Shown: one piece after another, positions 1-64,000 of the stretch | How the letters are laid out: each line of letters begins with the position of its first letter | Position numbering within the stretch: the first letter of the stretch is position 1 | Origin: Trypanosoma brucei | Taxonomy: Eukaryota | Length of the DNA stretch: 64,000 nt | NCBI GenBank assembly: GCA_000002445.1 | Contig: AL929603.2 | Span: 320,001 to 384,000 of the forward strand | Reading direction: 5' to 3' | Position numbers and translations under genes: made by a program | The notes under the pieces: generated by a model | Databases searched by the model: none | What the model saw: the letters and a program-made list of their open reading frames with translations, nothing else | What the model was told of the DNA's origin: nothing

Positions 1-12
1 CCGGAACTACAC

Positions 13-1248
13 ATGGAGGTGGACGGCACATCGGTTTCCTGCATTGCAGCACCATTTGGAGAAGAGTACGTTCCATCAAGTAAGGAACGCTTTGCGCACC
101 GTGGACACGTGGGGGACCTGAGCAGGCAACGTACTTCGGACCGAAAGTACCTTTTGGATGCCCGGTCGCACCTGAATATCCGTAAGGAGCGGCAACTAAG
201 TGAATTACTGTCCGCCCCCATGCCACTTTTGCAGAAATCAAATGAAATCCAGCAGATGCTTCTGTCGGATTTCTACCCTCAAAATCTTGTTGTGTCATCT
301 CGCAACGTAGAGGCCGTCATTGCCCTATGGGCGCAGTGTAGCCTTGAACAGTGCATCGCTGGGCTCAACAGTCAACGACCAGAGAATCTTTTAGCCCCGT
401 CAGCTGACACAACTTGTCATGAAGTGGACGCAGTGGATAGTGTGCCGTTTCTCAACCATATGAAGCGATTGTATTTTCATTCCAGACAAACCCACGTGGC
501 ACCAACTCCCCTTGTTCTGGAGTATGTGATGACAGCATTAGGCAACGTGACCACTGCAGACAGTCGCGTTTTTCACCTAGCCAACCGGCTCCTGTTGGAT
601 GCGGACAAGTACGTTATATTACCGACGCGTACCACCTACGCCGCGTTCTTCACTATATGCTCGCTCCATAACGCAATGCCGTTTGCGCTTTCCCGCTTCA
701 AGGATGCGGTTGTTAATCTCCACGTAGCTGTTGACGCTACTATGGCGTCGGCAATACTTGAGGGGTTGGTACAAAATGGCTTGGTGGAGGAAGCAGTGCT
801 CTTATTAGCTCGGCTTCAACACGTTCCGATGGACGTACAACTGTTAAACACGGCACTCGAAGTGCTTTTGCTGTCAAAACAGCCACAATCCTGCTTTTCT
901 GCGTTTGAAGCTGTTAGACACTCTGGGGTAGAGCCCACAGCAGACACTTATACTCTGCTTTTGCTAGCGTGCGAGCGCTCCGGCCTCTGGGGGAATACAA
1001 CCGCAATTCTTGCTGACATGCAAATGCGTCGCGTAAAGGGGGATGGGAGGACACTGAACCTGCTACTCAAGGGCCTTCTCACCGAACGCCTCCATGGTTA
1101 TTCGAGGCAGTTATATGAGACGATGGTAAACAAAAATGTGGAGGTATGGCCAGCGTTGGAGTCTCACATGAAGTCACGAACAGCTGGGGGCGAACAATTA
1201 AAACGTGGTTCAACTATTAAAACCTCGAAGTCAAGTCAGCCGTCGTAG
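13..1248 (+). CDS. Pentatricopeptide-repeat (PPR)-like protein, probably mitochondrial RNA-binding. The frame is open to the window edge, so the N-terminus may be truncated.
   Basis: 411-aa ORF with degenerate ~35-aa helical repeats (e.g. TYTLLLLACERSGLWGNTTAILADMQMRRV, LNTALEVLLLSKQPQSCFSAFEAVRHSG) typical of PPR proteins. ATG at 13. In-frame codons 1-12 contain no stop. Confidence 0.45.
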   Translation: MEVDGTSVSCIAAPFGEEYVPSSKERFAHRGHVGDLSRQRTSDRKYLLDARSHLNIRKERQLSELLSAPMPLLQKSNEIQQMLLSDFYPQNLVVSSRNVEAVIALWAQCSLEQCIAGLNSQRPENLLAPSADTTCHEVDAVDSVPFLNHMKRLYFHSRQTHVAPTPLVLEYVMTALGNVTTADSRVFHLANRLLLDADKYVILPTRTTYAAFFTICSLHNAMPFALSRFKDAVVNLHVAVDATMASAILEGLVQNGLVEEAVLLLARLQHVPMDVQLLNTALEVLLLSKQPQSCFSAFEAVRHSGVEPTADTYTLLLLACERSGLWGNTTAILADMQMRRVKGDGRTLNLLLKGLLTERLHGYSRQLYETMVNKNVEVWPALESHMKSRTAGGEQLKRGSTIKTSKSSQPS

Positions 1249-1439
1249 CGTCATGGTTACGTTGTGGAGTTGTCTACGTTGGTTGGTGTACGTGTGTCTG
1301 TGTTTGTGTTAGTAACATGCAAAAGGACGTAGTTCCCTCATCCAACCGTCATGCTGGTGAAACTGGGCGGTTGTTTGGGTTTGTTAAATGAGACAGTTAA
1401 TCCCCTTAAAGTACTGTTGCGTTGCTGATTCCATCTATC

Positions 1440-1560
1440 GTGTGTGTTTTGTTTCCTTGTGTTTTAGTCCATCTCCTAATTTTCATTGTTCTCCCCTGTT
1501 CCCCCCGTTTTTTCTCCTTCTTGCTACCAAATACCGTGTGCGCGTTTGCTCCCGACATGG
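1440..1560 (+). promoter_or_regulatory. Polypyrimidine tract, a probable trans-splice acceptor region for the first zinc-ribbon gene
   Basis: gtgtgttttgtttccttgtgttttagtccatctcctaattttcattgttctcccctgttccccccgttttttctccttcttgc. This is why I reject the 1388 start. Confidence 0.4.
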
Positions 1561-1624
1561 CTTTCATTTTTGGGTTGTCTTCAACCGAAGGAGGACTAGT
1601 ATATTCGACCCTCAAGCGCGCAGC

Positions 1625-1873
1625 ATGCTTTCGTATACAGTGAAGGAGGAAGTAAAGGATGAAAAGCTCCCCGGAGCTAACAACTTCGCTGACGTCGGAG
1701 GATCATTGGAGGATGAGGAACCCATGACGCTGTACACGTGCGCGAATTGCACGCGCGTTGTAGCATTATGCCCGTCCTCCCAACTCATGTGTACGCATTG
1801 CGTTCATCGTACGGGTTCCTCTACAGTGTTCTACAAGGTTCGCCAGCAACCCACAACATATGACACTATTTGA
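1625..1873 (+). CDS. Small zinc-ribbon protein, RNA polymerase subunit ABC10alpha/Rpb12-like (CxxC...CxxC followed by a basic YK.R tail)
   Basis: The C-terminus reads YTCANCTRVVALCPSSQLMCTHCVHRTGSSTVFYKVRQ, a CxxC-x12-CxxC ribbon. The polyY tract at 1440-1560 lies inside the longer track ORF from 1388, so I start at the internal ATG 1625, giving an 82-aa protein. Confidence 0.4.
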   Translation: MLSYTVKEEVKDEKLPGANNFADVGGSLEDEEPMTLYTCANCTRVVALCPSSQLMCTHCVHRTGSSTVFYKVRQQPTTYDTI

Positions 1874-2219
1874 TAACACAAAGCCATTTAGGAGATGGTG
1901 CCCTTCCGGCTGACGCCTACATTGCCTCGGTTGTGGCGGCCCCCTGTTGTGCGAGTACGGAAGAGGTGACTGAATTGATTCTCTTTCGCGCACTCCTCCG
2001 CGACGAACGCCATCAGTTGCGCACATACACACACACATACACAATTCTCTATGCCAAATTTCTGTCTGTGTGTACTGATTCTTTTGTTGAATATGTCAGT
2101 AAATTTTTACTATTTTGTTTCTTTCTCAGCCACGTTTATGTCCGTGCCCCTTTATTTTATTTATTTTATACTCCATGCATTCCAGCGTTTGCCCTCACAA
2201 TAGTTTCACCGTTGCAACT

Positions 2220-2444
2220 ATGATGAACAGGCCGCCGCCCCAGCAGGCGATGCGGTCAGCAGCAACCAAAGATGTTGTGCCCCAACCCCAGTGCGTCTGC
2301 GCAAGTTGCTTCTCACCGCTTCCGTTACCTCGTCCCGACGCAACAGGAACACCGTTTCAATGCCCCCAATGCCGAATGGCTGGTATAGATATGAAAGTGC
2401 TTTACACCCGTCGTGCGTTCCCAACAGAGCATAGTACAAACTGA
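2220..2444 (+). CDS. Second small zinc-ribbon protein, ABC10alpha/Rpb12-like, sitting in tandem with the 1625-1873 gene
   Basis: 75 aa. The segment QCVCASCFSPLPLPRPDATGTPFQCPQCRMAGIDMKVLYTRRAF shows CxxC-x18-CxxC followed by K..Y.RR. Its N-terminus (VVPQPQ) resembles the Q/P-rich N-terminus of metazoan RPABC4. A polyY tract and AG lie immediately upstream at 2100-2215. Confidence 0.4.
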   Translation: MMNRPPPQQAMRSAATKDVVPQPQCVCASCFSPLPLPRPDATGTPFQCPQCRMAGIDMKVLYTRRAFPTEHSTN

Positions 2445-3196
2445 AGGGCGGGTGTTAAGCCCCATTCTGGGATGTTATTTTTTCTTGTACCACATTTACG
2501 GTAAGGGTGCAAGAGTGGGAGCTGACAGAGGGCAGTGGATTACGGTTCGAGGGAGGGGAAAGTATATGAAAGTTGGGTGTGCTCTCGCTTTTGTAGGCAT
2601 GTATGTTTTACTCATACTGGAAACGTATCCGTCCCCGAGCTATTCTTTTTTGGCTTCCGCATCTTTAGCAACCCGTGTGCTCAAGGAGGGCGATGAGAGG
2701 TGCTCATATCTTCAACAGTTTTACCTTGTGTCCGTGGTGGCTTATCGTGCCAAATTCATTTTCTTGCATTCCTTATCTGGAGCGCTCAGCAGCCCGTCTG
2801 TACGTGATCTGGGCACACTCCTGTTTATTCTTGTGTTATCGTGTGAAGTCAGAGATAGATTGCAAAGCACTACAGCCTGTTAAGCGACAAAACGGGGTGT
2901 GTTACCGGTTTCTTCTTCTTACTACTAAAACATATTTTTCCTTTTTAAAATTTTCAAGTATTAACCGAAAGTCAGTTGGGTGTGGGCCGTTAGGGTGTGC
3001 CTCTGTAAATTTGTTTATAGTTCAGCGGAGGAGGTCTCTCCACGCACAAACCAGTGCGTGTTTAGGAGGTGGTGGTGGGAGGTTGAGGGATTTTTGTGTG
3101 TTGCCACTACGCAAACACAAGCGGCCAAATAAGGTGTAAATTCGGTTGCCGTCCTCGTTAGCGTACGTCTTGTGTTGACATTGAGGTCGCAGCACC

Positions 3197-4486
3197 ATGT
3201 TCGTGCGGTCTTTCTGTTTCCTGCGTAAATATGGCAGCAAGTCAAAGACACCGGACCTCAAGACAAGTTTCACCAAAACCACTAACTTCCGAAAGGCGGA
3301 GAAAATTAGTATCACCACAACAGATGGGGAAATAGTAAAGGGCCGCGGTAAGATACGGCGGCGCACCCACAGCGCACTAAAAGAAGCCATTGGGGCCATG
3401 GAGCACCCCGCGATTTGGCTCTGGTACCCGTGGCGTATGAATCCTGAACCCCCGACACCGCACATGCCCCAACGCCGTGCCCTGAAAAACGTTCATGGCG
3501 CGGTATTTAACGATCTAACACCCGTACAGAAGAAACGGCAGGAGCAGATGTTGTATGGCGTTAACATACCGGAGACGCGACAAATGAAGTTTGAGGAGCA
3601 ACATCCGCTGCTTGCTGGAGCGCTGCGGAAGCTTGAGGGTCAGCCGAAGGGTTTCCCGTTTTGGTACAGAAAGTATCCGACACGTCGTCACGCCTACGAG
3701 TACCGTTTTAGCATTCCTGTGGAGATGTTAGACGGGTACAACGATGACGTAAAAAAGGCTCTCTCAAAAGGTATGATGTCGATTCAGGAAAAACAGTTCG
3801 CTCAAGAAGCCATGTACATGGAGCGTTACGCCGAACACGACTTCGATACCACAAGCCCGGCGGTGCTAGCGGTTAAACGCGCGCTTAAGTGCCGTGTGCT
3901 ACGAAACCACCTTCTGACCAATCCGCACAATAACATTATCAAGACAGTGTTGGCGAACACGGAGCGGAAACTTAACCACGCCCTGCGCAGACTGCGTAAG
4001 GTAGATTTTAAGAAGTACTGGGAAATCATTCGTGACCACGATGTGCAGGATATACTTCAGCCTCCCAACCTCGTCACATACCGTCAGGGATCGTACTGGA
4101 AATATGACTGGAATGCAGGCTTGGCAATATCAACAAATCTTGCGGATGTGATGGATCCTCGTGGTTTAAATGGTTGCGTTGAAACGGGCCGATCCCGCTC
4201 GGAGGTCGCGCGTGATCTCGGCCTCTCATATACTCGGCCTCTGCATGAGAATGAGAAGAAACAGTTGTCTCACCAAGCCGTCTACTATGAGCGGCTGGCT
4301 AAATTTAAAATGGAGCAACCCGAAGCGGCACGGGCGATGGAGCGTGAGCGGTTCGTGCGGAAATTCTCCGGCATGTTTGTGAAGATGGACATTCGTTCGG
4401 GAGCACCAGACTTCCCAAGCACATATCGTAGGTTACTTGGAACAAAGGTGGTGCGATGGGCGTCTAAGCGACACGGCCCCAATTAG
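3197..4486 (+). CDS. Conserved hypothetical protein, basic, possibly organellar
   Basis: Clean 429-aa ORF starting at ATG 3197 with coding-like composition. No family recognised from the sequence. Confidence 0.45.
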   Translation: MFVRSFCFLRKYGSKSKTPDLKTSFTKTTNFRKAEKISITTTDGEIVKGRGKIRRRTHSALKEAIGAMEHPAIWLWYPWRMNPEPPTPHMPQRRALKNVHGAVFNDLTPVQKKRQEQMLYGVNIPETRQMKFEEQHPLLAGALRKLEGQPKGFPFWYRKYPTRRHAYEYRFSIPVEMLDGYNDDVKKALSKGMMSIQEKQFAQEAMYMERYAEHDFDTTSPAVLAVKRALKCRVLRNHLLTNPHNNIIKTVLANTERKLNHALRRLRKVDFKKYWEIIRDHDVQDILQPPNLVTYRQGSYWKYDWNAGLAISTNLADVMDPRGLNGCVETGRSRSEVARDLGLSYTRPLHENEKKQLSHQAVYYERLAKFKMEQPEAARAMERERFVRKFSGMFVKMDIRSGAPDFPSTYRRLLGTKVVRWASKRHGPN

Positions 4487-5553
4487 TCGCACACACACGC
4501 GTACGTTTCGGCTTAAGTGTTGGATAAGGCATTTTAACTCAATCATGTTTGTTCGCCTTCTATTGGTGGTGCGTGGACATGCGTTTGTCATAGACCAACA
4601 CAGTGGTTTTGGCTGAGGCATATTGTTTTCTCCGTCTTGAACCTTTGTCTGCTTGGGCTTGAGTTCTAATCACTTCGCTTTTTTTTTTACATTTATAATT
4701 TTGTAGCGTTTCTCTTTTAAAATATGAGACTTCTTTGTTACCACTCTTTGTGCAGCATCGATGGTTCCTAAACAAACAACAACGTTACGGGTACGACATA
4801 GCAGTTTTTTTTCTTTATTGATGATTATCTTCTCGCTAATGGTGGTGAAAATAAAAAGGAATGCGAAGGTTTAGATTGGCTCTACTGTGTTTGATGCATA
4901 TGCGGCAGTAAATGGCGTGGTCGTGGAAGTGGATATATATTTGAGGCTGCGATTTCGTTTTGCAACGATGGCAACATTAATTGGGTATATTTGATGAGGT
5001 GAGCCAAACTGCCCGCGCAACCGTCATTTTGCCGTAATGCTGTGAAAGTTGTGCGTTTTCATTGGTTGTTTTACCCATTGTGTGTAATACGGAGGAAAGG
5101 GAAATTGAGTAGGTGGTTGTGCAGTGGTAATATTGAGTGTATGTTATTTGATGTTGATTGTGATCGTCGCGGGCATACGTCGGATGCTAAGTTGCGTTTA
5201 TTCACCTGTTGAAATCCCATAATTCCAGCTGACAGGCTCTGTTGAAACATATTAATAATGCTTGCTTATTTTCCACTCTTATACTGTCTTTTTTTTTTTA
5301 CATTTTGTGCTGTACTTCATTTGTTGGTGAAATTTACCGTCTATATTTTCAAAAAAAAGAAGGGGAGAAAAGGGGAGATCATTGGGTCGCTGGTTTATTA
5401 CTGTCTGCGACCATTTCGCACATCCGTATCCACGGTATTGTCAACCCCTCCCGCTTCGGTGATTTTATTATAGTTACTCCATTTTTATCGTCACTGAAGC
5501 TCCTTCTGTTTTTAACATATATAAACGGGGCGAGTTCGTGTTCGTATTAAACG

Positions 5554-5988
5554 ATGGGTTACACACGGGAGCGTACTAATCGCCATTTTTTTGTAGCGCG
5601 GGCCAACGCCTTCTTTTCACGGCTTCCCATCGCCCGCGTCCAACGTTCCCTTGCGATGGAGGCCGTACGTGAAGGGCGTATGCGACCGTGGAAATATACG
5701 AAGGAACAAATATTGGGTGCACCAGTGACATGCAATTTTGAGTATAACCCGCGTCCAGTGCGGCTTATCGGAACGGTGATGGACGCCCACACGGAGGAGA
5801 CGAGTATTAAAGGCGGCTTGAAGGTGTACGCACGAAATGAGGAAACGAACATGATGTTGTGGATACCACCTGGGAATCCTAAGCTACGTCATGAGGTGAC
5901 ATCTACAAAAGGAAGCTTTCAGCATTACCTCGATGAACGTGATAAGTGGGATGAGGCGTGGATTACGGGGCGTGCAAGAATGAAGTAA
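5554..5988 (+). CDS. Hypothetical protein, 144 aa, with an Arg-rich N-terminus that could be a mitochondrial presequence
   Basis: ORF with ATG at 5554. An upstream pyrimidine-rich tract is present. No recognisable domain. Confidence 0.35.
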   Translation: MGYTRERTNRHFFVARANAFFSRLPIARVQRSLAMEAVREGRMRPWKYTKEQILGAPVTCNFEYNPRPVRLIGTVMDAHTEETSIKGGLKVYARNEETNMMLWIPPGNPKLRHEVTSTKGSFQHYLDERDKWDEAWITGRARMK

Positions 5989-6711
5989 ATGTATGAGGTG
6001 GCGTCCATGTGTTGTTTTATCCTTCACACGTTACAGTTTTTGACATGTCGTTTGGGTGGCGTGGGCGGGAGGCCCCAGTTACTTTTTTTTTTTTGCATGT
6101 TTGGTTCGTTGGTACCTTTTGTTGTTTGTTTGCCAGCTTATGGTGCAATTACATCAGTTGTGTCACTGAAAAAAAAAAGGTGTGATACGGCTGCTGCTGC
6201 TGCTGCACTTTTGCCTTTTTGGTGGACGTTTGTTTCCCTCCTCCTTGCACATGGTTTGTGATACTTCACCCGAACGGTGCGTCTACGCGATTAACCCCGG
6301 TCCATTTAAAGCAGCGTGAGGAAGTGTATGCGAGACGTAAAAGCTTGAAGTATAACCGAAAAGTGTATTTAAAATAAACAAAAAAAAATATAATAAGACC
6401 GGTTATCGGTTATTCCCCTTTTGCTTTTTTTTGGGGGGGGAGGGGGGAGAGGGGGAGTAACTATTAAACTTTTTGTTTACTTCCCCTTTTCTATTGCCTT
6501 GGAAGGACAGACTGTAGAGCGCGTTTGAGGGGGGTGGTCGAAACCGACTTGAGGTCGACGGGCTGGAGTCACTGTTATTAATTCCCCAGCGCTGAGTGTA
6601 CAGGGGCATTCACACGCGTCTGTAGCAATACATATCCAGATAAACGGGAATAAATACAATAAATAAGTATACATAATACTGTATTGAGAAGTTAGTCACC
6701 ATTTTGACAAG

Positions 6712-7395
6712 ATGCCGGCCACTGAGATGCAACAGATGGAAATGGATATGGTGCAAGGCATGTATGATTCCTTCACTCTTTGCAGTGAAGACCCTCCAAC
6801 ATATTCGGTCGTTCTCTCAGCTACGGAAGATGAGCCGCCGGAGTTACGCGTCACTGTTGTATACGAGTCTGATGACTATCCCGAAACAATGGCACCGACT
6901 GTACGGCTGGAACATTTCGCCAAAAATCGTCGTATGCCCACTGCTCCACTTTTAAAGGAAATAATGGAACTCTGTGAAGAGCAGATAGGTATGCATAGTA
7001 TTATCTCTGTACTTCAAAAAGCCCAAGAGTATTTGACAGAGTTTGCAGAGGGAGATGAAAAGGCAGAGTTGCAAAAAAGGGGCGAGGCGCTTGGAAACGC
7101 AGCCGGTACCGCGGTTGTTCAGGACCCGACCATTCGAATTGGTAACGCCGTTACACGCGAGCTCTTCGAGGAATGGAGTCAAAAACGCAGAGCCGAGAGA
7201 TTGCGGGAGCGTGAAGCTAATGAAAAGAAAGTTAGTGGAAAGCTGACAGGTAGACAGTTGTGGGATGCGGCGCTTAGGAACACGGAGTGGGACCTGTTTT
7301 GTGGCTCGGATACCGAACAAGATGTTGATTTGGACGCTTTTGAACCGGTAGATGAAGACGACTTGGACGAGCAGGAGTTTGATTTGGATGAATGA
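6712..7395 (+). CDS. RWD-domain protein with a C-terminal DFRP/acidic tail, i.e. an RWDD1/Gir2-like DRG-family regulatory protein
   Basis: N-terminal EMDMVQGMYDSF...DPPTYSVVL...LRVTVVYESDDYPETMAPTVRLE matches the RWD signature (Y/F...PP.Y...L.V.YP...P). The C-terminus carries a DFRP-like block ending DEDDLDEQEFDLDE. Confidence 0.6.
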   Translation: MPATEMQQMEMDMVQGMYDSFTLCSEDPPTYSVVLSATEDEPPELRVTVVYESDDYPETMAPTVRLEHFAKNRRMPTAPLLKEIMELCEEQIGMHSIISVLQKAQEYLTEFAEGDEKAELQKRGEALGNAAGTAVVQDPTIRIGNAVTRELFEEWSQKRRAERLREREANEKKVSGKLTGRQLWDAALRNTEWDLFCGSDTEQDVDLDAFEPVDEDDLDEQEFDLDE

Positions 7396-7662
7396 GATTG
7401 CAGGAGGGAGGGCGAGTTTGTGGTGCAGGTAAATACTGGTGGGGAGATGAGAATAATGATCATATCCGCGTGGTTACATTTTTAAAAATTTAGAAACTTA
7501 ATTCCTGAATGGGCTTCTGAAATGAACATGCTGTGAGCATGTTTTTTTTTTTTTGCTCAGTCTAAGTGATCTCATTTAGTCCTTTTTTAAAAAATTTTTA
7601 CTTCTGTTTTTGTTTTGCGTGATAGCCGTATTTTCATCCTTGCTTTGCGGTGGGAGCCGTTT

Positions 7663-9105
7663 ATGCGAGGCATTACATTGGCGCTGGCGCCACCATCTCT
7701 TTTATTTGTCCCGAAAATTCAGCGGCGGTGCTTCAACGTCATACAACGTGGTAACGATCGCGAGGTGGATTCGCTTTTTGCACTGCTGGGCTTTGCTGGT
7801 GACAATGAGGCGCATCGCATACGCCGGACCCGTGCGGAACTGCGGCAGGGGTTTATGCGTGAAGCAATGAAGCTGAAAGACCCTCAAAATGACAAGAGCG
7901 ACGCAGCCAAACTGGAAAAACTTAGAGAGGCGTATCAGTTGCTTTCCAATGATCGCTTTCGTGTGCAATACGCTGCGCATCACTACGCCTCTCCAGATGC
8001 CTCACTTCATCTTCTTGTGGACGGCGGCCAGGTTGCCGCTAACTTTAACCCTGAACATCAGTCGTTTAACTTTGTTGATCACGCCATCTCAAGAGCCGCT
8101 ATGAGCCCCTCTTCCCGGTCATCGTCGGATAAACAGCGATCCTTCAGTGACTTTACTGGTCAGTATAATTCAGTGATAGGTAACACCGGTTGCTCAACCG
8201 ACGCTCGTCCATATAACGCTCCTGAAGCCCGAGCCGCCATAAATGGTGCGGGTATTAATTTTATGTTGCGCATCTCATTCGATGAAAGTGTTCTCGGCTG
8301 TACCAAGACGGCTGTCTATGAAAAAAATGTTTCATGCCAGCGGTGTAGTGGTAATGGGCGAATGGTGCTCAAACGCCCTCGGAAATGCCCACAGTGTCGT
8401 GGTCGCGGCTCCACGCACCTTCCAAGCGCCACGTATCATATTGAGCGCTCATGCACGTATTGTAATGGCGACGGAGTGACACCTCCTCCGAAGTGTAGCG
8501 GGTGCCGAGGAGCCGGTGTTGTGCCCGGGCACACGGTTCAGGTTCCAGTTGATATCCGCCCCGGAACCACAAATATGACAGCGTGTCGCCTTCGTGGTAT
8601 GGGACATGATGGTGTGCGTGGCGGTGTGGCAGGTGATCTTATTGTGACTGTGTTAGTTCAGGAACACCGCGTCTTTCACCGTGATGGTCTAGACCTACAC
8701 ATGGTGCTGCCCATTACTTTATCTACGGCATTATTGGGTGGTATGGTGTCTGTGCCTCTGCTTCACGGGCCTTTTTGCACACGGGTGCCACCATGTGTAA
8801 GAAATGGGCAACAAATAAGGCTTAGTGGAAGGGGTGTTACACTCGACGGTAGCGGAGTCCTCACCAATGCTGAAGAGGGGATTGATACGGACAGTTCAGC
8901 TTCTAAACAGGAGCAACAGCAACGTGGTGATCTCTACATACATTTACTTGTCGTTATTCCTAAGGGTGAGGAATTAACTGGGGCGCAGAGGAGCGCTCTC
9001 GAACAATTTGTTGTTGAACAGGATGGCAATGGTGCTGAAGGTGTGGATGATATCACACCAACTGCCCTGAAGAGGCGGTTTCGGCACTGGCTGCCGGGTA
9101 CGTAA
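7663..9105 (+). CDS. DnaJ-type (type I-like) co-chaperone homologue with four CxxCxGxG zinc-finger repeats and a degenerate J domain (HPD replaced by DPQ)
   Basis: Four repeats are present: CQRCSGNG, CPQCRGRG, CTYCNGDG and CSGCRGAG. The J-like helix pattern is ...EAMKLKDPQND...LREAYQLLSND. The track ORF begins at a TTG at 7615; the first ATG is 7663. Confidence 0.6.
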   Translation: MRGITLALAPPSLLFVPKIQRRCFNVIQRGNDREVDSLFALLGFAGDNEAHRIRRTRAELRQGFMREAMKLKDPQNDKSDAAKLEKLREAYQLLSNDRFRVQYAAHHYASPDASLHLLVDGGQVAANFNPEHQSFNFVDHAISRAAMSPSSRSSSDKQRSFSDFTGQYNSVIGNTGCSTDARPYNAPEARAAINGAGINFMLRISFDESVLGCTKTAVYEKNVSCQRCSGNGRMVLKRPRKCPQCRGRGSTHLPSATYHIERSCTYCNGDGVTPPPKCSGCRGAGVVPGHTVQVPVDIRPGTTNMTACRLRGMGHDGVRGGVAGDLIVTVLVQEHRVFHRDGLDLHMVLPITLSTALLGGMVSVPLLHGPFCTRVPPCVRNGQQIRLSGRGVTLDGSGVLTNAEEGIDTDSSASKQEQQQRGDLYIHLLVVIPKGEELTGAQRSALEQFVVEQDGNGAEGVDDITPTALKRRFRHWLPGT

Positions 9106-10080
9106 GGGATGGGATTGTGGTATGGAGCAGCTGCCAATACGATTTCATATGAGATGTGCCATGGCCCTACCGTGAGCTCATAGTTGAATGCGGGTGCAGC
9201 GCCCTCATTTTATTACGCGTTCACACATATGAAAGTTCAATCGAATAACGGTGACAGAACACACACATATATGTATATATATATGTGTGTGTGTGTGTTT
9301 GTGTTTGTGTCTGTTTTTTTTCTTTTTGTATAGGGTCAACATAAAATGTTTTCCCCTTTCCTTTCTCTGTGAAGTTTCTGTTCACCCCCCTCCTCTAATC
9401 CTCATCGTCTTTGTGCTTGCACTCGAAGCAGTTGCAGCTGCACGTACTTTTAGTCCTTCTTTCCCTTATTAATCTTCCCCGCTGTCTTTACCGCATTGGA
9501 TGATTGGTAGGTAATGAAAACAGAGGTAAGCTTGCAAGCGAGAAAAATACAAGATTAAAAACCTGGTATTTGGTACCACGATTGAAATTGTAGGGAGAAT
9601 AAAACAAAAAAAATAAATACATGATGTACCGGTTCTACAACGAAGACATATCATTTTGGATATGCGGAACTCAGATCTCTGTGTTGGCACAATTGTCTTT
9701 TGCTATGAGAGTGAAGGGCGCGTTGAGTGGGAAGCCATGCCGAATTTAGTGCGAGGCCATCCTAATTAAGGTACCCGAGAGCGCGGTGAGTTGTGTTACT
9801 TTCCGTATTGGAGTACAGTTGTGTATACTGTTTGATTCTATTCGCTTTGGTATCTAGCACAGCCGGTGGCTAGGACGAAAGTTGCTCGAGGAAAAGTGCT
9901 TGCTTTTACGCTGTCTTTCGTATTTGCTGCCCTTTTCTCTGGCTTTGAACTGTCAGGATTTTTTTAAAAAAAGAATGCTTCCCCCCCTTTTTTTTTTGCT
10001 ACAGAGCCAAAAAAGAAAAAAACCACAAAAAACCGCTAAAGGGGGCCAGCATCACAGCTTCGTTGTGCTGAAGGTTGTTG

Positions 10081-10165
10081 CGTGTTCTTTCTTTTGTCTG
10101 TATGTTTTCTTTTTCCATTCTTGCTCATAGTTCTTGCATCCCCTCTTTTTTTTTTTTTGGTTGTT
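10081..10165 (+). promoter_or_regulatory. Polypyrimidine tract plus AG, a probable trans-splice acceptor region for the CTP synthase mRNA
   Basis: A C/T-rich run ending ...cccctctttttttttttttggttgttgttgcg, followed by AG dinucleotides, about 120-200 nt upstream of ATG 10289. This is the kinetoplastid processing architecture. Confidence 0.4.
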
Positions 10166-10288
10166 GTTGCGTTGGCATCCGTTTGTTATCCTCAAAATAC
10201 TGACGCAAACACGCTGACGGCCAATAACAGACACGCCGAAACATCACTCGGTTGAGTTAAAACGGTAGACGAGGAGGGTGGGGGACGT

Positions 10289-12058
10289 ATGGAAGGCAGT
10301 GCAACTGCGAAAGCGTATATGCTTCCGTCACCAGAACTACGCCCGGTGAGTGGGACGGGTGCTTGCAAGTACATTGTGGTTACTGGTGGGGTATGCAGTT
10401 CCCTTGGAAAGGGAGTAACAACATCAGCTACAGGAGCACTTCTGCGCGCTGAAGGATATCAGGTGTGCAGTATAAAAATTGATCCCTACATTAATATGGA
10501 TGCGGGGCTTATGAGCCCCTACGAACATGGTGAAGTATATGTTCTTGATGACGGAGGGGAAGTAGATCTCGATCTTGGAAACTATGAGCGTTGGATGTCT
10601 GTTCAGTTGCGGCGTGAGCACAACATCACGACCGGTAAGGTCTACCAGAAACTCATAAACAAGGAACGTCAAGGGGGTTTCTTGGGTAAAACCGTGCAGT
10701 TGGTTCCGCATTTCACAAATGATGTCGTTGAGTCCATTTTTAGAGTATCTCAGAGCCCAGTTGATGAAAGTGGTGCCCAACCTGAAATATGCATGATTGA
10801 GCTTGGTGGTACAGTGGGTGATATGGAGTCTCAACCCTTTGTTGAGGCGTTGCGTCGGCTTCGCTGCTTAGTGGGGCCGGATGAATTTTGTTTAATGCAC
10901 ACGACATACCTACCGGTGTTTGGCGGATCACAGAAGACAAAACCAACTCAACACAGCACGCGCACTCTTCTCTCTATGGGGCTACAACCCGATATTTTGA
11001 TATGCCGAAGTGAAAACCGACTGACTCCTGATGCGAAGGAGAAGCTGAGCAATTTGTGTGGAGTGCGATCTGGTGATATCGTGTCTGCCCCGAATGTGAG
11101 TTGCCTCTATGAGGTTCCCGTTGTTTTTACTAAGGATGGCTTGGTTGATCGGCTGGTTGAAAAGCTCAGACTTGTGAAGAGGACACCAGCCACCGATGTG
11201 CCTCGTATTGACACATACAAAACTTACGTTAAGATCCTTCGCAACATGAGTAACCCAACTGTGCGTATTGCCTTCGTTGGAAAGTACTTGCAGGACGCCG
11301 GGGATACGTACTTTTCAGTTCTTCAATGCTTTGAACACTGCCAAATTGCCCTGCAAGTGCGTCTTGACATTCTTTACGTAGACTCCGAGGAACTTGAGGG
11401 TCCTAATGCGGATGAGGCTCGAAAAGCACTTCTCGGTTGTGACGGCATATTTGTTCCGGGTGGTTTTGGTAATCGGGGAGTGGACGGCAAGTGTGCTGCT
11501 GCTCAAGTAGCTCGCATGAACAATATTCCTTATTTTGGTGTGTGTCTTGGCATGCAAGTAGCAGTTATTGAACTCAGCCGCAATGTAGTGGGTTGGTCAG
11601 ATGCCAATAGTGAAGAGTTCAACAAAGAAAGCACCCATCAGGTGGTTCGCATCATGGATTGTGATCGTAACAAAATGGGTGCCAACATGCACCTCGGCGC
11701 TTGTGATGTTCACATCGTTGAGAAGTCATCCATCATGGCTAAGATTTACTCGAAATCAAACATTGTTGTTGAGCGACACCGCCACCGTTATGAAGTAAAC
11801 ACCGCTTACTTTGAAGATTTGCGTAAGGCTGGGCTTTGCATCAGTGCCGTGACGGACCCCACATTTTCCTCTCGCTGTCGTGTTGAGGCTGTGGAGAATC
11901 CGTCGTTACGCTTTTTTCTCGCAGTGCAATTTCACCCTGAGTTTATTTCAACCCCAATGGATCCCGCGCCAACATATTTGTCGTTTATGGCAGCAGCAGC
12001 CAAGAAGGATTACGTCTGGCCGCAAAAGTGTTCTCAACGCCGGTTGAAACAGGCGTAA
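10289..12058 (+). CDS. CTPS: CTP synthase
   Basis: 589 aa. The N-terminal synthetase domain reads KYIVVTGGVCSSLGKG. The C-terminal class-I glutamine amidotransferase domain reads GIFVPGGFGNRG...GVCLGMQ...HRHRYEVN. Confidence 0.9.
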   Translation: MEGSATAKAYMLPSPELRPVSGTGACKYIVVTGGVCSSLGKGVTTSATGALLRAEGYQVCSIKIDPYINMDAGLMSPYEHGEVYVLDDGGEVDLDLGNYERWMSVQLRREHNITTGKVYQKLINKERQGGFLGKTVQLVPHFTNDVVESIFRVSQSPVDESGAQPEICMIELGGTVGDMESQPFVEALRRLRCLVGPDEFCLMHTTYLPVFGGSQKTKPTQHSTRTLLSMGLQPDILICRSENRLTPDAKEKLSNLCGVRSGDIVSAPNVSCLYEVPVVFTKDGLVDRLVEKLRLVKRTPATDVPRIDTYKTYVKILRNMSNPTVRIAFVGKYLQDAGDTYFSVLQCFEHCQIALQVRLDILYVDSEELEGPNADEARKALLGCDGIFVPGGFGNRGVDGKCAAAQVARMNNIPYFGVCLGMQVAVIELSRNVVGWSDANSEEFNKESTHQVVRIMDCDRNKMGANMHLGACDVHIVEKSSIMAKIYSKSNIVVERHRHRYEVNTAYFEDLRKAGLCISAVTDPTFSSRCRVEAVENPSLRFFLAVQFHPEFISTPMDPAPTYLSFMAAAAKKDYVWPQKCSQRRLKQA

Positions 12059-12370
12059 AGGGAGTTGTGGCTTCAATAAGGAACAGAAAATTAAATATAT
12101 TCGTGGATAAAAAAGAGAGAAATGAGGGAGGGGGGAGGAGGAGGAGGGAAAAAAAAAAGGAGTTTTGTTGTTGTTAAGATGCGCTGTGTTTGGATACGGA
12201 GATGAAAACGAGTCTAGTGTATATATGTGTGTGTATGTGTGTGTGTGTAACAAGTGATACGCTTCGTATTCACGCTAGAAATGAGGTTAGTGGAGGAGAA
12301 CAAATTAATCGGGACGGCCATGACTTCCTCTTGAACGTTAACATAAACCGATTAATTCAATTCGTCAGAC

Positions 12371-12431
12371 CAATGAAAAAAGAAAAGAAAAAAGAAAAGA
12401 AAAGAAAAAAGAAAAAAGAAAAAAGAAAAAA
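12371..12431 (+). repeat. Homopurine (GAAAA/GAAAAA)n tract
   Basis: aaaagaaaagaaaaaagaaaagaaaagaaaaaagaaaaaagaaaaaagaaaaaaa with strict purine bias. The complementary homopyrimidine tracts lie at 13830-14000. Confidence 0.65.
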
Positions 12432-13353
12432 ACATTTTAGGTGTCACAGCAGGGCCATTGGTCTGGTGGAGGTGGTGGAGGAACTACGTTACGGAATGTG
12501 CTGCTCGTTGTAAAGGAACAATATGAACGCTATTACACATACCACTTTTTTTTCCCCCTTTTTTTTTACTCGTAGCCGGTTTTTTGTTTTTGTTTTTCTT
12601 TCCGTGGAGGCGGGTTGCTTTCCGCAAGAAAACTTCAAGTAAAGAAGTGAGGGGTGAAAAAAAAAAACAACAAAACAACAAAAAAGTTTCATGTGTTCTC
12701 CTTTTTTTTTTTTTCTGCTTTTGCTTTTATTTTCTCCTCTTGTTGGGACCTGCGTGCCGTTCTGAAATTTGTATAACTCATGACAATGAAACTTCTACAA
12801 TAAAAACTCACAATATGAATGGAAGAAGAAGAGGCGATTTGACACCGCTGCGGGATGCGAAACTCTCCGGGAAACAAAAAAAAAGGGCTGGAAGATATAT
12901 AAATATATATATATATATATTTGAGAATAGTAAAGAAGAGGAAAAAGAGAATTTTTTTTTTAAAAGAAAGTTTTTGTGTGAAGTGTGGAGAAGGGCTTTT
13001 TTTTTTTTGAAAAAAAAAAAGGTGCCGCTTTCGACACCAATGTGGATATTTGGCGCGCGCCTCTTCCTCCTCCTCTTTTGTCGTTTTCGTTTTCTTCTTT
13101 GGTGGTAACTACATCTGTATATAATATATATATATATATATATATATCCATGAAGGGGAAGTAAAAGAGAAAAAAAAAAGAGTCTAATAACGATAATAGC
13201 AATAATAATTATTATTATTTTAATAACAGTATTCGTCTCACTTCAAACTGAAACCGATATCACCAACTGCTAACCGCTATGGTTCCCAAGCTGCTTTACA
13301 CAATTAGTAAAAGACTGTGAGATTAACATTCCTTTTGTGCATGTGTTTGTGTT

Positions 13354-13390
<37 letters not shown>

Positions 13391-14499
13391 CTTCGCTTCA
13401 ACACGTGATTATGAGTACCAAAATAAAGAGGAGGAGGAGAAAGAGAAAGAGAAAGAGAAAGAGGGGAAAATAAAAATATATATATACCGACATGCGGACT
13501 TTTAAATGAAAACTTGAGCAAATTTACACATAAGCACACACAAGAACAAAATGACGAATTGAATCATCCAGCACAGTTGTGTTTAATAAGGTTATTGAAT
13601 TGGTGTAGTGCATGAATGGCAGGCTACGTAATTATTGTTACTATTATTATTATTATGATGATGATGAGGGGGGTTACGCAAGTAACTAATGGCCCAGATG
13701 CGGATGTGCTGAAGGGAAAGAGCGCTTGAGTAAGAAATAAATATTATTGAAAGAAAGAAAGAAAAAGAAAAGAAGCAAAAATAAGGGGGAATGAATGTGG
13801 AGGGACGTCACGTTACGGTCGGCTGCTTTTTGTCTGTTTTTCTCTTCTGTTTTTCTCTTCTTTTTTTTTCCTTTTTTAATTATTTTTCCCTCCTTTCCCC
13901 CTTTTCCCCGCCATTCCTCATCTCTTTTCCCACAACATACTCGCGCGTATGTTCCTCCTTTTTTTCTCTTTTTTTTCCTTTTTTTAATTATTTTAGGGGT
14001 GAGGGAAAGAGGAGGATGGGGAATCGTATTGATTGTTGATAACGCAACAAAAAAAAAATAAAAAATAAAAATAAAGTCCATTAACGAACTATAGAATTTT
14101 TTTTTATTTTCAAAAAAAGAAGATATTCGATACATGCCGTAACACTTGTCGAAGAAAGCGAAGCATCTGAGGGACACCATTGGCGAAATTTTTCAAATCG
14201 CACCTGTGCGGGGTACTCATGTCGCTGAAGTTATCTTTTTTTTTTCTACTTTTTTCTTTTTGTTCTTTTTTATTTTTCTTTGTATGTGTTTGTGCGTTTG
14301 TGTGTCTCTTTGTGTTTTTTTAAACAAATAAAAAAGAAAGAGAAAAGGGGAAAAAGAAATTATTATTGTTTCCGTTTTCCCTTCCTTCTTTTACTTCTTG
14401 GCCAAAGATAATTCCCTCTATTAAAAAAAAAACAAAAAAACAAAAGCTTGTGGTTCAGTGGTACATCGCTAACGGATCGTTTTATTTTAATTTAATTTA

Positions 14500-14640
14500 A
14501 TTTCTTTTTCTTTGTTTTTGTTTCGTTTTTTTTTAAAAAAAAATAACACCCCCCTCCTCCTTGTGGAGACTGTCCGCCTGACTGCTTTTATTTCATTTTT
14601 ATCCTTTTTCTTTCTCCTTTCTCCCCCTCATTTCTCTTTT
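14500..14640 (+). promoter_or_regulatory. Polypyrimidine tract, a probable trans-splice acceptor region for the homocysteine S-methyltransferase mRNA
   Basis: ctttttctttgtttttgtttcgttttttttt...ctttctcctttctccccctcatttctctttt immediately upstream of ATG 14687. Confidence 0.4.
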
Positions 14641-14686
14641 TAAAATAATAATAATAATACTACTAATAATAAACAATAAAGACAAA

Positions 14687-15988
14687 ATGAAGGACATTAG
14701 TTGCCCTACGGGGGAAACCGGCTCGATATTTGAGAAATCCAAGAAGTTTCAACATTTCTTTACGATGGATGGAGCTGTGGGGACATTGGTGGAAAGATGT
14801 GGTTTGGATCCATCTAAAATGGGTTCCATGTGGTCAACATCTGCACTTATCACGGATGAAGAAATAGTTCGTTACGTTCATAAATCCTACTTGGATGTGG
14901 GGGCCGATGTTATTTTAACAAATACTTATCAAATGCACGCCGCTGGATGTGCTCAGGCGGGAGTAACCATGAATGAAGTGGTAAACACCGCCGTCCGTGT
15001 TTTGTGCGACGGCATCACGCCTGAACGTGCGGCGGCAACAAAAGAGGCAAAAGTATGGGCTCAACATGTTATGAATAACAAAAGGAGCGAATTCGTAAAT
15101 GTGTTTGCTCCACTTTTTTATGGACCACGAGATGATGCATCAAAATGCCCGGTGTTGGTTGGTGGTAGTCTCGGATCATATGGAGCTTCACTCGGGAATG
15201 CGCAGGAATACCGCGGGGAATATGAGGTTAATGAAGACATCATCAGGGATTATTATGTAGGAAGGTTTATGGCCTTTGTGAACCATGTGGATGAGAAGGA
15301 GGCCCACTTGAAGGTGGATTTCATCATGATTGAAACAATTCCATTGTTAAATGAAGCAATAGAAATATTTACATGGCTGAAATATCAGAAGGAAGATGAG
15401 ACACTTCGGTCGGCACCGGTGTGTTTGTCATTTATTTCTTGTTTACGGGAACCGCGTCCTGACGTGACTGTTGATGATGCCACTTTGAATGAATGGTGGC
15501 TGGCGGCGGAATCAAACATCCGTCTTATTGATGGCAATACGTTTGAGAAGGCGTTTAATTCTCTAATGGAACTTCAGTTACCGCAGCTGGTTGGGTTTGG
15601 AACCAACTGCTGTAGTCCTCTTGAAGCGAGTGTCGTTGCAAGTGCTTTTCTCAAAAAGAAAAAGCATAAGGTGACGGACCCATCACTAGCGCTATTTTTG
15701 TATTCAAATTCTGGCGAAAACTTCAAGGAGGGGGAATGGCATTGGGGCGGTCAATTACCACGGGGTTCACATTCACCAACATCCAGCCCTAAGGAAACAT
15801 TACCATTTACAACATTACAGAGATTAATGTTGTGTTGCGAAGCTGATGTCCGCACCGCTGCTTTTTTTGCCTATCAGTTACTGCTTCAAAGGCCCGAAGC
15901 GGACGATTGGCTTTTCGATATTATCATCTGCGGCGGTTGTTGTCGTTCAACTCCTGAAGATATTGCTATGATACGCAGTTTAGTGTGA
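14687..15988 (+). CDS. Homocysteine S-methyltransferase (Pfam S-methyl_trans family)
   Basis: FTMDGAVGTLVERCG...ADVILTNTYQ is the hallmark N-terminus. The C-terminal Zn-binding region GGCCRSTPEDI is also present. Confidence 0.75.
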   Translation: MKDISCPTGETGSIFEKSKKFQHFFTMDGAVGTLVERCGLDPSKMGSMWSTSALITDEEIVRYVHKSYLDVGADVILTNTYQMHAAGCAQAGVTMNEVVNTAVRVLCDGITPERAAATKEAKVWAQHVMNNKRSEFVNVFAPLFYGPRDDASKCPVLVGGSLGSYGASLGNAQEYRGEYEVNEDIIRDYYVGRFMAFVNHVDEKEAHLKVDFIMIETIPLLNEAIEIFTWLKYQKEDETLRSAPVCLSFISCLREPRPDVTVDDATLNEWWLAAESNIRLIDGNTFEKAFNSLMELQLPQLVGFGTNCCSPLEASVVASAFLKKKKHKVTDPSLALFLYSNSGENFKEGEWHWGGQLPRGSHSPTSSPKETLPFTTLQRLMLCCEADVRTAAFFAYQLLLQRPEADDWLFDIIICGGCCRSTPEDIAMIRSLV

Positions 15989-18097
15989 GGTTGTTTTTTT
16001 TTATTTTTCGTTATTTGACAGCACTCACTTATCTTTACCATGGTGTTTCTCCGTTATAGGTATGGAGTTACGATTTTTTTTCCTTTTTTTTCCTTTTCAA
16101 ATATTGTTTTTCTTATATTGTTCCTTTTTCTTTTTCGTATCTTTTCTCATTTTTCTTTTTTTTTTCTGGGGTGGAGCTATGATTTTCATGACTAGTGACA
16201 GAGCCCCCATTCATTTCCCTTCTTTTTTCTTTTTTCTTTTTTCCTTTTTTCCTTTTTTCTCTATTCCTTTCCTTTCCTCAACGAAAAAAGAAGAAAGTGA
16301 AAATGTTGTAAGTGAATTAACCAAAATTCAAAAAAAAAAGCAGCAAAGAAAGAAAAATAAAAGGAAAAGAGGATACAACAACAGAAGCAATCAAACAAAT
16401 AAACAAAGAAATAAACACATCAACACAAGAATTCAAGCCAGAATAGAAACAACAAAAAGAAATGATGTTGAAGTGAAAGCGGCTACTTTTTAGTGTGCAG
16501 CGGCCAGTGTTTTTTTCTTTTTTGGTCCGGCACCTTCATTTCGTTTTTATCGTTTTGCTGCAAGAGAAAAAGAAAAGAGGAAGGGATTATTATCTGAATT
16601 TATTTGATGAAGGATAATTTGAAAGTGTTTTCACTTTTATTGTTTAGTTTCGTTTTGTTTGTAGTGGTTATTGTAACGCCGGTGACGGTTAAGATAGAAA
16701 ATCACACGTAACGGAGGGATGATTTTTAAAATCAAAGAGATTTTTTAATATTAAAGAGAAGAAAAACAAAGACGTAAATTGAAAAAAAAAAAGCACACAG
16801 TGGTGAAGTTTGACCACAGACATGAATTTAATTTAACGTTCCAATGACAAACGAAACAAACACACGTTTATTAAACATTTTTGTGATCGTTGTCATTGTT
16901 GTTATCACTTACTCTCTTTTACCCTGTCGTCTTTCTTTCTTTTTTTTTTTTAGTGCTGTGATTACCAAATTTTTTCCCCTGTTTAAATAATATATCTAAT
17001 CATAAATAAATATATATATATTTCTATATTCCCCTCCCATTTCCCCCATTTTCCTACTAAACTATCATCCGTTATTTCTCTTTTTCTTTTCTTTTATTAT
17101 TTTTATTTTTTCCCCCTTTATCTTGTTTCATAATTTGTTTTTTTTTCTTTTTAAATCGAACGGATGATGTTTAAAAGGAGGGGAAAATGTTGTTTAAAGA
17201 TTATTTATAACCTCCATAGCACACGGACACACACACACACACACAAAAACAAAAACAAAAATAAAAAAGAAAAAAACGGAGGAAAATGAATTAAATAATA
17301 GATATATTATTATATCAGTAAGAGGGGAGAGATATATAACGTATAAAAAAGGAAAAAAAAAACAACGTGGAGGAAAAATAAGAATAATGTGAGGGGAAAA
17401 TACAATAGAATGTTTGAGTGCCGAATTTGTGTGCATGTGTTTTTAGCAACAGATGAAAATGCTGGCGACATTAGGGGGTGTAAAAAAAAAAAAGAAAAAG
17501 AAAAAAAAAGAAAAAAAGAAAAGAGGGTTCGTAGGAATATTCATTTCAAAAGCAATAAAACGGAGAACACAAATGTCTCTATGTGGAAATATTGGCGAGA
17601 GTACCGCTGTTGTTTTGATGATATGTTTCAATTTTTTTTCCCCCTTTACTTTTGGTTTTTCCATTAATAATTCTTCACTTTTTTACACACTCTTTCCTCT
17701 CTCTCTCTCTTTTTTTCTTTTATCATTTTATGTTTTGCAAGTTTCTGATGACACGTATGAAAGTTGCCTTCACTGAGGCACGAGTTTTGGTTTCGCAACT
17801 TTGCATTTTACAAACCGTCAAAACCCACATGAGTAAATGTTCCCTCAAATCCCTTTTCCTTTTGTTATTATTATTATTTTGTTGTTATTATTTTCACTGA
17901 TTTAAGACTATTCATCTCAATTCTTTTCCTTTTCCATTTTCCCTTTTCTTCTTTTTCCCCTTTTCCCCTTTTTTTTTTTCCACTTTTAAATTATTTACAT
18001 CCGTCTTTAGTTGTTGCCTCTGTTGTTGCCAATTTCTTTCCCCCCCTCCCATACGTGTAGCTGCAAAGCAAAGAAAAAATAATAATAAATTAAAACA

Positions 18098-19021
18098 ATG
18101 ACAGAGATTGTGTCGGATAATTACTTTCCACCTAACGACAAATTGGGAGAAACTCCCTCGGTTCCGAACGAAGCAACTCCACCTCTCGAATCGCCCTCAA
18201 GTACCACTGAAAACGCAACATCATTAAAAAGGGAGGAGAACACATCGGCGTTACATTCAAACTCACTTTTGGACACATCATCAAGTATATGCGCATTTGA
18301 GTTTAATTTTGTTATTGAACAGGATGAAACAGTGCGTGGCGCAATTGAGACTATTAATGCTCTCATGCAAGCGGGTGACATTAATGGGGCGGTAGCGGTA
18401 GCTGAAGCGAGTCAACTTACTATTGATATGTTAGCGCTCAATGGAACACAACTGGCGACTGCAATGAATATGACGCTAAAATATGCGGTGCGGCCGATAT
18501 GTGGCGCTTTCTTATTTTTATTTGATACCGCCTTTGGTGTGTGGGCGATGGTGCCCTCATTAGAGGGAATTTTGAGAAAAACAGCACACAAAGTTGAAAA
18601 TAATAATACCACCGCCACTTCTTACGTAGCAACGCGTGAGAAACCTTTCTTATGGGGTATTACAGGCGGAATGGATGTTACAAATCGGGTGTACGCGGAG
18701 GTGACGATGCTCGTTGTTTGTGTTATTCTTTGTTTGCTTATTTTTAGTATTCGCCGTTTGTTTAGGCATTATTCTGCGAGCATTGACACTTTGGAAGCTT
18801 GGAAACAAAAAAGTTGGCATGTCCAGGCAAATGGTGCGTATTCGCCAGCTCCTCTGTTACCGTTGGCTGTAAACCATACGCACGTTGAGACACTCGCATG
18901 GGAGGATGGATTGCAGTTTGCCAACAAATCAAAGTCACTGCATAATATTTCTCCCACGTCGTCTGGAGCGAACTTAGTGGAAGATAACATGAGCCCAATA
19001 TCACTTTCACGCACCATGTAG
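18098..19021 (+). CDS. Hypothetical protein with a single predicted transmembrane helix
   Basis: 307-aa ORF with ATG at 18098 after a long polyY tract at 17900-18060. The hydrophobic segment is VTMLVVCVILCLLIFSI. Confidence 0.4.
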   Translation: MTEIVSDNYFPPNDKLGETPSVPNEATPPLESPSSTTENATSLKREENTSALHSNSLLDTSSSICAFEFNFVIEQDETVRGAIETINALMQAGDINGAVAVAEASQLTIDMLALNGTQLATAMNMTLKYAVRPICGAFLFLFDTAFGVWAMVPSLEGILRKTAHKVENNNTTATSYVATREKPFLWGITGGMDVTNRVYAEVTMLVVCVILCLLIFSIRRLFRHYSASIDTLEAWKQKSWHVQANGAYSPAPLLPLAVNHTHVETLAWEDGLQFANKSKSLHNISPTSSGANLVEDNMSPISLSRTM

Positions 19022-19556
19022 TGTAGTTTCTGCAGAGTGTTGCGAAAAATTATGAGTGCGCGTATGTGTGGTTGGAATCCCTGGCTACCTTGTCCATCAA
19101 ATGCAAAGTCGCAGCTATATTGTAATTGTGATTGTGATTGTGTTACTGTTACTACTAATACTGCTACTGCTACTATTACTATTACTATTACTACTACCCG
19201 CTGCTGGCTGTATGATTACTGCCGGCTCTTTAAAAACACTTCCGCTAACGCTGCGTGTTCTATTAGTTTTGTAACGCGCACGAATACATTGTTGAAGTGA
19301 TTTCACATCGTGATATCTACGCTTGTTGAAAACCATCAAATCTGTGGTCGCGCTGACTGAAGTTTCAGTATATATATATATATATATGCATGTACGTGTT
19401 TATTTGTTTATTCATTTACTCTTCCCACTTTATTGTCCTTATTTCTCATTTTTATTATCAACGTGATTGCTTCCCCAAATAAAAACGGTACTCTTGCGAT
19501 TCATTTGTGTAAGAGGGGAAGGTGTGTGTGTGAAAAGCCTTTATGTTAATAGCAGA

Positions 19557-20849
19557 ATGTCACTTCTAGTTGCTCTCGTACGCGTCATCGGGTTTGTTCT
19601 ATTCTTTACCGCCCTATTGCGGGTGAAGAAAACTCGCGTCCGACACCTTCCCTCGCGCCGTACGCGTGTGTCACGGCATCAAGGTGAGACATGCATATGG
19701 TTGGAGCGATTAACGAGTGCTGTGTTTGACATTTTTTATAGCGCGATGCGTGAAGGGAATGAACCCGACACGAGGGAGCAGCGAGGGCAAAGCCAAAACA
19801 ATTCGTGCGAAGGAGATTTTGCGGCCAACTCAGCGCGGCGTGAGGATAAAAGCTGCGGTGGCGGTGGCGGAGTTGGTGGGGATGCATGGCGTTTTGTAAG
19901 ATTAATTGAGGAACATGTGGAGGCACTGCTAGAGGATCGTGGCATAGCTGCATGCGCAACTTTCAACATACATTCACTTGGCGATAAGCCACCCATTATA
20001 CGAGCCATACGGGTAATAAACCGTACAGGAATGGAATCCGTCCCACCAGGTTCTGCTGCTCCGGCGACAGGGAGTGGCAGCCCCGGATCTGGTGATAAAG
20101 ACACTGCCACGCCTTCCACAGTTGTTGTACCACCCGCCCTTAACGCTAACACCTCCACTAGTATCAATGCCACCGGAGTTAAACCAGTGGTTTCGCACAA
20201 AACGAAGCTTCGTCCCTCTCAACTTACCTTGTATCCAACAGGTGACGGTACGGAGAAATGGCACAACGAAATGCACCCGGACGAGGCTGTGGCAGCTGCG
20301 CCGTCAGCGGCAAACCCCATTCTATCGTGTTTACCTCCACTGCCGGCAACAGCAATTGAACTGGAGGCTGAAGTGGAGTATGCTGGGGATATTGACGTAA
20401 GGTTGCAGGCTGATATTTGCCTCGCACGTGGAAGGCGATTACCGGTGTTTATTCGTGTTAGTGACGTTGAATACATCAAAGCCCATGTGAGACTGCATGC
20501 CACGCTGAAGCATGAAAATGCCACGATGGATACTCAGCGAAAGCCGTACCTCCAGTGTACTTTATGGCTTGAATCGGAGCCAACGTTCTCCTTCAAAATG
20601 TCCACGGTCTTTAGTTTCCATGGGATTCGCGATTTCTTCGCCGTTCCGGTTGTAGCTAAGTTTTTGTTTCTCCGCCTTGTTAACTATCGCATGTTGTATC
20701 CGCGTGGCGCGGGTTTGTCATTTAATATTCCCCTCCCAGAAGACGTGGTGGACGGTGGCGTTTATCCCTGGTTTTCGCCCATGGATGACGTTGGGACGGT
20801 GGCGACTCCCTCGCTAAATAGTTTTATGATGGGGCGCGGTGCATTGTGA
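19557..20849 (+). CDS. Hypothetical membrane protein with an N-terminal transmembrane anchor
   Basis: The track ORF starts at TTG 19467. The first ATG is 19557 (MSLLVALVRVIGFVLFFTALL is the TM helix). The C-terminal region is beta-rich. A lipid-transfer (SMP-like) fold is only a guess. Confidence 0.4.
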   Translation: MSLLVALVRVIGFVLFFTALLRVKKTRVRHLPSRRTRVSRHQGETCIWLERLTSAVFDIFYSAMREGNEPDTREQRGQSQNNSCEGDFAANSARREDKSCGGGGGVGGDAWRFVRLIEEHVEALLEDRGIAACATFNIHSLGDKPPIIRAIRVINRTGMESVPPGSAAPATGSGSPGSGDKDTATPSTVVVPPALNANTSTSINATGVKPVVSHKTKLRPSQLTLYPTGDGTEKWHNEMHPDEAVAAAPSAANPILSCLPPLPATAIELEAEVEYAGDIDVRLQADICLARGRRLPVFIRVSDVEYIKAHVRLHATLKHENATMDTQRKPYLQCTLWLESEPTFSFKMSTVFSFHGIRDFFAVPVVAKFLFLRLVNYRMLYPRGAGLSFNIPLPEDVVDGGVYPWFSPMDDVGTVATPSLNSFMMGRGAL

Positions 20850-21298
20850 CGATGAATAACCGTTGCCGCCTTTTATATATATGTGTGTGTGTGTATGTGT
20901 GTTTTATATTTTTTCATTGTGCCTTGGGCTGTACGATGGTGGTGCCGGTGTGATTCTCAACTGGAGAAGTGAAATCTGCCTTTCATTTAAGGTAGTATTT
21001 ACGGGTGAGCGAAATGAGGAGATCCAGTCGCGAGGCGAGGGTAAATGCGGTGACATTTACGTTGAATGTGTATGCCTTTGCGCAGCGTCGTTGTGCATTT
21101 GCCCTCAGTGAATACTTTAGGTGCTTCACCTCGCAGAAAGAGGCGAGAAGTGGAAGGAACGCAAAGAGCTGACACGTATAGAAATAAGTGTGTTTTATAC
21201 AGTGTGCCGAACTATGGCCGCATGTATCTTTTTTCTTCTGTTTGTATCGTACCTTCCCATTCAATCTTCACAATGGAAGCAGTGATTGGGGTGCATAG

Positions 21299-22519
<1,221 letters not shown>

Positions 22520-22977
22520 GTGACATCCTTTCACATCATTGGATTTACCTGTCGTGTTGTTGGAGTTCAAACCATATTGTTAGGAAAGGCACTTCCAACT
22601 CAACGAAGATGGGTGGTGGATATGGTTGGAGCTATCCGTTCACAGATAAGAGCGTCAACGAAAGGAAAAAAAAATACATATAGTCACATTACCACTCCTT
22701 AATGTATTAGGTTACCTGCAAGCGCGCATGGCACCTCTTCATAATAGTATATCCTTTAAGTATGTCGTAATATTCAAGGAGAATTTTTTTCTGTTGATAT
22801 CCATTTAAACGCCAGGAGGGAATTACTCTCTTCTTTTTTTAGAATCTCCTTGTTTGTTTTTCTTTTCAGTGCTCAGTTTTGATTTAATTTATTATTGACA
22901 CCCATATCCTCTTCGACCTGTCGAAGGACCTTACCAGGGGGGAGGGAGGGGGGAAAGGAGAGTGAATTTTGTCATTT

Positions 22978-25206
22978 ATGGCATGCAGTACCAAAAGGGA
23001 TGCGAGCGATATTCGAGACGGGAGAACTGAGCGGCGATTACCTGCCATTCCCCTTGATGCGTGGGCATTCCGCCGTATGGCACCTCAAGGCTCCATCACC
23101 CCAAGTGGCCTCATCACCGCAGATGTGGATGGTGACGGTGTGGAAGAGGTAATTATTGGCACAACAGAGGGGCAGTTGCTGTTGTTGAAGATGGGTTACA
23201 GGACACCCGTGTATTCTCGAACGATTCCTGCCACGATTTCTGTGGTTCTTTATAGCGCAAAGACGCTTCGTCTCCTTTTGGTGACACTGGAAGGACAATG
23301 TGAAGTGATAGAGGGATTCATTACTGGCAGTAAAACTATAGCCTGCTCATCTCGTGGTGGGTCTACGACATCTTCTCGCAAGAGGGATGAAGATGCAACC
23401 GCCGGTGTCATGGGTTCGGAGATGTGTTCTGGGGGAAGCCACAGCGGGGTCTACAGTGAATGTTTGGACAAGGAGTATCAACCCTGTGGGGCCTCTTACA
23501 TCTTTTCCATCCCGCCAAACTGCATTTGCGGTGATATTGGCGTCGATGAGAAAAGCGGCGAGGGAAACATTGTTTTCTTGGGATCATATGATGGTCATGT
23601 GTACGTTTATTCCGTTTCGCCTCTTGGTGAACGGCTTGGGTTGCTTTTTCTTCACTCCCATGTTTCCTCCATAAAATCGTTTATTGTGCCGGCCAACGGG
23701 ACTGCACTGCCACCTTCCAGAGATGACCACCTTACGTGCGCGGAAAGCAGCAGCACTACTACAGCATCATTTACGATGGAAACCTGGCGCAGATGCTCCT
23801 TATTGCTCGTCTGCTGCAGCCAGCGTATCGTATTGCTTGGTGCCTCTCGGGAGGAAATAATGCACTGGCAGGGGCACCATCAACCTCGAACGGTTTCGAT
23901 GGTTGGGTACGTGTGTGAGGGATGTGCAGCAACCTCGGCGTGCATGCGACCCACAGATGCTGTAGGCTCTTTGACTATAGGAATGGAGACTCCGCTTTCT
24001 GACAGTAGCACTTCTTTAAACAAAACGGCACCATTGGAACCCAAGTGGCAGTTTCCACTTTATCATTTGTCGAAGAGTAATGTACATCTTCCCACTGAGG
24101 AAGGTGGTAGACAGGTGGCCCCTCAGGAGGAAAGTACCGCCGAGTTGCACGCTCCGTGGTTGTTGCCCTGGAAATATTCGCAACATCAAGGCAGCTCAAA
24201 TGCCACGGTGACAACACTGGAAATTCAACAGTGTCGCCATTCTTATCAGCGGCAGCATGACAGTGTTGCCAGCACCAGCACAACACATGACCATGGGGAA
24301 TCATCTCCTAAGGTTAATGACGCGGACGTGATTATTCGCTCACCTGCAGCTGTAGATGTAGCAACTGCGCCACATGCTGCGCAGTTCGCCGTTGCCACGG
24401 AGGACGGTCGTTGGTTCATATTCGAAATGTTGCTCGCAGGTTCGAGCATTGGAACGGCTTCCCCGGGGCGAATAGGGGATGGGCCGGTTGAAGGCTCCAC
24501 ATCTTCATTCCGTGGGACGGTTGTGTGTTTAATGTCGGGTTGTGTCCAAGATGCCGGATTCGTTGAACGTGTTCGCGTCGTCAATGTAGGAAACGATGGG
24601 TTCCAGGCAATCTTCCTTTCCATGGACGGGACCTGTTATGCCCTTGATGCGCACAAAAATACCGTTGTCACATCACGGGTGAAGGCGGGTGCGCTTTCCT
24701 TTACCGTAATGGGGTGTGCTTCAGAAAATGGGGAAGCTGGATCCCCTGCCGGTAACACTGCCGCTGCTGCAATGCGTCAGAATGAGGCGCTCTCCAGTCT
24801 TGCTCCATGCGGATTTTCTCTCGTTAGTGTTGCTGTTGATGAGGTGGTGGTTTTGTCAATTGGTGGTGAATCGCATGAGTGGACTCCACCAACAGGTGCG
24901 GATGGTTTAGTTCGTGATCGTGGGTCCTCGGCGCTTCAAACGCGCATATCTACGAATGAGGGCGGTCGTGGTATCCATGAAGGTAGTGAACAGTCAAATC
25001 GAAAGCTCCTTGACCAAACGGAAAACGATGCACCCGATGAAGATGCTGTAATGTTGAAGCTCGGCGCCCTGCTTCTAAAAGGTAGCCATAACCCCGGGGA
25101 TGTTGAGCGTTTCTCGGAGGAGTACCGGCGTTTTGTTGCTCGGAAGTTTTGTGCGTTTGGCCTCACACAGAAGGAGTGGAGGATGCTTCAGCAGCTGGGC
25201 GAGTAG
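22978..25206 (+). CDS. Beta-propeller protein with FG-GAP/integrin-alpha-type repeats. It may be a BBSome-type subunit, but this is uncertain.
   Basis: ITADVDGDGVEEVIIGTTEGQLLLL and GSYDGHVYVYS are FG-GAP-like repeats. The track ORF starts at TTG 22969; the first ATG is 22978. Confidence 0.35.
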   Translation: MACSTKRDASDIRDGRTERRLPAIPLDAWAFRRMAPQGSITPSGLITADVDGDGVEEVIIGTTEGQLLLLKMGYRTPVYSRTIPATISVVLYSAKTLRLLLVTLEGQCEVIEGFITGSKTIACSSRGGSTTSSRKRDEDATAGVMGSEMCSGGSHSGVYSECLDKEYQPCGASYIFSIPPNCICGDIGVDEKSGEGNIVFLGSYDGHVYVYSVSPLGERLGLLFLHSHVSSIKSFIVPANGTALPPSRDDHLTCAESSSTTTASFTMETWRRCSLLLVCCSQRIVLLGASREEIMHWQGHHQPRTVSMVGYVCEGCAATSACMRPTDAVGSLTIGMETPLSDSSTSLNKTAPLEPKWQFPLYHLSKSNVHLPTEEGGRQVAPQEESTAELHAPWLLPWKYSQHQGSSNATVTTLEIQQCRHSYQRQHDSVASTSTTHDHGESSPKVNDADVIIRSPAAVDVATAPHAAQFAVATEDGRWFIFEMLLAGSSIGTASPGRIGDGPVEGSTSSFRGTVVCLMSGCVQDAGFVERVRVVNVGNDGFQAIFLSMDGTCYALDAHKNTVVTSRVKAGALSFTVMGCASENGEAGSPAGNTAAAAMRQNEALSSLAPCGFSLVSVAVDEVVVLSIGGESHEWTPPTGADGLVRDRGSSALQTRISTNEGGRGIHEGSEQSNRKLLDQTENDAPDEDAVMLKLGALLLKGSHNPGDVERFSEEYRRFVARKFCAFGLTQKEWRMLQQLGE

Positions 25207-25280
25207 TTGCCGCGTTGCATACGTGTGAACTCACTTCATTGACGAGTTTTAGCTTGTCATTTTGGTCTCTTTTTGACAAA

Positions 25281-25301
25281 CACACACACACACACACACA
25301 C
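25281..25301. repeat. (CA)n microsatellite. A second one is at 17221-17240 and a (GT)n at 9285-9310.
   Basis: cacacacacacacacacacac, directly visible. Confidence 0.7.
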
Positions 25302-25784
25302 GACATACCGGTGTCGAGATATTTTTTCCTTTATCTGCTTTTACTTATCGTTAACTCACAGTGCACGTGCATACGTCACCTGTTTTTTTTCTTTTTCCCT
25401 CTTCTATTTCGCCGTTGCCTGATACCCACTACCACACAGTTGGCCTTGTTCGCTCTCTGAGCTTTCGTGCAAGGGAGGGGGTTTCAAAAAAAAAAAAAAG
25501 ACGAAAAGAATAAAGCCGAAACAAAGTAATTTTGTAAGTGGCACGACGCACAAGTCGTATACCTTCCTTTGGCTGGCTTTTGCCGGTTCTTTAGATTACA
25601 CGCCGCTTCAGTGAGGGTTTCTGTGGGGGGGGGGGAGGGAGGTAAAGGGTGAAGCACAAGAAGGTGTGTGAGGCTGCGTAATTTTAGAACGGTTAACCGT
25701 GCGCGAAAAGCCATCAAGTCACCCAGCGGGGACAATTTTGTTATCGATAACGCTCTCCCTCCAATCATTTGACCACCCCGATTC

Positions 25785-28445
25785 ATGCAAACATCGCGAC
25801 CCTCTGCCGATAATGTCCACGTTTCGTGTAGGTTTCGACCCCTTAGTTCAGGTGAGCGGAATGGCGGGTTGTGTGTTCATCTCGAGGGGTCCAATCATGT
25901 CGTCTGCAGAGTTCAATCTTGTCAGCGGCTCGGGCGGTCCAATGGAGCCCCAAGGCAGCAACCGATTCCCTGCAACTCGGTAGGTGGAGATGGCTTCAAC
26001 CGATTTCCCTCTGCAGACACTGCAGTTGATCAATATCGTTTTTCCTTCGCGCGTGTTTACCCACCAGAGGTGGGGCAGGACGAAATTTATAATGAGGTTG
26101 CACGTCCCATAGTGAAGGATGTAATGAAGGGTTACAATGGAACTTTGCTTGTTTACGGCCAAACGGGAAGTGGGAAGACGCATACCATGTTTGGTGCTGG
26201 TGAAGCAGTGGGTAGGGAAAGAAGTGGAACCATCAGCACAGCTTTATACGGCACCGCTGGCGATGACCGTGGACCCGTACGAGCACAGGGCGGACGTGCG
26301 AATGTTAATGCGGGTATCATCCCCCGTGCCGTCAATCAAATCTTTGATATGATCCATAGTGCTGACGAGGCGTTAGAATTTGAGATACGAGCAATGTTCG
26401 TTGAGGTGTACATGGAGCGTGTTCGAGATCTTCTTGACCACGGAAACCTCAATCTTCAGGTACGTGAGGGCCCTTCAGGTTTTTATGTGGAAAATTGTAA
26501 GTTACCGTACGTGTCAAGCGCAGAGGAGATGATGCAGCTTATCAACTCAGGCGTGTGTCGCAGAGTTACCGCGGCCACAGCCTGCAATGAAGCGAGCAGC
26601 CGTAGCCACTGTGTGTTGAACATCACAGTTAAGAGTGTCAACCACACGAAGCACGTTGCAACTGTTGGGAAACTGTTTCTGGTTGACCTTGCGGGGAGTG
26701 AAAAAGTTGCCAAGACCCATGTGGATGGAATGCAGCTGGAAGAAGCAAAAATGATAAACAAGTCACTCACAACTCTTGGTCATGTGATCATGAGCCTAGC
26801 AGACAAACAGGCCCACGTGCCGTACCGTGACAGCAAACTTACACGAATCCTCAAAGACTCTCTTGGAGGCAATTCACGAACGGCACTTGTAGTGTGCTGT
26901 AGTCCTTCACAATTTAATGATCAGGAGACGTTATCGACATTGCGCTTTGGAGCGCGCGCACAGAACGTTTGCAACGTAGCGATTGTCAATAAACAACTTA
27001 CCGCGGAGGAGCTGAAGGGTATGCTGGACCTTGCCCGAGTGGAGATAAAGAGACTTCGAAAGCTGCTCCATGATATGGGTGTCACTGTTCCCAGTAGCGG
27101 AAACCACGGTGGTGAGGAGATTAGTGACTGTTTTAGTGGCGTGGCTGAATCTTCCTGTGGAGGCGAGACTTTCGCAACTCGCGTTGCAAGCCCGTGCGAC
27201 ACTGCAGTTCCGGGCCCACATTCTGAAGCGTCGGCGGTGGGGCATCTGGAAGAAACAGACGCTGTTATTAATGCCGACGGGGTGGTGGATGAGAGCTCCG
27301 TAAATGAGGGGGATGTGGTGCGGCGAGGGATTTACGATGAATTGTCGGGGGAGGGTATAAGTCCGGAAGTTAGTCACCTGCACGACAACCCGTGTGTGTC
27401 TCAAGGAACTACCGAAGCTATTCGTAACCAATTAGCCGAACAAGCAGCGCTGATTAAATTGTTGAGGGAGGAGAACGCTGTTTGGGAAGAGGAACACATG
27501 ATCGCTGTACGAGAATTGTATGGCTACAGACGCTACGCCGAGCATTGCCGCGAGGTCTTGGGCGAGGTGAGCATTACGGGGGATGTTGTATCTCGACGTA
27601 TTTCTTCATACAGAGAGCGAGTTCTCGCTATTGTCGCAAAGCTTTGCAGTCATTCGGATACAACAGAAGATAATTTAGCCACACAGAGCAATGAGTACCC
27701 TAACCAGATTAAGGAGGGGCGATCCTTGGTTGAATTGGGAGCAACACGCGAGACTTGTTCTTCGGTTTCTAACAACCTTTCCCAACCCTTGTTATCATCT
27801 CATATAAGCAGTCGGACAACTATGTGTTCCTTACCAGCTCTTGGTGACGGTACTGCAGGAAATAATAATACAATCACTGGGTCGATGGAACTTGCATGTG
27901 CTAGTGTTGAGTCCCCGAATGGAGACACCCTTCAAATCCGAAAAAAATATGAAGAGTTGCAGGGGCGTCTGGCACGCGCAATGGATGAAATTGAGAGGCT
28001 TCAAAGCACCAATAGTGTTTTATCACTGGATTTGCAGTTGGCGGAGAAACGGCTCCAAATTCGCCACGAACGCATTGAAAGCCTGAAGTTTGGGTTACGT
28101 CAGGAGTCTGCAAGTAACCAAGAGCTGCAGCAGAGTTTGGAAAGGCAAATGTCTGCTCACCGAACACAACTTCAGGCGGCGCGTAACGATGCGTTGTATT
28201 GGAGACAACGTTATGATGATTTATTGAACCACTGCCATACCAGCAGCAGCAGCAGAAAACCTCGTGCTACTCATATCAGCCCTATACGCCGGCGGAGCCT
28301 CACACCAACATTAGAAGGCGTGTTGGTAGCTCGAAGTCCATCTGCGCGTGCACCGCCATCATCAGTTGCTACGTCACCGGGGCGTGGTGTTATTGTTAAA
28401 CCCATACGTGGCGGCGGAAGCAAGTTGGAACACGCCTTTGCGTAA
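25785..28445 (+). CDS. Kinesin motor protein with an N-terminal motor domain and a long coiled-coil tail
   Basis: P-loop GQTGSGKT, switch I SSRSH and switch II VDLAGSE are all present. Coiled-coil heptads follow, e.g. RKKYEELQGRLARAMDEIERLQ. Confidence 0.85.
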   Translation: MQTSRPSADNVHVSCRFRPLSSGERNGGLCVHLEGSNHVVCRVQSCQRLGRSNGAPRQQPIPCNSVGGDGFNRFPSADTAVDQYRFSFARVYPPEVGQDEIYNEVARPIVKDVMKGYNGTLLVYGQTGSGKTHTMFGAGEAVGRERSGTISTALYGTAGDDRGPVRAQGGRANVNAGIIPRAVNQIFDMIHSADEALEFEIRAMFVEVYMERVRDLLDHGNLNLQVREGPSGFYVENCKLPYVSSAEEMMQLINSGVCRRVTAATACNEASSRSHCVLNITVKSVNHTKHVATVGKLFLVDLAGSEKVAKTHVDGMQLEEAKMINKSLTTLGHVIMSLADKQAHVPYRDSKLTRILKDSLGGNSRTALVVCCSPSQFNDQETLSTLRFGARAQNVCNVAIVNKQLTAEELKGMLDLARVEIKRLRKLLHDMGVTVPSSGNHGGEEISDCFSGVAESSCGGETFATRVASPCDTAVPGPHSEASAVGHLEETDAVINADGVVDESSVNEGDVVRRGIYDELSGEGISPEVSHLHDNPCVSQGTTEAIRNQLAEQAALIKLLREENAVWEEEHMIAVRELYGYRRYAEHCREVLGEVSITGDVVSRRISSYRERVLAIVAKLCSHSDTTEDNLATQSNEYPNQIKEGRSLVELGATRETCSSVSNNLSQPLLSSHISSRTTMCSLPALGDGTAGNNNTITGSMELACASVESPNGDTLQIRKKYEELQGRLARAMDEIERLQSTNSVLSLDLQLAEKRLQIRHERIESLKFGLRQESASNQELQQSLERQMSAHRTQLQAARNDALYWRQRYDDLLNHCHTSSSSRKPRATHISPIRRRSLTPTLEGVLVARSPSARAPPSSVATSPGRGVIVKPIRGGGSKLEHAFA

Positions 28446-29740
28446 AGGAAGAGAAGTAGCCATCGCATGACATCCTTGAACAAATTACCGCTGAATTTAG
28501 TAATTCGAAAGAGAAGGAAAATAATTGATAATAAGGAAACAGCAGTGCGTTTGGTTAGGGACTATATAATGCTTACACAGATATACATGTGGGACGTGCG
28601 CCAGTGTATTTTGTCTTGTTCGGCGGTTTTTTTGGGGGGGGAAGGAGGCTTGACTGCGGTCTCAAAATCATTAAAACCGGTTGAGATTTGTTCGGTGGAT
28701 ATATATATATATATATATATATGTTTCAACCCTTATGTTTCTTTTTCACCTTTTTTTTCTTTTCATCTGTCGTAAAGTTCGTATGCTGGACACGAGGTAA
28801 GAATAAGGTTCGTTACCCCTCAGTCAGTCTCTTTCCGTCTGGCTTTGTTTTTCTCATAGCCATTTTTACCTTGTTTCTATTACTGTTCTTGCAAACACAT
28901 TATTTTTTACACACATACCAAAAGAAAAAGAAAGATGGAGAAGAGAGAAACGAAACAGAAAAGGGAAGCAGCCGCAACCTACTCCACTGTTTATCCGTGT
29001 GCTGTACCCCCTCCCTTAAATTTAAATCATCTTTTGCATTGGCGTGTGAATGGAATGTGATGGGTGGTGGTGTCTAGATTTTGTTCAATGTGCCTTTTTT
29101 TTTTTAAATTTCTTCGCTGTTGTTGTACACTAAGTGATGCAAAGGGCATTTGTTTTTTGTTTTTTTTACCCCCAAACTCACGGGGATTTTCCTTATTTGT
29201 GCAGACTTCGTTATTTAGATGCGACGAAGTGGAGCGTCCGCAATGGGATATGGAAGTATGCCCTCTTGCATAACTTTCATTCCCCTGTATTTATTGTAAC
29301 TTTAAAAAAAAAACTTCTGTCAAGGAACTGTGGTTGAACAAGTAAAATGTATGATTTTCTTGTTTTTAAAGTGTGTAGGAAGGTGTGAGCCAGTAACAGC
29401 ACAAACACTTTAAATTCCTCATTGAATCTCTGGAGAGGGTTAGAGCTGTGTTTTCAACGCAGTTATTTTCCTCATGGATTCGTTTCAGTTCGATTTTTGT
29501 ATTAATTAGTTTGCGGTCGGGTGGTGTGTGTGTGTGTATGTGATTCGGCGGTGAAAGTTTGAGAGTTGGTGGAGATGGTGGCAAGTACGAGGAATGATTC
29601 AAATAAATAAAAAACAGTGCAACTGAAGGTGAAAGGAAATGGGCATGCAAAGGAGTCATGAGTCTGTGGTGCGCTGCACTGTTTCACCATATCCAGTGGG
29701 GAGTTATCACGTTTAAAAAAAAACATAGATTGTTTAATAT

Positions 29741-29774
<34 letters not shown>

Positions 29775-30094
29775 GCTTTCTCTCTCACACACACACACTA
29801 TTTTCCTCTTATTTTGAGTATTTCACAATCCCACAAATGCCCAGATGAAATAGAACCAAGGCATCTATACCCATTATTTGCATGCGCGCACTCTCCTTCT
29901 TTGCTCATCTGTCGTTGCTCCCCCCACGTTACTGTGTTGATCAAACGCCAAATAACTTCTTACTCATCGCTTTTGCTTTTCTCATCGCTTCCCTGCGTTA
30001 TAAACAGTCGGGGTGTGAAGAGTTGTTTACAGCGTCTCGAACAGAGCGAAAAGGAAAGAAGGGAGAAAAGGAGAAGTGTGCGTGTGTGTAACAT

Positions 30095-32134
30095 ATGCAG
30101 TATCGTGAGTATCGCGTGCATCATGCCGCCCCTGACGGTATTCTTGTGCAACTTCCAGGGAATGGCGGCTTTGGTAAATTGACTGTAGAAACACTAGGAG
30201 GAGATGCATTAGCCGCTGCACTTCTCAAACGATTTGCCACTAATGATCACATCCGTGCCGTGGCGCGTCCAACGCGTGATGTTCACCACTACCGGCTGCT
30301 TAGCGTACAGTTGCTGGAGTTGTGGAGCGGAGCGGCTACTTACCCAGCCCCGGTGTTGTCTCTCCTCCTGCAGTTATTTCGCAAACACGCACTCATCGGT
30401 CTCGGGACGACTGCAATGGCTCGTGTAGTGAAATCTTCACCCGAGAAGGGTGTCGTCTTATCCCTTCCTGGTGGCATTCCCGCTGTTGCAGTGCTGGAAA
30501 ATGTTAGTGAGGAAGCTGGGGCAGTTGAAGTACGGTTGCTTAACTACGATGTCCAGGTTGATGTGGTCAATGTGACAGTGCAATATGATGTTGTTGAACG
30601 TACACCGAGTGATGTAGATGCGCTGCAGAAACTTCTTACATCGGTTACTGCGGGAAGCGTCGTCTCCGCAACTGTACTCGTTTCATGTACGGATGACAAT
30701 TGCGCTATCGTGGAGGTCCCATGCGGTGACGAGTGCAGCGTAATCGGGTACTACATTTATAACTGGCCGGGTTTAAGTGCTGCAGGAGACGAAAAGCCAG
30801 TTGTGGGGAGTTGCCTTCAGCTTACTGTGGAGTTTGTGCCCGAGGAGCCCGCACTGCAGGATGTTTTACCGTTTTTCGTGCTCTCCCGCCGTCAACACTT
30901 TGCAGGCCTTCCCGCAGTTCGTTGTGCTATACTTCCAAACACGTCTACACCGCACGCCACAGTGGGGCTAGTTGGCCGTTTTCCGTGGCGTGACAAAAAG
31001 CGGGATCGCCGACCAGAGGTGGAGGATATTAATGATCCGGATGATGATGATAGTGACGACGACGAGAACACAAACGTGAATCGAAGTAAAATTCGCAAGC
31101 GAAAACTGGAGGAAACCATTGATGCATACGAGCGGTCGATGGAGACAGCAGTTCCTTCTTCTTCGGAAGAGTTCCAGCGGCTCTTGCTTGCATCTCCCAA
31201 CAACAGTTACCTTTGGGTACAGTGGATGACTCATCATGTATCGTTGCAGCAGTTCGAGGAGGCGCGCCTCGTGGCGGAGAAGGCATTGACTACAATTGGC
31301 GTGCGTGAAACGCAGGAGCGGCTGAATGTGTGGGTTGCGTACATGAATCTGGAGAACCTTCATGGTACAGCAGAGTCTTTGGCATCTGTTTTCAAACGAG
31401 CGTTGCGGCATGCCCTTGATGAACTCGTTGTGTATGAGCGACTTGCTGACATATTCTCAGCAACACGAAAGTTCAACCAACTGCTATCCTTGTGCCGGGC
31501 TATGGTGTCGAAGAACCGCAAGGTGCCGCGTGTGTGGGAACGGCTTGGCACTGTTCTCATTGATCATAACAAAAGGGATCAGCTGAAGCGGGTCCTAAAG
31601 GATATGAGTGACGCCCTTAAACGTGATGAGTATGCATTAGTAGTTGTACACCTCGGGGTTCATGAGTATAGAAACGGGAGCGTTGAGAATGGTCGTGCTC
31701 TGTTTGAAGGGTTGCTGCTTCGCATGCCCAAGAAGTCTGACGTTTGGTCCGTGTATTTGGATCAAGAACTGGGGCTTCTCGCGCGAAGGTCAGAAGTTGC
31801 ATCAGCCGTGTTCGTGAGGGGCTTGTTTGAGCGTGCAGTTTCCACAAGTTTTTCCGCGAAGGTGATGCAGCAGGTATTAACGCGCTTCATGTCATTTGAG
31901 CGGGCGCACGGCACGCCGGCAGACGTCGAGAAGGTGAAGGCCCGGGCGCGAAGTTATGTGGAGGCAAAAATTAGTGCATCGGTTGGAAGCGTAGACCCCA
32001 CCGTGAAGACTGGAGGTGTGAGCGTGAAGAAGGGAGCAACCAAAGACTTTAACGCGACATCTGCAAGCGCTAAGGGTTCGAGCGTTAGTGATGAGGCAAC
32101 AGATAAACATTATGATGGTGAGGCGGAAGAGTGA
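30095..32134 (+). CDS. HAT (half-a-TPR) repeat protein resembling the C-terminal module of the rRNA biogenesis factor RRP5
   Basis: An acidic linker DPDDDDSDDDEN is followed by HAT-like repeats (SYLWVQWMTHHVSLQQFEEAR..., VWVAYMNLE..., VWSVYLDQE...). At 679 aa it is far shorter than canonical RRP5. Confidence 0.5.
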   Translation: MQYREYRVHHAAPDGILVQLPGNGGFGKLTVETLGGDALAAALLKRFATNDHIRAVARPTRDVHHYRLLSVQLLELWSGAATYPAPVLSLLLQLFRKHALIGLGTTAMARVVKSSPEKGVVLSLPGGIPAVAVLENVSEEAGAVEVRLLNYDVQVDVVNVTVQYDVVERTPSDVDALQKLLTSVTAGSVVSATVLVSCTDDNCAIVEVPCGDECSVIGYYIYNWPGLSAAGDEKPVVGSCLQLTVEFVPEEPALQDVLPFFVLSRRQHFAGLPAVRCAILPNTSTPHATVGLVGRFPWRDKKRDRRPEVEDINDPDDDDSDDDENTNVNRSKIRKRKLEETIDAYERSMETAVPSSSEEFQRLLLASPNNSYLWVQWMTHHVSLQQFEEARLVAEKALTTIGVRETQERLNVWVAYMNLENLHGTAESLASVFKRALRHALDELVVYERLADIFSATRKFNQLLSLCRAMVSKNRKVPRVWERLGTVLIDHNKRDQLKRVLKDMSDALKRDEYALVVVHLGVHEYRNGSVENGRALFEGLLLRMPKKSDVWSVYLDQELGLLARRSEVASAVFVRGLFERAVSTSFSAKVMQQVLTRFMSFERAHGTPADVEKVKARARSYVEAKISASVGSVDPTVKTGGVSVKKGATKDFNATSASAKGSSVSDEATDKHYDGEAEE

Positions 32135-33240
32135 GTGTTGTGGCGGTGGCCACAGCAGGACTGTGGCGAAATGTGGGGCCTGTACGCCCACAAGAACAAT
32201 GAAGGGCATCCTCCTCTCGCTTTTTTCATCATGGTTATAATAAAGAGGAGTGAAATTACAGCTGCGTCGTTCGTTCCTTCGAATAAGCTCTCCAGTCTCA
32301 AGAAATGTTGTTCGTTTAACAATAGCGGAGGTGTAACCCTGTTGGTTACCCTGCTGCGTTTGTTATGTCATTTTGTGAAGCTAGGAAATGAGTAAACAAA
32401 TAATGAAAAGGCGGAGGTGAACAAACGTGTAAAAATGTTTCTGAGTAAAGGAAAGGGAAACCTTATAACAGCGCACAATTTAAGTGTGTGGGTTTGTCAC
32501 CCAGTGACGAGCAAATATTTTCGCTTCTCTTTAACATTGGTGTCCTTTCCCTTTTGCTGTGACACACAAACCGAACCGCTTACACTTCTTCAAAAATCCT
32601 TCATCTTTCTTCTTTCTCTAGGGCGCCTTGTCAGCGGGATAGTTTTCTTCCGTGTATTGTTTGCGTCTCCGTAGCTGAACCCCTCTTTTTTGTAGTCCTT
32701 CGTCCCTTTGTGTAACTTCCCTCATACTGTTGCGGTTGAGGAGACGTGATTCGGGTCCGTGTCCCCGTTTTTAGAAAACTGAGGCTGGAGGGGAATACAT
32801 TTTTTTTGTTTTATATAGAAAGAGATTGGAGAAGAGGAGGAGAATATCTAAGAAAGAAAGAGGGCGAATTATCGCGGCCACACCCGCCGAAGTAACATCA
32901 TCGCGCGGAAAGGGCATTGAGGACTTCAGAAGGAAGCAAAGAAAGTCAAATTCTACAGGAAGAGAACGGCTCTTTCTTAAATAAGAGGGGAGTGAAGAGT
33001 AGGAAGGAGTGGTTGGTGAGTGTGAGGGGGACGACAATTACAATTAGCCACTAAATAATAATAATAATATTAACAGCTACTGCGATCGCCTTAACGAGTG
33101 AATAGACAGTAAGGAAGAGGGATAGAAACAAGGGCCGAGGAAGGATAACCAGAAGAGAATAACAATCCTCGTTCTTCAGAGACAACAGTAACAAGTACAG
33201 GTGCGAGACTAAATATAGTTTTTTTTATTTCATCGTAGGG

Positions 33241-34962
33241 ATGTCAGAGCACTTTAAAAATGTCAAGTCTATGATTGCCAACCTCAGATCTGAAGATCCC
33301 GAGGCGAGGTTAAACAGCATGCGTGGCATTCACGTAATTGCGTCCACACTGGGACCTGAACGAACCCGTGAAGAGTTGCTACCGTACTTGACAGACTATC
33401 TAGACGAGAATGATGAGGTACTGCGGGTCTTCGCCAATGCACTCGGAACGATGCTGCATGAGGTTGGTGGACCAGCTCACGTGCAAAGCATATTGGGCCC
33501 ATTAGAGTTACTGTGTAGTTTGGACGAAGTAACTGTCCGCGATGAGGCGGTCTCATCGTTACAAACAGTTGGAAAGGCTCTATTTTGTGAGACGGGTGAA
33601 GCTGCTGTGCAAGCCAGAAGGGATTTTGTGGGTTTGGTGATGCGGTTGGGCCAGTCCACGCCACAATGTAGATCCAGTGTGACGTACGTAATTGCTACAG
33701 CGTACCCACATGTGGCTGCATCTGTGAAGACGCAGCTTTTCAACCTTTTTATTACGCTCTGTGGCGATGAAGAAATTATGGTGCGCCGCAGCGCATGTAT
33801 TTCGCTAGGGAAGCATATGGCTGGGGTCCCAGATACTCGGAGCTCGGAGCTTCTTAATGCACTCACAAAATTCTCGCGGGATGCAAGCGATGGTGTGCGG
33901 CTTCAGGCAGTCGAAGCGGCTGCGGCGCTTCTCACAGTGCTTCCTCCTGAAACCCATAGCAACATCGTAGGCGCCGTCAAAACCCTCGTGGGAGATGTTT
34001 CCTGGCGAGTGCGGTACATGGCGGCTGATCGCCTTGGCAAACTGGCGGGTGTTTTAGCGCCCCCACACGTAAAGCAAATCATGCCCTTCTTTCGTTTGCT
34101 CACTCAGGATTCTGAAGCAGAGATTCGTGCCTCTGCTGTGTTTAACATGGCTGGGGTACTTGCCGCCTGCCACGACGCCACCTCGAAACGAGAAGTACTT
34201 GCTGGTGGTTGCCGTTTGGTAAGCGACGACAATTCGCACGTGCGCATGTGTCTTGCGAGTGCACTCCTGAAGTCTGTGGAACACGTTCCGGTGGAGATGT
34301 GGAGCAGCACTGTAGTGCCCACTTGCACGCAGTTGCTTACGGACACTGAGGCGGATGTTAGATTGGCCCTCGTTTCTGGGTTTAGCTCTATGGGAAATAC
34401 CGCAGAGGCACGAGAACTAGCTCCCAAACTAATTCCTGTCGTTGTTGCGCTTGCGGAGGACCCGAAGTGGCGCATACGTGAAGTTGTTATATCGCAGATT
34501 CCGCATCTTATTACCTCTCTGGGTAGAAGCGCAGATGAAGTGGTGGAGATCTGCGTGCAGCATCTTGTAGACCGTGTGGCAGCGATACGCGATGCGGCGG
34601 TGCAGTCCTGCTGTTCACTTGTGTCGGAGAGCGGGCTCGCATGGTCCCGTGACACATTGTTCCCGAGGCTTAGTTTAATGGTAACCGCCAACAACTATCT
34701 TCACCGGGTCGCGTTGGCGCACTTCTATGAATCTCTGTCAGAAGTTCAGCAACTTGACCGTACAACGGTCTCACAGCTAGTGCTTCCAATGCTCCGTGTC
34801 CTTGCACGTGATAATGTACCTAATGTGCGACTTAGATGCGCGAGGGCAATTGTAGCGTTCAAGCGGAAGAAAATTCTCTTAGAGTCAGATGCGGAGCCCT
34901 TGCTAAGCCGATTGGTTAAGGACACCGATGTGGATGTGCGTTTTGCCGCCACAGAGAATTAA
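33241..34962 (+). CDS. Protein phosphatase 2A scaffold (A/PR65) subunit built from HEAT repeats
   Basis: 573 aa of tandem ~39-aa HEAT repeats. Examples are LLPYLTDYLDENDEVLRVFANALG, SWRVRYMAADRLGKLA and NVPNVRLRCARAIVAF. Confidence 0.75.
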   Translation: MSEHFKNVKSMIANLRSEDPEARLNSMRGIHVIASTLGPERTREELLPYLTDYLDENDEVLRVFANALGTMLHEVGGPAHVQSILGPLELLCSLDEVTVRDEAVSSLQTVGKALFCETGEAAVQARRDFVGLVMRLGQSTPQCRSSVTYVIATAYPHVAASVKTQLFNLFITLCGDEEIMVRRSACISLGKHMAGVPDTRSSELLNALTKFSRDASDGVRLQAVEAAAALLTVLPPETHSNIVGAVKTLVGDVSWRVRYMAADRLGKLAGVLAPPHVKQIMPFFRLLTQDSEAEIRASAVFNMAGVLAACHDATSKREVLAGGCRLVSDDNSHVRMCLASALLKSVEHVPVEMWSSTVVPTCTQLLTDTEADVRLALVSGFSSMGNTAEARELAPKLIPVVVALAEDPKWRIREVVISQIPHLITSLGRSADEVVEICVQHLVDRVAAIRDAAVQSCCSLVSESGLAWSRDTLFPRLSLMVTANNYLHRVALAHFYESLSEVQQLDRTTVSQLVLPMLRVLARDNVPNVRLRCARAIVAFKRKKILLESDAEPLLSRLVKDTDVDVRFAATEN

Positions 34963-36759
34963 TTGTGATGGGTGTTGGAATGATAAAGCGTCTTTGTTGT
35001 TTCTTTTTGTTATTGGGTGTGGAAGGGAGGCGGGGTGGGACGGGATGGGATGGGACGGAGGAAAAAAAAAAGGTGAGTGTGTTGTGGGCGGTGACGTGAT
35101 AATGTGGTTCGAAAATGAGCTCCATCATCTATCCGTGTCGATATATGCACATCCACACGCATATATATATATTATATTTGTGCATATAGAGTTTGCTACT
35201 CTCCTTCTTTTTTTTTGTATGTGTGTGCCTACGCACAACATACTATTAATCAGATGCCGCGGCCCCCTTTTTTTTAGTTTGTTTTTTCTTTCTTTTACGT
35301 TGTCGGCTTTGTTGATCACTGCAAACTACTCCACAGATAGATATGCACATCTTTAAGCGGCGCCAGGTTCGGGTGTGATTGCGTGCCGTGCTCAGGGGGT
35401 GACGTTTAAGCTGCTGCAGGAAAGTTGAGCGAAGGGATCATACCAAGAAAGGGAAAAGTGAACAGGAAAATAATATATATATATATAAAGAAAAAGAATG
35501 CCCCTATTTACTCACTTTTAAGAAATTTTTTCTGCTCGGTTTTGTCAGTGCATAGAATCGCCCCCTTTTTTTTTTTTTTGCTCCTTCTCACTTTTTTTTC
35601 TCTACGAGCCTCATCCCATTCTTTCTCCCCTTCCCCCCCCCGAACCGTACATGTATGATTTTTGTCCGTTTGTCTTTTCGTCCCCACACCATCCCGCCTA
35701 CTGGCACTGATAACTCGTGATTTGAATTTTGCCGCAATTCGAATGTTTTTTTTGTTTGTTTGTTTGTTTCATTCGGCACCACCTCGGTTGTGGTGGCGAC
35801 AATCTCGCCTCCCCCCCATTTTTTTCTTTTTTTTCTTTTTTTCTTTTTTTCTTTTTTTTCTTTTTTTCTTTTTTTCTCTTTTTTTTTGTGTGTTTTTTTT
35901 GTTTTTTTTTTTACTTTCTCGAGTGTGCGTTTGGACAGGTTCAGTGGATGGCCTTCTCGCGTTTACTGCTCCTGTCGTGGAATTGAGTGCTGCGTTACGT
36001 CATGTTTCAGTGCGTCAATGCATTTATGTGATGGGGAAATAAAGAGAGGTTGAGATCTGCCTCTTCACGGACGCGTTTATGGGTTGTCCTGGGACTTTGT
36101 AAGACACTCTTCAGATATACTGGGGAGTATCGTTATTGTTATCAATTCGTCATTTGAATTGTTTTCTTTTTCTTTTTTTCTTTTTTTCTCTTTTTTTATT
36201 TTTCTCTCTTTTGTGTTTGTTTCTGTTTCTCTTTGTGGCCCTGTGTCGGTGTGTGTTCATGTCTTTTTACACCTTTGTTGCTTTGCCGGGTCAAGTGTAA
36301 GGGTTTTTTTTTCTTTTTCTTTCCCGTCAGTATGGAGGTTGAAGAAAATAGATTCGTTATCTGTTAGAGTTGGTTCTTTCCTTCTGTGTTTTTGTTGTTG
36401 TTCTTGTTTGCTGATATTTGTTTCTAACTGTTTGGCGCCCGGTTTCTGAAAGCGAGAAGAAAAAAAAACACACACAAAGAATTGGGAGAATGATTAAAAA
36501 ATAAAGGAGTGAAAGATGAAAGGAAGAAACATTTTTGTGGGTATTTGCCCCATATGCTGCGTCCGAAAGCATGTTTATATATGCACACCGGCGCTATACA
36601 AGTAGATATATAGTTAAATAAACGTCTATATACATATATATATATATATATGTACTTGTATTCATACATGTAACGGTACTCCCTCAGGCGGAGCTATTTT
36701 ATTGCGATGCAATACAAGACCTATTATACATGTTTTTATTTTATTTTATTTTTTTGCTT

Positions 36760-36935
36760 CTGCCGCTTTATTTTGATTGTCCGTAGGTGTGTCCGCGTTT
36801 TCTCTTCTTTCCTTTTTTTTTCTTCTTTGTTTCCTCCTTCTCCACCTTAGTGCAGCAGTAACACAATCTGTTCTACCTTTTTGATTAGAATCTTTTTTTT
36901 TTTTGTTGTCGTTACGTCCTACTGGTACTTTTCCT
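36760..36935 (+). promoter_or_regulatory. Long polypyrimidine tract, a probable trans-splice acceptor region for the 36937 gene
   Basis: ttgcttctgccgctttattttgattgtcc...ctcttctttcctttttttttcttctttgtttcctccttctccacc...tttttttttttgttgtcgttacgtcct. Confidence 0.4.
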
Positions 36936-36936
36936 C

Positions 36937-37674
36937 ATGCTGGTTCGAACATGGATGTTGCTCAATAGGCCAAAGGGGCCGCAGGGATTACGTCCTGGAA
37001 AAGAGTACCGCTTAACTGTCCCATACAGAAGTGAGGTGACAATGCTTCGCCTTGCAAATCATAAGGCTATTAACTCTAATATACGTGAACTTTTCAAAAA
37101 ACCACTGGTGATGAATAATATTAAAGCCATTCCCCGCGATTTGGGAGAAATTCCGCGCGACTACGTCCTCCGGCTGCTTTTCTTTCATCAGCCCATACGA
37201 CTCGTGGACTTGTGGACGATTTGTAAGGAGCACGATGACGTTCCACTGGATTCGGCGAAACATCTGCGATTAGTATTAAAAATAGCCAAACTTCAACGGT
37301 GGGTGTACGCGGAAAAGAATCAAACGAACAACCTTTACTACTACTACGTGCATCAGAGTAGAATACAAGAGGTACAGCAAATGGTTCGAGCCAGTGAGGT
37401 ACGAAAGAAAGAACAAGAAAGTTTACGGGAAATTGAAGCTGAAAAATTGCGTATGGAAGAGCAAGAACGTCGTAAGGTGGCACTTGACGAGAATATTGTA
37501 GCATTGCAAAATGCGCTCGTTTCAAATATTGCACAAATTCAGGAGTTTGACCCGGGGTTTGCACGATCGAAACCATATGTAACGGAAAGTGGTGCAGTGA
37601 ATGTAGGGTGGGGGTTGAATGATGGAGGTAGCGCTGCATGCAGTAGCGATTTGGATGGGCAGCAAGTGGCATAG
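36937..37674 (+). CDS. Hypothetical protein with a C-terminal coiled coil
   Basis: 245-aa ORF with ATG 36937 after a polyY tract. A KKEQESLREIEAEKLRMEEQERRK coiled-coil segment is present. No family recognised. Confidence 0.4.
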   Translation: MLVRTWMLLNRPKGPQGLRPGKEYRLTVPYRSEVTMLRLANHKAINSNIRELFKKPLVMNNIKAIPRDLGEIPRDYVLRLLFFHQPIRLVDLWTICKEHDDVPLDSAKHLRLVLKIAKLQRWVYAEKNQTNNLYYYYVHQSRIQEVQQMVRASEVRKKEQESLREIEAEKLRMEEQERRKVALDENIVALQNALVSNIAQIQEFDPGFARSKPYVTESGAVNVGWGLNDGGSAACSSDLDGQQVA

Positions 37675-37707
37675 TTACTGAATTCAGTGGCGCAGTTTAT
37701 GCGGAAT

Positions 37708-37710
<3 letters not shown>

Positions 37711-37742
<32 letters not shown>
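37711..37742. repeat. (TA)n microsatellite, about 16 units. The same class recurs at 13119-13147, 13358-13388, 42706-42728, 52361-52390, 61319-61349 and 62380-62413.
   Basis: An atatatat... run lies just downstream of the 36937-37674 stop. Near-identical runs sit in most long spacers. Confidence 0.8.
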
Positions 37743-37744
<2 letters not shown>

Positions 37745-38354
37745 AAAAAAAAATAACAACAACAAAATGACGTCGTATGTGGTTGTTTAATCTGGAAGGT
37801 GCCATCTTCTCCATGTGAGCGATATCTCGGTGGTAGATGTTTCACCTTTTGCAAGTTACTGGGTTCGTGTTAAGTTACCGAGTCGTTTACATCCCGTCAA
37901 ACCTTTTTATGCTTATATCGTTTTGGCAGTGTGTGTGTGTATGTGTATGTGTGCGCAGTCTCCGTAGTCCATAGGTTTGTAGTGCTCAGATAGCGCTTAA
38001 CATAACATATTGTCTTCCTAACTCATTCACTGACTGCGTTTTTGTGTGTTAACTCTGTTTCATCTCGCATCATAGTCATCGTGGTCTTGCTTTTTCTTTT
38101 TTTTCTTCTCGCCCTTTTGTGGGTATTTTGTAAAAACTGAGTGGACCGCTTGAGGGGAACAATTCGCCCCAGCGAGTTAACTGCACCACTAGCAACTAAA
38201 AAAAAAAAAAGAAGAAACGGGTGGGGACAGTGGGCCTAAAACATACAAGTCCTTGAATTTACGCACGTGCGTCGGATTTTTTTTGTTTGTTTCATTATTA
38301 TTATTATTATTTTTCGTGAGCGTGTGCAAGCATCAACATCCATAGATATTTCAG

Positions 38355-38936
38355 ATGTGTGACACAGGCGTTCAGCCACCTCTTGCGGTTGTGGTCCCCG
38401 GAAGCCCCGTTATAACGCAGTTTCAGTGCATTGTTGAAGGTACCAACTGGATTGTACCCTTGGGTTTTGCTCCAGAGAGTATTGTAGTATTTCTCACATT
38501 CCCTACACTATTAAATCCCGGTACCGCACTGGGCATTTATCTCGCCCGAGAGGATGATAGGGCATTTGCATATGTTGGACATTTATCGAATACAGCACCC
38601 AGTGCCATATTGCGTGTTCCATCAACATTTATCAACATTGATTCTCCCGTACGTGTCTTACTGGGAGTCAGCACTGAGCGAGAGGTGGATATTGCGAATT
38701 TAGACGATGCAACAAAACAGCAACAGGAACAAGATAGAGCGGCTACAAAACTGGCCTTATCAGAGCGACTTGCGGAGGATTTGTATAATTTTGTGACTTC
38801 GTACGGCCGGGTGGTGCCCGCGGAGCAAAATGACGGGAAGTCGGAGGAGGCCGTGTTTCTTCCCATGTCATTTGTAGACCGCTGGCGTGAGCGTGTGATG
38901 AAAAGGATGCGGAAGGAACTGGCCTTTTGGAGTTGA
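38355..38936 (+). CDS. Hikeshi/OPI10 (DUF775) family protein, a putative Hsp70 nuclear-import carrier homologue
   Basis: The layout is similar to human Hikeshi. A hydrophobic N-domain (VVFLTFPTLLNPGTALGIYL...PSAILRV) matches it. The C-terminal LAEDLYNFVTSYG...EAVFLPMSFVDRWRERVMKRMRKELAFW aligns with Hikeshi's MLDNFYNF...[26 protein letters not shown]. Confidence 0.6.
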   Translation: MCDTGVQPPLAVVVPGSPVITQFQCIVEGTNWIVPLGFAPESIVVFLTFPTLLNPGTALGIYLAREDDRAFAYVGHLSNTAPSAILRVPSTFINIDSPVRVLLGVSTEREVDIANLDDATKQQQEQDRAATKLALSERLAEDLYNFVTSYGRVVPAEQNDGKSEEAVFLPMSFVDRWRERVMKRMRKELAFWS

Positions 38937-40260
38937 GATGCAAAAAAAAAAGAAAAAGCGGGGGAGGGGAAAATAATAATAATAATAATAATATCGTAAA
39001 GGTGCGAGAAAAGTGAAGGAGGAATCCTTGGGGTCTCTGCAGTTTTGATGTGCGGCCGGGAGATGTATTCATTCCGCCGCTACAACTTCAGTCGCAGTTC
39101 AATGCAGCCGCGGGTGTAGGGGTCGGAGAACTTCTGTGGTTATTTATGTGGCGGGTGGGGACTTCTATTCAGTTATGTGGAGTTCGCCCAACGCTAGCTA
39201 GTGATAGATAATCATTATTATTATTATTGTTATTACTATTACTATTATTATTGTTCTCACCGTGTTACTATTGTTATTATTACGTATTCTCTGAAACAAC
39301 AACTGTTTACAATCCTTTGGACTAATCGATTATTTTTCCGACATACGCTGTTGGATCAGCGTATGTTTAGCTCCTTATTTTCTTCCTTTACATTTAATCT
39401 TGTTGTCTCATGAGCTTTATCTTACATGATTTTTTCCTTCTTTTTTTTGTTAAATATAAAAAAAAATATTTCCACTATTTTTTTTTTTCCAGCAGCTGTG
39501 TACATTGGCTGAACCGCAGTATTTGTGCGAAGATTTAGCCACAGTTACCGAAAAGCGGAAGGGATAATAAAGGCAAAACCAACATATTGACCGCAGCAAA
39601 GGAAATAAAAAAGAACTAGAGTAGAGCCAAAGCGGTTGTGCTGTTGGGGATTGGAAGTGGGCAATCAATCACTGCGCTCGGAGGTTGTTGACGTTAATTT
39701 TTTTCTTTTTTTGGATACCCACAGTGGAAAAATATATATATTAAAAAAAAAAGGAAAGGAAGGGTGGATCAAAGCTGCAACAACAAAAACAACACCGAAA
39801 ACAAAAAACAAAAAATAACTGTGTAAGAGATTAATAAGATAGAAGAGAGGTAAGGGGGAAAATAAAAAATAAAAAATAAAGCACAACCAGTCTACCGTGG
39901 ATTGAGGGAGGGGAAATAAAATTAAAGTTAAAAAAACAAAAAGGGAACAAGAACGGAAAGTTAAAGAAAAAGAAAGAAGGGCAGTACGGAAGGTGGAGAA
40001 CTTAACGAAGAGAAAGAAAAAGGTGACATAAAGTTTTCCCGGTGGACGCGCAGCCGTATTTTCGTGTAAGCGGAAAGTGTGAGTTTGCCACCGTGGCATT
40101 CACGCGTTCACGCATTGTTTTCTGTTATTTCTTTTAGTCGTTGCCTCACTTGTTGTGAGTTTTACTGTTCACTTTCAAGTGCACGCATTGTCGCATATCG
40201 GTGGATATTCATTAGGGTTGGTAAAGTAAACAGCAGCGAAAGGATAGGAACAACTCAGAG

Positions 40261-42252
40261 ATGGGTGCCTTTCCGTCTCATGATGCCCCTGAGCTCATAT
40301 ACTCAATGTTAGTTCTGCGTCCATCGACAAATTCTCAGGTTGAGGTTTGCCTGGTGCCTCTTCTGCCGCGTTTCTTCAATGATGGGCACAAAAAGGCGAA
40401 GAAGAAGCTCAATGAACTTCTCGCCAGCAAAGGAGCGCATCAATCGTCACTAGCGGCGTCACTTGCCCCTCGAGCCCCAGCGACTATAGCTCCAGGGAAG
40501 GTTCCAGATCAGGGAATCGGTCACGCCTTAGTGGACTACTTCATTTCCAGTACGGAGGGATCCTTTTTTGTAACCACAAAGGATGCCGTAGTTAGTAAAG
40601 TGGCCATACAAGCGGAGCAAGGTCAAAGGGAGAGGTCTGACATCAGCACTACTGGAGGAAGATCCGCACCAGGTACCGCCTCCACAGGTGAGACACAACC
40701 CTCCAATGCACCATCTCATACGGCGCATCATTCGTCATCCCACCAGGCAATGTCCAACTCTGTGCGGCCGGTGCCATTTGCCGTTTGTATTGTGGATTCG
40801 GATGTCTCCACGGGAACTCCGGGCACCACTGGAGGGTCCGCACAAGCGGCAGCCGCTAAGCACCATCATGTACATGCCAATAATGTTGTCCTTATCAAAG
40901 GGCGGCGGCTGCAACTTGTTGGCTTTATTGCATGTTGTATGGATCGCCCTGTGCGACACATGACCACGGCAAATCCTGTCAAACCACATGGAGCTAGCGG
41001 TGGGGCGGGAGCAACCTCTGGAGAGGGAAAGAAGCAAGGAATCCCTGTCTGTCTGGATGTTATTTTTGATGATACAGAGGCACATGGGTTCCTTACCGAG
41101 TCTGTAGTGTTGTTGGCATCATTTGCCTTCCGCAAGCAATTCTTGAATTGTTGTGCTCTTCACTTTCGGGCCGGGGATCCCGATGTGGAATCATCATTTG
41201 GGCGCCACATGGACCCCTTGCAGCTTCGACTAGTGATGAGGCATGACAACTATCGCATTTTACGCCTGTTTCATAGCCGGTACCCCCTGTTAGACATGGT
41301 CAAAGAGCTTCGCGTAAGCGGGGGCTCGTCGGCCCCGCAGTTCTCTCTCTATGAAAACGATGGAAATGAGGTTGGTTTAGAAGTGACGTTTGGTATGAAT
41401 TTTTTAACGCGGTGGATGCGGTTTGTGGAGAAGATGATGCACGTTGAGACGGTGGTTGGTAACCACATCCGTTGCGGTACCACCGCCATAATGTCGGAGC
41501 GAGATAAACTAATACAGGAGCGCAGGGACAGTGGCGCATTCCTGGAGGAGGAGGAGGATGATGAGCGAATCTTTGGGGGAGCCGTGTACGCCGTGTCGCT
41601 GAGGCGGTGGACTGCTGCAGAGAAGCAGGCGGTTCAGCAACAACAGCAAGTTCCATTGAGTGGAGCATCTCCCATGTATGTGTATCCCACTACCGCTGCT
41701 CCTGGTCAGTACTGGCCACAGATGTCCGTGATGATGGGGCAACCTCCAGGGTGGCCCACTAGTGTTGTTCCTTTGAGTGCTGCTGCTGCTGCACCGACGG
41801 CCGTGGCACCGGTGATTGGGCAACAACAACCATTTGTTATTCAAGCATCAGGGACGCGACCGCAATTGTACTACGCGTCGCCGCAACCGACTGTAAGTGG
41901 GAACGCCACTTTTGTTACCCAGAGCGGTATTCCGATAGTACAGCAAGCAGCGACGGCGTCTCCATTTGGTGTTGCGGCAACACAACCCGCCTCTGGGCAG
42001 CAGATCGTATACGTCATGCAGGGCGCCCAGGCAACTTCCGCTAGTGTTGCAGCCCCTACAGTTTCGGCTATGGCGCCTGGCATGACTCCTCAAGCATTTT
42101 ATTATCCCCAAACTACCGCCTACGCTGTTCCCTACTCTCCATACGGCTTTCAGCAGCAACCACAGCAACAATTGGTAACACAAGCGACTCATATTGGCAC
42201 TCAACAACAACAACAGCAGGTGACATCGGCGGGGCAAGTAGCTCAACAGTAG
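40261..42252 (+). CDS. Member 1 of a three-gene paralogous family. It has an MGxxxS N-terminus (N-myristoylation-type) and a Gln/Pro/Ala-rich C-terminal low-complexity tail.
   Basis: MGAFPSHDAPELIY... Shared blocks with the 47865 and 54878 genes are PVPFAVCIVDSD, GRRLQLVGFIACCMD and FLTESVVLLASFAFRKQF. The C-terminus is poly-Q/A/P. Confidence 0.6.
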   Translation: MGAFPSHDAPELIYSMLVLRPSTNSQVEVCLVPLLPRFFNDGHKKAKKKLNELLASKGAHQSSLAASLAPRAPATIAPGKVPDQGIGHALVDYFISSTEGSFFVTTKDAVVSKVAIQAEQGQRERSDISTTGGRSAPGTASTGETQPSNAPSHTAHHSSSHQAMSNSVRPVPFAVCIVDSDVSTGTPGTTGGSAQAAAAKHHHVHANNVVLIKGRRLQLVGFIACCMDRPVRHMTTANPVKPHGASGGAGATSGEGKKQGIPVCLDVIFDDTEAHGFLTESVVLLASFAFRKQFLNCCALHFRAGDPDVESSFGRHMDPLQLRLVMRHDNYRILRLFHSRYPLLDMVKELRVSGGSSAPQFSLYENDGNEVGLEVTFGMNFLTRWMRFVEKMMHVETVVGNHIRCGTTAIMSERDKLIQERRDSGAFLEEEEDDERIFGGAVYAVSLRRWTAAEKQAVQQQQQVPLSGASPMYVYPTTAAPGQYWPQMSVMMGQPPGWPTSVVPLSAAAAAPTAVAPVIGQQQPFVIQASGTRPQLYYASPQPTVSGNATFVTQSGIPIVQQAATASPFGVAATQPASGQQIVYVMQGAQATSASVAAPTVSAMAPGMTPQAFYYPQTTAYAVPYSPYGFQQQPQQQLVTQATHIGTQQQQQQVTSAGQVAQQ

Positions 42253-44121
42253 ACAGTGGTGGCACCGCGCAATTTTTTTTTTTTGTGGTAACGCCACACC
42301 TTATGGGTGTTGTTATGTACTTGTTGTTATCCCTATTTATTTATTTTTTTATTTATTTATCACGTGTGAAACGGGGTATTTTTGTCATTGCCCCATAACA
42401 CGTGTGAGTGTAAAGCGGCTGTGGCTCTGATTGTTTGATGCCAACGATGGAACATTTGGTGCGTATGTGGGGGGCAAAAAACAAACAAACAAACAAACAA
42501 ATAAACTAATTAACGGAGTAAATACGGGTGGGTCGAGAGGGTGAAGTGGGCAATCGGTAGGAATGGAAAAGGAAAAGAGACGAAGTACGTTTGTACATGC
42601 AACTTGCTTTCACATCATACCGATTCTCTATCCCCCGTAAATGAACTAATAATATAAATAAAATCATTAAAAAGAGAAGAAGCTAGCCAAAAAAAAAAAT
42701 GATATACATATATATATATATATATATATTTGAGGGGGGGGAAAAAAAAGTATATACATAAGTATATATGTGCGGTGGAGGTAAGTGCGTGTACTTCGTG
42801 TATATGTGTTTGTGTTTGTGTTTGTGTACATGCCCCTCTTCCCTCCCTCCCCCTCCCTCCAAAACAAACAAACAAACAAACTTATATATATTTTAGCTAA
42901 CATTGTTGTGAGTAACGAAGTGAAGGGTGCGAATAACGAATGGCCCGTCGTACAGAAGCGCGTGGAGGGGAGGCATATGAAATATATGATTAAGGGAAGG
43001 AACAGGAAAAGGAAAAGGAAAAGGAGGAGGAGGAGGAGGAGGGAAATAAGAAAAAAAAAGAAAAGGAAAAAAAAATAACTCAATGGTGAGATGTGGCGGT
43101 AATATTTCTGCATTGGCATGGGTGTTTGTGTGCATGTGACAGAGGGTTTAAGGTAAAGTTGCTGTTTTTTTTTTCTTCTGTTTTCTTTTATACAAAAGTG
43201 GAAAGGGACAGGAAGGAGAAATTAGTTTTGTGAGAACACCTGTAACATCCGGGCGCGTGCGTTTGTGTGTGTCTGTTTTGTGCGGAAAACAGAAAAAAAA
43301 AGATAATTGAGGTAAATGCACAAATATCAACTAATGGATATCTCACCATCATCATCATTATCATTACCATTTTCATTAGCAACGTTATCGCCATTTTTGG
43401 TAACACCCTCATTTGTAATGGCAGCTGTTTTCACTCTGAGTTGAGTTATTTCCTCCCTTTTCAATGGCGCATATATTAAAACCGCCGTTGCCATCGCCGT
43501 TGCCGTTGCCGCTATCATCATTGCTCTCTTTTTTTTTCTCTCTCTCTCTCTTTCTCTCTCTCTCTGCTTTTCGTAATGAACATTCCTCAAAATGTGATTA
43601 TAGCTGAATATTCGTGTGCCTTTTACCTCAGTGGGTGTCAAGCTTCCGTCACAAGTAAGAAAGTAAAAAAAAAAGAGAAGGAATACATCACTAATTTTCT
43701 TTTTTTCTTTTTTTTTCTTCTTCTTCTTCCTTTTATCGGGGTGGTGATGTTCACGACTTTCCGAATGTTTCTACTTTTTTAAAAAGAAAAAAAAACAACA
43801 ACAATATTTTATGTTCTTCAATCATGTTCTTTTTTTTTTTTCTCTCTCTCTCTCTCTCCCTCTCATCCTCTTTTTCGTTTGTTTTATCTTCTTTCGTTTG
43901 AATTGCTGCTTCTTCATTTATCCTATCTTCTTGTTTGTGTTTGTTTCGGATTTTTGTTTTGTTTGTTTGTTAAACAGAATCACACTTTTCAGCGGTTATG
44001 CATTTTTGTATCTCATTAAATTTCCTCTTTGTCTCCCTTTTGTCTCTCTTTTTCTTTTCTTTTGAATTTGGCTTCAGTACACACTTTATATTAGAACATA
44101 TCATATTACAAACACATACAA

Positions 44122-44156
<35 letters not shown>

Positions 44157-46884
44157 GTATTTATCAACTGAAACGAATTTCCCTTCCATCTTCTTGCGAA
44201 ACTTCCTCACATGGATGCAGCCTTTGTGCGTGGATGATAAATACGTGAATACGTTCGCTTATATTCAATACATAAGCGGGTGCAATTGTCGTTGTTGTTG
44301 TTGTTGTTTGTGCACGCGTACATGAAACATTTTCTCATTATTATGTGCTTATGTTTCCTTTCCTTTCCTTTTCTCTCTCCCTCTTTTCCGCACGCGCACA
44401 CAAACATGCACATGAATATGCGCAACATCTTATTAAATATGATTGCTGGAGTTGTTTTATATTAATAATTTTGGTCCCCTTCCTTTCTCTTCATCTCCTC
44501 CTTGAGTAAATGGATAAATTCCATTTTATACACTATGTAAGGTTTAATATATAAATATATAAATAAATATATATATATATATATATTAGAAAAAATGAAA
44601 GGAAGGAGAAGGCAGCGAAAATAAAAGAATAGAAGAGAAAAGATAGGAGAGGAGAGGAGGAGAAGGGGGGAAAAAAGAAGAAATTAAGAAAAAAAAAAGT
44701 AAAATGTGATAATTATAGAAGAATGAACAGTGGTGTCCGAGCCGGAATGTTAAATAGTCCAATTGATGTGAGAGAGAAAGTAAGAGAAAGAGAGAGAGAG
44801 AGAGAGAAGTCCTAGGATTTCAAACAACATCATTCATGGGATATATAGGAAGCCAAAAAAAGGAACATATTTGTCTTTTGTCTTTTGTCTTCTTTCTTTG
44901 GAAAAAAATAATAATTCATCATTGCCTTATATATATATATATCACTCAGTGATCACGTAAGCTAATGATGAAAAGGGAACAAATGCATTTCATCGGCACC
45001 TCGCCTACGAGAAACCCGGAAGGTTACGCATAACCCGACTCAAGAAATTACGGAATTATCCAGTGGGAAGGAAAAAGCAACAACAACAACAACAACAACA
45101 AAACAACCACATGTAACTCAGGACTCAATACTTTACAAGTGAGGAAAAAAAATAAAAATAATTACAAACTTAAGTTTTTATTGGAGGACCGGCTTTGGAA
45201 GCCGTCATATCGAAAGACCGCCATCTTTAGTTTTCCCCTTTTGTTTGTTTGTTTGTTTGTTTTTGTCCCTCGGAAAGATGAGTTGAAACTCACTTCAACA
45301 ATATCATGTGCCCAATACTTTCCATTACCATAAGAGAGAAAGAGTGAAAGAGAGAGAGAGGGTACTCTAAGTTATTATGCATTGTAGTTATATATTTATA
45401 TGTACATTAATATTAATATTAATATTTTTGTTATTTAATTTATATATTTATATATATTTATATATTCATGTTGGTCTGTTGGTATCCATGCAAAACCGAC
45501 CCGTGCATGAAATGTGGACTTTCATAACATAATATAAACTCAAATTCGGTACTGGTTGCTTGATATTACGGTAACGCATTTACTGCCAAAAGGCGAACAA
45601 TTCTCTGAAGGAAGAAACAAATATAGGCGCATGCATGCAAAAAAAAAAAAACAACAACACAAAAGAGGAAAATATGGCTTCAGGAAAAGAGGCACGGAAG
45701 CGAATCAAGAAGAAAAATAAAAATAAAAAATTAGAAAGTGGGTGGGAAGGGGCGAAGAGAAATATTTCTATTAGTGGTGAATGTTATGTAGATATGCACT
45801 CAGCAGAGACATTAATATAGACATGTGAAAAAATAAGTAGGTGTGTATACAATAAATATATATATATATGTGTGTGTATATGTATGTATATATATGTATA
45901 TAAATGTATATGGTGGTGCGTGTTATAAGAGGAGGAGGTTTAATAGTGTGGGATTTGTACAGTTGTTTCTCTCTTATCAATTCATTCGTCTGTTTCTGTG
46001 TTTTCCTCTCACCATGTATCGATAAGACGGGAATTGTCACCCGAAAGTTTGTTAATGCACTTGTTTTCTTTTTCTTTTTTTTTTTACTTTCTCGCATTTT
46101 CTGTAGCCCAGTGCCACTTCGACTACCATTACTATTATTATTATTATCAGTAGCAGTAATAGTAGTAGTAATATCAATATTTGCTTTGGTGTTATTAAAG
46201 TTGATATGTTATGAGTGTTGTGATTGTGACTGTTAAGATTTAATTTCTTGTTTCCCCTCTGTGAGTGTATTTTTATATATTATTATCATTGTTATTTTAA
46301 TCTGTAATCTCTTTGTTTTATTTATGTCTCTCTCTCTCTCTCCCTCTTTGTTTGTCTCTTTGTTTTACGTCCACTTCTTCAATTCGTTTCTTCTTTCACT
46401 TTCCCTTTTTTTTTTCGTAAAAAAATTGTGTCCCTTCCGTTTAACCACGCAATTTTCTGTTGTGTTTCACTGCATTGCATTCACATTTGACGGGGTTAGC
46501 CGGAAGGGAAGTGAAACACACAAGAAAACAAAAGAAAAAGGTAAAGTAAAACAGAAAAAAAGAGTAAAGGGAAGTTATTTATTTATTTTTATTTTATCTT
46601 CTGTTCGTATTTGTCGTCCGCGCGACATTCGGCGTTTGTTTTTGTGTGCGCGGTTTTGGCTGTTAGTTTCATATCCAGTCGGATCCGTTCAGTGGCGTGG
46701 CTGTGCGAAAAAGTTTAAGGAGGAGGAGGAGGAGGAGGGGAAGGAAAAAGAAGAAAAGAAAAATAAAAGAAGCAAGAACAAAAACAAAAAAGAAAAAGAA
46801 GAGGAAAGAAAAGGGGAAAGGGGCGCGGCTCATCTGCACTTTTACTCCATTGCATTCGCCCTTTAAAAGAAAAAAAAAGAAAAG

Positions 46885-46911
46885 AAGGGAAGGGAAGGGA
46901 AGGGAAGGGAA
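46885..46911 (+). repeat. (GGGAA)n pentanucleotide repeat inside an A/G-rich block (46700-46925)
   Basis: gggaagggaagggaagggaaggga. Confidence 0.6.
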
Positions 46912-47864
46912 AAGAAGGAGGAAACAAAAAAGAAGAAAATTCCTTTATCCCTTTCTTGTGCCATCGTCATCGCAACACTATAAACAATAGGGAACGTGTG
47001 TAAACCTTTTCTCTATCTCTCTCTATCTCTCTCTTTTTTATTATTATTATTTTCTTTGTTCCATACAAACACACAAGCCGACTTAACATAAGGCAGTTGG
47101 GGCGGAAGCCGCGGGCACCACCACTGCTGTAGTTGTTTTTTTTTAGTTTTTCTTTGTTCTTTCGTGTCTTATCTTATTTTAATTTACTCTTGTTTTTTGT
47201 TTTAGTGCTTTTTTTCTTTGATTTATTGTTCTTGTCGGCACCGTTATTGTTATTGTTGGTGCTACTCCCAGTGGTGCATTACTTTGGACGAGGCAAAGTA
47301 GTCCATTTTTTTTTAAAAATTATTCCTCCTCTTTGTTCTCTTTCTTTTATTTAATTCATATTTTTTTTTACTATTTGTTACCGTTATTATTTGTTTATTT
47401 GTTGTTTCCATTTATTTTAATTTACTGTCCTGTCATTCACTTTCTTTACGAAGGTGTAAGTTGGGAAAAAACGTGCGCACGGGAGAGAAACAGAAATACA
47501 AATACATACAGAAGTTAGGGGAGAAATAAATTAAAGCAAAAAAGAAAAAAAAGAGAAGAAACAACAGAACGAAACAGAAGAAAAACGGAAGGGGAAAAAG
47601 AACAGAATTAAGTGACAACACAGTGAGAAGAAGGAGTGAAAGCGAAAAAGGGGGAAAACAAACAGTAACAAAGCAAAAGAAAAAAAGAGTGAAATTCTCT
47701 GCTTAATAAAAAGCAAGTGTATATAACATATATATCTGTATATATATATATATACCTATAATTTGTTTATTTATTTATATATTTGTCTTGTTATTGTTAT
47801 TGTTATTTTTTTTATTTTTGATTACTTTGCCATTGATATATATATATATATATATTTGTTAACA

Positions 47865-49622
47865 ATGGGTGGTATTCCTTCACGCGACGCGCCTACTACA
47901 TTGTTTTGCCTTCGGTACGGCACCCATGAGGTAGGACTCATTCCCCTCGTGTACCGCTACTTTCACAGTGATAACAAGGAGTTGCGAGAGCAGTTTGTGC
48001 GGGTGCGTAATGATCCGAGCATACGCTACAGCTTCATGCGTAGCCCCGAGTATCGTATGGATGAAATACCAAAGAAAGTGTATACAGAGAAGACTCTGGA
48101 CAAGTTCCTTGATGTTATCGATGAATCACTTTACGATTCCACAAGTGCGATGCTCGCAGATGAAGACGCGCCATTCCGGCCCGTTCCTTGCGCCGTTTGC
48201 TTCGTGTATGTTAATGGTCGTGAGGGATCTGATTGTTTTTCATTCTATGGCCGCCGCATTAATATCATTGGTCACTTTGGCTGTTACGAATCCGAGGATA
48301 GGGTTAGTGAAGGCCCATGCCTCCACGCCCGAAAAACTATTTTGAAGGCTGCGGGTGATCGCACGCTGGAGCGTGTTGTTACACTGGCCGCTATGATGCT
48401 CAAAGGGGAATTCTTCCGCGCCGTTCAAACGGTGTGCCCCACGCGGGACCCACTGGCAATGTTAAAGCGCCGACTGAATCCCTTGATACTTGTCGCCTCT
48501 ACACCATGGAACAGTTACCCCACCTTGAAGTTTGTTTACGATACCGCCGTTATTGCATGGGCGTATGGAAAGGAAGTCGTTGAGGCGGATCCGCCGCGCC
48601 TCTCCATGTACGAAATTGAACAAAGCGGTGAGGGTGGCTTATGTATGCGAGTCAGTGGCTCGGTGCTTTTGTGGGCTGTTATGCGCGTGTGTGAGACACT
48701 TACGCTTTCTGCAGTGCGTGGATCCTGGGAGCAGTACGTGCTGGATGACTTTGAGATGCAGCAGAAGGAAAAAATTGTCTCCCAGTGGCTTTCCACAAGC
48801 CCACATGTAAACAGTTTCCTCGGGTCAGAAACATTCACCGACCTCGTACAGAAACGACTGGCTACTCTTCTGCGGGAAGTTGTGCGCGCCCGTGAGACCC
48901 CGACAGAAGACACAACGCTGTGGGGTGAATCACAGGAGTATAGTCATGATGGAAAACTCTACCGTATCTTCAATTCCCCAACTTGCGGCCCTTTCCTTGC
49001 AACTGTGAAGAAGAAGGTGCCTAAGCGGGGAAGCAGCGCCAACACCGGCAATGCAAGTATTACAAGTGCAACTGGTGGTGACTCAGCGAGTGACCGGCGC
49101 TCCAGTGGTGTTCACCTCACGGACTCACCCAGCAGTGGTGGAGAAAATAAATCCCGCAGCTCCGGTCAGGGGAACCCCCGATCCAAAAACAATGGCAACC
49201 AACCTTCTGGTTTCCCCGCACACAACAATGCTGGTCAGCCCCCGCAGTACAAAGATGCTGTCAATAGTGTTCTCCAGTCGCAGTTCGCAACAGCTGCGCA
49301 GCGTGTCGTGTATCAAATGCCGCCTCCCGTCGGCAAAACCTCTCAGGGCCAAGTGTCCGTTTCCCCTCAGATGTCACCGCAGTTTGTACCGATGTTTCAA
49401 ACTGCACCTCCGCCACCCATGCAGCAATTTAGCGTTCCATATGTTGTAATGGCGCCACCCGAGTCACAGCCGCAGCCGCAGCCGCAACCTCAACCTCAAC
49501 CACAACCCCAAATGGGAATGGTGTTCCCAAGCACTGTTGCAAATTATGTGCTTTTGCCAGATGGGCGGGTCGGAATGATCAACGCACCAGCGCCCCCCAC
49601 TATGGGCTTCTGGGGTCAGTGA
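47865..49622 (+). CDS. Member 2 of the MGxxxS/Q-rich paralogous family
   Basis: MGGIPSRDAPTTLFCLRYGTHEVGLIPL... Shared blocks are PVPCAVCFVYVNGREG, GRRINIIGHFGCYE and TLERVVTLAAMMLKGEF. The tail contains a (PQ)n run. The track ORF begins at an upstream non-ATG start; the first ATG is 47865. Confidence 0.6.
   Translation: MGGIPSRDAPTTLFCLRYGTHEVGLIPLVYRYFHSDNKELREQFVRVRNDPSIRYSFMRSPEYRMDEIPKKVYTEKTLDKFLDVIDESLYDSTSAMLADEDAPFRPVPCAVCFVYVNGREGSDCFSFYGRRINIIGHFGCYESEDRVSEGPCLHARKTILKAAGDRTLERVVTLAAMMLKGEFFRAVQTVCPTRDPLAMLKRRLNPLILVASTPWNSYPTLKFVYDTAVIAWAYGKEVVEADPPRLSMYEIEQSGEGGLCMRVSGSVLLWAVMRVCETLTLSAVRGSWEQYVLDDFEMQQKEKIVSQWLSTSPHVNSFLGSETFTDLVQKRLATLLREVVRARETPTEDTTLWGESQEYSHDGKLYRIFNSPTCGPFLATVKKKVPKRGSSANTGNASITSATGGDSASDRRSSGVHLTDSPSSGGENKSRSSGQGNPRSKNNGNQPSGFPAHNNAGQPPQYKDAVNSVLQSQFATAAQRVVYQMPPPVGKTSQGQVSVSPQMSPQFVPMFQTAPPPPMQQFSVPYVVMAPPESQPQPQPQPQPQPQPQMGMVFPSTVANYVLLPDGRVGMINAPAPPTMGFWGQ
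49463..49510 (+). repeat. (CAGCCG/CAACCT)n coding microsatellite giving a (PQ)n run in the 47865-49622 CDS
   Basis: cagccgcagccgcagccgcaacctcaacctcaaccacaaccccaa. Confidence 0.7.
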
Positions 49623-51901
49623 GCGAAGCTTCTGCGCTGCGGAGAGTGGGGGAAGTGTTTTTCTTTTTTTTTTATTTTTTTACTCTTTTTATTTTTATGT
49701 TGTTGGTGTTGTGTTATTATTATTATTATTAATCACTGGCAGTGTAAATATGTGCCTGGTTACGTCGGTATTGGTGTACGTATATAAACATATATATATA
49801 TGTATTCGCTTTGTTACCCGCATTCTTCCACTTCAAGAAGGGCAAAAAGGAAGAGAAATAAAAGAAGAAATGTAACTTTGTGTTTTGGTTTTTATTTGCC
49901 CCCCCCCCTCCCGGTTTCTTCGCTTTGTCTCTCTTCTCCTGCATACACGTGCGCTATTGTGTTGCGGGCCAAAATGGTGTCATTTGTTTGTTTGTTTATT
50001 TGTTCAGTGTTAAAAAGTTTTCACTGCTTCATCATTTGTAGCTGTGGTGGTGCTTCTTTTTTTCTTTTTCTTGTGTGTGCATATATATATATATATATAT
50101 ATTGACGTTGTTTATTTTTGTTCCGTGCGGTGCCGAGTGACCGCTGTTGTTCCTAACTTTTGGGTAGACATCACTAAAACGCATTTCTACTTTGTAGTTG
50201 CTATCGTTGTTGTTTTTTTCAAAGAAAAATATTTGTTTATTATTACTATTTTTTAATAATATCTTCCAGCAACTGAAGAAAAAAAATAATAATTATAATA
50301 ATATATATTATAATTTAATTATTTATTGGGTTTGATAACTTGTTTGGTACATTTTCAAGGAACCAAAATTTTTTTGTAGAATTTATTTTATTTTATTTTT
50401 TTCGTTTTTTCCCCTTAAATTGAAGTAAGAAAGGGGACAAAGAGGAAGAAAAAGAAAATAAAATGAGGGATAAGGTCAAAATAAATAAGGGAGCGTTGAA
50501 ATTAAAGAAAAAAAATATGTATTTTTTCGATACCTCTCATAAGTCTTCTTTAAAAAAAACGAGACCCATGTTATTTAATAAAACAATTCAGAGAAAACGA
50601 AATGAGAGAAGAGGGGTAAAAAAAAGAGAAAGATACAAAACGCCATTTCATTGATGGCAATGTGTTGAGTGAATGGGACATTGCATTTTTATATTTTTTT
50701 TAAAAAATATATATATTAAATGAATGATAGTTAGCGAAATGAAGCAGAAAGAAAAAAAAGAAAAGAGAAGAGGAGGTAGAGGGAAGAGATGATATTAATA
50801 ACCGACCATTGTAAGAAAAGTGAAGAAAAAGGAAAAAGAAAAGGCATTGTGTTATTGCAGAAAAGACACAAACATGATGCCGTGTAGAGGAGGAAAATAT
50901 ACTCCAAAATAATAATTAAAAAAAAAAGGAAGAAGCGCTGTGGCACCTACGCAATCACATTTATAAATACCTAAATATTTAAATACAAGACAAATCAAGC
51001 GACACATGTATATTTGTATTTAATGTATTTATAATATATTTGTTTATTTATATATACGTATACATACATACACGAATGAACAAATAAACACAGAAATATA
51101 TATATATATATATATATTTATTTATATTTATATTTATATATATACACGCATACTTAATAACAAATACCCCAGAGGAACATGGTTTCACGATTGTCAGCCT
51201 TTTCCTCGTTATTTTATCTTTTTTTTTTTTTACTACCAAAATACTGAGAACCCCCGCCGATTTTGTATTTCTTTTTTAAAATTTCATGTTTACCATCGTC
51301 ATGATGTTTATTTATCACTGCTACTAATTATTATTGTTGTTGTTGTTGGTGTTGGTGCTGTTGGTTTTTTTTATTTTCTTTCGTTGTAGCTGCGTAACGC
51401 AAATCGTTTTGTTTGTTGATTGTGCCCCCATTTTAATATATTTTCTTTTTTCCCCTTTTTTACACTGTTTTTTTTTGTTTGTGCTCCCATAATTTTTTTC
51501 AATGATTGTTTTTTATTTTTAAATTTCTTGTTATTATTGTTGTTGTTACTATTTTTTCTAAATTTATTTTGCGGACATATTTATATTTCAATATTTAATG
51601 CGTCCATTATAATTATTATCACTGGTTTCATTATCACCTCGTCTTGTTTTTTGTCTTCGTCATGAATCTGCGGACGTATTTCTCATAATGTCCAAAATAA
51701 ATAAATAATAGTAATAATATTAATATATATATATTAATATTGTGTGATGCGTATTTCTATCTCTTATTTTCAACTTGTAAAGAGAAGGAAAAAGAAAAAA
51801 AAAGGCAACAAATCTGTAACATGCATTACTCCTCGTAGTAGTAGTAGTACTAGTAGTTTTTTTTCCCCCAACCAGCTCCCGTTTTTGGCCGTTATTTTTA
51901 A

Positions 51902-51903
<2 letters not shown>

Positions 51904-51956
<53 letters not shown>
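51904..51956. repeat. (TTA)n microsatellite, about 17 units
   Basis: ttattattatt... is uninterrupted for about 53 bp. The 51744 and 51770 ORFs on opposite strands decode it as poly-I/poly-N artefacts. Confidence 0.8.
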
Positions 51957-52355
51957 TTGCTCCTCATCTACATCTTTTGTCGTTGTTATTGATGTCTTTT
52001 TTTTTTGTCTCGTGGAGGGCAGCAAAATAATAATTAAAAAAAAAATAATAATTTTAAAAGAAAAAACAAAAACACAACACAGAGCAAAAAGGAAAAAAAA
52101 AGAAAGAAAATGGTAGCGGGGAATCGTGTTGGGGTTTAAGCGAGAAAAAAAAAATAATAATTCCAAGCAACAGCACCAACAATATTAGTAGTAGTAATAA
52201 AAACAAACAAAAAACAAATATCTCTTTTTTTTTTGTCTTCTTAAAAAGTTGTGTGTATAAAAAGTTCCTGCACGCGGATGTGGACCTCCTTCCTCGTCCC
52301 ACTTCTCGTATTTTATTACTATTATTATTGTTATGATTGCCATCATATATATTAC

Positions 52356-52393
<38 letters not shown>

Positions 52394-54877
52394 CCTGCAC
52401 ATATGCTCCGAAACATATATGAATAAATACAAAAAAAACTAAATATTTATTATATATTTATACATAATTGTTTTCATCATGTTTTAACACTTCCAATATA
52501 AATGTGAGTGATTTTATTTTATTTTTTTGACGTGTACGTGTACGTGTATTCAATTTCCTTCTAACGAAATGAAATGAATGCCCTTGAAAAAGAGAGAGAA
52601 GTGAAATAAAAAAAACAAAAAAATTGAAGTAAATGGGAGGGCTGAAGGGGTCGTGTACTCCTAATTTTAATTTTAATTTCTTTTGTTTTGTGACTTTTTG
52701 TTGTTGTTTTCGTCGTTTTCTTTCCTTTTCTTTTTTTTGTTAAAGCACCCGACGCCGCGTGTAATGACGCAGTGGGAAGCAGTGGTGTAAACAATTCCAA
52801 GAGAGCAAAGGAGTTGAAAAGTGGAGCAACAATAAATAAATATAATTTGTAAAATTATTGTGTGACGAAACAAAACAAAGCACAACAAAACGGAAATAAA
52901 ATATATATGTATGTAGATATATATATATATATATATTGAGTAAATGAGTGAATACCCCTCTTTTTTTTTATTTTATTTTTTTGAGTGTGAGGAGAGAGGA
53001 GAAGGAATATTAATGAAGGAGCGGATTGTTTTCTAGTTAAACAAAAAAAATTATATAGAAACTGGTAGAAAACACACGGGATGGAAATTGAGCGGTAAAA
53101 ACTTGAGAAGAGGACGAAGTTTTAAGAAGGATATGCGAGCGATGTACATTTCATTTTATTTTTTGATTCTCTTTTATTACTATTATTATTTTTACTTTAC
53201 TTTTTTTTCTTTTTCTTTCTCTTTTTATATCTTATATGATTATTAATATTTTGCCTCTTTTTAATAGAGGTTCATGCAGCGCATTCGCCTTCGTTGGTGC
53301 AGTTCTTCATGATCAATTCGTAAATCTCAACCCGCCGCGTCACTTTTTTCCTCCCATTTTGTTGTGTTTGATTTGAAAGGGGGGAATGGGGTAAAAATTA
53401 GAAGGAGAGCCATTGTGTTGTTCATTCGCAAGTGTGTTGTTATTAAAATTCAACTTATATATATTTCTTTATTTTTCTGTATATTTTTAACGCATTTTTA
53501 CTTTTAAATAAATAAATAATATATATATATATATATATGACTATTGATTTTCTCCTCCTTATTTGGTCGTTGTTGATACTTGTATTTCTTTTTTTTTTTT
53601 TGTGTGTGTGGTTTGTTCGTAAGTTTAACTCATCCTCTGTTACCATTACATATGTGTGTTTGTGTGAAGGAGTGCGATAGAGCGAGAAGGAAACAGAGAG
53701 TGTGTTTGTGTGCATTTGAAAGAAAGACAAAAATAAAAAGCAAAGCGAAGAGGGTGAGAGTATATATATATATTATTATTATTAAACCAACAATAAAAGA
53801 GGGAAAGTGGGGGAAGGTAATGGAAGTGTGAAATGTTGTCGTGCATGAAATTTCGAAGATATGCGTACGATCTAATTTTATGTATTTGTGTTTGTTTACA
53901 CGCGTGCGTGACATAAGTAAATGGAAGTGTGGGATGGGACATGGACAAATAATTGCCATTTGAAATATTCGTTAATTGCATCCCACCCTGTCCAATTCCT
54001 TTTGTGGCGCTCCGTGTCCTGCTCAACTCCATCCCCTTTATTTTATTTCTTTTTTGTCGTTTATTTTATTTTATTTCAGGCCCATTGTCAATTTCATTTA
54101 TGCTCTACGTGTTAGCTCTACTAATGACTTTGCAATGTCTTCATGTTTCATAACCCTTATTGGTTTTATCATTTTTACTGAATCACTTACTCGCTGTACA
54201 TCACTCTGTTTCTTCTTCTGTTCTTATGTTTTTTCTTTTTTGTTTATTTATTTATTTATGAAACAACAACAACTACAATCATGAACAGGTCTTAAAGTCA
54301 CTCCAGGGGTGTGAAAAAAGACAAAGTAAAAGAGGGAAAGAGAAATAGGTCTTTTCGCTCTTTTTTTTACTTTTACTTTTGTTTATTTTTCTTTTTCCAT
54401 TTCCATAAAGGAAACTGTCATTTATACGAGAAAGACAGGGGAAACCCAAATAAAGGAGGGAAAAGAAACGTGATCATCGAAAAACAAAATAATAAATCTT
54501 TTTGTCATTGTTTCTGCCTAACCTTTAGCGAGGTTATATAACGCTAAAGTGCAGAATCAGAGAAGAGGCTGAGGGGGAAAAAAAAAGAAAAAAAATACCG
54601 AAACGGGGAAGACAAAAGAAAAGAAAGATAATAATAATAATAATAACAAGAACAAGAACAAAAACAGGGAAGCAAGAGAACCGAGTGAGGAAAAGGGTAA
54701 CTTTGTGACAGGAAGGACCTTACATCAAAGGGGAAACACCTTTAGAGAAGAAAACGTTGCTGTAATTTCGCATTTGCCACACGGAAAAGTGTAGCAGACA
54801 AGAAAACGAAACAAGCAACAACTACGAGCACAAACACAACAAACGGCAAACAGCGACGGTGACGGTGACGAACAAAT

Positions 54878-56872
54878 ATGGGAGGTGCGCCTTCTCGGGA
54901 GGCGACAGTTGTGTACTCGTATCTGCGAGGTACGTATGAAATTGGCCTCATTCCCCTTACAAGTGCTTTCTTTGGCCGGCCGTCAGGACGGGGGGAACAT
55001 GAAGGGGAAAATGTGCTACGGGGGCATTTCTTACAGATGCGGGAGGATCTCTTCGCGGCCTGTACACTCCCAACCCGAAACAAAGTGCTCTCATGGACAG
55101 AAATCGTGCCCAATCGATTTACGGGGGAGGACCTTGACGCGTTTTTGGAAATTGTGGACAAGCGGCTCTACCCAACAAATGCGGCAATGGTAGCAGATAA
55201 AAATTCTCCACTTCTCCCGGTCCCATGTGCTGTTTGTCTTGTCTGCAAAGATGGTCGGGAGCGCCGTGGCAGTTTTCGCTGGCGCGGGCGGAACATTGTC
55301 ATCATCGGTTACTTTGGATGCATGGATGAAAAGCTTGATGCGGCTTTCAAAACAGAGAAACGCACGCCACGCCAGGGGATGTACAGCATCACTGCCGCTG
55401 TATTTCCCTCTATTGGTGATCGTACGTTTGACCGCGTTCTTGCCTTAGCACCAGTGATGCTTCGGGGGCAGTTTGTGGGATCTGTGTTGCAACTCCGTAG
55501 GGGAGGAGGGGAATTCGCAACGCCCTTGAGTGAGCGTGGGGAAATGGTTGATGTCTCTAGTGAGGCTCCTTCGCTCGGAGCGGGAATTGGTGGAGTGGTA
55601 GGGCAATCAGATGGATTGATTCATGAGGATTCTGCAGTTGACAGCGCCTTCGAAATGTTCGTGGAGCGCGTCTCCCAGATGTCTGTATTCGTTGAGGTGG
55701 TCTCGGATAACTACTCGTCACTGAAGTCTCTAGTGGAAAATGTTGCCTTCATCCAGATTCATACACAGGCGGAACCTAAACAGTGTACGCTTGATCTTCC
55801 TCCAATCGTTCAGAACGCCTTTAATCGCACTACAACTGCGAGCAGTTGCGAGAAGAAAGCTGACGCGGAGGGTCACCATGCAGAAAAGTCGCCTCCACAA
55901 CGTTCATCTGCCATGGAACAGGGGTCTTCTTGTTGCACCGTGCAAGGAGTAAGCTGCTCGTTGGAGCGCGATGATTTAACCGATCTGTCCAGTGTGGAGC
56001 CTGAAGGTTCATCTCACTTAAGTAAAGTGCCAACGGAGGATGGTGGTAGTTTTCACTTCTGTACAGAGATAGTTCGTGTTCATTTCAACGAGAGATATGT
56101 GTCCCTAGCCATCCAGTGGCTCTCAAGTTTCTTCCGAAAACCAACCTTGCTTGAGAATGGTTATTGGGTACACTACTGCCTGAAAAAGGAAGAGGAAGTG
56201 ATACGCAGAATACTCTGCCATCGCGATACTATTGTCTCCGGTTGGCGAACGTCTCACCCCGAACTCGCTAATCAATACATGGGTGACGGCACGGACAAAC
56301 TACTGGAGCACGTACGGATCCTTCAGCACGAATTACAACAAGCCCGCAAGGCTGCAGAAGAACCTACACTGCGTAAAAAAGCCAGTACGCCTCCCACTCT
56401 GCCGTGTCCGAATACCACTTCAATGGCAGTGTTGGCACCACCCCCTCCGCCTCATGTGATGCCGTACGCCGTGCCTCCTCTTCCGTCACCGGTTTATTTT
56501 GTTCAACAGCAACCTGTGGGAAACCCCATGTTTGTGTCGTTGCTTCCTTTTCAGCAAGTGCAGCAGGTTCCACAAGTGCAACAGATCCCACAATTTCAGC
56601 AGGTGCCGCAAATTCAGCCACTGCAACAGATTTCGCATGTGCAGCAGATCCCTCAATTGCAGCAAACCCAACCGGTACAGTCGATATCGCATGTTCAGCA
56701 GATTTCGCATGTGCAACCGATTCATCAAGTGCAGCAAATCTCACATGTGCAACCGATGCCATTGTACCACCTCCAACCACCTGAATTACAACAGCCCTCG
56801 GTTTGTTATCTTCCCTTTGGGGATGGAGGAGCTCTACCCCCAAGTTATGTCATTCCAAGCTCGCTGTCGTAG
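54878..56872 (+). CDS. Member 3 of the MGxxxS/Q-rich paralogous family, with an 18-bp periodic hexapeptide repeat in its tail
   Basis: MGGAPSREATVVYSYLRGTYEIGLIPL... Shared blocks are PVPCAVCLVCKDGRE, GRNIVIIGYFGCMD and TFDRVLALAPVMLRGQF. The tail reads QQIPQFQQVPQIQPLQQISHVQQIPQLQQTQPVQSISHVQQISHVQPIHQVQQISHVQP. Confidence 0.6.
   Translation: MGGAPSREATVVYSYLRGTYEIGLIPLTSAFFGRPSGRGEHEGENVLRGHFLQMREDLFAACTLPTRNKVLSWTEIVPNRFTGEDLDAFLEIVDKRLYPTNAAMVADKNSPLLPVPCAVCLVCKDGRERRGSFRWRGRNIVIIGYFGCMDEKLDAAFKTEKRTPRQGMYSITAAVFPSIGDRTFDRVLALAPVMLRGQFVGSVLQLRRGGGEFATPLSERGEMVDVSSEAPSLGAGIGGVVGQSDGLIHEDSAVDSAFEMFVERVSQMSVFVEVVSDNYSSLKSLVENVAFIQIHTQAEPKQCTLDLPPIVQNAFNRTTTASSCEKKADAEGHHAEKSPPQRSSAMEQGSSCCTVQGVSCSLERDDLTDLSSVEPEGSSHLSKVPTEDGGSFHFCTEIVRVHFNERYVSLAIQWLSSFFRKPTLLENGYWVHYCLKKEEEVIRRILCHRDTIVSGWRTSHPELANQYMGDGTDKLLEHVRILQHELQQARKAAEEPTLRKKASTPPTLPCPNTTSMAVLAPPPPPHVMPYAVPPLPSPVYFVQQQPVGNPMFVSLLPFQQVQQVPQVQQIPQFQQVPQIQPLQQISHVQQIPQLQQTQPVQSISHVQQISHVQPIHQVQQISHVQPMPLYHLQPPELQQPSVCYLPFGDGGALPPSYVIPSSLS
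56560..56770 (+). repeat. Coding tandem repeat with an 18-bp period, about 11 degenerate units of (S/P)HVQQI, inside the 54878-56872 CDS
   Basis: Units are directly visible: cagcagatttcgcatgtg / caaccgattcatcaagtg / cagcaaatctcacatgtg ... Confidence 0.7.
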
Positions 56873-59800
56873 TGATACATAGTGAGGAAATAAGAAAAAC
56901 AAAAAAAATGGATGAACGTGTGTAGTTCCATACCATGACTAGAGGAGCTGGAACGGCTCGTTCTTGTTCTTTTGATTTTTTTTCTTCCTTTTTATAAAAT
57001 TTTTAATTTTGTTGTTTTCTTTTTCTTCCCTGTTCTTCCTCTTGAAATGGTTAATTACCTTCCACTAGGATTGCTGTTTTTTGCCCTCTCAGAAGGCGTT
57101 TTTTTTTCTTTGTGCGCTCTGCTCGCATATTCGACATGTCCATCCTTTTTAGTTTTGCTTATAAAATGAGGAAAAAAGAAAATGAAGACTCGTTTCTCTT
57201 TATGTTTTTGTTCCTTCTGTTTGTGTGTGTTTGTTGTTGTTGTTGTTTTTGCGTGATTTTATGTGTGTGTGGGTAGTTGTTTTTCTTTTTCTTTTTTTTT
57301 TGCTGCTTTCGAAGCATTACGACTTGTAGCTGAGCGTTAAAAGCGAATGATTATTATATTATTATTATTATTCCCTCCTCTTCCTACTTGTCTTTGTTCG
57401 GCGGGTGTGTTTCTCCGTCGTGTTTCCTACTTTTTTTTTTGTGTATGTGTCTGTGTGTGTCTTTTTTTTTTTCCTGCTTCAAATTTGCTGCAGACAAATA
57501 AACAGAGAAAATAAAAGAGATGGTCATCTTCTCTTGTTGTTGTTTATTGTGATTCATTTTTTGTTTGTTTGTTTGTTTGGGGGAAGTCCGCGGATATGTA
57601 GAACAATTATGTTTTTCTTTTTTTTTTTGCTTAAGAAGTGGGAAGTAGTTTTTTTTTTTTCTGCTTTTGGTTGTTTTGATTTCCTGTTTTTGGTTGTCTC
57701 AGCCTTGCGTCCATTTGGATCAAGATAACACACAACTTCTTATTTGTCTTGTTTTTTGTTACTTTTTCGTTTTTTTATACTTTTTTTTTTCTCTTTTACT
57801 ACTTTCTCTTCCTGTGTTCGACTTTTTTTTTTTTTAATCTTTGTTTTCTTTTTTTGTTTGTTTATTTATCAGTTGTGCTGTTCTGCTTCATCTCATTTCT
57901 GCGGCTTTTCACACTTTTTTCGGTCATTTTTTTTTTACTTTGATTTACTTTTTTTGTCTGTTTTTTTTTCCCCCTTTCCTCCCTCCCCCCCTTTTCCTTT
58001 TCGGTGTTTTTTATTATTGTTATTATCATTATTATTCTTACGCCTATGGCTTTCATTTATTACTGTTTCACTGTTATTCTACACAGTGTTCTGCTATATC
58101 CCTTGCGTCGCAGGGAGTGACAACACATTTATATATATATATATATATGAAATATACAAATAATTATAAATATATATATATATATATATGGTCGTGTCTG
58201 AAATTGTATGTGCCTGTTCAGGGAGGAGCGTGAAAAAAAGAAAAAAAAGAAAAAGAAGGGGGAGGGAGAAAGAAAAAAAAGAAATAAGGAAGGAAGGAAG
58301 GAAGAAACAGAGAAGGAACAGGAAAGAAAGGAAAAAGCAAATAAAAAATGTACACATAAATACGCACGTCTGCATGCGTTTGTTTTGTGGTTTGTTGAAT
58401 ATTGAGTGCTTGGTTGAGTTAGAAACAAAACAAAAATAAAAATAAAAGGTGATGGAGATGGAGATGGAGATGGGGTTGGAAACTACAAAACAGACAGACA
58501 TGCAATCATGCGTGTGGTGCGTATTTATATTTATTTATTTATATATATATAAATATATATTTATTGATATATATTTTGACTTATGCACTTAGGCATATTT
58601 ATGGTGAAAGAACAACAACAACAACAACAACAAAAACAAAGTACAAAAAAGTTCTTTTTTTTTTCTTTTACTTACTTACTTAATTTTTCCTTTTGAGACG
58701 CGCACGCACACATGCCTCGCGTGCAGAAAAGAGGTTGCTCCAGTCGCCCCACCCCGCTGGAATCCGTCTGTGAAGCTTCAGGCTGCTGTTTAAGTTCCTG
58801 GTCGTAATTTTTTTATTCGTGTCTCTTCTTCTTTTTGTTTTTCTTTTTTCTTTTTTTTAAATTCCATTTTATTCGGCTGGGCCGCGCATTGTTTTTGTTT
58901 GTTTTTTGTTTTCTTGTTTGTTTGTTTCGGGTCTTGTATAATTTTAGTTGTGTTGTTGTATCATTTGTTTGTTTGTTTTTCAAACCTCCAACACGTGTTC
59001 CTTTTTTTTTTATTTATTTTTGCGTCCTCATGAGACCCCGCACCGCACCGCCATCACACAAATAATAAATAATAACAATAATAATAAAAAAAGAAAGACA
59101 AAAAGAAAAAGAAAAAGGAAAAGAAAAGAAAAAATATATATCTTTTGACATGAACACACATGCCGGCGCACGGTCGCCTTATTCCAACATAAAGAGAGGG
59201 GAAAAGGAGGAAAAAAAAAAAGAAGAAGCGTATTCCCCACTGGGAGAAGTAAATCCAAGTAAAAACACGAATAAAAAAAATATAACAAATGAATGGGAAG
59301 TGGGAAAAAGAAAGGGAGGATGAGGAAAGTGAAGAAAGAAAGGAAGAAAAGAAATAATTTTCCTTTTTTTTAAAAAAAAAGGAAAAGGAAAGGAAAGGAA
59401 AGCGGAAGAAGAAGAAGAAAAAGGAAATGAAATTTAAGTTTAAATTTAAACGAAGAAAATGGAATGATATAAAGATGGAAGTGTAGTGTTTGTTGCGCAT
59501 ACGGCGGTATGGGAGAGAAATTTGAGAGGAAAATTGATTAAGTGAATTAAATAAGAAGAGAAGGATTAATAGATATATATATATATATATATACATATGA
59601 TGGAAGGGAATGATGTGAAACGTGAAACTCGTGCGTTTTTTTTGTGTGCTTGTTTATATGTCTTTCCTTGTTTTTCTTTTTGTTTTGACTTGTCTCGCTG
59701 TGGCGTGACGGGAGTTTGTAAAGGCACTTTTTCCCCGTCATTATTATTGTTATTATTATTATTATTATCTATTGTTATTAGTATTCCTATTCCTATTTCT

Positions 59801-61314
59801 ATTCCTACTACCGCTATCATTATTATTATTATTCATACTATTCCTATTGCTACTACTATGATTATTATTATTATTACTATTATTATTATTGTTATTGTTA
59901 CTATCATTACCCCTCGTTTGTATTTATACTCATGAGTACAAATACATCCACTATTCACACATTTATATATATTTATATATTTACATATATATATTTATAT
60001 ATAAATATATTTCTGCTTGTGTGCTCGTTTCTTGTGTACTGCACTGGAATAGGAGGAAAACAAAAAAAAGCTGCAGATAAAGTGAAGAAAAGAAATTTTT
60101 TTTATTATGGAGGGGAGAGGATAAAAATAGCAGTGATCATAATGAGAACAATTTTTTTTTCCTAACAGAACAAAGCAAAAAAAAAAGTGCGTAATTAGGA
60201 ACAGTGAAGAGGAGGGGGGGGGAAAATAAATAAATAAATAATAATAATAAATGAACAGCACCGCATGAAAACGTGTGAAATGTTGGTGTCTTTTTCTTCC
60301 TCCTTTTTTGGTAAAGGAGTGTTTCCACGTGTTCCATACTTCCTTTCCAATATTTTTCTTGCTTTTTCTTTTTTTTTCTTTTCTTTTCTATCCTATTTTA
60401 TGGTTCATGTTTGTTTTTTTCATTTTCATTTTCATTTTCTCTCTTTCTCTCTTTCTCTCTCCCTCTGCGTGTGTGCGCTCATTTGTGTGTTTGGACTTGG
60501 ACTTGGACTTGGATATGACGTTATTTTAAGTGCTTTTTTTTCTTTCTTTTCTTTTTTCTTTTAAAATATTTGGTTGGTTGCGGTGTTTTTTCGTTTTGAT
60601 AAATTGGGGCTTAAGTACGAAAAAAAAAAAGGATGACGATCAAGTAAGTGAATGAATTAACAAAAGAAAATAAAATGAAAATAAAATAAAATGTATCAAA
60701 CAATTTTAAAAAAAATGATCGGAATGGTGAATTCTTTTTCTTTTTTTTTTCTTGATATATACTTCACTTCGATTTCTTATTTTTATATCAGTTATTATTC
60801 ATACAAAAAAAAAGTGAAAATAAAAATGTCGAAAGGAGGAACCCTGAATGACGGGAGCAACTTCCGTGATTTTGTCTTTTTTTTTCCCACTTTTCGGGAA
60901 CAACAACAACAAAAAGGAGAACAGAAAATGAAAAAAATGAAAAATAAAATGCAAGTGATAGTGATAATGATGATGATGATGATGATAAACAATAGTGATC
61001 ATTAGATCTTTGATTTTGAATTTGAAAAGGAGAAAGAATTGGTAATTGCCAAGCAAAAGGTTGGGACATTGCCGGTTCAAGGGGGAGGAATAACAAAAGT
61101 AAGTTAAATTCAAATGAAAAAAAAAAGGAGGGGGGAAAAAGTTGAAAGGAAAAATATTGGAAACGTATCCACAAAGTTTTTTTTTGAAATTTCCTCTTCA
61201 TTTATCTTTTCACCATTTTATTTAATTTTTATTTTGTATCATTACTTCCTTTCTGTTGCCTCATTATCTCATCTCACATACACGTTTCTACTTTTCTGTA
61301 TTTTCATATTTAAA

Positions 61315-61352
<38 letters not shown>

Positions 61353-62376
61353 TATAAGCAGCTGAAAAAAGATATGTTTATAAATTAATAGATATAAAAT
61401 ATATATATATATATATATATTTGTATCCTTGTGTGTGTGCACGTGGATTTGTGTAAGTATGTATTTATTACTAAAACATATGAAATTTCAAAGAAAAAAC
61501 AAAAAAAAGAAGAGAAATGTAATACAGAAAATAAAATAAAATAAATAAAAGGGAGGCAACCCCCGGTGTGTTTTTGTGCACATAAAATTGTGAAATTTTG
61601 TAAAAAAAAAAAAGGAAATTAAATAGCGAATAGTCATGAATATATGGAAATTCGCACACATGAATACTATCAGCGATATCATTCTTCATAAATGTTGACG
61701 GCACTGAAACACTTTTGTAGTGTGAGATACAAGTTTTTTTTGTTTTTTTTTTATTTAAAGGGAAAACTGAAAAGGAGGAAAGCGAAGAAAAAAAAGAGAG
61801 AAGAAAGACGAGGCTGCAGAAACAATACTCGTCCGAGTGTGAATGTGATAGAAATGGATCAATTTATTGTTATTATTATTATTTCTATCTCTATGGTTGT
61901 TATCATTATTACGATGATGATGATGATTACTGTTATTGTTACTATTATTATTATTATTGCAGGCTGCATCGAACTGTCTCCTCCAGCACATGTGTTTGCA
62001 TTTGTTTCTTCTTTTTCTTCCTTTTTTTTTCTTCCTCTTTCTCCACTGCGCCGTCAGGTGAAGTGATATAATGAATGCACAGTTGTGCAAAGAAGTGTGA
62101 AATAGAGGTGGGGTGATTTTTTTTTTCCCTTTGAAAGCCATTTTTTTTTCCTTTTTGCTGTGTTTTATTTCCCTTTTCGTTTTGTTTATGTTCCTTCCCC
62201 TCCTTCATACTATCTTCAATTTTGTCTCTTTTTTTTTGCTTTTTTTTGTCTTTTCTTTTATTTTTATTTTCCAGTCTTTACTTCATTTAAAGTTGTTATA
62301 CTTTTGCTACGTGTTACACGTCTCTTGGCGGATGCCCACGCCTAATTTACAAAAAAAGAAGAGAATACAAAATATA

Positions 62377-62416
<40 letters not shown>

Positions 62417-64000
62417 TATTCAAAAAAATGTAAACAAAAGGACAAAGTTGTACAACTTGCTTAATTACATTATTTATATGTTGGTGCGGAATTTACAAAT
62501 TTGCTGCTAACTGAACGCAATACAAAAACATCGAATTCCTCAGAAAGAAGAAAAAAAACAAGGGAGTTAAGAAGAAGGAAATTTGTTGGGTTGGTTTGAA
62601 ATGAGACTAAAATGCTGCGAGTGGATTTTTTTTATTTTTATTAAATCCACAACTGGGTGTTTTGTTTTCTGCTGCTGTTCCTGTTGCGCCTCACATTTGC
62701 ATTTAAATGCATTTTATGAATGAGCCTTATTATGTTTGGCATATTCGATGTTTTATATGCTGAAGCTTTTCCTCTTTTATTTCATTTTATTTCATGCTTA
62801 TTTTCGCTTTTTATATATTTTTGTTCTACAACATGTGTTTATTTATATATAAATATTTATATTCATAGGTGATAAGCCTTAACCGTGCCGGGACAATTTG
62901 AGAATCGCCTTTTTTTTTCAAGTTGGTTTTTTTTTATTTAAAAAAAAAGTTGTTGACTCCGTTGGAGATCCTTACCCCGATGCCTTTGGGCTGTGGCGAG
63001 GGAAGAAGTGACAAATCACATTAATACAAATAGTTTATTTATTTATTTTTTTTGTAAAAGAATAAAAAATAAAAGAAGAAAGTGAACAAAAAAGAAACAG
63101 AAAAACCGAGGAAGTGGGTACTTCCGGGAAATAACAAAACACATAAAATTCAAACGAAGCACATAAAACACGACCATGTGTTTGTGTGTGTGTGCTTTCT
63201 TTCTTTTTTTCTTTCTTTTCTCTTTTTCTTTTTCTTTTCTCTTTTTCTTTTGTGATACTGTGTGGTTGACTTGGTTTTACAAATTAACACATGCTTATGC
63301 AACATTGCTATGCTGTCTATTTTGGTGGTGGGTGGGGAGATTTTTTTTTTTGGTTTTTTATGTATTTCAAATATTTTCTTCTTTTTCTTTTTCTTTTTTG
63401 CTTTTAATTATTCATCTGAACTCTTTGATGAATGGCGTGTATGCTTTTTCTTTTTTCTCTTTTTTTTTTCCTTCCTTATGTTGCGTGGGGTTGGAAAATA
63501 AAATAAAGAAAAAAGAAAAGGGACAAAAAGAAAACCATGAGTTTTACTGATGAAATAATAAATGGTGGCGATGAAAGTGCTGTGAGATATAAACAAACCA
63601 AACAAGCAAACAAATAAGTGAACGAATTAATGAAATGAATAGGGAAAAAAAAAGGAAAAAAAAACTAGAAAAAAATACGAGCAGATGATAAAAGTGTGAC
63701 GAATTTAAATAAATATATTATATTTATTTAAATGTATATTCATGCATTTTATGTTATTGTTGTCTGTCATGTGGCTGGATAAAAACTCCTATATTAAGAA
63801 TGCTTCCGGGCATATCTGTGTGTGGTTTTTTTTCTTTTTTCTTTTTCTTTTTCTTTTTCTTTACACCTTTTTAATGAGCGCTGTAACATTCCATTTATTC
63901 ACTTAAATTGTTACTTTTGATGTGTTTCTGTACTTCTTTTTTTTTTTTTTCCTCCTCCCCCTTCCTTCCTTCTTTTCTTTTTCACCCTTAAACTCATTTG

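Follow-up and report, generated by a model that had tools for sequence, protein, structure and literature searches.

Two small zinc-ribbon genes lying side by side on chromosome 1 of Trypanosoma brucei appear to constitute an ancient tandem pair, formed by the canonical RPB12 gene and a diverged Rpb12-like paralogue which may be specific to one polymerase; we put the probability of this reading of the locus at about 0.6. RPB12, or ABC10alpha, is the small zinc-ribbon subunit of nuclear RNA polymerases that is located between the second-largest and the Rpb3/AC40-like subunits. Trypanosome Pol I is unusual in that, besides rRNA, it transcribes the VSG and procyclin genes and hence the mRNA of major surface proteins.

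The window, by which we mean the entire stretch of 64,000 nucleotides that was analysed, corresponds to Tb927_01_v4:320001-384000. A first-pass annotation had described two ORFs with a CxxC-(12-18 aa)-CxxC layout and basic Y-K/R tails at positions 1625-1873 (ORF1) and 2220-2444 (ORF2). Both are present on the forward strand at exactly these positions, their linkers of 13 and 17 residues, respectively, fall within the proposed range, and the basic tails read VFYKVR in ORF1 and VLYTRR in ORF2. Scans of the 64-kb window for tRNAs and Rfam families returned no matches, and a scan for bacterial promoters and terminators, which is irrelevant to a eukaryote, gave results at the level of chance. The features of the locus are listed in the order of their positions.

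~1441..1532, forward strand: pyrimidine-rich tract 5' of ORF1, presumed trans-splicing signal (from sequence only)
1588-1622, forward strand: candidate AG acceptors for ORF1 (on the same basis)
1625..1873, forward strand: ORF1, canonical RPB12 (ABC10alpha), 82 aa; ATG 1625, stop 1871-1873
Codons 1739-1750 and 1790-1801, forward strand: zinc ligands C39/C42 and C56/C59 of ORF1
2130..2863, forward strand: transcript Tb1.NT.22, 733 nt, bearing ORF2; 5' end directly after AG 2128-2129
2138..2203, forward strand: upstream ORF of 21 codons, in the longer 5' isoform only
2186, forward strand: second mapped 5' end (spliced-leader addition site), directly after AG 2184-2185
2220..2444, forward strand: ORF2, candidate RPB12 paralogue, 74 aa; ATG 2220, stop 2442-2444
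Codons 2298-2309 and 2361-2372, forward strand: zinc ligands C27/C30 and C48/C51 of ORF2

ORF1 and the canonical RPB12

There is hardly any doubt that ORF1 is RPB12. The encoded protein, in which C39-x2-C42 is followed by 13 residues, C56-x2-C59 and then the tail (VHRTGSSTVFYKVRQQPTTYDTI), is identical to CAJ44913.1, 'DNA-directed RNA polymerase subunit RPB12 [T. brucei brucei]', and its orthologues, which are found across Kinetoplastea, carry the name RPB12. The best Pfam match of ORF1 is PF03604 with E=4e-4 and 20.4 bits, a score under the 24-bit gathering score. Among the orthologues, the score for PF03604 is 24.1 bits in T. melophagium, equal to the cut-off, 10.8 bits in Leishmania and 11.7 bits in Bodo; poor scores against this model are general among kinetoplastid RPB12 proteins. 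When a profile of the kinetoplastid RPB12 family was compared to the PDB, the best seven matches were Rpb12 chains, the top one with E=0.0012 and 22.1 bits. The exact database match and the best matches in both Pfam and the PDB, all of them Rpb12, bear out the earlier suggestion of a canonical copy at this locus. The protein also fits the Rpb12 motif, Y-x-C-x2-C, 13 residues, C-x2-C, x-[HY]-R and a hydrophobic/basic tail, which in ORF1 is read as YTCANC, 13 residues, CTHC, VHR ... VFYKVR ... YDTI, with a 5-residue insertion in the tail that is specific to kinetoplastids.

The identity of ORF1 was already known, and all twelve subunits of Pol II, RPB1-RPB12, have been identified in the purified T. 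brucei enzyme (Srivastava et al. 2018). The sole novelty with regard to this gene concerns its 161-aa model in TREU927, which starts at position 1388 and crosses the pyrimidine tract at 1441-1532; this course speaks for an over-extended model. A mapped splice site for ORF1 was not found in published data. The proposal that each ORF possesses its own polypyrimidine/AG acceptor therefore holds for ORF2, the 5' ends of which have been published, and stands as a prediction from the sequence for ORF1.

Expression and conservation of ORF2

ORF2 is almost certainly a real, expressed gene. In its product, C27-x2-C30 is followed by 17 residues, C48-x2-C51 and then the tail (RMAGIDMKVLYTRRAFPTEHSTN). 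The gene lies within Tb1.NT.22, a transcript placed at Tb927_01_v4:322130-322863 (Vasquez et al. 2014) and belonging to the catalogue of T. brucei 'novel transcripts' (Kolev 2010; Ericson et al. 2014), which includes conserved small ORFs. One of these, Tb1.NT.22_2, occupies transcript positions 46-312 and was described as conserved in T. vivax, T. congolense and Leishmania (Ericson et al. 2014). The catalogue differs from our description in that it gives an 89-aa reading from ATG 2175, with no function, no peptides and no link to RPB12. RNA from Tb1.NT.22 was determined at 56.9 and 72.7 reads per million per kb in bloodstream and procyclic cells, respectively, and ribosome footprints at 15.6 and 34.1 reads per million per kb (Vasquez et al. 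2014). The footprints span about 37% of the transcript, which is near the share of its length that is taken up by ORF2. Transcript and footprints in both life-cycle stages, thus, answer the question of whether this small ORF is expressed.

Pyrimidine-rich tracts precede both mapped 5' ends, 2130 and 2186, and from the latter the first AUG is the ATG of ORF2 at 2220. The in-frame upstream ATG at 2175 would yield the 89-aa version; however, the orthologues begin at the position of ATG 2220/2223, which identifies the 74-aa form as the conserved one.

No mass-spectrometry peptides of ORF2 have been reported across three data sets. The gene, which is named 'hypothetical' where it is annotated, does not figure in NCBI's copy of the TREU927 gene set, so that earlier proteomic searches relying on such sets were probably blind to it. 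A long, cysteine-rich tryptic peptide, DVVPQPQCVCASCFSPLPLPRPDATGTPFQCPQCR, is to be expected from the protein. No identifier from this region appears in the TrypTag supplement, nor does any ORF2 peptide string appear in that of an L. mexicana transcriptome study. Another catalogued transcript, Tb1.NT.21, for which there are two mitochondrial-proteome peptides, was considered as the RPB12 transcript and was rejected because its sequence is that of an unrelated gene located some 25 kb further upstream.

Orthologues of ORF2 were identified in Trypanosoma, Leishmania, Novymonas, Leptomonas, Porcisia, Phytomonas and Bodo saltans, and all that bear a name are labelled 'hypothetical'. In five lineages, T. 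brucei, T. cruzi, Leishmania, Phytomonas and the free-living Bodo saltans, the gene is located directly downstream of RPB12. Between T. brucei and T. cruzi, pN and pS are 0.19 and 0.83 for ORF1 and 0.18 and 0.90 for ORF2; synonymous differences are saturated and non-synonymous ones are far lower in both. This comparison indicates that purifying selection constrains ORF2 as strongly as RPB12. A search of a representative library further returned P0070, a 243-aa EukProt model with an ORF2-like ribbon, as well as P0066, P0067 and P0069, long repetitive proteins which were treated as artefacts of repeats or composition.

Comparison of ORF2 with Rpb12

Homology of ORF2 to RPB12 is probable, based on moderate evidence from sequence comparisons. 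When the profile of the ORF2 family (A4) was compared to the 177,635 sequences of the PDB, the top four matches were yeast Rpb12, the best with E=0.0057 and 19.6 bits, of which about 5 bits stem from the compositionally simple N-terminal part; against a truncated yeast Rpb12 chain, the same profile reached only E=0.26. The next family in this search was eS27 with E=0.45. The Bodo orthologue by itself had human POLR2K as its best match in the PDB (E=0.19). Using hhalign, the ORF2 family was aligned with kinetoplastid RPB12 at a probability of 50.5% (P=1.6e-4), in an alignment that begins at the first knuckle, reaches the C-terminus and contains one gap. For Rpb12 from yeast, animals, plants and archaea, the probability was 47.7%, and for all Rpb12 combined it was 80.7% (P=1.3e-5); scores climbed as more diverse sequences were included. 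When the four cysteines were kept fixed and all other columns were shuffled (n=400), a score equal to or above that observed was reached by one of the 400 shuffles with kinetoplastid RPB12, by one with all Rpb12 and by 12 with non-kinetoplastid Rpb12.

Searches with single sequences gave less. PF03604 (Zn_ribbon_RPAB4, the family of RPB12/ABC10alpha/RPABC4 and of the archaeal Rpo12/RpoP) had no match at E<=10 in nine members of the ORF2 family or in the Bodo and Phytomonas orthologues, which is one of the differences from Rpb12, and the Pfam matches that ORF2 and its relatives do produce are scattered, weak and to unrelated zinc-finger families. Among the 1347 stop-to-stop segments of the window, an Rpb12 HMM ranked ORF1 first and ORF2 third with a non-significant E=0.23; a random segment of the window scores as well as ORF2. 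Pairwise BLASTP between ORF1 and ORF2 was likewise weak: the T. brucei pair gave E=0.046, and the Bodo pair gave E=0.057 across an alignment of six residues. Hence, both peptides score against Rpb12, ORF2 at the level of the family profile only, and the Rpb12-like architecture attributed to the pair stands for ORF1 and, on moderate, not decisive evidence, for ORF2 as a diverged paralogue arising by tandem duplication.

Similar to Rpb12, ORF2 is small, has an unstructured N-terminal part and carries four cysteines in two CxxC knuckles. Beyond the ribbon, a hydrophobic-aromatic-basic motif, V-L-Y-T-R-R, resembles V-F-Y-K-V-R of RPB12, and the protein ends with P-T-E-H-S-T-N, compared to P-T-T-Y-D-T-I in kinetoplastid RPB12. 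The last cysteine is followed by 19 residues in yeast, human and Arabidopsis Rpb12, by 23 in every kinetoplastid RPB12 and by 23 in the ORF2 orthologues (24 in Bodo); as judged from these lengths, the 23-residue tail is a derived feature common to kinetoplastid RPB12 and ORF2. In contrast to Rpb12, with its linker of 13 residues, all ORF2 orthologues have a linker of 17 residues, in a setting of four invariant cysteines. The trypanosomatid proteins also differ by a CVC motif, in which an additional conserved cysteine, Cys25, takes the place of the aromatic residue, a conserved tyrosine, that Rpb12 has two residues before the first knuckle. ORF2 further lacks C-G-[YH]-R, and the position directly behind its second knuckle reads C-R-M-[AN]-G. 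Bodo ORF2 retains Rpb12 features, namely Y-x-CASC (YYCASC), with the sole tyrosine that has been retained, and VFY-x-KR.

A possible polymerase subunit

The observations are best explained by a duplication of RPB12 which gave rise to ORF2 before Bodo and the trypanosomatids separated. The new copy, transcribed and translated separately from RPB12, would have kept the four zinc-binding cysteines, the hydrophobic-Tyr-basic motif, the Pro-Thr ... Thr ending and the 23-residue tail. Its ribbon linker would have grown by four residues (17 versus 13), and C-G-[YH]-R would have disappeared. It might be speculated that a single class of nuclear polymerase has ORF2 at the Rpb12 position, with ORF1 filling this position in the others. 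We regard the chances that ORF2 is a polymerase subunit at all as evenly balanced. The likeliest class would be Pol I, by analogy with RPB5z, RPB6z and RPB10z, the trypanosomatid paralogues of shared subunits that are restricted to Pol I. That ORF2 is specific to Pol I, as a dedicated twelfth subunit 'RPB12z', is accordingly a tentative proposal that we hold to be somewhat doubtful. Provided that the moderate homology holds, ORF2 resembles these three proteins as a second, more diverged copy which exists beside a canonical one throughout the trypanosomatids. It differs from them in the kind of evidence: their presence in Pol I has been shown biochemically, whereas ORF2 is known from sequence and expression. 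ORF2 adjoins its parent gene in a tandem arrangement, and it also occurs in Bodo saltans. The list of trypanosome Pol I subunits is still described as incomplete; RPB12 is omitted from the identified Pol I subunits in one review, and a second review includes RPB12 itself among them. Our literature search found no description of a kinetoplastid RPB12 paralogue or of ORF2 as a polymerase subunit.

It appears unlikely that ORF2 is a conserved small zinc-ribbon protein which is unrelated to Rpb12, has arrived at a similar layout by convergence, is adjacent to RPB12 by chance and belongs to another complex. The absence of PF03604 matches from the entire family, the non-significant tests with single sequences, the linker of 17 rather than 13 residues and the missing CG[YH]R all speak for such a protein. 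However, Rpb12 fills the top four positions in the whole PDB despite the many other zinc ribbons contained therein, human Rpb12 independently comes out as the best match of the Bodo orthologue, and the similarity outside the cysteines exceeds that of 399 of the 400 shuffles. The tail has the very length that is specific to kinetoplastids, the adjacency of ORF2 and RPB12 predates the split between Bodo and the trypanosomatids, and among the chains of solved complexes ORF2 had no match at high identity, the best being CTCF with E=0.022.

A true paralogue of RPB12 might also have ceased to be a polymerase subunit, as suggested by Arabidopsis NRPB12-like (At1g53690), which similarly is a second Rpb12-type gene beside a constitutive one and which co-immunoprecipitated no polymerase's second-largest subunit. 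The loss of the canonical CG[YH]R and the longer linker would be in line with such a fate, which we nevertheless consider improbable. The constraint on ORF2 matches that on RPB12 (pN 0.18 versus 0.19), Rpb12-like elements of the tail have been kept through the full depth of Kinetoplastea, and three other shared subunits have paralogues that work in Pol I in these organisms. The plant copy is recognisably Rpb12-like and differentially expressed, whereas ORF2 is far more diverged and has RNA and footprints in both T. brucei stages. Hardly credible is the view that ORF2 is a mere upstream ORF in the 5'UTR of Tb927.1.1200 and that its footprints reflect regulatory translation. It derives from the range of 322186-324486 and the 5'UTR of 1010 nt given for Tb927.1.1200 by Vasquez et al. 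2014; as this 5'UTR starts at window position 2186, ORF2 is counted within the UTR of the next gene. Against this, the separate 733-nt Tb1.NT.22 stops at 2863, well short of Tb927.1.1200, the amino-acid sequence has been kept from Bodo to Trypanosoma with pN far under pS, and in T. cruzi, Leishmania, Phytomonas and Bodo the S15-domain gene is separated from ORF2 by one or two further genes.

We therefore favour an ancient pair of canonical RPB12 and a diverged Rpb12-like paralogue, and this second RPB12-type protein would offer a specific candidate for a small subunit still missing from the Pol I list. If ORF2 is indeed RPB12z, kinetoplastids would have polymerase-specific versions of four (RPB5, 6, 10 and 12) among the five subunits that are normally shared, and Pol I would have almost no small subunits in common with Pol II. 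As Bodo saltans possesses the pair, the duplication of RPB12, if confirmed, would be older than parasitism; the split would predate the divergence of Bodo and the trypanosomatids and, hence, both parasitism and antigenic variation. The splitting of common polymerase subunits in kinetoplastids would then be fuller than in any other known group of eukaryotes. Should ORF2 turn out not to be a polymerase subunit, it would still represent a strongly conserved, expressed and as yet unnamed zinc-ribbon protein of these organisms.

RPB12 and its neighbours

The published coordinates of Tb1.NT.22 (322130-322863), the transcript that carries ORF2, and of Tb927.1.1200 (end 324486) fix the window on T. 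brucei chromosome 1, at Tb927_01_v4:320001-384000. Every window ORF of at least 250 aa lies on the + strand, as expected of a single polycistronic unit.

Local gene order (window positions)
13-1248, +, PPR protein, first
1625-1873, +, ORF1 (RPB12), second
2220-2444, +, ORF2, third
3197-4486, +, 429-aa protein with a ribosomal S15 domain (Tb927.1.1200), fourth

Both small ORFs are present in the sequence as the first-pass annotation described them, with zinc-ribbon layouts, measured by script, as follows.

Zinc-ribbon layouts
ORF1: first knuckle YT-CANC; linker 13 residues; second knuckle CTHC; tail after the last Cys 23 residues, VHRTGSSTVFYKVRQQPTTYDTI
ORF2: first knuckle CV-CASC; linker 17 residues; second knuckle CPQC; tail after the last Cys 23 residues, RMAGIDMKVLYTRRAFPTEHSTN

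The proposal that ORF1 is RPB12/ABC10alpha-like is borne out: its 82 aa are the same, residue for residue, as those of GenBank CAJ44913.1 ('DNA-directed RNA polymerase subunit RPB12 [T. brucei brucei]'), it matches Pfam PF03604 at E=4e-4, slightly below the gathering score, and as a single sequence against the PDB it has Rpb12 as its six best matches. Poor PF03604 scores are general among kinetoplastid RPB12 proteins (Leishmania 10.8 bits, Bodo 11.7 bits). Judged by its sequence, ORF1 is thus the already known RPB12. In the TREU927 and T. b. gambiense annotations, the RPB12 gene model is a 'hypothetical protein, conserved' of 161 aa (window 1388-1873), which crosses a pyrimidine tract at about 1441-1532 and receives no support from the orthologues (80-82 aa). 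Since the 82-aa form from 1625 agrees with the deposited RPB12 and all orthologues, this unnamed reference model is evidently over-extended.

The annotation of Tb927.1.1200 is 'hypothetical protein, conserved', its GO term is 'mitochondrial part', and its ribosomal S15 domain is sub-threshold (Pfam E=7.6e-6). Its synteny spans Bodo to Trypanosoma, and it may therefore be a mitochondrial ribosomal S15-type protein. ORF2 and the S15-domain gene are separated by an extra gene in T. cruzi (425 aa, L002:5550-6827), L. orientalis (551 aa, L001:6061-7716) and Phytomonas (494 aa, L004:4468-5952). When its T. cruzi and Leishmania products served as tblastn queries, the T. brucei window showed no trace of it; the sole TREU927 annotation in the gap at 2445-3196 is Tb927.1.1180 ('hypothetical protein, unlikely', window 2693-3196).

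ORF2 is a conserved and translated gene

ORF2 is a real gene, encoding a conserved small protein with four invariant cysteines which is transcribed and translated and lies in tandem with RPB12. It is already on record as a conserved small ORF without assigned function: Ericson et al. 2014 (PMC3942054) name it Tb1.NT.22_2, place it on a 'novel transcript' of 733 nt, Tb1.NT.22, record T. vivax, T. congolense and Leishmania as sharing it, and give neither a function nor any peptide from three data sets. In bloodstream and procyclic cells, respectively, Tb1.NT.22 has 56.9 and 72.7 reads per million per kb of RNA and 15.6 and 34.1 of ribosome footprints (Vasquez et al. 2014, PMC3973304). The footprinted part of the transcript amounts to about 37% in the same data, near-equal to the 31-36% that ORF2 occupies. 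Between T. brucei and T. cruzi, pN and pS are 0.178 and 0.90 for ORF2 and 0.188 and 0.826 for ORF1; by this measure ORF2 is clearly under purifying selection, equal in strength to that on RPB12.

The 5' end of Tb1.NT.22 is located at window 2130, and a second one, at 2186, has been given to Tb927.1.1200 as a 1010-nt 5'UTR (Vasquez et al. 2014, PMC3973304). Each lies directly 3' of an AG, in agreement with the suggestion that ORF2 has its own AG acceptor, and in a transcript starting at 2186 the first AUG is that of ORF2. The assigned 5'UTR (window 2186-4486 transcript) takes in the whole of ORF2, and translation of ORF2 may therefore have been attributed to the 5'UTR, or to an upstream ORF, of Tb927.1.1200. 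The longer isoform (5' end 2130) contains a 21-codon upstream ORF (window 2138-2203) and, in frame with ORF2, an ATG at 2175 that would lengthen the protein by 15 non-conserved residues; the shorter one (5' end 2186) has neither. Splice-site choice could alter the translation efficiency of ORF2. Orthologue starts align with the ATG at 2220/2223, not with that at 2175.

All ORF2 orthologues recovered by word-indexed and exhaustive profile searching belong to Kinetoplastea (Trypanosoma species, Leishmania, Novymonas, Leptomonas, Porcisia, Phytomonas and the free-living Bodo saltans), with one EukProt model of unknown origin as a further match; every named orthologue is labelled 'hypothetical' or 'unnamed'. 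RPB12 is the gene directly upstream in T. cruzi, L. orientalis, Phytomonas EM1 and Bodo saltans, and the tandem pair is therefore older than the Bodo/trypanosomatid split. As annotated (104 aa), the T. rangeli orthologue (P0002) begins with a hydrophobic stretch of 30 residues found in no other orthologue, probably because of a mis-called start codon. P0070 (EukProt 'gene12925-8782_t', 243 aa) has an ORF2-like ribbon (CTCATC, 17 residues, CQQC), and its tail, ...HTRAVPYDPNKT, appears intermediate between those of RPB12 and ORF2. When assessing sequence conservation, Fiebig et al. 2015 took the L. mexicana intergenic sequence 3' of RPB12 (LmxM.20.0490) as their negative control; in L. orientalis, the species whose DNA was read here, the corresponding interval contains the ORF2 orthologue.

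Relationship of ORF2 to RPB12

Weighing all comparisons for and against, we consider it probable (about 0.7) that ORF2 is homologous to RPB12. Against all 177,635 distinct PDB sequences, a profile of 11 ORF2 orthologues had yeast Rpb12 as its four best matches (best E=0.0057, 19.6 bits, a score drawing partly on the compositionally simple N-terminal region), followed by eS27 as the first other family (E=0.45). This nears the score of the genuine kinetoplastid RPB12 profile on the same yeast target (E=0.0012, 22.1 bits); a truncated yeast Rpb12 chain was matched at E=0.26 only. For the Bodo orthologue alone the best PDB match is human POLR2K (E=0.19); this orthologue retains the Rpb12-type features Y-x-CASC and VFY-x-KR.

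hhalign comparison of the ORF2 family
Kinetoplastid RPB12: probability 50.5%; P 1.6e-4; aligned from the first knuckle to the C-terminus with one 4-residue gap
Yeast, animal, plant and archaeal Rpb12: probability 47.7%; P 1.9e-4
All Rpb12 combined: probability 80.7%; P 1.3e-5

These scores climbed as more diverse sequences were added. Because any zinc ribbons align through their cysteines, the four Cys columns were kept in place when the ORF2 alignment columns were permuted (n=400); the observed score was matched by 1/400 shuffles against kinetoplastid RPB12, 1/400 against all Rpb12 and 12/400 against non-kinetoplastid Rpb12. The tail after the last Cys comprises 19 residues in Rpb12 of yeast, human and Arabidopsis and 23 in 5/5 kinetoplastid RPB12 proteins, owing to a 5-residue insertion preceding VFYK; ORF2 orthologues likewise have 23 (Bodo 24). 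In these alignments, the 23-residue length is a derived character common to kinetoplastid RPB12 and ORF2.

The first-pass reading of ORF2 as Rpb12-like thus finds support in the family profile, hhalign and the shuffles, but not in Pfam, where none of the ORF2 family members scanned matched PF03604, nor in the linker, which has 17 residues as opposed to 13 in Rpb12; the CG[YH]R motif is lost as well. An Rpb12 HMM run over 1347 stop-to-stop window segments ranked ORF1 first and ORF2 third at E=0.23, a score equalled by a random segment. Pairwise BLASTP between the ORFs is weak, confidence in the AlphaFold2 models is low, and fold searches gave no significant match. An unrelated zinc-ribbon protein with a convergent likeness to Rpb12 would fit these results, and we regard it as unlikely given the shuffles and the common tail length.

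Alternatively, ORF2 may be a true RPB12 paralogue which is no longer part of polymerases; as a parallel, Arabidopsis NRPB12-like may be named, a protein whose polymerase association is unclear. This appears less likely still. That ORF2 is a mere upstream ORF of Tb927.1.1200, as its position within the assigned 5'UTR might suggest, is highly improbable, being contradicted by the separate transcript Tb1.NT.22, by conservation at the protein level and by the genes separating ORF2 from the S15-domain gene in other species.

Possible role of ORF2

As an RPB12 homologue, ORF2 would be a zinc ribbon that docks where Rpb12 does in a nuclear RNA polymerase. By analogy with RPB5z, RPB6z and RPB10z, the Pol I-restricted trypanosomatid paralogues of shared subunits, it might be confined to Pol I; as for RPB12 itself, reviews conflict over its place among the identified Pol I subunits. 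A subunit of this kind could have gone unnoticed for two reasons: the TREU927 gene set, in its NCBI copy, lacks ORF2, whose exact sequence is recorded for T. b. equiperdum only (as a chromosome-1 protein), and small size lets Rpb12 evade mass spectrometry. Our literature search found no description of an RPB12 paralogue in kinetoplastids. If confirmed, ORF2 would join the polymerase-specific paralogues of shared subunits rather than represent a new kind of system.

Follow-up and report, generated by a model that had tools for sequence, protein, structure and literature searches.

The locus and its gene product

The window, a stretch of 64,000 nucleotides from Trypanosoma brucei, carries a gene for a DnaJ-like protein of 480 aa. 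It consists of a single open reading frame that begins at the first ATG (position 7663) and ends with a TAA at 9103-9105 (Table 1). The product is identical in sequence to the T. brucei/T. equiperdum protein annotated as 'chaperone protein DNAJ, putative' (XP_001218825.1, Q4GZ96). Because the CTP synthase gene downstream is Tb927.1.1240, the gene is most likely Tb927.1.1230. Neither identifier, nor any 'Tb927.1.12*' entry together with DNAJ, was found in searchable paper text, and no biochemical, localisation or knock-down data on Tb927.1.1230 were found in the searchable literature. The text of a Leishmania chaperone review has no entry for the gene. The PDB holds no solved structure of Q4GZ96, its best sequence matches being heterologous DnaJs; the T. 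brucei flagellar chain 9e5c_3l and the mitoribosome-assembly chain 6yxx_BK are other proteins.

The first-pass annotation described a DnaJ-type protein with DPQ in place of HPD, and left room for a start further upstream that would add a canonical J domain. The 267 nt 5′ of the ATG contain four stops in frame with the gene, and also a polypyrimidine tract with a subsequent AG, a context typical of a trans-splice acceptor; therefore no J domain can be added 5′ of 7663. The orthologue starts agree, as an N-terminal 'MR' is common to 24/24 close orthologues. A Pfam scan and translation of the upstream frame found no canonical J domain elsewhere in the protein or upstream.

Table 1. Features of the DnaJ-like gene and its product (nucleotide positions in the window).
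Feature	Residues	Nucleotides	Strand	Basis or remark
Complete open reading frame, 480 aa plus stop	1-480	7663..9105	+	Matches database protein at 100% identity
Putative matrix presequence (MRGITLALAPPSLLFVPKIQRRCF)	1-24	7663..7734	+	
Conserved N-terminal family motif F-x-V-I-Q-R-G-x-D	24-32	7732..7758	+	Directly before helix I
J-like domain	37-106	7771..7980	+	hhalign, AlphaFold2, Foldseek; Pfam DnaJ sub-threshold
D73-P74-Q75	73-75	7879..7887	+	Canonical H-P-D loop position between helices II and III
Family-specific linker motif (HYASPDASLHLLVDGGQVAANFNPEHQSFNFVDHA)	107-141	7981..8085	+	Replaces Gly/Phe-rich region
Variable Ser-rich linker	142-190	8086..8232	+	Fraction consensus 0.48; pLDDT <50
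CTD I with zinc-finger-like region inserted	191-333	8233..8661	+	Pfam, pLDDT, Foldseek
Zinc-finger-like region, four intact CxxCxGxG repeats		8332..8523	+	Repeats at nt 8335-8358, 8386-8409, 8452-8475, 8494-8517
CTD II	334-431	8662..8955	+	
Trypanosoma-specific low-complexity insertion in CTD II	394-420	8842-8922	+	
Predicted C-terminal helix	440-455	8980..9027	+	AlphaFold2; class A dimerisation-helix position
C-terminal family motif L-K-x-x-[F/Y]-x-H-W-[L/F]	469-477	9067..9093	+	

A divergent J domain on a class A body

The N-terminal domain is genuinely homologous to J domains and is predicted to keep their four-helix fold. Pfam DnaJ (PF00226) scores only 14.3 bits on Q4GZ96 (E 0.045; gathering cut-off 27.8), and a precomputed PF00226 match is present in none of the named kinetoplastid orthologues. 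Compared as profiles, the kinetoplastid N-terminus and canonical J domains align over 61 columns with an hhalign probability of 96% (E 4.7e-9). AlphaFold2 models the domain with pLDDT 90-97 and helices II, III and IV present. The predicted helices span residues 38-41 (I), 57-69 (II), 78-95 (III) and 97-106 (IV), and an extra short helix is predicted at 49-53, inside an insertion of 7 aa that lies between helices I and II. When an N-terminal model was built from kinetoplastid sequences only, its Foldseek matches were almost all J domains at 2.2-2.8 Å, with Tid1 (2.5 Å over 73 columns) and DnaJ 5nro_B (2.2 Å over 67 columns) at the top. The idea that the J domain might lie elsewhere with an intact HPD is thus set aside, the J-like domain being located at aa 37-106.

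The mean fraction consensus of the J-like domain is 0.67, close to that of the CTDs, and that of the linker motif following it is 0.83, so the domain is not decaying; alignment conservation of this kind indicates that it is held under purifying selection. The FxVIQRGxD motif contains three residues invariant among the 24 orthologues (Q28, G30, D32) and is also found in distant orthologues.

The linker departs from the canonical plan. Residues 107-141 form the most conserved segment of the protein, with the consensus S-x-D-A-x-L-H-V-L-x-D-G-G-x-V-A-A-N-F-N-P-E-H-x-x-F-x-F-V-D-H, and a profile search detected this motif only in the present DnaJ-like family. The first-pass annotation made no mention of this element. 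By direct count, roughly five of the 84 residues in aa 107-190 are Gly and roughly five are Phe (~12% G+F), so the region is not Gly/Phe-rich. In a MAFFT alignment with bacterial DnaJs, 'FNFVDH' is the only stretch that aligns with the canonical FxFxD(I/L)F of the G/F region. Neither the full-length nor the N-terminal AlphaFold2 model gave a confident structure for the motif docking onto the J-like domain (pLDDT <50).

The remainder of the protein is that of a class A Hsp40. The four CxxCxGxG repeats read CQRCSGNG (225-232), CPQCRGRG (242-249), CTYCNGDG (264-271) and CSGCRGAG (278-285), and all eight cysteines are invariant among the 24 orthologues, within a region whose mean fraction consensus is 0.77. 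Pfam recognises both DnaJ_CXXCXGXG (PF00684; 34.7 bits, cut-off 32.7) and DnaJ_C (PF01556; E 2.9e-31). AlphaFold2 pLDDT exceeds 90 for aa 40-100 and 190-390, and the full-length model matches DnaJ (6jzb, 1.5e-25), DNAJA2 (7zhs, 1.6e-22) and Ydj1 (1nlt, 2.6e-19) in Foldseek. These results bear out the earlier reading of both the zinc finger and the C-terminal domains as intact. Hits to Anti-TRAP (22.4 bits), BSD2_CRD (17.1 bits) and GRXCR1-2_C were rejected as separate domains, as they fall below cut-off and are overlapped by the DnaJ zinc-finger match.

Near the predicted C-terminal helix, L438 and Q442 are invariant among the 24 orthologues, as are K470 and W476 of the C-terminal motif. In a wider alignment this Lys and Trp are kept in 21/22 full-length sequences, the exception (P0128) reflecting a 1-residue offset.

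The leader resembles a mitochondrial presequence. It ends in a conserved R-R-x-[F/Y], resembling a processing-peptidase R-2/R-3 site, and the leaders of the 24 orthologues are variable in sequence yet basic (3-11 K+R), with 0-1 D+E in 23/24. Outside the family, the closest matches are the fungal 'DnaJ homolog 1, mitochondrial' and bacterial DnaJs, of which several come from alphaproteobacteria. Judged by these similarities, the family is best explained as descending from a bacterial/mitochondrial-type class A Hsp40 of the DnaJ/Mdj1/Tid1 lineage, and the protein is probably located in the mitochondrial matrix. The gene was not found in the searchable supplementary data on the mitochondrial importome, TrypTag or Pam16/18, so these lend the location no proteomic support.

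Replacement of the HPD motif and its direction

KLKDPQND spans aa 70-77, and D-P-Q was aligned onto H-P-D by phmmer against PDB DnaJ chains, by MAFFT with 47 bacterial DnaJs, and by hhalign of the kinetoplastid profile against the canonical J-domain profile. With three independent alignments in agreement, the earlier placement of DPQ at the HPD site of the helix II-III loop stands. Its conservation in kinetoplastids, which had been left to be checked, is partial: D and P are each found in 24/24 family members (HPD in 28/28 of the canonical J-domain set), while the third residue, equivalent to Asp35, is free, being V, Q, E, A, L, I or K among the orthologues and Gln in T. brucei. His is absent from the site in 24/24 orthologues.

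The adjacent helix has changed as well. Helix II carries a net charge of +0.9 in the family, compared with +3.3 for the 28 canonical J domains. A hydrophobic residue occupies the K26-equivalent in 24/24 orthologues, and 22/24 have Q at the K23-equivalent; Arg is retained at the R27-equivalent in 17/24 and Lys at the K31-equivalent in 14/24. The basic helix II face that docks Hsp70 NBD subdomain IIa is therefore largely neutralised.

Deeper relatives, termed 'kinetoplastid-like' from gene order and polycistronic gene packing alone, differ from one another at this position. P0124, P0126, P0127, P0132 and P0133 are positional orthologues that share the RWD to DnaJ-like (to CTP synthase) synteny, and at the HPD site they carry DPE, DDD with an insertion, HPD, DPS and RPD, respectively. 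A loop insertion of ~25 aa occurs among the orthologues outside the DPx clade. The remaining deeper relatives, placed by shared family motifs (synteny was checked for the other five), have SPS, SPK, HSL and SDA. The linker and C-terminal motifs are retained throughout. The HPD-bearing P0127 reaches 27.3 bits on Pfam DnaJ, and direct reading of the alignment shows that it already has the family-type helix II. In the metagenomic loci, the genes that lie 3′ of the DnaJ-like one are mutually unrelated, and no remnant of them was found within the 64-kb window. A neighbour-joining tree places the family in a clade separate from both bacterial DnaJ and fungal Mdj1.

Because the deeper orthologues vary at the site (HPD, RPD, DPS and others), the alignments indicate that the ancestor was a canonical HPD J-protein and that HPD was lost inside this lineage. 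The same comparison indicates that the family tolerates loss of HPD.

The invariant D73-P74 of trypanosomatids extends to bodonid-like sequences, four more of which keep both residues. This implies that the loop is under selection, and would also fit a contact with Hsp70 or with another partner that has been altered but kept.

Proposed function

The Asp35 of HPD pulls Hsp70 R167 out of interdomain salt bridges. R167 of DnaK is engaged by this Asp, and D35N is non-functional (PMC7289447); in T. brucei, TbPam27 loses its function when the His of its HPD is changed to Gln (PMC7064343). Since the R167-engaging Asp varies freely in the family, the helix II charge is mostly gone and deeper orthologues carry many different triplets, the comparison of sequences favours lost canonical Hsp70 activation over a non-canonical contact, the two options raised in the first-pass annotation.

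T. brucei has a canonical mtHsp40, Tb927.9.12730, which is the Mdj1 orthologue, and a single mtHsp70 sequence type (PMC4337576). As the canonical role is already filled, the gene studied here is best explained as an extra paralogue, kinetoplastid-wide and distinct from Tb927.9.12730. From its sequence we infer, with a probability of about 0.6, an Mdj1-like mitochondrial pseudo-cochaperone that binds clients without activating mtHsp70. Such a protein keeps the client-binding class A body (CTD I with the two-zinc finger, CTD II and the predicted C-terminal helix) and, besides it, the four-helix J fold. The Hsp70-activating surface would be disabled through replacement of His33 by an invariant Asp, release of Asp35 to vary freely, and neutralisation of most of the basic face of helix II. 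The basic N-terminal presequence would direct import into the mitochondrial matrix, where a probably dimeric holdase or adaptor may bind non-native or specific clients without stimulating ATP hydrolysis by mtHsp70. That the CTDs and zinc finger have holdase activity is an extrapolation from other proteins of class A. The aa 107-141, FxVIQRGxD and LKxxYxHW motifs could form a new interface for a partner, replacing the one for Hsp70; for aa 107-141 this is a guess.

A more specific proposal, and a speculative one, is that the D-P loop, the 35-aa motif and LKxxYxHW constitute a kinetoplastid-specific docking module coupling the class A scaffold to a non-Hsp70 partner. If so, the partner might be found among the kDNA, RNA-editing or mitoribosome assembly machineries, and the protein would be a second example, after TbPam16/18, of a trypanosome mitochondrial J-protein diverted from Hsp70 to another use. 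The orthologue series HPD, RPD, DPS and DPx would then constitute a stepwise record of rewiring.

Among the alternatives, it is possible but unlikely that the protein is a still-working Hsp70 co-chaperone, whose D-P-x loop together with R61, R66, K70 and K72 contacts or tunes mtHsp70 non-canonically. Such a contact may have co-evolved with kinetoplastid mtHsp70, or be aided by the linker, much as the DIF motif assists in the G/F region of DnaJ. The conservation of D73 and P74 without exception among the 24 orthologues, and in the four additional bodonid-like sequences, the J fold retained under purifying selection, the partly preserved R27- and K31-equivalents, and a positional orthologue that still has HPD are consistent with it. 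Moreover, TbPam18 is equally functional with HSD or HPD, so the triplet is not always decisive in trypanosomes (PMC11349236). However, the critical Asp35 position is unconstrained, with seven different residues, and the hydrophobic K26-equivalent and reduced helix II charge also speak against this reading. Orthologues outside the DPx clade have SPS, SPK, HSL, SDA or the long loop insertion, so the family as a whole shares no alternative contact. In addition, a single mtHsp70 serves dozens of HPD J-proteins, which constrains its J-binding surface (PMC11349236; PMC4337576).

It seems quite improbable that the protein instead regulates another J-protein, in the style of Pam16/Tim16 and Pam18, or forms mixed dimers with mtHsp40 through its C-terminal helix, thereby modulating client delivery to mtHsp70, for example in kDNA maintenance. 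J-like Pam16 does pair with Pam18, and both J-like proteins are repurposed for maxicircle replication in T. brucei (PMC11349236). The position of the predicted C-terminal helix would suit class A dimerisation, and the canonical mtHsp40 paralogue acts on kDNA (PMC4337576). The heteromeric contact is nevertheless suggested here by analogy alone, TbPam16 pulldowns gave no other J-family members (PMC11349236), and Pam16 has nothing equivalent to the family-specific motifs.

An annotation artefact or decay, with the true start and a canonical J domain upstream or with a functionless, degenerating N-terminus, accords with the lack of a Pfam J-domain call, but is rejected given the upstream stops and splice-acceptor context, the shared Met-Arg start, an N-terminal 145 aa at least as conserved as the CTDs, and retention of the gene with conserved synteny in deep kinetoplastid-like lineages.

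A mitochondrial pseudo-cochaperone of the kind preferred here would be of interest in several respects. J-like proteins are usually small J-only modules, whereas this one is predicted to be a complete class A Hsp40 minus its Hsp70-activating surface. It would thus offer a natural experiment on what an Hsp40 client-binding body does without Hsp70, in a protein that strong purifying selection has maintained throughout an entire order of eukaryotes. The orthologue series, which includes an HPD form, provides a way to study a co-chaperone losing its Hsp70 partnership. Large J-protein catalogues exclude sequences without HPD (PMC10410713) and Pfam calls no J domain, so inventories of J-proteins have probably overlooked the family. 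It also represents a parasite-lineage-specific candidate mitochondrial chaperone alongside the essential mtHsp70/mtHsp40 machinery of kDNA maintenance.

Comparison with known systems

The domain order of Q4GZ96 is that of bacterial DnaJ, yeast Mdj1 and human DNAJA3 (Tid1): a J-type four-helix domain, a linker, CTD I holding the four CxxCxGxG repeats, CTD II and a C-terminal helix, which in Q4GZ96 is predicted. Its presequence-like N-terminal leader is a further likeness. DnaJ 6jzb, DNAJA2 and Ydj1 give the best matches in sequence and structure, and the nearest named eukaryotic matches outside the family are fungal mitochondrial Mdj1. In contrast to these proteins, the family has D-P-x for HPD, a de-charged helix II, the 7-aa insertion between helices I and II, a conserved non-G/F motif in the place of the G/F region, and extra N- and C-terminal family motifs.

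The type IV J-like proteins Pam16/Tim16, TbPam18 (HSD) and TbPam16 likewise combine a J fold with a corrupted HPD, and there too the corrupted motif is conserved in kinetoplastids at large; a probable mitochondrial location and a presumed Hsp70-independent function are further likenesses (PMC11349236). Pam16 and Pam18 are small, membrane-anchored proteins with little beyond the J-like domain and without client-binding domains, whereas Q4GZ96 has a full class A body. TbPam18 retains both His and Asp, but Q4GZ96 retains Pro alone.

DNAJB13, or radial spoke protein 16, offers another parallel, as it too has a complete Hsp40 client-binding architecture without the classical HPD (PMC10410713). Axonemal class B chains (8j07_U/V, 7jtk_Y and T. 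brucei 9e5c_3l) were also matched by the full-length model. DNAJB13, however, is a class B protein without a zinc finger, cytosolic/axonemal and structural in radial spokes, while Q4GZ96 is class A and apparently targeted to mitochondria. BSD2, Anti-TRAP and ORANGE-type proteins have the CxxCxGxG module in common with Q4GZ96 and act without a J domain; they consist of the Cys-rich domain alone, to which Q4GZ96 adds CTD I/II and the J-like domain. With its recognisable J-like domain and corrupted HPD, Q4GZ96 has the hallmark of the type IV proteins, and it is a variant of the known 'J-like' type rather than a new kind of system.

Gene identity and domain architecture

The DnaJ-like gene (Table) runs from its first ATG to a TAA codon at 9103-9105, and its product shares 100% identity with 'chaperone protein DNAJ, putative' from Trypanosoma brucei TREU927 and T. 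equiperdum (XP_001218825.1, UniProt Q4GZ96), the gene for XP_001218825.1 lying on a 1.06-Mb chromosome. The next gene 3′ encodes CTP synthase, listed as Tb927.1.1240 in a published table, and the DnaJ-like gene is therefore most likely Tb927.1.1230. It is annotated in public databases, and no study of it was found in searchable paper text. Four in-frame stop codons lie within 267 nt 5′ of the ATG, and in the 5′ flank a long polypyrimidine tract leads up to an AG, the pattern expected 5′ of trypanosomatid trans-splice sites. This excludes an upstream extension with a canonical J domain, a possibility left by the first-pass annotation. The microsatellite and poly-T stretch 3′ of the gene probably belongs to the 3′ UTR or to an intergenic processing region. 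Since gene order in trypanosomes is polycistronic, the S15-like gene, which likely encodes a mitoribosomal S15-like protein, has no functional link to the present finding.

Features at the DnaJ-like locus and its counterparts in kinetoplastid-like metagenomic contigs (L005, L007, L008)
Feature	Sequence	Coordinates	Strand	Remark
S15-like gene	T. brucei window	3197-4486 (1553-2842 in L001)	+	429-aa ORF; weak Ribosomal_S15 Pfam match
RWD/DFRP_C-domain gene	T. brucei window	6712-7395	+	directly 5′ of DnaJ-like gene
DnaJ-like gene	T. brucei window	7663-9105	+	480 aa
(TA)n and (TG)n runs, then poly-T tract	T. brucei window	9260-9330		3′ flank of DnaJ-like gene
Added gene	L007	3301-4131		3′ of DnaJ-like gene
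Added gene	L008	4218-5240		3′ of DnaJ-like gene
Added gene	L005	7641-8342		3′ of DnaJ-like gene

By architecture the protein is a class A Hsp40. Its zinc finger and C-terminal domains (CTDs), read as intact from the sequence alone, bear out that description: the four CxxCxGxG repeats are exact (CQRCSGNG, CPQCRGRG, CTYCNGDG, CSGCRGAG), with cysteines invariant among orthologues and a Pfam CXXCXGXG score of 34.7 bits (cut-off 32.7), and DnaJ_C is matched at E 2.9e-31. In an AlphaFold2 model built on a 71-sequence alignment, both regions exceed pLDDT 90, and the closest PDB structures to the full-length model include class A DnaJ 6jzb (Foldseek, 1.5e-25), DNAJA2 and Ydj1. The J domain scores 14.3 bits, below its cut-off of 27.8. 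The reported replacement of HPD by DPQ is upheld by three independent alignments, all of which pair D73-P74-Q75 with H-P-D: a phmmer search of PDB DnaJ chains, MAFFT with 47 bacterial DnaJs, and a profile-profile comparison (hhalign) of 24 kinetoplastid N-termini with 28 canonical J domains (probability 96%, E 4.7e-9). The protein differs in length from canonical J domains at two points: 7 aa are inserted into the helix I-II loop, and an additional residue (K72) stands ahead of D-P.

Residues 40-100 are modeled at pLDDT 90-97, with helices at 57-69, 78-95 and 97-106. A second model used kinetoplastid N-terminal sequences only, so that nothing could be borrowed from canonical J domains. Its Foldseek matches are almost all J domains, among them Tid1 (2.5 Å over 73 columns) and 5nro_B, the DnaJ J domain in the DnaK complex (2.2 Å over 67 columns). 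The E-values are weak (0.02-0.1), as can be expected of a helical domain of 70 residues. By both models the N-terminal domain is a real J fold. A weak match to the J-like model (E 1.1, 3.2 Å over 77 columns) also comes from 6yxx_BK, a 228-aa chain in an assembly intermediate of the T. brucei mitoribosomal large subunit. It is a different protein from the one studied here, and seems to be one more J-fold protein that this organelle has put to a task outside the Hsp70 system.

Conservation of the altered J domain

Orthologues occur in every trypanosomatid sampled (Trypanosoma, Leishmania, Leptomonas, Angomonas, Novymonas, Lotmaria, Porcisia) and among kinetoplastid-like sequences, and none of the named kinetoplastid orthologues has a precomputed Pfam J domain. 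What is conserved at the HPD site is D-P rather than the triplet DPQ: D73 and P74 are invariant in 24/24 aligned orthologues, and third place is taken by V, Q, E, A, L, I or K.

In canonical systems helix II docks on NBD subdomain IIa, R167 of DnaK is captured by the HPD Asp, and the D35N mutant does not work (PMC7289447). TbPam27 of T. brucei loses its function when the His of its HPD is changed to Gln (PMC7064343). In the DnaJ-like family the Hsp70-facing surface differs outside the triplet too: the K26-equivalent is hydrophobic in all 24 orthologues, the K23-equivalent is Gln in 22/24, and helix II carries a net charge of +0.9 (SD 0.9) versus +3.3 (SD 1.1) in canonical J domains. The hydrophobic core positions L38, L42, G43, L60, L71, A90, L94 and Y103 are still invariant, and the domain (fraction consensus 0.67) is conserved on par with the CTDs. 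The J-like domain thus keeps the fold and appears to have lost the Hsp70-activating surface, and the HPD replacement is lineage-wide and under selection.

Origin of the family

A search of 1.84 billion representative proteins with an HMMER profile built from the N-terminal 124 residues gave only 32 matches at E up to 0.001; family members rank first, about a dozen deeper relatives among them. All the deeper relatives have the family N- and C-terminal motifs, and all but P0137, where it is deleted, have the linker motif. At the HPD site they carry HPD (P0127; Pfam DnaJ 27.3 bits, E 3.9e-6), RPD (P0133), DPS (P0132), SPS (P0128), SPK (P0137), HSL (P0129), SDA (P0131), DDD with a roughly 25-aa insertion (P0126), or DPx in a bodonid-like group (P0027, P0122-P0125). 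By direct reading, even P0127 already has a de-charged helix II. A further match, P0130 (679 aa, outside the window), has an unusual architecture of six near-identical tandem repeats, each with a complete HPD J domain.

Gene order identifies the five relatives checked (P0124, P0126, P0127, P0132, P0133) as positional orthologues. An RWD gene lies directly 5′ on the same strand in every contig examined (L002, L003, L005, L007, L008), the two RWD proteins compared being 49% and 41% identical to that of T. brucei, and CTP synthase lies 3′ where the contig is long enough (two contigs). The RWD/DnaJ-like micro-synteny is deeply conserved and serves as an orthology marker. In a rough neighbour-joining tree the DPx sequences cluster (82% bootstrap), and the other relatives form an unresolved basal assemblage apart from bacterial DnaJ and fungal Mdj1. 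It follows that the family descends from a canonical J-protein with HPD, that the family-specific motifs predate HPD loss, that HPD is dispensable for the family as a whole, and that D-P was fixed in the trypanosomatid and bodonid-like branch.

In the bodonid-like orthologues the helix I-II loop is lengthened by a further 11-25 aa (…GGxxY…), and the zinc finger and CTDs contain long insertions; the scaffold evidently accommodates large loop expansions. Their contigs carry an added 233-340-aa gene before CTP synthase. These genes show no kinship to one another, and tblastn detected no remnant of them in the T. brucei window at 9106-10288.

Proposed function

With a probability of roughly 60%, the protein is a mitochondrial, Mdj1-derived class A pseudo-cochaperone. 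Probably working as a dimer, it would bind clients through CTD I, the zinc finger and CTD II, would be unable to trigger mtHsp70 ATP hydrolysis canonically, and would engage another partner through the motifs specific to its family. The linker motif, aa 107-141 (HYASPDASLHLLVDGGQVAANFNPEHQSFNFVDHA), is the most conserved segment (fraction consensus 0.83), is confined to the family in the profile search, and has low AlphaFold2 confidence in both models. Together with two other motifs specific to the family, the N-terminal F-x-V-I-Q-R-G-x-D (Q28, G30 and D32 invariant) and the C-terminal L-K-x-x-[F/Y]-x-H-W (K470 and W476 invariant), it may form a replacement interaction surface. The first ~20 residues are variable among orthologues, basic and virtually free of acidic residues, and end with a conserved R-R-x-[F/Y], a pattern that fits the textbook matrix presequence with an R-2/R-3 processing site. 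Outside the family, the closest relatives are fungal mitochondrial Mdj1 and bacterial DnaJs, of which several come from alphaproteobacteria. Neither proteomic nor imaging evidence on where the protein resides was found in supplements of the importome, TrypTag and Pam16/18 papers. The canonical mtHsp40 Tb927.9.12730 and one mtHsp70 sequence type serve kDNA maintenance in T. brucei (PMC4337576).

The invariance of the D-P loop would also suit a retained, non-canonical Hsp70 contact through that loop, an unlikely reading beside the de-charged helix II and the varied sites of the deeper relatives. Somewhat more doubtful is that it regulates a canonical J-protein in the manner of Pam16 or pairs with one as a heterodimer, a role which overlaps the pseudo-cochaperone reading. 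Mis-annotation or gene decay is effectively refuted.

Comparison with known systems

The pseudo-cochaperone proposed here lacks three defining marks of a functional J-protein, namely an HPD, a J-domain score that reaches the Pfam threshold and a basic helix II, and is by definition a type IV J-like protein. Inventories built on Pfam J-domain calls or HPD presence would miss it. J-like proteins are already familiar as a kind; with its series of orthologues from HPD to DPx and its conserved linker motif, this family offers a concrete, testable system. Of the two best precedents, DNAJB13 has a class B body without the classical HPD (PMC10410713), whereas the DnaJ-like protein is class A. The other is TbPam16/TbPam18, kinetoplastid J-like proteins repurposed for maxicircle replication (PMC11349236).

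Follow-up and report, generated by a model that had tools for sequence, protein, structure and literature searches.

A tandem trio of Trypanosoma brucei genes combining an N-myristoylation signal, a predicted GNAT-like fold and low-complexity tails

The known N-myristoylated proteins of kinetoplastids include ARF/ARL GTPases, CAP5.5, small calpain-related proteins, PPEF, HASPB and PP2C. A lipidated pseudoenzyme is also known from T. brucei, the metacaspase MCA4, which has a degenerate active site and is tethered to the membrane via N-terminal acylation. GNATs (Gcn5-related N-acetyltransferases, of the acyl-CoA N-acyltransferase fold) carry a CoA pyrophosphate loop, Q/R-x-x-G-x-G/A, at the beta4-alpha3 junction, and many of them have a catalytic Tyr at the start of helix alpha4. 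The present study characterised three T. brucei genes, here M1, M2 and M3, whose products are tentatively read not as enzymes but as adaptors with a GNAT fold, probably non-catalytic, that are anchored by myristate and have tails prone to interaction.

The window analysed, a stretch of 64,000 nucleotides, belongs to chromosome 1 of T. brucei TREU927; all features described here lie on its + strand. M1 (Tb927.1.1420; 40261-42252) encodes 663 aa, starts with MGAFPSHDAPEL and is identical to XP_001218844/Q4GZ77, its 1992-nt CDS and gene order agreeing with Erben 2014 (Table S2/S5). M2 (Tb927.1.1470; 47865-49622) encodes 585 aa counted from the ATG and starts with MGGIPSRDAPTT; its 1758-nt CDS is listed in Erben 2014, where the cloning oligo opens with ATGGGTGGTATTCCTTC. 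M3 (Tb927.1.1500; 54878-56872), with a 1995-nt CDS listed in the same source, encodes 664 aa, starts with MGGAPSREATVV and is identical to XP_001218852/Q4GZ71. The 5.6-kb spacer between M1 and M2 (42253-47864; AT-rich, GC 0.34) contains no credible gene, and the Erben tables show no CDS between Tb927.1.1420 and.1470; presumably it consists of a long M1 3'UTR and the M2 5'UTR. The M2-M3 spacer (49623-54877; 5.3 kb) is likewise AT-rich (GC 0.30), and neither spacer has an Rfam match. Beyond M3, AT-rich sequence (GC 0.31) continues for at least 7.1 kb (56873-64000); it holds no credible gene as far as the window reaches, and no ORF runs past that end.

By BLASTP, M2 and M3 share 37% identity over 204 aa (E=4e-37), and M1 matches M2 at E=1e-5. 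Family-against-family hhalign comparisons of orthologue alignments gave 341 columns for M2 versus M3 (E=6.7e-53) and 331 collinear columns for M2 versus M1 (probability 98.6%, E=9.1e-16). Sequence comparison thus places the paralogy of the three far beyond chance, in agreement with the original prediction of a collinear trio with M1 as its most diverged member. The conserved blocks quoted in that prediction are present (PVPFAVCIV, PVPCAVCFV and PVPCAVCLV; GRRLQLVGFIAC, GRRINIIGHFGC and GRNIVIIGYFGC; TLERVVTLAAMMLKGEF and TFDRVLALAPVMLRGQF), although M1 has a looser counterpart of the last, LTESVVLLASFAFRKQF, and LVPL instead of LIPL. The core, put there at about 250 aa, really extends over about 340-390 aa in M2 numbering and is broken up in M1 and M3 by long disordered insertions. 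No nucleotide similarity is detectable between the three copies or their spacers, so dN/dS among them would be meaningless. In L. donovani, LdBPK_200750, LdBPK_200760 and LdBPK_200770 are consecutive and orthologous to M1, M2 and M3, respectively, and locus tags make M1 and M2 neighbours in T. vivax, T. conorhini and T. rangeli. Paralogy, age and synteny are shown for the trio, which consists of ancient tandem paralogues.

M1 orthologues are present in Trypanosoma spp. M2 represents the best-conserved subfamily, with 13 orthologues (12 sequences in the alignment) and a range that takes in Trypanosoma, Leishmania and Phytomonas. When 1.84 billion representative proteins were searched with a profile, 82 relatives were retrieved at E<=1e-3, those with a name being trypanosomatid without exception, and almost every full-length member begins with MG-x-x-P-S. 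At least five subfamilies are spread across the trypanosomatids, which replaces the earlier notion of a local three-copy expansion; judged from the proteins found so far, the family appears restricted to this group. It had also been called undescribed: the genes are in fact annotated, and trio members have been recorded in one tethering and one gain-of-function screen, on an RNA-binding protein array and in two N-myristoylomes, but always as 'hypothetical', and none of the main texts that could be searched handles them as a family.

The signal M-G-G-I-P-S-R-D opens M2 (47865-47888), and the corresponding codons lie at 40261-40284 (M1) and 54878-54901 (M3), all three proteins starting with MG[AG]xPS. 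The proposed Gly2 and Ser6 signal held up in an alignment of 28 family members, where both residues are invariant and P5 is nearly so; among about 100 relatives, G2 and S6 are kept almost throughout, and about 90 have the same start. Experimental support is stronger than originally supposed, the M1 and M3 orthologues being experimentally defined NMT substrates. In L. donovani, LdBPK_200750.1 (M1) and LdBPK_200770.1 (M3) are high-confidence NMT substrates, with log2 drops under NMT inhibitor of 5.02 and 3.66 (PMC4372256 Table S5), and T. cruzi K4DTI6, whose best T. brucei match is Tb927.1.1500, showed azidomyristate enrichment reduced by DDD85646 (PMC4974623 Tables S2/S4). The M2 orthologue was weak in Leishmania (two of three promastigote samples) and not detected in the T. 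cruzi myristoylome. NMT-dependent lipidation is therefore shown for the Leishmania M1 and M3 orthologues and the T. cruzi M3 orthologue, and about one in ten proven Leishmania myristoylated proteins belongs to the family. By analogy, the best reading is that the T. brucei trio would also be myristate-anchored at Gly2. No second membrane signal was found in the trio, the first 14 residues containing no Cys and no basic cluster.

As originally noted, the core matches no named domain at the sequence level: Pfam returned nothing for the 28 members even at E<=10, GNAT models included, and a PDB profile search gave only tail junk. In structural models, the first ~260 residues of the core nevertheless adopt a GNAT fold, matched from two paralogues, with RimJ, RimL, NAT9, Naa50 and NAA60 among the matches; the likeness is at fold level only (Foldseek E about 6e-3, TM 0.29/0.44, about 10% identity). 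The predicted GNAT-like domain of M2 (about aa 10-264; 47892-48656) has the order b-b-a-a-b-b-b(bulge)-a-b-a-b-b. It is followed by a C-terminal core part (aa 265-386; 48657-49022; AF2 pLDDT about 90; SHDGKLYRIFNSPTCGPFLATVK) predicted as a helix, a hairpin, long helices and a three-stranded sheet. Every M2 orthologue has this module, as does M3 of T. cruzi and T. melophagium; M1 and the M3 of T. brucei and T. congolense lack it. The M1 core (aa 1-455; 40261-41625), also with a predicted GNAT-like fold, contains four disordered insertions (aa 58-87, 132-164, 182-204 and 229-256), and that of M3 (aa 1-491; 54878-56350) is collinear with M2 aa 1-343, apart from two long insertions.

Such a fold could belong to active, membrane-anchored acyl-CoA-dependent N-acyltransferases, a kinetoplastid counterpart of membrane-bound N-terminal/lysine acetyltransferases such as Naa60, in which myristate would set the catalytic domain on endomembranes and the tail recruit substrates. 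Besides the fold matches, the modelled beta-bulge in the beta4-equivalent strand fits this reading, as does Y218 of M2, a Tyr opening helix alpha4 that is invariant across all three subfamilies, but is replaced in the fourth and fifth. The beta4-alpha3 junction, where the CoA loop would be expected, is placed by DSSP of the model at K161-A-A-G-D-R166 of M2 (48345-48362), within an 'LKAAGDRT' segment invariant among M2 orthologues; the paralogues have SIGDRT (M3) and EAHGFL (M1) there. M2 retains a partial K-x-x-G motif, but the last loop position is Arg/His, after an invariant Asp at the helix N-cap. From its residues, the CoA loop is judged degenerate in M2 (KAAGDR) and M3 (SIGDR) and lost in M1. 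With GNAT Pfam models matching none of the 28 members, catalysis is a rather unlikely explanation.

The N-terminus itself suggests another arrangement, in which the vestigial acyl-CoA groove would hold the protein's own myristoyl-glycine peptide and ligand- or partner-triggered release of the lipid would toggle it between solution and membrane. Long acyl chains can be accommodated by GNAT folds, NMT being an example, and single-lipid anchors typically act as switches. Residues 1-8 are conserved well past NMT needs, P5 and [DE]8 being kept; the standard NMT predictor says 'no' to LdBPK_200770.1 and K4DTI6, yet both are modified; and in the predicted models residues 1-10 reach pLDDT 88 and 82 and are beta-bridged to the core at residues 3 and 6. 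The lipid, however, is not part of AlphaFold models, and a partner-binding motif could account for the N-terminal conservation instead, leaving such a switch quite unlikely.

A Q/P/A-rich tail does end all three proteins, as predicted. The M1 tail (aa 456-663; 41626-42249; Q 20%, A 16%, P 12%) has one charged residue in 208, with W/Y/F/Q positions invariant in 8 orthologues and aromatic residues conserved. That of M2 (aa 387-585; 49023-49619) is P/S/Q/G-rich (P 16%, S 13%, Q 12%) and includes a (PQ)8 run; its C-terminal motif, NYVLLPDGRVG...GFW (aa 559-585; 49539-49619), is shared by Trypanosoma and, in part, by Phytomonas. In the M3 tail (aa 492-664; 56351-56869; Q 20%, P 20%, V 11%), repeat analysis identified a tandem repeat with an 18-nt (6-aa) unit (56555-56751); in T. 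b. gambiense the orthologous protein is shorter by 12 aa.

Tb927.1.1470 was positive in the RNA-binding protein array (ratio 1.67 on two of three slides, 2.2 on three of three) and, when tethered, a low-tier 'decrease expression' match from a fragment comprising the last 75 residues (PMC4055773 Tables S3, S4, S7); an M2 fragment beginning at nt 1530 came through two of the three repressor selections with enrichments of 190x and 20x. Both the array and the tethering results are high-throughput, with weak and variable signals (PGKB mean 3.9, SD 4.3), and the tethering construct is an N-terminal fusion, hence myristoylation was blocked. Tb927.1.1500 was localised by TrypTag to 'cytoplasm (reticulated)' and was a match in a melarsoprol gain-of-function screen (PMC7568655). 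That the proteins are mainly soluble post-transcriptional regulators or RNP-granule components, with lipidation and fold secondary, is decidedly improbable: the array and tethering entries, the placing of Tb927.1.1500 under gene expression (citing the Lueong 2016 study of tethering and the mRNA-bound proteome), the Q-rich, uncharged, prion-like tails and the very long UTR-like flanks typical of regulated regulators would suit it, but an RNA-binding domain and MKT1 (HNPY) and PAM2 motifs are absent, the genes fall outside the strong tethering matches, and conservation in the family is highest in the lipidation signal and folded core rather than in the tail.

Under the adaptor reading, NMT would place myristate on Gly2 of the M-G-x-x-P-S-[RH]-[DE] signal, and this lone lipid, with no palmitoylatable cysteine or basic patch nearby, would give reversible endomembrane attachment. 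The GNAT-like domain, minus canonical CoA binding, would act as a pseudoenzyme module that binds ligands or proteins and onto which the conserved N-terminal peptide packs; we infer both the loss of CoA binding and the docking from sequence, DSSP and pLDDT. The disordered, nearly uncharged Q/P/A-rich tail (170-210 residues, with a few conserved aromatic motifs) may make multivalent protein or RNA contacts, through which post-transcriptional effects are possible. A regulatory or scaffolding module is a plausible role for the family.

Compared with known systems, the trio resembles the Q-rich, low-complexity proteins PBP1, XAC1 and the Tb927.1.3070 poly(Q) protein, which regulate trypanosome genes post-transcriptionally, in its uncharged Q/P-rich tails and shared tethering and protein-array datasets, but lacks HNPY/MKT1 and PAM2 motifs, has only weak tethering effects and belongs to a family with lipidated members. 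With MCA4 it would share the concept of a lipidated pseudoenzyme, a putative status in the trio, although MCA4 is caspase-like and the trio GNAT-like in fold. Like other kinetoplastid N-myristoylated proteins, it has the M-G-x-x-x-S start, and YnMyr/azidomyristate labelling of its orthologues is NMT-inhibitor-sensitive; unlike CAP5.5, HASPB and PPEF, it has no nearby Cys for dual acylation, and the family differs in keeping P5, in including members predicted as non-substrates, and in its unrelated fold and architecture. The trio shares its predicted fold, without a sequence-profile match, with the GNAT superfamily, the nearest being of the RimJ/RimL/PseH/NAT9 type with an extra N-terminal strand. 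The family departs from these enzymes in a seemingly degenerate or lost CoA pyrophosphate loop, a fold split by long disordered insertions and a helical/beta module of ~120 residues after the domain, and it adds N-terminal lipidation and a low-complexity tail of ~200 residues; its known members are so far confined to trypanosomatids.

The three genes belong to an ancient, multi-member protein family, so far known only from trypanosomatids, whose proteins pair an N-myristoylated start, shown in orthologues, with a predicted GNAT-like core followed by a disordered tail rich in Q and P. All three are present as forward-strand ORFs, namely M1 (40261-42252, 663 aa), M2 (47865-49622, 585 aa counted from the ATG) and M3 (54878-56872, 664 aa), and the sequence blocks quoted in the original prediction were found in their proteins. 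M1 and M3 have the exact sequences of T. brucei brucei TREU927 XP_001218844 (Q4GZ77) and XP_001218852 (Q4GZ71), respectively, both on chromosome 1 (1.06 Mb). Hikeshi is Tb927.1.1400 (PMC11825100), followed in gene order by Tb927.1.1420, Tb927.1.1470, Tb927.1.1500 and Tb927.1.1530; the lengths tabulated for the first three of these (1992, 1758 and 1995 nt) match M1, M2 and M3 exactly (Erben et al., 2014; PMC4055773). A 15-billion-protein collection contained both M1 and M3 and returned neither the exact M2 protein nor any T. brucei-group match for it, though Tb927.1.1470 is an annotated gene. Upstream lie housekeeping genes of a single chromosome 1 polycistron (13-38936, all on the forward strand), encoding a PPR protein, mitoribosomal S15, an RWD/DFRP protein, DnaJ, CTP synthase, homocysteine S-methyltransferase, the MEAT1 TUTase, a kinesin, a HAT-repeat protein, PP2A subunit A and Hikeshi.

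By BLASTP, M2 and M3 are 37% identical across their first 204 residues (E = 4e-37) and M1 and M2 25% over 106 residues (E = 1e-5), while direct pairwise comparison of M1 with M3 gave no significant match. When orthologue alignments were compared using hhalign, the M2 family matched the M3 family over 341 collinear columns (E = 6.7e-53; M2 1-343, M3 1-490) and the M1 family over 331 columns (E = 9.1e-16, probability 98.6%; M2 1-334, M1 1-453). These scores identify M1 as a genuine member that is far more diverged than the other two, as originally predicted. The core is longer than the approximately 250 aa first estimated, spanning about 340-390 residues in M2, and is interrupted by long insertions in M1 and M3. 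No nucleotide similarity was detected among the three coding sequences or their spacers, which led us to reject recent duplication or gene conversion of the trio and renders dN/dS among the copies, once suggested as a check, meaningless. A fourth paralogue in the window was rejected, as tblastn with members of other subfamilies gave only weak matches to M1 and M2.

Word-indexed searches returned orthologues of M2 in Trypanosoma, Phytomonas and Leishmania and of M1 and M3 in Trypanosoma, every one annotated as 'hypothetical', and nothing beyond orthologues. In T. vivax, T. conorhini and T. rangeli the locus tags of the M1 and M2 orthologues are neighbours. The L. donovani orthologues of M1, M2 and M3 are the consecutive genes LdBPK_200750.1 (M1 type, beginning MGGYPSHDAP), LdBPK_200760.1 (M2 type) and LdBPK_200770.1 (M3 type, beginning MGAVPSRECTSLFSYFRGSYEVG), whose membership was confirmed by the family profile; the triplication is therefore older than the Leishmania/Trypanosoma split. 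A core-only profile searched against 1.84 billion representative proteins gave 82 matches at the cut-off of E<=1e-3, 39 of them at E<=1e-30, and those with a named source were all trypanosomatid (T. grayi, T. theileri, Leptomonas, Phytomonas, Angomonas, Leishmania). For the proposed check of synteny and copy number in other kinetoplastids, the trio is conserved in L. donovani, and the profile matches include further subfamilies that have no copy in the window, such as those starting 'MGAAPSAE...' and 'MGAVPSRE[ST]LxRGL...'. Almost all full-length members start with M-G-[AGS]-x-P-S-[RHAK]-[DE]. Residues invariant across the M1, M2 and M3 subfamilies (M2 numbering) are Met1, G2, S6, E22, L25, P27, P106, P108, A110, G136 and Y218, joined by D165 in the 28-sequence alignment and by G129 in core-only alignments.

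The N-termini of M1 (MGAFPS), M2 (MGGIPS) and M3 (MGGAPS) conform to the substrate rule of N-myristoyltransferase (NMT), with Met1-Gly2 and a small residue at position 6. The predicted Gly2/Ser6 consensus holds for all three, G2 and S6 being invariant in the 28 aligned sequences and kept in nearly all of about 100 relatives, and the myristoylation deduced from it is supported by chemical proteomics of orthologues (M1 and M3 in L. donovani, M3 in T. cruzi). LdBPK_200750.1 and LdBPK_200770.1 are high-confidence NMT substrates in L. donovani, with log2 differences of 5.02 and 3.66 at 7 µM NMT inhibitor, both significant, and ANOVA -log10 p of 8.55 and 8 (Wright et al., 2015; PMC4372256, Table S5). 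With LdBPK_311540.1, the third family member in the high-confidence section of that table, 3 of its 30 proteins belong to the family. The lower-confidence section holds LdBPK_311430.1, for which a YnMyr-modified N-terminal peptide was detected and which is a probable member (22.6 bits with the profile), and LdBPK_080630.1, whose membership is uncertain (10.8 bits); the M2 orthologue LdBPK_200760.1 was positive by both predictors and weakly detected, in 2/3 promastigote YnMyr samples (PMC4372256). In T. cruzi, azidomyristate gave SILAC enrichment of K4DTI6 (best T. brucei match Tb927.1.1500), which dropped with DDD85646 (log2 -0.05, -1.19 and -1.09; flagged significant), as was also found for K4E6H0, which belongs to another subfamily (Roberts and Fairlamb, 2016; PMC4974623). 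LdBPK_080630.1 is adjacent to LdBPK_080640.1, both beginning MG..PS (PMC4372256, Table S5), the membership of the latter being likewise uncertain; LdBPK_311430.1 and LdBPK_311540.1 lie close together on chromosome 31, and Leishmania may hold several small clusters of family genes. No second membrane signal was found in M1, M2 or M3, which have no Cys in the first 14 residues and no basic cluster. A lone myristate confers weak, reversible membrane affinity.

Upstream of the ATGs of M1, M2 and M3 the first in-frame stop is 39, 141 and 12 nt away, respectively, with no upstream in-frame ATG, and polypyrimidine tracts followed by AG occur 410-800 nt upstream. In M2, a T-rich/(TA)n tract runs right up to the ATG, AG is absent from -141 to +63 (47724-47930), and the first AG past the tract is at +64, within the coding sequence. 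M2 is probably trans-spliced mainly at one of the polypyrimidine-AG sites 410-790 nt upstream, but, given the AG-free interval, a splice site may lie inside the coding sequence. The cloning oligo for Tb927.1.1470 begins ATGGGTGGTATTCCTTC (Erben et al., 2014; PMC4055773), which shows that the annotation starts at the MG. Residues 1-57 are conserved as protein from Trypanosoma to Leishmania in the M2 alignment, and this conservation, together with the N-terminal lipidation of orthologues, makes it very likely that the MG start is real in T. brucei. Some deposited orthologues have 6-97 extra residues ahead of the conserved MGxxPS, the 97 of T. cruzi Dm28c TCDM_00994 being low-complexity; such extensions look like mis-called start codons, which would mask the myristoylation signal.

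The spacers after M1 (42253-47864, 5.6 kb), M2 (49623-54877, 5.3 kb) and M3 (56873-64000, at least 7.1 kb, to the window end) are AT-rich (GC 0.30-0.34) and lack a credible ORF, the remaining intergenic gaps of the window measuring 0.2-2.6 kb. Rfam gave no match at the gathering threshold in the spacers, where no non-coding RNA was found. ORFs of 150-200 aa at 46261-46866 (+), 42667-43119 (-), 56364-56843 (-) and 59054-59596 (-) were rejected as genes, since they look like chance products of biased sequence; their translations are low-complexity (poly-F/L/S, poly-K/E) or antisense to M3, and Pfam had no match for those at 46261-46866 and 59054-59596. The L. mexicana M2 orthologue is flanked on either side by about 10 kb without a credible gene. 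Given these long gene-free flanks in both T. brucei and L. mexicana, very long UTRs look like a conserved feature here, which would fit tightly regulated mRNAs.

The statement that the core matches no named domain stands for profile searches and gives way in the predicted structure, which is GNAT-like. Pfam yielded no match at E<=1 for M1, M2 or M3 and none of relevance at E<=10 among the 28 members, the curated GNAT profiles (Pfam Acetyltransf_*) did not match any of the three, and a profile search against PDB sequences matched only low-complexity tail sequence, leaving the core without a match. The GNAT fold runs b1-a1-a2-b2-b3-b4-a3-b5-a4-b6(-b7), with a beta-bulge in b4. An AlphaFold2 model of M2 1-393, built from the 28-sequence alignment (mean pLDDT 88.4, pTM 0.87), has the predicted element order b-b-a-a-b-b-b-a-b-a-b-b, in which residues about 10-264 fit the GNAT topology, with strand 152-160 modelled as broken at 157-158, the spot of the beta4 bulge. 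The predicted structure thus displays the mixed alpha/beta GNAT fold with its beta4 bulge, followed by a helical/beta module that extends to residue 381. Structural matches of the core include PseH, NAT9, RimJ, RimL and aminoglycoside acetyltransferases; Foldseek matches were weak (best E = 6e-3) and pointed in the same GNAT-like direction. A C-terminal beta-hairpin module (LIQTREGRTCALHHT..GTMLVGIR), corresponding to SHDGKLYRIFNSPTCGPFLATVK of M2, is kept in T. cruzi and T. melophagium M3 and missing from T. brucei and T. congolense M3 (56100-56350, at the end of the core), a loss that looks specific to the African trypanosome lineage.

In GNATs, the CoA pyrophosphate-binding loop, Q/R-x-x-G-x-G/A, lies between beta4 and alpha3. 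At this junction, positioned from the DSSP assignment of the model rather than by structural superposition, M2 has K-A-A-G-D-R (invariant in orthologues), M3 (P)S-I-G-D-R and M1 E-A-H-G-F-L; Arg/His or Leu stands in place of the last small residue, and the CoA loop is therefore degenerate. An invariant Asp occupies the helix N-cap. The degenerate loop argues against active membrane-anchored acyltransferases, which we consider unlikely even though the invariant Tyr (M2 Y218) falls where alpha4 begins, the position of the catalytic Tyr in many GNATs. We lean, tentatively and with a little less than even confidence, towards reversibly membrane-tethered, non-catalytic GNAT-fold adaptors, whose tails would engage proteins or RNA multivalently. 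The predicted structures are confident at residues 1-10 (pLDDT 88 in M2, 82 in M1), with beta-bridges at residues 3 and 6, which suggests that the lipidated N-terminal peptide packs onto the GNAT-like domain; a myristoyl switch operating via a vestigial acyl-CoA groove is improbable.

The Q/P/A-rich low-complexity character of the tails is confirmed by their composition, with Q 20%, A 16%, P 12% and one charged residue among 208 in M1 (456-663), P 16%, S 13%, Q 12% and a (PQ)8 run in M2 (387-585), which is more P/S/G-rich than the others, and Q 20% and P 20% in M3 (492-664). They form long uncharged Q/N-rich disordered regions, AlphaFold2 pLDDT dropping below 50 at the start of the M2 tail. 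The M3 tail includes an 18-nt tandem repeat (56555-56751; hexapeptide ~QQ[IV][PS][HQ]V), and M3 measures 652 aa in T. b. gambiense and T. b. equiperdum versus 664 aa here, so its tail length is polymorphic within Trypanozoon. Neither the MKT1-PBP1 recruiter motif (Y/W/T)(R/T/Q)H(N/D)PY nor a PAM2 motif occurs in M1, M2 or M3; a single 4E-type Y-x4-L-phi match, inside the folded core of M1, is not credible.

In the papers searched by gene identifier, a table entry for Tb927.1.1500 was the only mention found, the main texts discussing neither the three genes nor their Leishmania orthologues, and the published functional data for Tb927.1.1470 and Tb927.1.1500 are all high-throughput. Tb927.1.1470 (M2) ranks low in Table S3 'Decrease expression' (5 locations, 2/3 PGKB experiments, mean 3.9, SD 4.3), its weak repression when tethered being due mainly to a fragment that begins at nt 1530 and was enriched 190x and 20x in 2/3 experiments, and on a protein microarray it gave ratios of 1.67 with poly(A)+ RNA (2/3 slides) and 2.2 with total RNA (3/3 slides) (PMC4055773). 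The nt 1530 fragment corresponds to the last 75 tail residues, including the conserved NYVLLPDGRVG...GFW motif. An ORFeome gain-of-function screen found Tb927.1.1500 (M3) in 6-fold excess among melarsoprol survivors; it is listed there under gene expression with reference to Lueong 2016 and with the TrypTag location 'cytoplasm (reticulated)' (PMC7568655). The idea of mainly soluble post-transcriptional regulators strikes us as quite improbable.

NMT, which has a few dozen substrates, has been validated chemically as a drug target in T. brucei, T. cruzi and Leishmania. It would be a long shot that the vestigial groove binds the protein's own myristoyl-Gly-x-x-Pro-Ser peptide, that regulated release directs the protein to endomembranes, that the tails assemble RNP/protein condensates and that loss of lipidation contributes to the lethality of NMT inhibition; if this lipid-sensor reading were true, lost lipidation of the family would be part of that lethality in trypanosomatids. 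Entries dispersed through two published N-myristoylomes as 'hypothetical protein' are here united in one family with a fold, comprising in L. donovani those three high-confidence substrates with one probable and one possible lower-confidence member, and at least two T. cruzi substrates. Anonymous proteins thereby become a group testable for enzyme versus pseudoenzyme function, for the lipid as a switch and for joint essentiality.

In comparison with what is known, the genes had been annotated and had surfaced in several screens, and the fold is that of a known superfamily; a GNAT fold joined to N-terminal lipidation and a prion-like tail was not found described in the searchable literature. 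What appears to be new is the recognition of these proteins as one family, its size, with at least five subfamilies, its 3/30 share of the high-confidence Leishmania myristoylome, and the association of a predicted GNAT-like fold with lipidation and a prion-like tail.

Follow-up and report, generated by a model that had tools for sequence, protein, structure and literature searches.

What fills the two long spacers that separate three tandem paralogues, here P1, P2, and P3, on chromosome 1 of Trypanosoma brucei? The 64,000-nt stretch analyzed (the window) corresponds to bases 320001-384000 of TREU927 chromosome 1, as established by exact protein matches. The offset of 320000 was fixed by a coding sequence in Kolev Table S3 (360261-362252, window 40261-42252) and checked at six published spliced-leader (SL) sites (39493, 39496, 40180, 40216, 46500, and 54289), each directly preceded by AG; six-digit positions below are chromosomal, all others those of the window. 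Transcript ends were taken from the SL and poly(A) tables of Kolev 2010, which describe procyclic forms, the sole bloodstream-form source being the P3 3'UTR annotation. Considered together, the evidence indicates that the spacers are very probably transcribed UTRs of the P1, P2, and P3 mRNAs and not empty or gene-bearing DNA.

Length and composition of the spacers

The three proteins share MGxxPS N-termini and Q/P-rich tails. Because the ends of their coding sequences are exact, spacer 1 (P1-P2) can be delimited as 42253-47864 (GC 0.34) and spacer 2 (P2-P3) as 49623-54877 (GC 0.30). The preliminary description of this DNA had reported two gene-free spacers of more than 5 kb; they measure exactly 5612 and 5255 nt, whereas the other 16 gaps separating + strand genes of the window span 139-2628 nt, and a third gene-free stretch of >7.1 kb (56873-64000, GC 0.31) lies 3' of P3. 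The repeats it had named, (TA)n, (CT)n, (CAA)n, and (GGGAA)n, were located as (TA)n, (TC)n, (CAA)n, and (GAAGG)n, and its A/G-rich block, T-rich block, and two GC-richer islands are borne out by their base composition (Table 1). It was also correct that the spacers hold only low-complexity ORFs, which translate simple repeats, the longest having 201 aa (46261-46866). All repeats inside the spacers belong to low-complexity families. Purine and pyrimidine tracts of at least 9 nt occur at three to four times their frequency in dinucleotide shuffles, with the observed count reached in 0 of 200; since the same excess is present in the shorter AT-rich spacers of the window, composition is typical and length alone exceptional.

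Table 1. Features of the P1-P3 locus in window coordinates
Feature	Position	Strand	Details
P1 CDS, Tb927.1.1420	40261..42252	+	ORF; 663 aa, N-terminus MGAFPS; exact match XP_001218844
P1 3'UTR, maximal extent	42253..46305	+	4053 nt; 24 mapped poly(A) positions, Kolev 2010 PAS list 362650-366305
Main procyclic P1 poly(A) cluster	43708..43933	+	30/53 tags, 20 at 43713; 3'UTR 1.46-1.68 kb
Excised intergenic piece, spacer 1	46306..46499	+	194 nt; tracts 46321-46361, 46383-46418; acceptor AG 46498-46499
Probable 5' leader, assigned to P2	46500..47864	+	1365 nt; SL map; holds A/G block, T block, both GC islands
P2 CDS, Tb927.1.1470	47865..49622	+	585 aa, N-terminus MGGIPS; 1758 nt = Tb927.1.1470 length
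P2 3'UTR	49623..54151	+	about 4.5 kb; terminal PAS cluster 54113-54151; PAS list
Nine UA(U)6 RBP10 motifs, P2 3'UTR	49673, 50247, 50394, 50520, 50692, 51550, 52520, 52974, 53157	+	
Excised intergenic piece, spacer 2	54152..54288	+	137 nt; PPT 54209-54241; acceptor AG 54287-54288; SL site 374289
P3 5'UTR	54289..54877	+	589 nt, ATG-free; nearest upstream ATG 54281
P3 CDS, Tb927.1.1500	54878..56872	+	664 aa, N-terminus MGGAPS
P3 3'UTR	56873..64000, continues past window	+	PAS list and annotation; 7.86-7.89 kb
(TA)n, spacer 1	42702, 44122, 44547, 45852, 47720, 47836		
(TC)n, spacer 1	43537, 43841		
(CAA)n, spacer 1	45078-45111		
(GAAGG)n, spacer 1	46884-46911		
A/G block	46700-46925		81% purine
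T block	47130-47450		57% T
GC islands	46620-46700; 47085-47130		GC 0.53; GC 0.63

Transcript ends within the spacers

SL and poly(A) maps, from which UTR bounds had been expected to emerge, place nearly all spacer sequence in mature mRNAs, and the published procyclic data divide spacer 1 into three parts. The spacer finding is therefore real but ordinary for T. brucei, since public transcript maps already display these UTRs. The reading of spacer 1 as a 3'UTR holds for the 4053 of its 5612 nt that can belong to P1, the 'alt3UTR' model of which extends to 366305 (Kolev 2010), and fails for the final 1365 nt, which would form the 5' leader of P2. Even the P1 portion is mostly short in procyclic forms: the main poly(A) site at 43713 gives a 3'UTR of 1461 nt, with minor sites as far as 4053 nt, and only a minor isoform includes the distal 2.4 kb. 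Internal priming is unlikely at the main cluster because the sequence 3' of it is T-rich, not A-rich; the distal positions are mostly single tags, several of which adjoin A-rich runs and may reflect internal oligo(dT) priming. The maximal P1 3'UTR contains 77 ATGs (19 per kb).

The most distal P1 poly(A) site (46305) lies 195 nt 5' of the SL site at 46500; the median PAS-SAS distance is 142 nt (Kolev 2010). By tract scan and SL map, spacer 1 has 14 strong polypyrimidine tracts with an AG after them, of which the pair at 46321-46418 alone is used; spacer 2 has 10, one of them used, and there the sequence downstream of the terminal P2 poly(A) sites is not A-rich. SL tags fall at 366494 (1), 366500 (130), 366507 (10), and 366512 (1), and position 366500 (window 46500) was filed under the 'unlikely' ORF Tb927.1.1460, not P2 (Kolev 2010). 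Contrary to that assignment, the absence of ATGs downstream suggests that the site serves P2. The leader so defined holds 0 ATG against 14.1 expected (minimum 6 in 500 shuffles) and lies within the longest ATG-free tract of the window (46327-47864, about 1540 nt), which starts 173 nt 5' of the SL site and ends at the P2 ATG. Real start codons adjoin each of the five longest ATG-free gaps on the window's + strand. In T. congolense, 0 ATG occur in the 1158 nt available 5' of P2, a lower bound on that region's length (at least 1158 nt). On this assignment the A/G block, T block, and GC islands, the features singled out in the preliminary description, would all belong to the P2 5' leader and not to a 3'UTR.

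Less likely is an SL-capped, polyadenylated non-coding RNA of 0.4-1.3 kb made from 46500 besides or instead of the P2 leader, with 43934-46305 perhaps giving rise to another. Such an RNA would resemble the 'novel transcripts' of Kolev, one of which, Tb1.NT.24, offers a parallel 5' of P1 (SL site 39493, 233 tags; poly(A) sites 39742-40126). The 142 SL tags at 46494-46512 exceed the 43 for P1, yet procyclic ORF read density is lower for P2 than for P1, and 11 poly(A) tags between 46875 and 47783 (three at 46875, eight at 47521-47783) mean that some RNAs from 46500 may stop before the P2 coding sequence. The sequence downstream of the sites at 47714-47783 is not strongly A-rich, whereas the tags at 46875 and 47521-47537 adjoin A-rich runs (7-9 of the following 10 nt are A). 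The T-rich block at 47130-47450 is followed by AG at 47452-47453, a possible undetected proximal P2 acceptor, but the procyclic map of Kolev 2010, which covers the stage of highest P2 expression, places no further SL site between 46512 and the P2 ATG, and none within 43934-46305. Nor would a non-coding RNA give a reason for 1365 nt devoid of ATG or for their persistence in T. congolense.

Stage regulation of the paralogues

The proposal that these are long 3'UTRs of regulated mRNAs stands for two of the three paralogues: P2 and P3 show opposite stage regulation, P2 being procyclic-enriched and P3 bloodstream-enriched, while neither clear stage regulation nor RBP10 binding is evident for P1. 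In the Fadda table, whose two stage-specific count blocks we take to be bloodstream followed by procyclic, P2 has 48 vs 493 raw reads and P3 328 vs 191; P3 is listed as 'up' alongside PGKC and ESAG genes. In the RBP10 pull-down, P2 has ratios of 8.5 and 10.6 (about 9.5-fold) and is flagged 'Yes - PCF', against 2.1 and 2.2 for P1 and 2.0 and 2.0 for P3 (about 2-fold). The 3'UTRs of P1, P2, and P3 carry 1, 9, and 1 UA(U)6 motifs, respectively, where 3.1 were expected for P2 (count reached in 2 of 200 shuffles) and 4.4-4.7 for P3; this distribution agrees with the published RBP10 binding and the opposite regulation of P2 and P3, and the motifs may well cause the regulation of P2.

The P3 3'UTR is annotated at 376873-384732, with poly(A) tags extending to 384760; the median T. 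brucei 3'UTR length is 388 nt. Long 3'UTRs with abundant purine and pyrimidine tracts are enriched among bloodstream up-translated mRNAs. A 2951-nt fragment of the P3 3'UTR (57717-60668) was positive in a bloodstream-form reporter (MPRA) screen, with 10-14 reads vs 0 (log2FC 3.7, FDR 0.052).

The proposed mechanism would have RNA polymerase II transcribe the entire + strand unit, with one dominant processing node per spacer at which a polypyrimidine tract directs SL addition at the following AG, coupled to polyadenylation about 140-195 nt further upstream. Spacer 1 would thereby yield the P1 3'UTR (at most 4053 nt, with the proximal site at 1461 nt preferred in procyclic forms), a discarded piece of 194 nt, and a P2 leader of 1365 nt free of upstream ATGs; spacer 2 would yield 4.5 kb of P2 3'UTR, 137 discarded nt, and a P3 leader of 589 nt. 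This layout predicts two P1 mRNAs, of about 3.5 and 6.1 kb, a P2 mRNA of about 7.6 kb, and a P3 mRNA of about 10.4 kb. The long UTRs combine purine tracts rich in A, pyrimidine tracts rich in U, (UA)n, and AU-rich elements into mosaics that may act as RNA-binding-protein platforms and regulate each paralogue individually. RBP10 binds the P2 3'UTR, with its nine motifs, in bloodstream forms, and the P2 mRNA is procyclic-enriched; the P3 3'UTR, depleted of UA(U)6 but with many purine and pyrimidine tracts, would favor bloodstream-form expression, and P1 would be expressed nearly constitutively.

Conservation and comparison with known systems

The extra length might instead be neutral, a microsatellite expansion of ordinary UTRs in which neither length nor composition encodes regulation. 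The low-complexity repeats, the composition shared with the shorter AT-rich spacers of the window, and the lack of primary-sequence conservation across species beyond low-complexity matches are what such drift would leave. Length is nevertheless kept at about 5 kb in both spacers of T. vivax (5081 and 5216 nt) and after P2 in T. cruzi (spacers of 2369 and 5707 nt) and T. congolense (at least 6966 nt 3' of P2), beside neighboring spacers of 0.4-1.5 kb, which suggests that spacer length itself may be under selection. The placement of UA(U)6 is paralogue-specific, and its enrichment on the P2 side recurs in T. congolense (9 vs 2.9 expected; 0 of 100 shuffles), with no UA(U)6 after P2 in T. cruzi. 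As RBP10 binds only the P2 mRNA among the three, a P3 UTR fragment scored in the reporter screen, and the leaders are purged of ATG, neutrality is judged improbable.

Trypanosome snoRNA clusters occur between protein genes, and small structured RNAs, whether such a cluster or another non-coding RNA, could be processed from the polycistron within the spacers. The GC-richer islands stand out, and some 120-nt spacer windows fold better than shuffles (z to -5.6), but the windows that fold strongly consist of (UA)n or of purine tracts paired with pyrimidine tracts, and both islands fold no better than shuffles (z -2.0 to +2.2). No Rfam family reached its gathering score in the whole window; matches at E<=1 were low-complexity only and far under threshold, the best 'snoRNA' scoring 27 bits vs 100. 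A C/D box scan of both strands gave no candidates, and the ATG-free tract makes a UGAUGA C box impossible there. Given also the absence of cross-species sequence conservation, this alternative, raised by the preliminary description, is very improbable. Its other alternative, diverged genes, here taken as real fast-evolving genes among the 'hypothetical, unlikely' chromosome 1 ORFs such as Tb927.1.1460, is still more so: TREU927 protein accession numbering has space for about six extra proteins between P1 and P3, and the 201-aa ORF encloses a strong SL site, but the spacer ORFs all translate simple repeats, tblastx against the syntenic spacers of T. vivax, T. congolense, and T. cruzi found no conserved ORF (few low-complexity fragments only), the first ATG of the 201-aa ORF (46324) is missing from the mature RNA because it lies upstream of SL site 46500, no other ATG occurs before the P2 start, and Tb927.1.1430 and Tb927.1.1510 (sample IDs) are absent from the Fadda supplementary files, including a read-count table listing their neighbors.

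The UTR reading has close precedents. 'Unlikely' ORFs have been placed within neighboring transcripts before (Tb927.1.3060-3100, Kolev 2010; Tb927.1.2540 and Tb927.1.4590, Jensen 2009), and Tb927.1.1460 and the other spacer ORFs of this class similarly sit in UTRs of flanking conserved genes, although Tb927.1.1460 was retained by Kolev as owner of SL site 366500. Spacers 1 and 2 match the unused polypyrimidine tracts in long UTRs of Clayton 2019 (Figure 3), and Tb1.NT.24 the 'processed RNA with no ORF' case; the locus exemplifies that scheme without differing from it in kind. The ZC3H20/ZC3H21/ZC3H22 locus (Tb927.7.2660-2680) likewise has three diverged paralogues arrayed in tandem within a single polycistron; each has a 3'UTR of >4 kb, they are expressed at different life-cycle stages, and they carry 2, 5, and 9 UA(U)6 RBP10 sites, compared with 1, 9, and 1 here. 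It differs in that the P1-P3 proteins have no CCCH zinc fingers and no Pfam domain, that P3 is bloodstream-enriched whereas ZC3H20/21/22 are all later-stage proteins, and that reporter dissection of the P1-P3 UTRs consists of one fragment in a genome-wide screen only. P3 resembles the long, tract-dense 3'UTR class of bloodstream up-translated mRNAs (Trenaman 2024; Bishola Tshitenge 2022) in being bloodstream-enriched, with a fragment positive in the same screen; its tract densities, 5.6 per kb for A-rich purine and 6.9 per kb for U-rich pyrimidine tracts, follow our own definition, whereas the authors' class uses a FIMO motif density of >20 per kb, and spacer 1 differs in belonging to P1, which shows no such regulation. 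The RBP10 mRNA itself has a similarly long 3'UTR, >7 kb against 7.9 kb for P3 (Trenaman 2024; Bishola Tshitenge 2022).

Transcript ends and composition of the long spacers

Published maps of spliced leader (SL) and poly(A) sites (PAS), which derive from procyclic forms and were read here from the tables of Kolev et al. (2010), place nearly all of the long spacers separating the tandem paralogues P1, P2, and P3 within mRNAs. The preliminary description, which had taken them for unusually long UTRs, was thus largely right. Of five proteins looked up, four have exact sequence matches in T. b. brucei TREU927 chromosome 1, namely P1, P3, a Hikeshi/OPI10 homologue, and a PP2A scaffold subunit. The entries for Tb927.1.1380 (1722-nt "PP2A regulatory subunit") and Tb927.1.1470 (1758-nt hypothetical) in Fadda et al., together with CDS 360261-362252 of Tb927.1.1420 (Kolev et al., 2010), fix the offset between window and chromosome at 320000 and identify the three paralogues; as an independent check, each of the published SL sites tabulated below lies directly after an AG.

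Coordinates of features at the locus (window numbering unless stated)
Feature	Position	Strand	Remarks
AT-rich spacer	12059-14686		2.6 kb, GC 0.34
AT-rich spacer	15989-18097		2.1 kb, GC 0.31
ATG-free tract before P1	39427-40260	+	834 nt
Tb1.NT.24 SL sites	39493, 39496	+	255 tags
Tb1.NT.24 poly(A) sites	39742-40126	+	
P1 SL sites	40180, 40216	+	43 tags (proximal sites)
P1 CDS	40261-42252	+	Tb927.1.1420; XP_001218844
Spacer 1 (P1-P2)	42253-47864		GC 0.34
P1 poly(A) sites	42650-46305	+	24 positions
Main P1 poly(A) cluster	43708-43933	+	30 of 53 tags
Polypyrimidine tracts	46321-46361, 46383-46418	+	precede SL site 46500
Tb927.1.1460	46324-46866	+	annotated "hypothetical, unlikely"
SL site after P1	46500	+	130 tags, 12 more nearby
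Putative P2 leader	46500-47864	+	1365 nt
Purine block	46700-46925		81% R
T block	47130-47450		57% T
P2 CDS	47865-49622	+	Tb927.1.1470
Spacer 2 (P2-P3)	49623-54877		GC 0.30
Terminal P2 poly(A) cluster	54113-54151	+	
P3 SL site	54289	+	5'UTR 589 nt
P3 CDS	54878-56872	+	Tb927.1.1500; XP_001218852
18-nt imperfect tandem repeat	56555-56751	+	within P3 CDS
Gene-free stretch 3' of P3	56873-64000		>7.1 kb
P3 3'UTR reporter fragment	57717-60668		2951 nt
P3 3'UTR hairpin	63444-63521		-35.7 kcal/mol, z = -3.96
P3 3'UTR, annotated	376873-384732 (chromosome)	+	
Last P3 poly(A) site	384760 (chromosome)	+	past window end

All sizeable ORFs listed for the whole window lie on the + strand, in keeping with a trypanosomatid polycistronic unit. 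The P1, P2, and P3 proteins are about 20% identical and share an N-terminus of the form MG(G/A)xPS; a Pfam search of the three returned no domain. For P2, a mechanical ORF call begins at TTG 47763, and the real start is ATG 47865, since the MGGIPS N-terminus that follows from it is conserved in T. congolense, T. vivax, and T. cruzi and since a 585-aa protein is called from the same ATG in the T. equiperdum assembly. MGxxxS is the N-myristoylation consensus, which the starts of all three proteins fit; their C-termini are Q/P-rich, and the tandem repeat in the P3 CDS encodes a repeated QQ(I/V)(S/P)(H/Q)VQ-type C-terminal motif. No papers were found under the UniProt or XP accessions.

The two spacers have the dimensions first described, 5612 and 5255 nt against 139-2628 nt for the other intergenic distances in the window (n = 16), and a third gene-free stretch follows P3. 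The microsatellites, purine block, T block, and two GC-richer islands of the preliminary description were likewise all found. Purine or pyrimidine tracts of at least 9 nt are 3-4 times commoner in the spacers than in dinucleotide shuffles; the same excess occurs in shorter AT-rich spacers elsewhere in the window, so that length is the sole unusual property of the long ones. Two of the shorter AT-rich spacers match them in tract composition, and the first of these, at 12059, corresponds to the 3'UTR mapped for Tb927.1.1240, whose poly(A) tags extend to 2440 nt. Repeat finding within spacer 1 recovered only purine-tract, pyrimidine-tract, and (TA)n families and no non-simple repeat, while blastn among the three spacers gave no similarity beyond simple tracts and no paralogy, indicating that the spacers were not duplicated recognisably together with the genes. 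A dispersed repeat or mobile element of RIME, ingi, or SIDER type is not supported, these searches within spacer 1 and between the spacers having yielded no multi-copy or shared non-simple sequence.

The mapped poly(A) positions of P1 correspond to 3'UTRs of 398-4053 nt (Kolev et al., 2010). Within the main cluster, position 43713 alone carries 20 tags and defines a 3'UTR of 1461 nt; the distal sites are minor, with 1-2 tags each, and Tb927.1.1420 is included among genes with an alternative 3'UTR, reaching chromosome position 366305. For P2, the terminal cluster gives a 3'UTR of about 4.5 kb (maximum 4529 nt), and for P3 the sites extend to 7888 nt (Kolev et al., 2010), in accord with the annotation used by Trenaman et al. 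(2024). The distances from terminal PAS to the next SL site, 195 nt after P1 and 138-176 nt after P2, may be set beside the T. brucei median of 142 nt (Kolev et al., 2010). Maximal 3'UTRs of 4.05 kb (P1), 4.5 kb (P2), and 7.9 kb (P3) far exceed typical values for the genome (a median of 388 nt and a mean of 622 nt), the main procyclic P1 isoform having 1.46 kb; in all three, the PAS lies far downstream with no SL site mapped in between in procyclic forms. Judged by the genomic sequence downstream of each site, the main P1 and terminal P2 clusters are credible, because no A-runs follow them; about a dozen single-tag sites adjoin A-rich runs (including 43050, 43786, 45144, 45638, 45712, 46875, and 47536) and could be products of internal priming. 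The assignment of spacer 1 to 3'UTR holds in part: P1 poly(A) sites reach 4053 nt into it, but one quarter appears to be P2 5' leader, and the dominant procyclic P1 isoform is shorter.

The long UTRs of this locus are already in public data sets and annotation. Its transcript ends have been public since 2010 and RBP10 binding of Tb927.1.1470 since 2017, and a 7.9 kb 3'UTR is annotated for Tb927.1.1500. T. brucei is known for UTRs of such length, and finding them here is in itself of little consequence.

The probable ATG-free leader of P2

SL site 46500 has been filed under the "unlikely" ORF Tb927.1.1460 (Kolev et al., 2010). The only ATG of that ORF, at 46324, lies 176 nt upstream of the splice site and is hence missing from the mature RNA, so that Tb927.1.1460 is untranslatable as annotated. 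The 1540 nt from 46327 to the P2 start codon contain no ATG, and no other ATG-free tract on the two strands of the 64 kb window is as long. The 1365-nt leader itself contains none against 14 expected (minimum 6 in 500 dinucleotide shuffles), and the ATG density of the adjoining P1 3'UTR is 19 per kb. Each of the five longest ATG-free gaps on the + strand of the window runs up to a real start codon (P2, P1, the PP2A subunit, kinesin, and P3), and the P3 gap starts 8 nt before the mapped P3 SL site; ATG-free tracts therefore mark 5'UTRs in this genome, and as a by-product the extent of a 5'UTR can be read from sequence alone. The available sequence upstream of the T. congolense P2 orthologue, 1158 nt, likewise lacks ATG throughout, against about 22 expected. 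No further SL site was mapped in procyclic forms between the 46500 sites and the P2 start codon (Kolev et al., 2010), and the ATG-free tract, from which continuity to the CDS is inferred, argues that P2 mRNA begins at 46500. The reassignment of this site to P2 by such a tract, which would give P2 a leader well above the T. brucei 5'UTR median of 82-130 nt (maximum about 2500 nt), is new, as is the conservation of the tract in T. congolense. Tb927.1.1460 is better regarded as belonging to the putative P2 leader and can be retired as a gene; "unlikely" ORFs inside a neighbour's UTR have been recognised at other chromosome 1 loci (Jensen, 2009; Kolev et al., 2010).

Given the 11 poly(A) tags that fall inside the leader (Kolev et al., 2010) and the high number of SL tags, a short RNA may be produced as well. 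Upstream of P1, a second ATG-free tract runs up to the start codon and encloses the "novel transcript" Tb1.NT.24 of Kolev et al. (2010), whose SL tags outnumber those at P1's own proximal sites; ATG-free stretches of similar length, 764 nt in T. vivax and 828 nt in T. cruzi, precede P1 there. The pattern suggests that the Tb1.NT.24 SL site also gives a long-leader P1 mRNA, or that the region yields a conserved ORF-less RNA. The leader from 46500 has more SL reads than either flanking paralogue and has been AUG-free since at least the T. brucei/T. congolense split; the Tb1.NT.24 region shares these properties. It is conceivable, if rather improbable, that it and the Tb1.NT.24 region form a dual-use class in which early processing would generate abundant short capped polyadenylated RNAs and read-through very long scanning-competent leaders, the choice setting the stage-specific amount of P1 or P2 protein.

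Paralogue-specific 3'UTRs and stage regulation

The P2 3'UTR contains 9 copies of UA(U)6, the recognition motif of RBP10, against 3.1 expected (2 of 200 shuffles); that of P1 contains one, as do 7.1 kb of that of P3 (4.4 expected), so that by motif content only P2 qualifies as an RBP10 target. This paralogue-specific distribution across the three 3'UTRs is a new observation. Mugo and Clayton (2017) defined targets by at least 3-fold enrichment in both of two pull-downs; Tb927.1.1470, with ratios of 8.5 and 10.6, belongs to the 260 mRNAs they scored as bound and bears the flag "Yes - PCF", its 3'UTR being noted as "unclear", while Tb927.1.1420 (2.1 and 2.2) and Tb927.1.1500 (2.0 and 2.0) fell below that threshold. 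The raw counts of Fadda et al. form two stage-specific blocks, taken here as bloodstream and then procyclic, and read 48/493 for P2, 328/191 for P3, and 414/834 for P1; set against neighbouring genes, which rise 2.3-3.8-fold between the blocks through library size alone, they indicate that P2 is procyclic-enriched and P3 bloodstream-enriched. Tb927.1.1500 has also been reported as "up", beside PGKC and ESAG genes (Nilsson et al., 2010), and a fragment of its 3'UTR scored positive in a reporter screen in bloodstream forms (FDR 0.052); no P1 or P2 fragment is among the matches listed from the table of that screen (Trenaman et al., 2024). A high density of purine and pyrimidine tracts in long 3'UTRs has been linked to up-translation in bloodstream forms (Trenaman et al., 2024). 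P2 is thus an RBP10 target, P3 is bloodstream-enriched, and P1 is roughly constitutive.

The closest analogue is the ZC3H20/21/22 locus, likewise three tandem paralogues, expressed at staggered stages, with 3'UTRs of more than 4 kb that carry 2, 5, and 9 RBP10 sites. The present locus provides a clean second example of that pattern, in which old tandem paralogues are distinguished by their UTRs, and a convenient natural experiment on how UTR content sets stage specificity. Multi-kb 3'UTRs are frequent on mRNAs for RNA-binding proteins and kinases (Clayton review), consistent with the presence of fragments of P1, P2, and P3 alike in the yeast two-hybrid list for RBP10, where P2 carries the mark "1.down" and is placed under "interact with MKT1 or CFB1"; P3 was classed "Gene Expression" in an overexpression screen and as "cytoplasm (reticulated)". 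All three proteins have been found in screens for post-transcriptional regulators and may represent an unstudied family of such regulators.

Conservation and alternative readings of the spacers

The three-paralogue arrangement is older than the split of the sampled Trypanosoma species. Beside the T. brucei lengths, the P1-P2 and P2-P3 spacers measure 5081 and 5216 nt in T. vivax and 2369 and 5707 nt in T. cruzi, and in T. congolense at least 6966 nt follow P2 without P3; neighbouring spacers at these three loci are 0.4-1.5 kb. UA(U)6 is enriched after P2 in T. congolense (9 against 2.9 expected; 0 of 100 shuffles), weakly so in T. vivax, and not in T. cruzi, while the P2 3'UTR of T. equiperdum, at 97-98% identity, is too close for an informative comparison. 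Neutral expansion, by which the spacers would simply have lengthened, is weakened by this conservation of length, by the paralogue-specific motif content, and by the purging of ATG; it may still hold for the distal P1 UTR.

Other contents proposed for the spacers were not supported. When the three spacers were compared by blastn (word 9) with their syntenic counterparts in T. vivax, T. congolense, and T. cruzi, all matches were short and of low complexity, the best in roughly colinear position being 106 nt at 74% identity, so that primary sequence is not conserved beyond simple tracts and no islands of conservation emerged; the two GC-richer islands fold no better than shuffles. Very diverged genes, a suggestion of the preliminary description, are opposed by tblastx against the same spacers, which detected no hidden coding, and by the position of the Tb927.1.1460 ATG upstream of the SL site. 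Its suggestion of snoRNA clusters is not supported, nor is any other known RNA family, as Rfam at gathering score matched nothing in the whole window and a simple C/D box scan produced no candidates. At E ≤ 1, Rfam returned only sub-threshold low-complexity matches in 42253-64000, and outliers in a sliding-window scan of folding z-scores over that interval reflect (UA)n or purine/pyrimidine self-complementarity. The P3 3'UTR contains a hairpin in which a U-rich arm pairs with an A-rich arm, none of 200 shuffles being as stable; it gave weak palindromic "miRNA" matches in Rfam on both strands and is probably incidental purine/pyrimidine pairing.

In L. mexicana, where high GC makes ORF lists uninterpretable, a P2-like gene (981 aa) is the sole called gene in 22.9 kb (1-22946 of the locus), and a tblastn search (E ≤ 1e-5) of the 10 kb to each side detected no distinct gene resembling P1 or P3. 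Either Leishmania may share the gene-poor setting or the L. mexicana gene table may be incomplete. At the T. cruzi locus, an ATG-free tract of 1326 nt (16653-17978) precedes the P3 orthologue and one of only 218 nt precedes P2, so that in this species the very long leader seems to be carried by a different paralogue.

Follow-up and report, generated by a model that had tools for sequence, protein, structure and literature searches.

An 18-nt in-frame coding repeat with a period-3 hydrophobic stripe in the C-terminal tail of Trypanosoma brucei Tb927.1.1500

Tandem hexapeptides resembling those described here are known from the maize 27-kDa γ-zein, in which eight units, (VHLPPP)8 or (PPPVHL)8, place aliphatic residues and one histidine per unit in a proline-containing, uncharged context with 50% Pro. 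Repeats of the γ-zein type are characterised by polyproline-II conformation, self-assembly and lipid affinity, and γ-zein itself is a secreted, ER-lumenal, Cys-cross-linked storage protein. The repeats of PrP (PHGGGWGQ) and Sup35 (PQGGYQQYN) are also short tandem units in disordered segments, containing Gln, Pro and, in PrP, His; their repeat number is polymorphic and modulates prion behaviour. A more general class comprises lineage-specific oligopeptide repeats, for example the (QP)n tract of Tb927.1.1470. The array in Tb927.1.1500 of T. brucei is a coding repeat of this common, lineage-specific sort, sharing with the class a period that is a multiple of three, a disordered site, absence from close orthologues and strain differences of whole units. 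Unlike in the general class, however, its units lack homogeneity in their DNA, having randomised synonymous positions but a peptide pattern that is kept.

The window, i.e. the whole analysed stretch of 64,000 nucleotides of contig AL929603.2, contains an in-frame coding tandem repeat with a period of 18 nt within an expressed gene. The array occupies positions 56558–56755 of the forward strand (aa 561–626), in the frame of the open reading frame 54878–56872, and consists of 11 hexapeptide units in the order VQQVPQ VQQIPQ FQQVPQ IQPLQQ ISHVQQ IPQLQQ TQPVQS ISHVQQ ISHVQP IHQVQQ ISHVQP. A first-pass annotation of the sequence had placed about 11 imperfect units at 56560–56770, which is accurate, and the hexapeptides quoted there (QQISHV, QPIHQV and QQIPQL) represent these units in another register. 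Tandem Repeats Finder, one of the checks which that annotation had suggested, recovered period 18 at 56555–56604, 56561–56618 and 56622–56751 with scores of 60–69. Nucleotide identity at lag 18 was 0.628, as compared to 0.365 ± 0.037 in codon shuffles (z = 7.0; 0 of 20,000), and none of the 20,000 shuffles matched the observed value even when all lags between 3 and 60 were considered. At the protein level, identity at lag 6 was 0.517 versus 0.209 ± 0.046 after shuffling of the amino acids (z = 6.7; 0 of 20,000). The 18-nt periodicity thus exceeds compositional bias, and the codon and amino-acid shuffles together rule out chance or bias as its source. Two groups of related units can be distinguished. 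Units 1–3 (56558–56611, forward strand) form a φ-Q-Q-φ-P-Q sub-family with pairwise differences of 3–6 nt. The ISHVQx sub-family comprises units 5 (56630–56647), 8 and 9 (ISHVQQ ISHVQP, 56684–56719, forward strand) and 11 (56738–56755), which are 2–5 nt apart in pairwise comparison, chiefly at synonymous sites (pN/pS 0.08).

The host gene, Tb927.1.1500 (“paralogue 3”; coding sequence 54878–56872, forward strand), encodes a protein of 664 aa (UniProt Q4GZ71, XP_001218852); the identical protein of T. brucei brucei TREU927 is annotated at NCBI as “hypothetical protein, conserved”. The gene identifier was assigned via the coding sequence lengths of the neighbouring genes in the supplement of Erben et al. 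(2014), which are 1995 nt for Tb927.1.1500, 1758 nt for Tb927.1.1470 and 1992 nt for Tb927.1.1420. Orthologues occur in T. b. gambiense, T. congolense, T. vivax, T. cruzi and others, and the protein (73.6 kDa) has been detected by mass spectrometry with 11 peptides; conservation and detection together indicate that the gene is real and expressed. One published table lists Tb927.1.1500 among melarsoprol gain-of-function hits, with the localisation “cytoplasm (reticulated)” citing Lueong et al. (2016), whereas Tb927.1.1420, Tb927.1.1470 and the UniProt and NCBI accessions were not found in the main text of publications. The three genes belong to a family confined to trypanosomatids and annotated as “unknown function”.

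The N-terminus of the protein, MGGAPSR (54878–54898, forward strand), conforms to the N-myristoylation consensus Met-Gly-x3-Ser, with no variation at M1, G2 or S6 among the 31 aligned family members, suggesting that Tb927.1.1500 may be N-myristoylated; a signal peptide is absent. Residues 1–506 (54878–56395, forward strand) are confidently folded in the AlphaFold2 model, with a predicted GNAT-like fold in the N-terminal half, while the C-terminal tail, aa 507–664 (56396–56869, forward strand), is a disordered, nearly uncharged, P/Q-rich segment with pLDDT of about 33 and no secondary structure. The 169 residues from aa 496 to 664 include 34 Pro and 34 Gln and merely five charged residues. By our reading, the predicted order of elements in the folded part would fit the β1-α1-α2-β2-β3-β4-α3-β5-α4-β6 arrangement of RimJ/RimL/NAT9-like GNAT proteins, at a sequence identity to the GNAT superfamily of 4–15%; no Pfam match and no PDB sequence match were obtained, and a Foldseek structure search returned nothing. 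The canonical acetyl-CoA loop Q/R-x-x-G-x-G/A of GNAT enzymes is not matched; at the start of the long helix, the family instead has an invariant G180-D181-R182-T183. We know of no GNAT protein that combines this myristoylation consensus with a P/Q-rich tail.

The constant feature of the array is an aliphatic or aromatic residue at each third position, not histidine. The hydrophobic residues of the unit lie at positions 1 and 4, and the pattern extends beyond the array as a period-3 hydrophobic stripe, (φ-x-x)27, which runs from FVS to YHL over 81 residues (aa 552–632; 56531–56773, forward strand). V, I, L, F, M or Y begins 26 of its 27 triplets, and hydrophobic residues occur at just 4 of the 54 remaining positions, a pattern equalled by none of 200,000 shuffles. 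The hydrophobic moment of the stripe peaks once, at 120 degrees (0.498, as compared to a maximum of 0.189 ± 0.029 in shuffled sequences), which is the amphipathic signature expected of a helix with three residues per turn, as in the γ-zein type. With 11 units against eight, the array is similar in size to the γ-zein repeat; there is no sequence relationship between the two. In contrast to the secreted zein, Tb927.1.1500 lacks a signal peptide, begins with the myristoylation consensus and is reported as cytoplasmic (reticulated). The high proline content of γ-zein is likewise missing: the 66 residues of the array include 26 Gln (39%) and just 8 Pro (12%), V, I, L and F make up 32%, and this low share of Pro counts against a polyproline-II reading.

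As judged by codon position, the lag-18 signal has z = 7.0 at position 1, 6.1 at position 2 and 1.6 at position 3. Identical residues one unit apart are encoded by the same codon 17 times, versus 14.5 times expected from local codon usage. Among units, pS is 0.63–0.78 and hence near saturation, whereas pN is 0.05–0.31; the resulting pN/pS of 0.08–0.40 derives from few sites (six-codon units) and can be distorted by codon bias. The signal at positions 1 and 2, together with nearly saturated pS and low pN, points to an old duplication maintained by selection on the peptide. The view that the repeat has arisen recently, as put forward in the first-pass annotation, conflicts with the randomised third positions, the high pS and the number of same-codon pairs. 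For want of similarity at synonymous sites, recent expansion or homogenisation of a minisatellite was rejected as well, and randomised synonymous positions next to a kept peptide pattern indicate that the array is not an actively expanding minisatellite. Nature offers here an uncomplicated case in which the DNA copies of a coding repeat have fully diverged and the peptide rhythm is retained, and this argues that selection can act on residue order even in tails of “low complexity”.

The absence of the array from the two neighbouring paralogues, already noted in the first reading, was confirmed, making the repeat specific to paralogue 3. Paralogue 1 (Tb927.1.1420, 40261–42252) has a Q/A-rich end with Q5 and Q6 runs, and paralogue 2 (Tb927.1.1470, 47865–49622) carries (QP)7Q at 49467–49511. 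The T. congolense orthologue (P0002) has just PVVTVPQTPPQFPM between matching flanking anchors, no array is present in the T. vivax orthologue (P0038), and among 20 family proteins tested, which include the two Trypanozoon alleles, no other member contains one. In this comparison, the array is specific to the Trypanozoon lineage. The tails of the family vary widely in length and sequence, and several contain unrelated repeats of their own, such as an 11-mer in T. congolense, a pentapeptide in P0033 and (QP)n in paralogue 2 and P0041. The period-3 stripe, too, is found among the 20 proteins in Trypanozoon paralogue 3 alone, in both of its alleles. Period-3 amphipathy as a general property of the family tails was rejected on this basis; given the restriction to Trypanozoon, the stripe cannot be needed for the core function of the family, a point against the stripe model discussed below.

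That the repeat may vary in length between strains had been anticipated, and two alleles, which differ by two units (36 bp), are indeed known from the three sequences in the 90%-identity cluster. The protein has 664 aa in TREU927 and T. equiperdum OVI, and 652 aa in T. b. gambiense DAL972 and one T. b. equiperdum genome. When the DNA of the window was aligned to the sequences L001 and L002, the difference mapped to an in-register segment at 56678–56713 (forward strand), which is missing from DAL972 and the T. b. equiperdum genome; equivalent deletions can start anywhere from 56678 to 56680, corresponding to 2 nt of microhomology. The segment is identical to its neighbours at 19 of 36 and 25 of 36 positions, so that TREU927 is unlikely to have gained it by a fresh duplication. 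A deletion that fused unit 7 with unit 9 would account for the alignment better, although the outgroups, which lack the array, do not prove the polarity. The shorter natural allele has no known consequence, which counts against the stripe model discussed below. No substitutions distinguish the arrays of TREU927 and DAL972, with just 1.7 expected; the downstream intergenic region is poorly alignable between these strains and was left out of the comparison. The tails of the paralogues also differ between the same two genomes, with (QP)7Q versus (QP)6Q and Q6 versus Q9. The practical value of the repeat is small; it provides, on T. brucei chromosome 1, a marker whose length changes in 18-bp steps and which separates at least two Trypanozoon haplotypes.

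We tentatively consider the best reading to be that the repeat forms an uncharged, disordered, polyproline-II-like amphipathic stripe which might serve as a weak interaction module or as a linker. The polyproline-II proposal derives from the hydrophobic residues at every third position and the conformational propensities of Gln and Pro, which as spacers favour this conformation. The array would have originated by tandem duplication of a φ-P-Q-like seed in Trypanozoon, after the split from T. congolense and long enough ago for synonymous sites to randomise. Selection would keep the first and fourth residues of each unit aliphatic and the others Q, P, S or H, while whole-unit changes in length would continue by in-register slippage or unequal exchange. 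The 81-residue stretch could then adopt an extended helix of three residues per turn in which a single unbroken hydrophobic face is accompanied by two polar ones. The stripe might thereby self-associate or bind a partner through numerous weak contacts that add up, and might hold the end of the C-terminal tail apart from the folded domain; histidine would merely happen to serve as a spacer in the youngest type of unit.

The alternative that survives best is that the array is neutral filler that slippage has produced in a linker of low complexity; merely the bulk properties of the tail would matter, namely disorder, lack of charge and approximate length, and the period-3 order would be without a function. 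The great differences between family tails, several of them with unrelated repeats, the confinement of the stripe to Trypanozoon and the presence of the two-unit deletion allele in two genomes are all compatible with such a by-product. A search of 5.8 billion proteins with the 81-residue stripe fits in as well, since it yielded 37 word-sharing candidates and none with E ≤ 0.01, although it also missed the stripe’s own cluster, so that its sensitivity is doubtful. Nevertheless, a neutral array of this age would be expected to decay in the protein too, whereas here similarity at synonymous sites has been lost and the peptide kept, as reflected in the low pN/pS and the 26 regular triplets. The identity of the TREU927 and DAL972 arrays likewise speaks against neutrality, albeit with the small number of substitutions expected. 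On balance, we regard neutral filler as a somewhat unlikely explanation, which has to be taken seriously all the same.

The tail could also be a prion-like or amyloid Q-rich domain whose aggregation scales with repeat number, as the influence of repeat number on the prion behaviour of Sup35 and PrP might suggest. The Gln content of the array and its complete lack of charged residues would be in line with this proposal. Its composition is nevertheless unlike that of classical prion domains, with about one third aliphatic or aromatic residues, 12% Pro and no Asn, Gly or Tyr; in contrast to the PrP and Sup35 repeats, Trp is missing as well. A proline occurs about every eight residues, the longest Pro-free run being 14 residues, a hydrophobic spacing of three does not fit the alternating pattern of β-strands, and AlphaFold2 predicts no strands. 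A prion-like domain therefore seems improbable to us.

About equally improbable is the proposal of the first-pass annotation that regularly spaced histidines in a Q-rich background mediate metal- or pH-dependent self-association. Histidine titrates near physiological pH, the γ-zein hexapeptide likewise has one histidine per unit, and besides the five histidines of the array (aa 587, 605, 611, 616 and 623), two more are located in the flanking parts of the tail. Their spacing of 18, 6, 5 and 7 residues, however, is irregular. Histidine does not mark a conserved position within the unit: it is carried by just 5 of the 11 units, by none of units 1–4, and, unlike in PrP, it never precedes Gly. A composition count revealed no Gly, Asp, Glu or Cys in the array that could complete a metal site, and the natural 652-aa allele dispenses with two of the five histidines; switching by metal or pH is thus not supported by these data. 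A left-handed β-helix of the “hexapeptide repeats” of bacterial acyltransferases (three hexapeptides, or 18 residues, per coil), to which the hexapeptide unit and its aliphatic first residue bear some resemblance, is effectively refuted by the pattern, as the Pfam Hexapep profile, [LIV]-[GAED]-X2-[STAV]-X, is not matched even at E ≤ 1, the hydrophobic residues occupy unit positions 1 and 4 instead of 1 and 5, the turn positions lack Gly or another small residue, the segment is predicted at pLDDT of about 33 without strands, and 11 units would build fewer than four coils, interrupted by Pro.

Returning to the amphipathic stripe, published tethering data give faint support to the idea that the tail lowers expression, the numbers being small and noisy. 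A λN-fused fragment of Tb927.1.1500 that begins shortly before the array, at nucleotide 1632 of the coding sequence (aa 545), showed 6.0-fold enrichment in both repression selections by which it was covered (Erben et al. 2014, PMC4055773, Table S4), whereas a fragment starting past the array at nucleotide 1902 was not enriched (0.55-fold). A third fragment, which begins inside the array at nucleotide 1809, scored 22-fold and 0.06-fold in separate experiments (PMC4055773). For paralogue 2, the enrichment of tail fragments reached as much as 190-fold, and the gene figures among the 127 listed repressors; Tb927.1.1500 is not on the 2014 list of reproducible regulators (PMC4055773).

One may speculate that the stripe acts as an effector specific to the T. 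brucei group, in which an amphipathic polyproline-II helix, rich in Gln rather than Pro, would engage in multivalent contacts, through self-association in condensates or with a partner in mRNA repression, would be tuned by the number of units, and would link a myristoylated, membrane-anchored GNAT-fold (pseudo-)enzyme to mRNA fate; in this extended form we consider the proposal unlikely. The family context may be more useful than the repeat, as the family can now be described in testable terms, comprising an N-myristoylation consensus, a predicted GNAT-like fold, a disordered P/Q-rich tail and published hints of tail fragments that lower reporter expression. When the last 70 residues were compared by eye across 33 family members, a possible degenerate C-terminal family motif also emerged beyond the array in Tb927.1.1500, CYLPFGDGG (56804–56830, forward strand), which is a weak match; its form in the paralogue-2 clade is NYVLLPDGRIG. 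The active element of the tail fragments could be this motif rather than the repeat.

All long ORFs of the window lie on the forward (+) strand, and their products are exact matches to NCBI proteins of chromosome 1 of Trypanosoma brucei brucei TREU927. The gene IDs of the three paralogues were fixed by one-to-one matching of ORF and CDS lengths (supplement of Erben et al. 2014, PMC4055773): paralogue 1 is Tb927.1.1420 (40261-42252, +), paralogue 2 is Tb927.1.1470 (47865-49622, +), and paralogue 3, which carries the hexapeptide array, is Tb927.1.1500 (54878-56872, +; 664 aa), annotated as "conserved protein, unknown function". The first 200 residues show clear relatedness between paralogues 2 and 3 (37% identity, E = 4e-37); paralogue 1 is a distant relative of paralogue 2 (E = 2e-5). 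The three genes are separated by gaps of >5 kb each (42253-47864 and 49623-54877), a spacing unusually wide for a trypanosome polycistron, and the ORFs in both gaps are all listed as 'hypothetical protein, unlikely' in the reference annotation (Tb927.1.1430-1460, 1480-1490).

Tandem Repeats Finder detected a period of 18 over 56555-56751, and eleven 18-nt units are in the gene's own frame (56558-56755, +; aa 561-626), confirming the placement of the array in the first-pass annotation. The units read, from 1 to 11, VQQVPQ, VQQIPQ, FQQVPQ, IQPLQQ, ISHVQQ, IPQLQQ, TQPVQS, ISHVQQ, ISHVQP, IHQVQQ, and ISHVQP. Nucleotide identity at lag 18 is 0.628, as compared to 0.365 +/- 0.037 in codon shuffles (z = 7.0; matched by 0/20,000 shuffles, whatever the lag), and amino-acid identity at lag 6 is 0.517 versus 0.209 (z = 6.7). 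Both identities are far above those of the shuffles, and the periodicity therefore exceeds compositional bias; the array is a real, statistically solid coding repeat. Paralogues 1 and 2, as previously noted, contain no such array, but Q runs, A runs and (QP)7Q instead. Four ORFs of 83-159 aa overlap the array in other frames (56364-56843, -; 56404-56784, +; 56486-56737, -; 56499-56882, +); these are not genes but stretches left stop-free by the low-complexity composition.

Between the anchors flanking the array site (PVY-x-x-Q-x-QPVG-x-PM upstream, a Cys-Tyr motif downstream), the T. congolense orthologue (P0002) contains only PVVTVPQTPPQFPM, and the array is absent from the T. vivax orthologue (P0038); it is lineage-specific. 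A recent origin, as had been proposed, is contradicted by the synonymous sites. The 18-nt signal resides in codon positions 1 (z = 7.0) and 2 (z = 6.1), with only z = 1.6 at position 3, and identical residues one unit apart share a codon in 17 cases versus 14.5 expected from local codon usage. Nei-Gojobori counts between units gave pS values of 0.63-0.78, i.e., near saturation, and pN values of 0.05-0.31; pN/pS is lowest among the ISHVQx units (0.08), followed by units 1-3 (0.19), with an overall value of 0.40. Derived from six-codon units, these counts indicate a direction rather than a measurement. Low pN at near-saturated pS, with the signal in positions 1 and 2, shows that these are old copies, whose peptide rhythm has probably been preserved by selection or, at the minimum, by a strong constraint on residue class.

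The array does vary in length, as predicted. The 664-aa sequence is common to TREU927 and T. equiperdum OVI, while 652 aa are encoded in T. b. gambiense DAL972 (P0001) and one T. b. equiperdum genome (P0007). Exactly 36 bp (56678-56713) are missing from the short allele, in register and with 2 nt of microhomology; the remainder of the array is identical at the DNA level. A fresh duplication is unlikely, since the segment matches its neighbours at only 19/36 and 25/36 positions. The best fit is a deletion that joined units 7 and 9; its polarity is unprovable, as no outgroup has the array. Over Tb927.1.1500, the TREU927 and DAL972 haplotypes differ at 17/1995 sites, all of which lie outside the array. 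In DAL972, paralogue 2 has (QP)6Q in place of (QP)7Q (49467-49511), one QP unit fewer, and the C-terminal Q6 run of paralogue 1 (42202-42219) is Q9, as it is in three contigs of public read assemblies; all three tails are thus length-polymorphic. The (QP)7Q array lies 10 residues upstream of a conserved C-terminal motif, a location similar to the one that the hexapeptide array has in paralogue 3.

Lineage restriction and a natural deletion allele would both suit neutral filler in a linker, whereas the constraint at the peptide level argues against it. The best-supported reading is that of an old, selected, still length-variable hexapeptide repeat.

Between FVS (aa 552) and YHL (aa 632), inclusive, a hydrophobic residue (V, I, L, F, M or Y) opens 26 of the 27 consecutive triplets but fills just 4 of the remaining 54 positions, with Q, P, S and H as spacers. 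None of 200,000 shuffles equalled this pattern. The hydrophobic-moment spectrum of the 81 residues has a single sharp peak at exactly 120 degrees (0.498), as compared to a maximum across all angles of 0.189 +/- 0.029 after shuffling. No other family tail shows period-3 amphipathy (20 proteins tested, counting two Trypanozoon alleles), and this pattern in a Gln-rich context is the array's one mildly unusual property. What stays invariant is the hydrophobic residue at each third position; the array is organised around aliphatic residues, not histidines. The first-pass annotation had described regularly spaced His residues that could mediate metal- or pH-dependent self-association, but His occurs in only five units (aa 587, 605, 611, 616 and 623) at spacings of 18, 6, 5 and 7, and such switching is disfavoured, the residues being sparse, irregular and dispensable. 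A prion-like aggregator is likewise disfavoured by composition and Pro content, and a left-handed beta-helix is excluded by residue pattern and Pfam.

The last 169 residues (aa 496-664) comprise 34 P, 34 Q and five charged residues. AlphaFold2, run with the 31-sequence family alignment, predicted aa 1-506 as confidently folded and aa 507-664 without secondary structure (pLDDT about 33). On the reading favoured here, the selected repeat makes part of this disordered, uncharged P/Q tail a continuous period-3 amphipathic stripe. Pro and Gln favour polyproline-II, and a three-residue rhythm fits a polyproline-II (or 3-10) helix, but neither an alpha-helix nor a beta-strand. This would give an extended rod, hydrophobic on one face. 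Among documented repeats, the closest analogue is (VHLPPP)8 of maize gamma-zein, an amphipathic helix with affinity for itself and for lipids (PMC4097401). By analogy, we infer that the stripe may serve weak multivalent binding and/or spacing. Repeats of this general type, oligopeptide units specific to a lineage and sited in a disordered tail, are very common. Instead of the hexapeptide array, the T. congolense orthologue has roughly three copies of a basic 11-residue unit, TEPTTRRR-x-x-x, earlier in its tail (aa about 495-540), and a Logan-derived relative (P0033) has a Q-rich, QLQVQ-like pentapeptide repeat; family tails gain unrelated repeats independently.

For the host protein, 1.84 billion representative proteins were searched with a profile, which gave 36 relatives, all nameable ones trypanosomatid (Trypanosoma species, Phytomonas, Novymonas); Foldseek, Pfam and PDB sequence searches gave no matches. 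A Met-Gly-x3-Ser start, matching the N-myristoylation consensus, is present in 31/31 aligned members and in paralogues 3, 2 and 1 (54878-54898, 47865-47885 and 40261-40281, all +). The family-invariant G-D-R-T motif is unlike the canonical acetyl-CoA loop. By eye, a short C-terminal motif, N-Y-V-(L/M)-L-P-D-G-R-I-G, is conserved throughout the paralogue-2 clade (NYVLLPDGRVG in paralogue 2; 49542-49574, +) and echoed in the paralogue-3 clade as YVYY-x-P or Y-L-P-x-G-D-G (CYLPFGDGG in paralogue 3; 56804-56830, +); this motif may form the true functional end of the variable tails.

Paralogue 2 is among the 127 repressors of a genome-wide tethering screen, its tail fragments (starts at nt 1098, 1347 and 1530) being strongly enriched, up to 190-fold, in the repression selection (Erben et al. 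2014, PMC4055773). In the same data, Tb927.1.1500 fragments were enriched 3-4-fold (from nt 1191; 3/3 experiments) and 6.0-fold (from nt 1632, i.e., aa 545, 16 residues upstream of the array; 2/2 covering experiments); the fragment from nt 1902, downstream of the array, scored 0.55-fold, and that from nt 1809, within it, contradictorily 22-fold and 0.06-fold. These values hint that the tail, array included, can reduce expression of a tethered mRNA, the array and the C-terminal motif not being separated. The protein is made (11 peptides, 73.6 kDa, class "unknown"; PMC8051951).

Of the 11 amino-acid differences between TREU927 and DAL972, four fall within six residues (aa 404-409; 56088-56102), NERYVS versus SKTYVA, in a strand-helix region that is modelled with confidence. 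Downstream of the gene, 3 kb (56873-59872, versus 11960-14959 of the DAL972 sequence L001) align poorly between the two, with 1124 gap columns and, among 2438 aligned columns, 538 mismatches, suggesting intergenic rearrangement or insertion, or an alignment artefact. In a gain-of-function screen, Tb927.1.1500 was 6-fold over-represented among melarsoprol survivors, and the table of that screen gives its TrypTag location as "cytoplasm (reticulated)".
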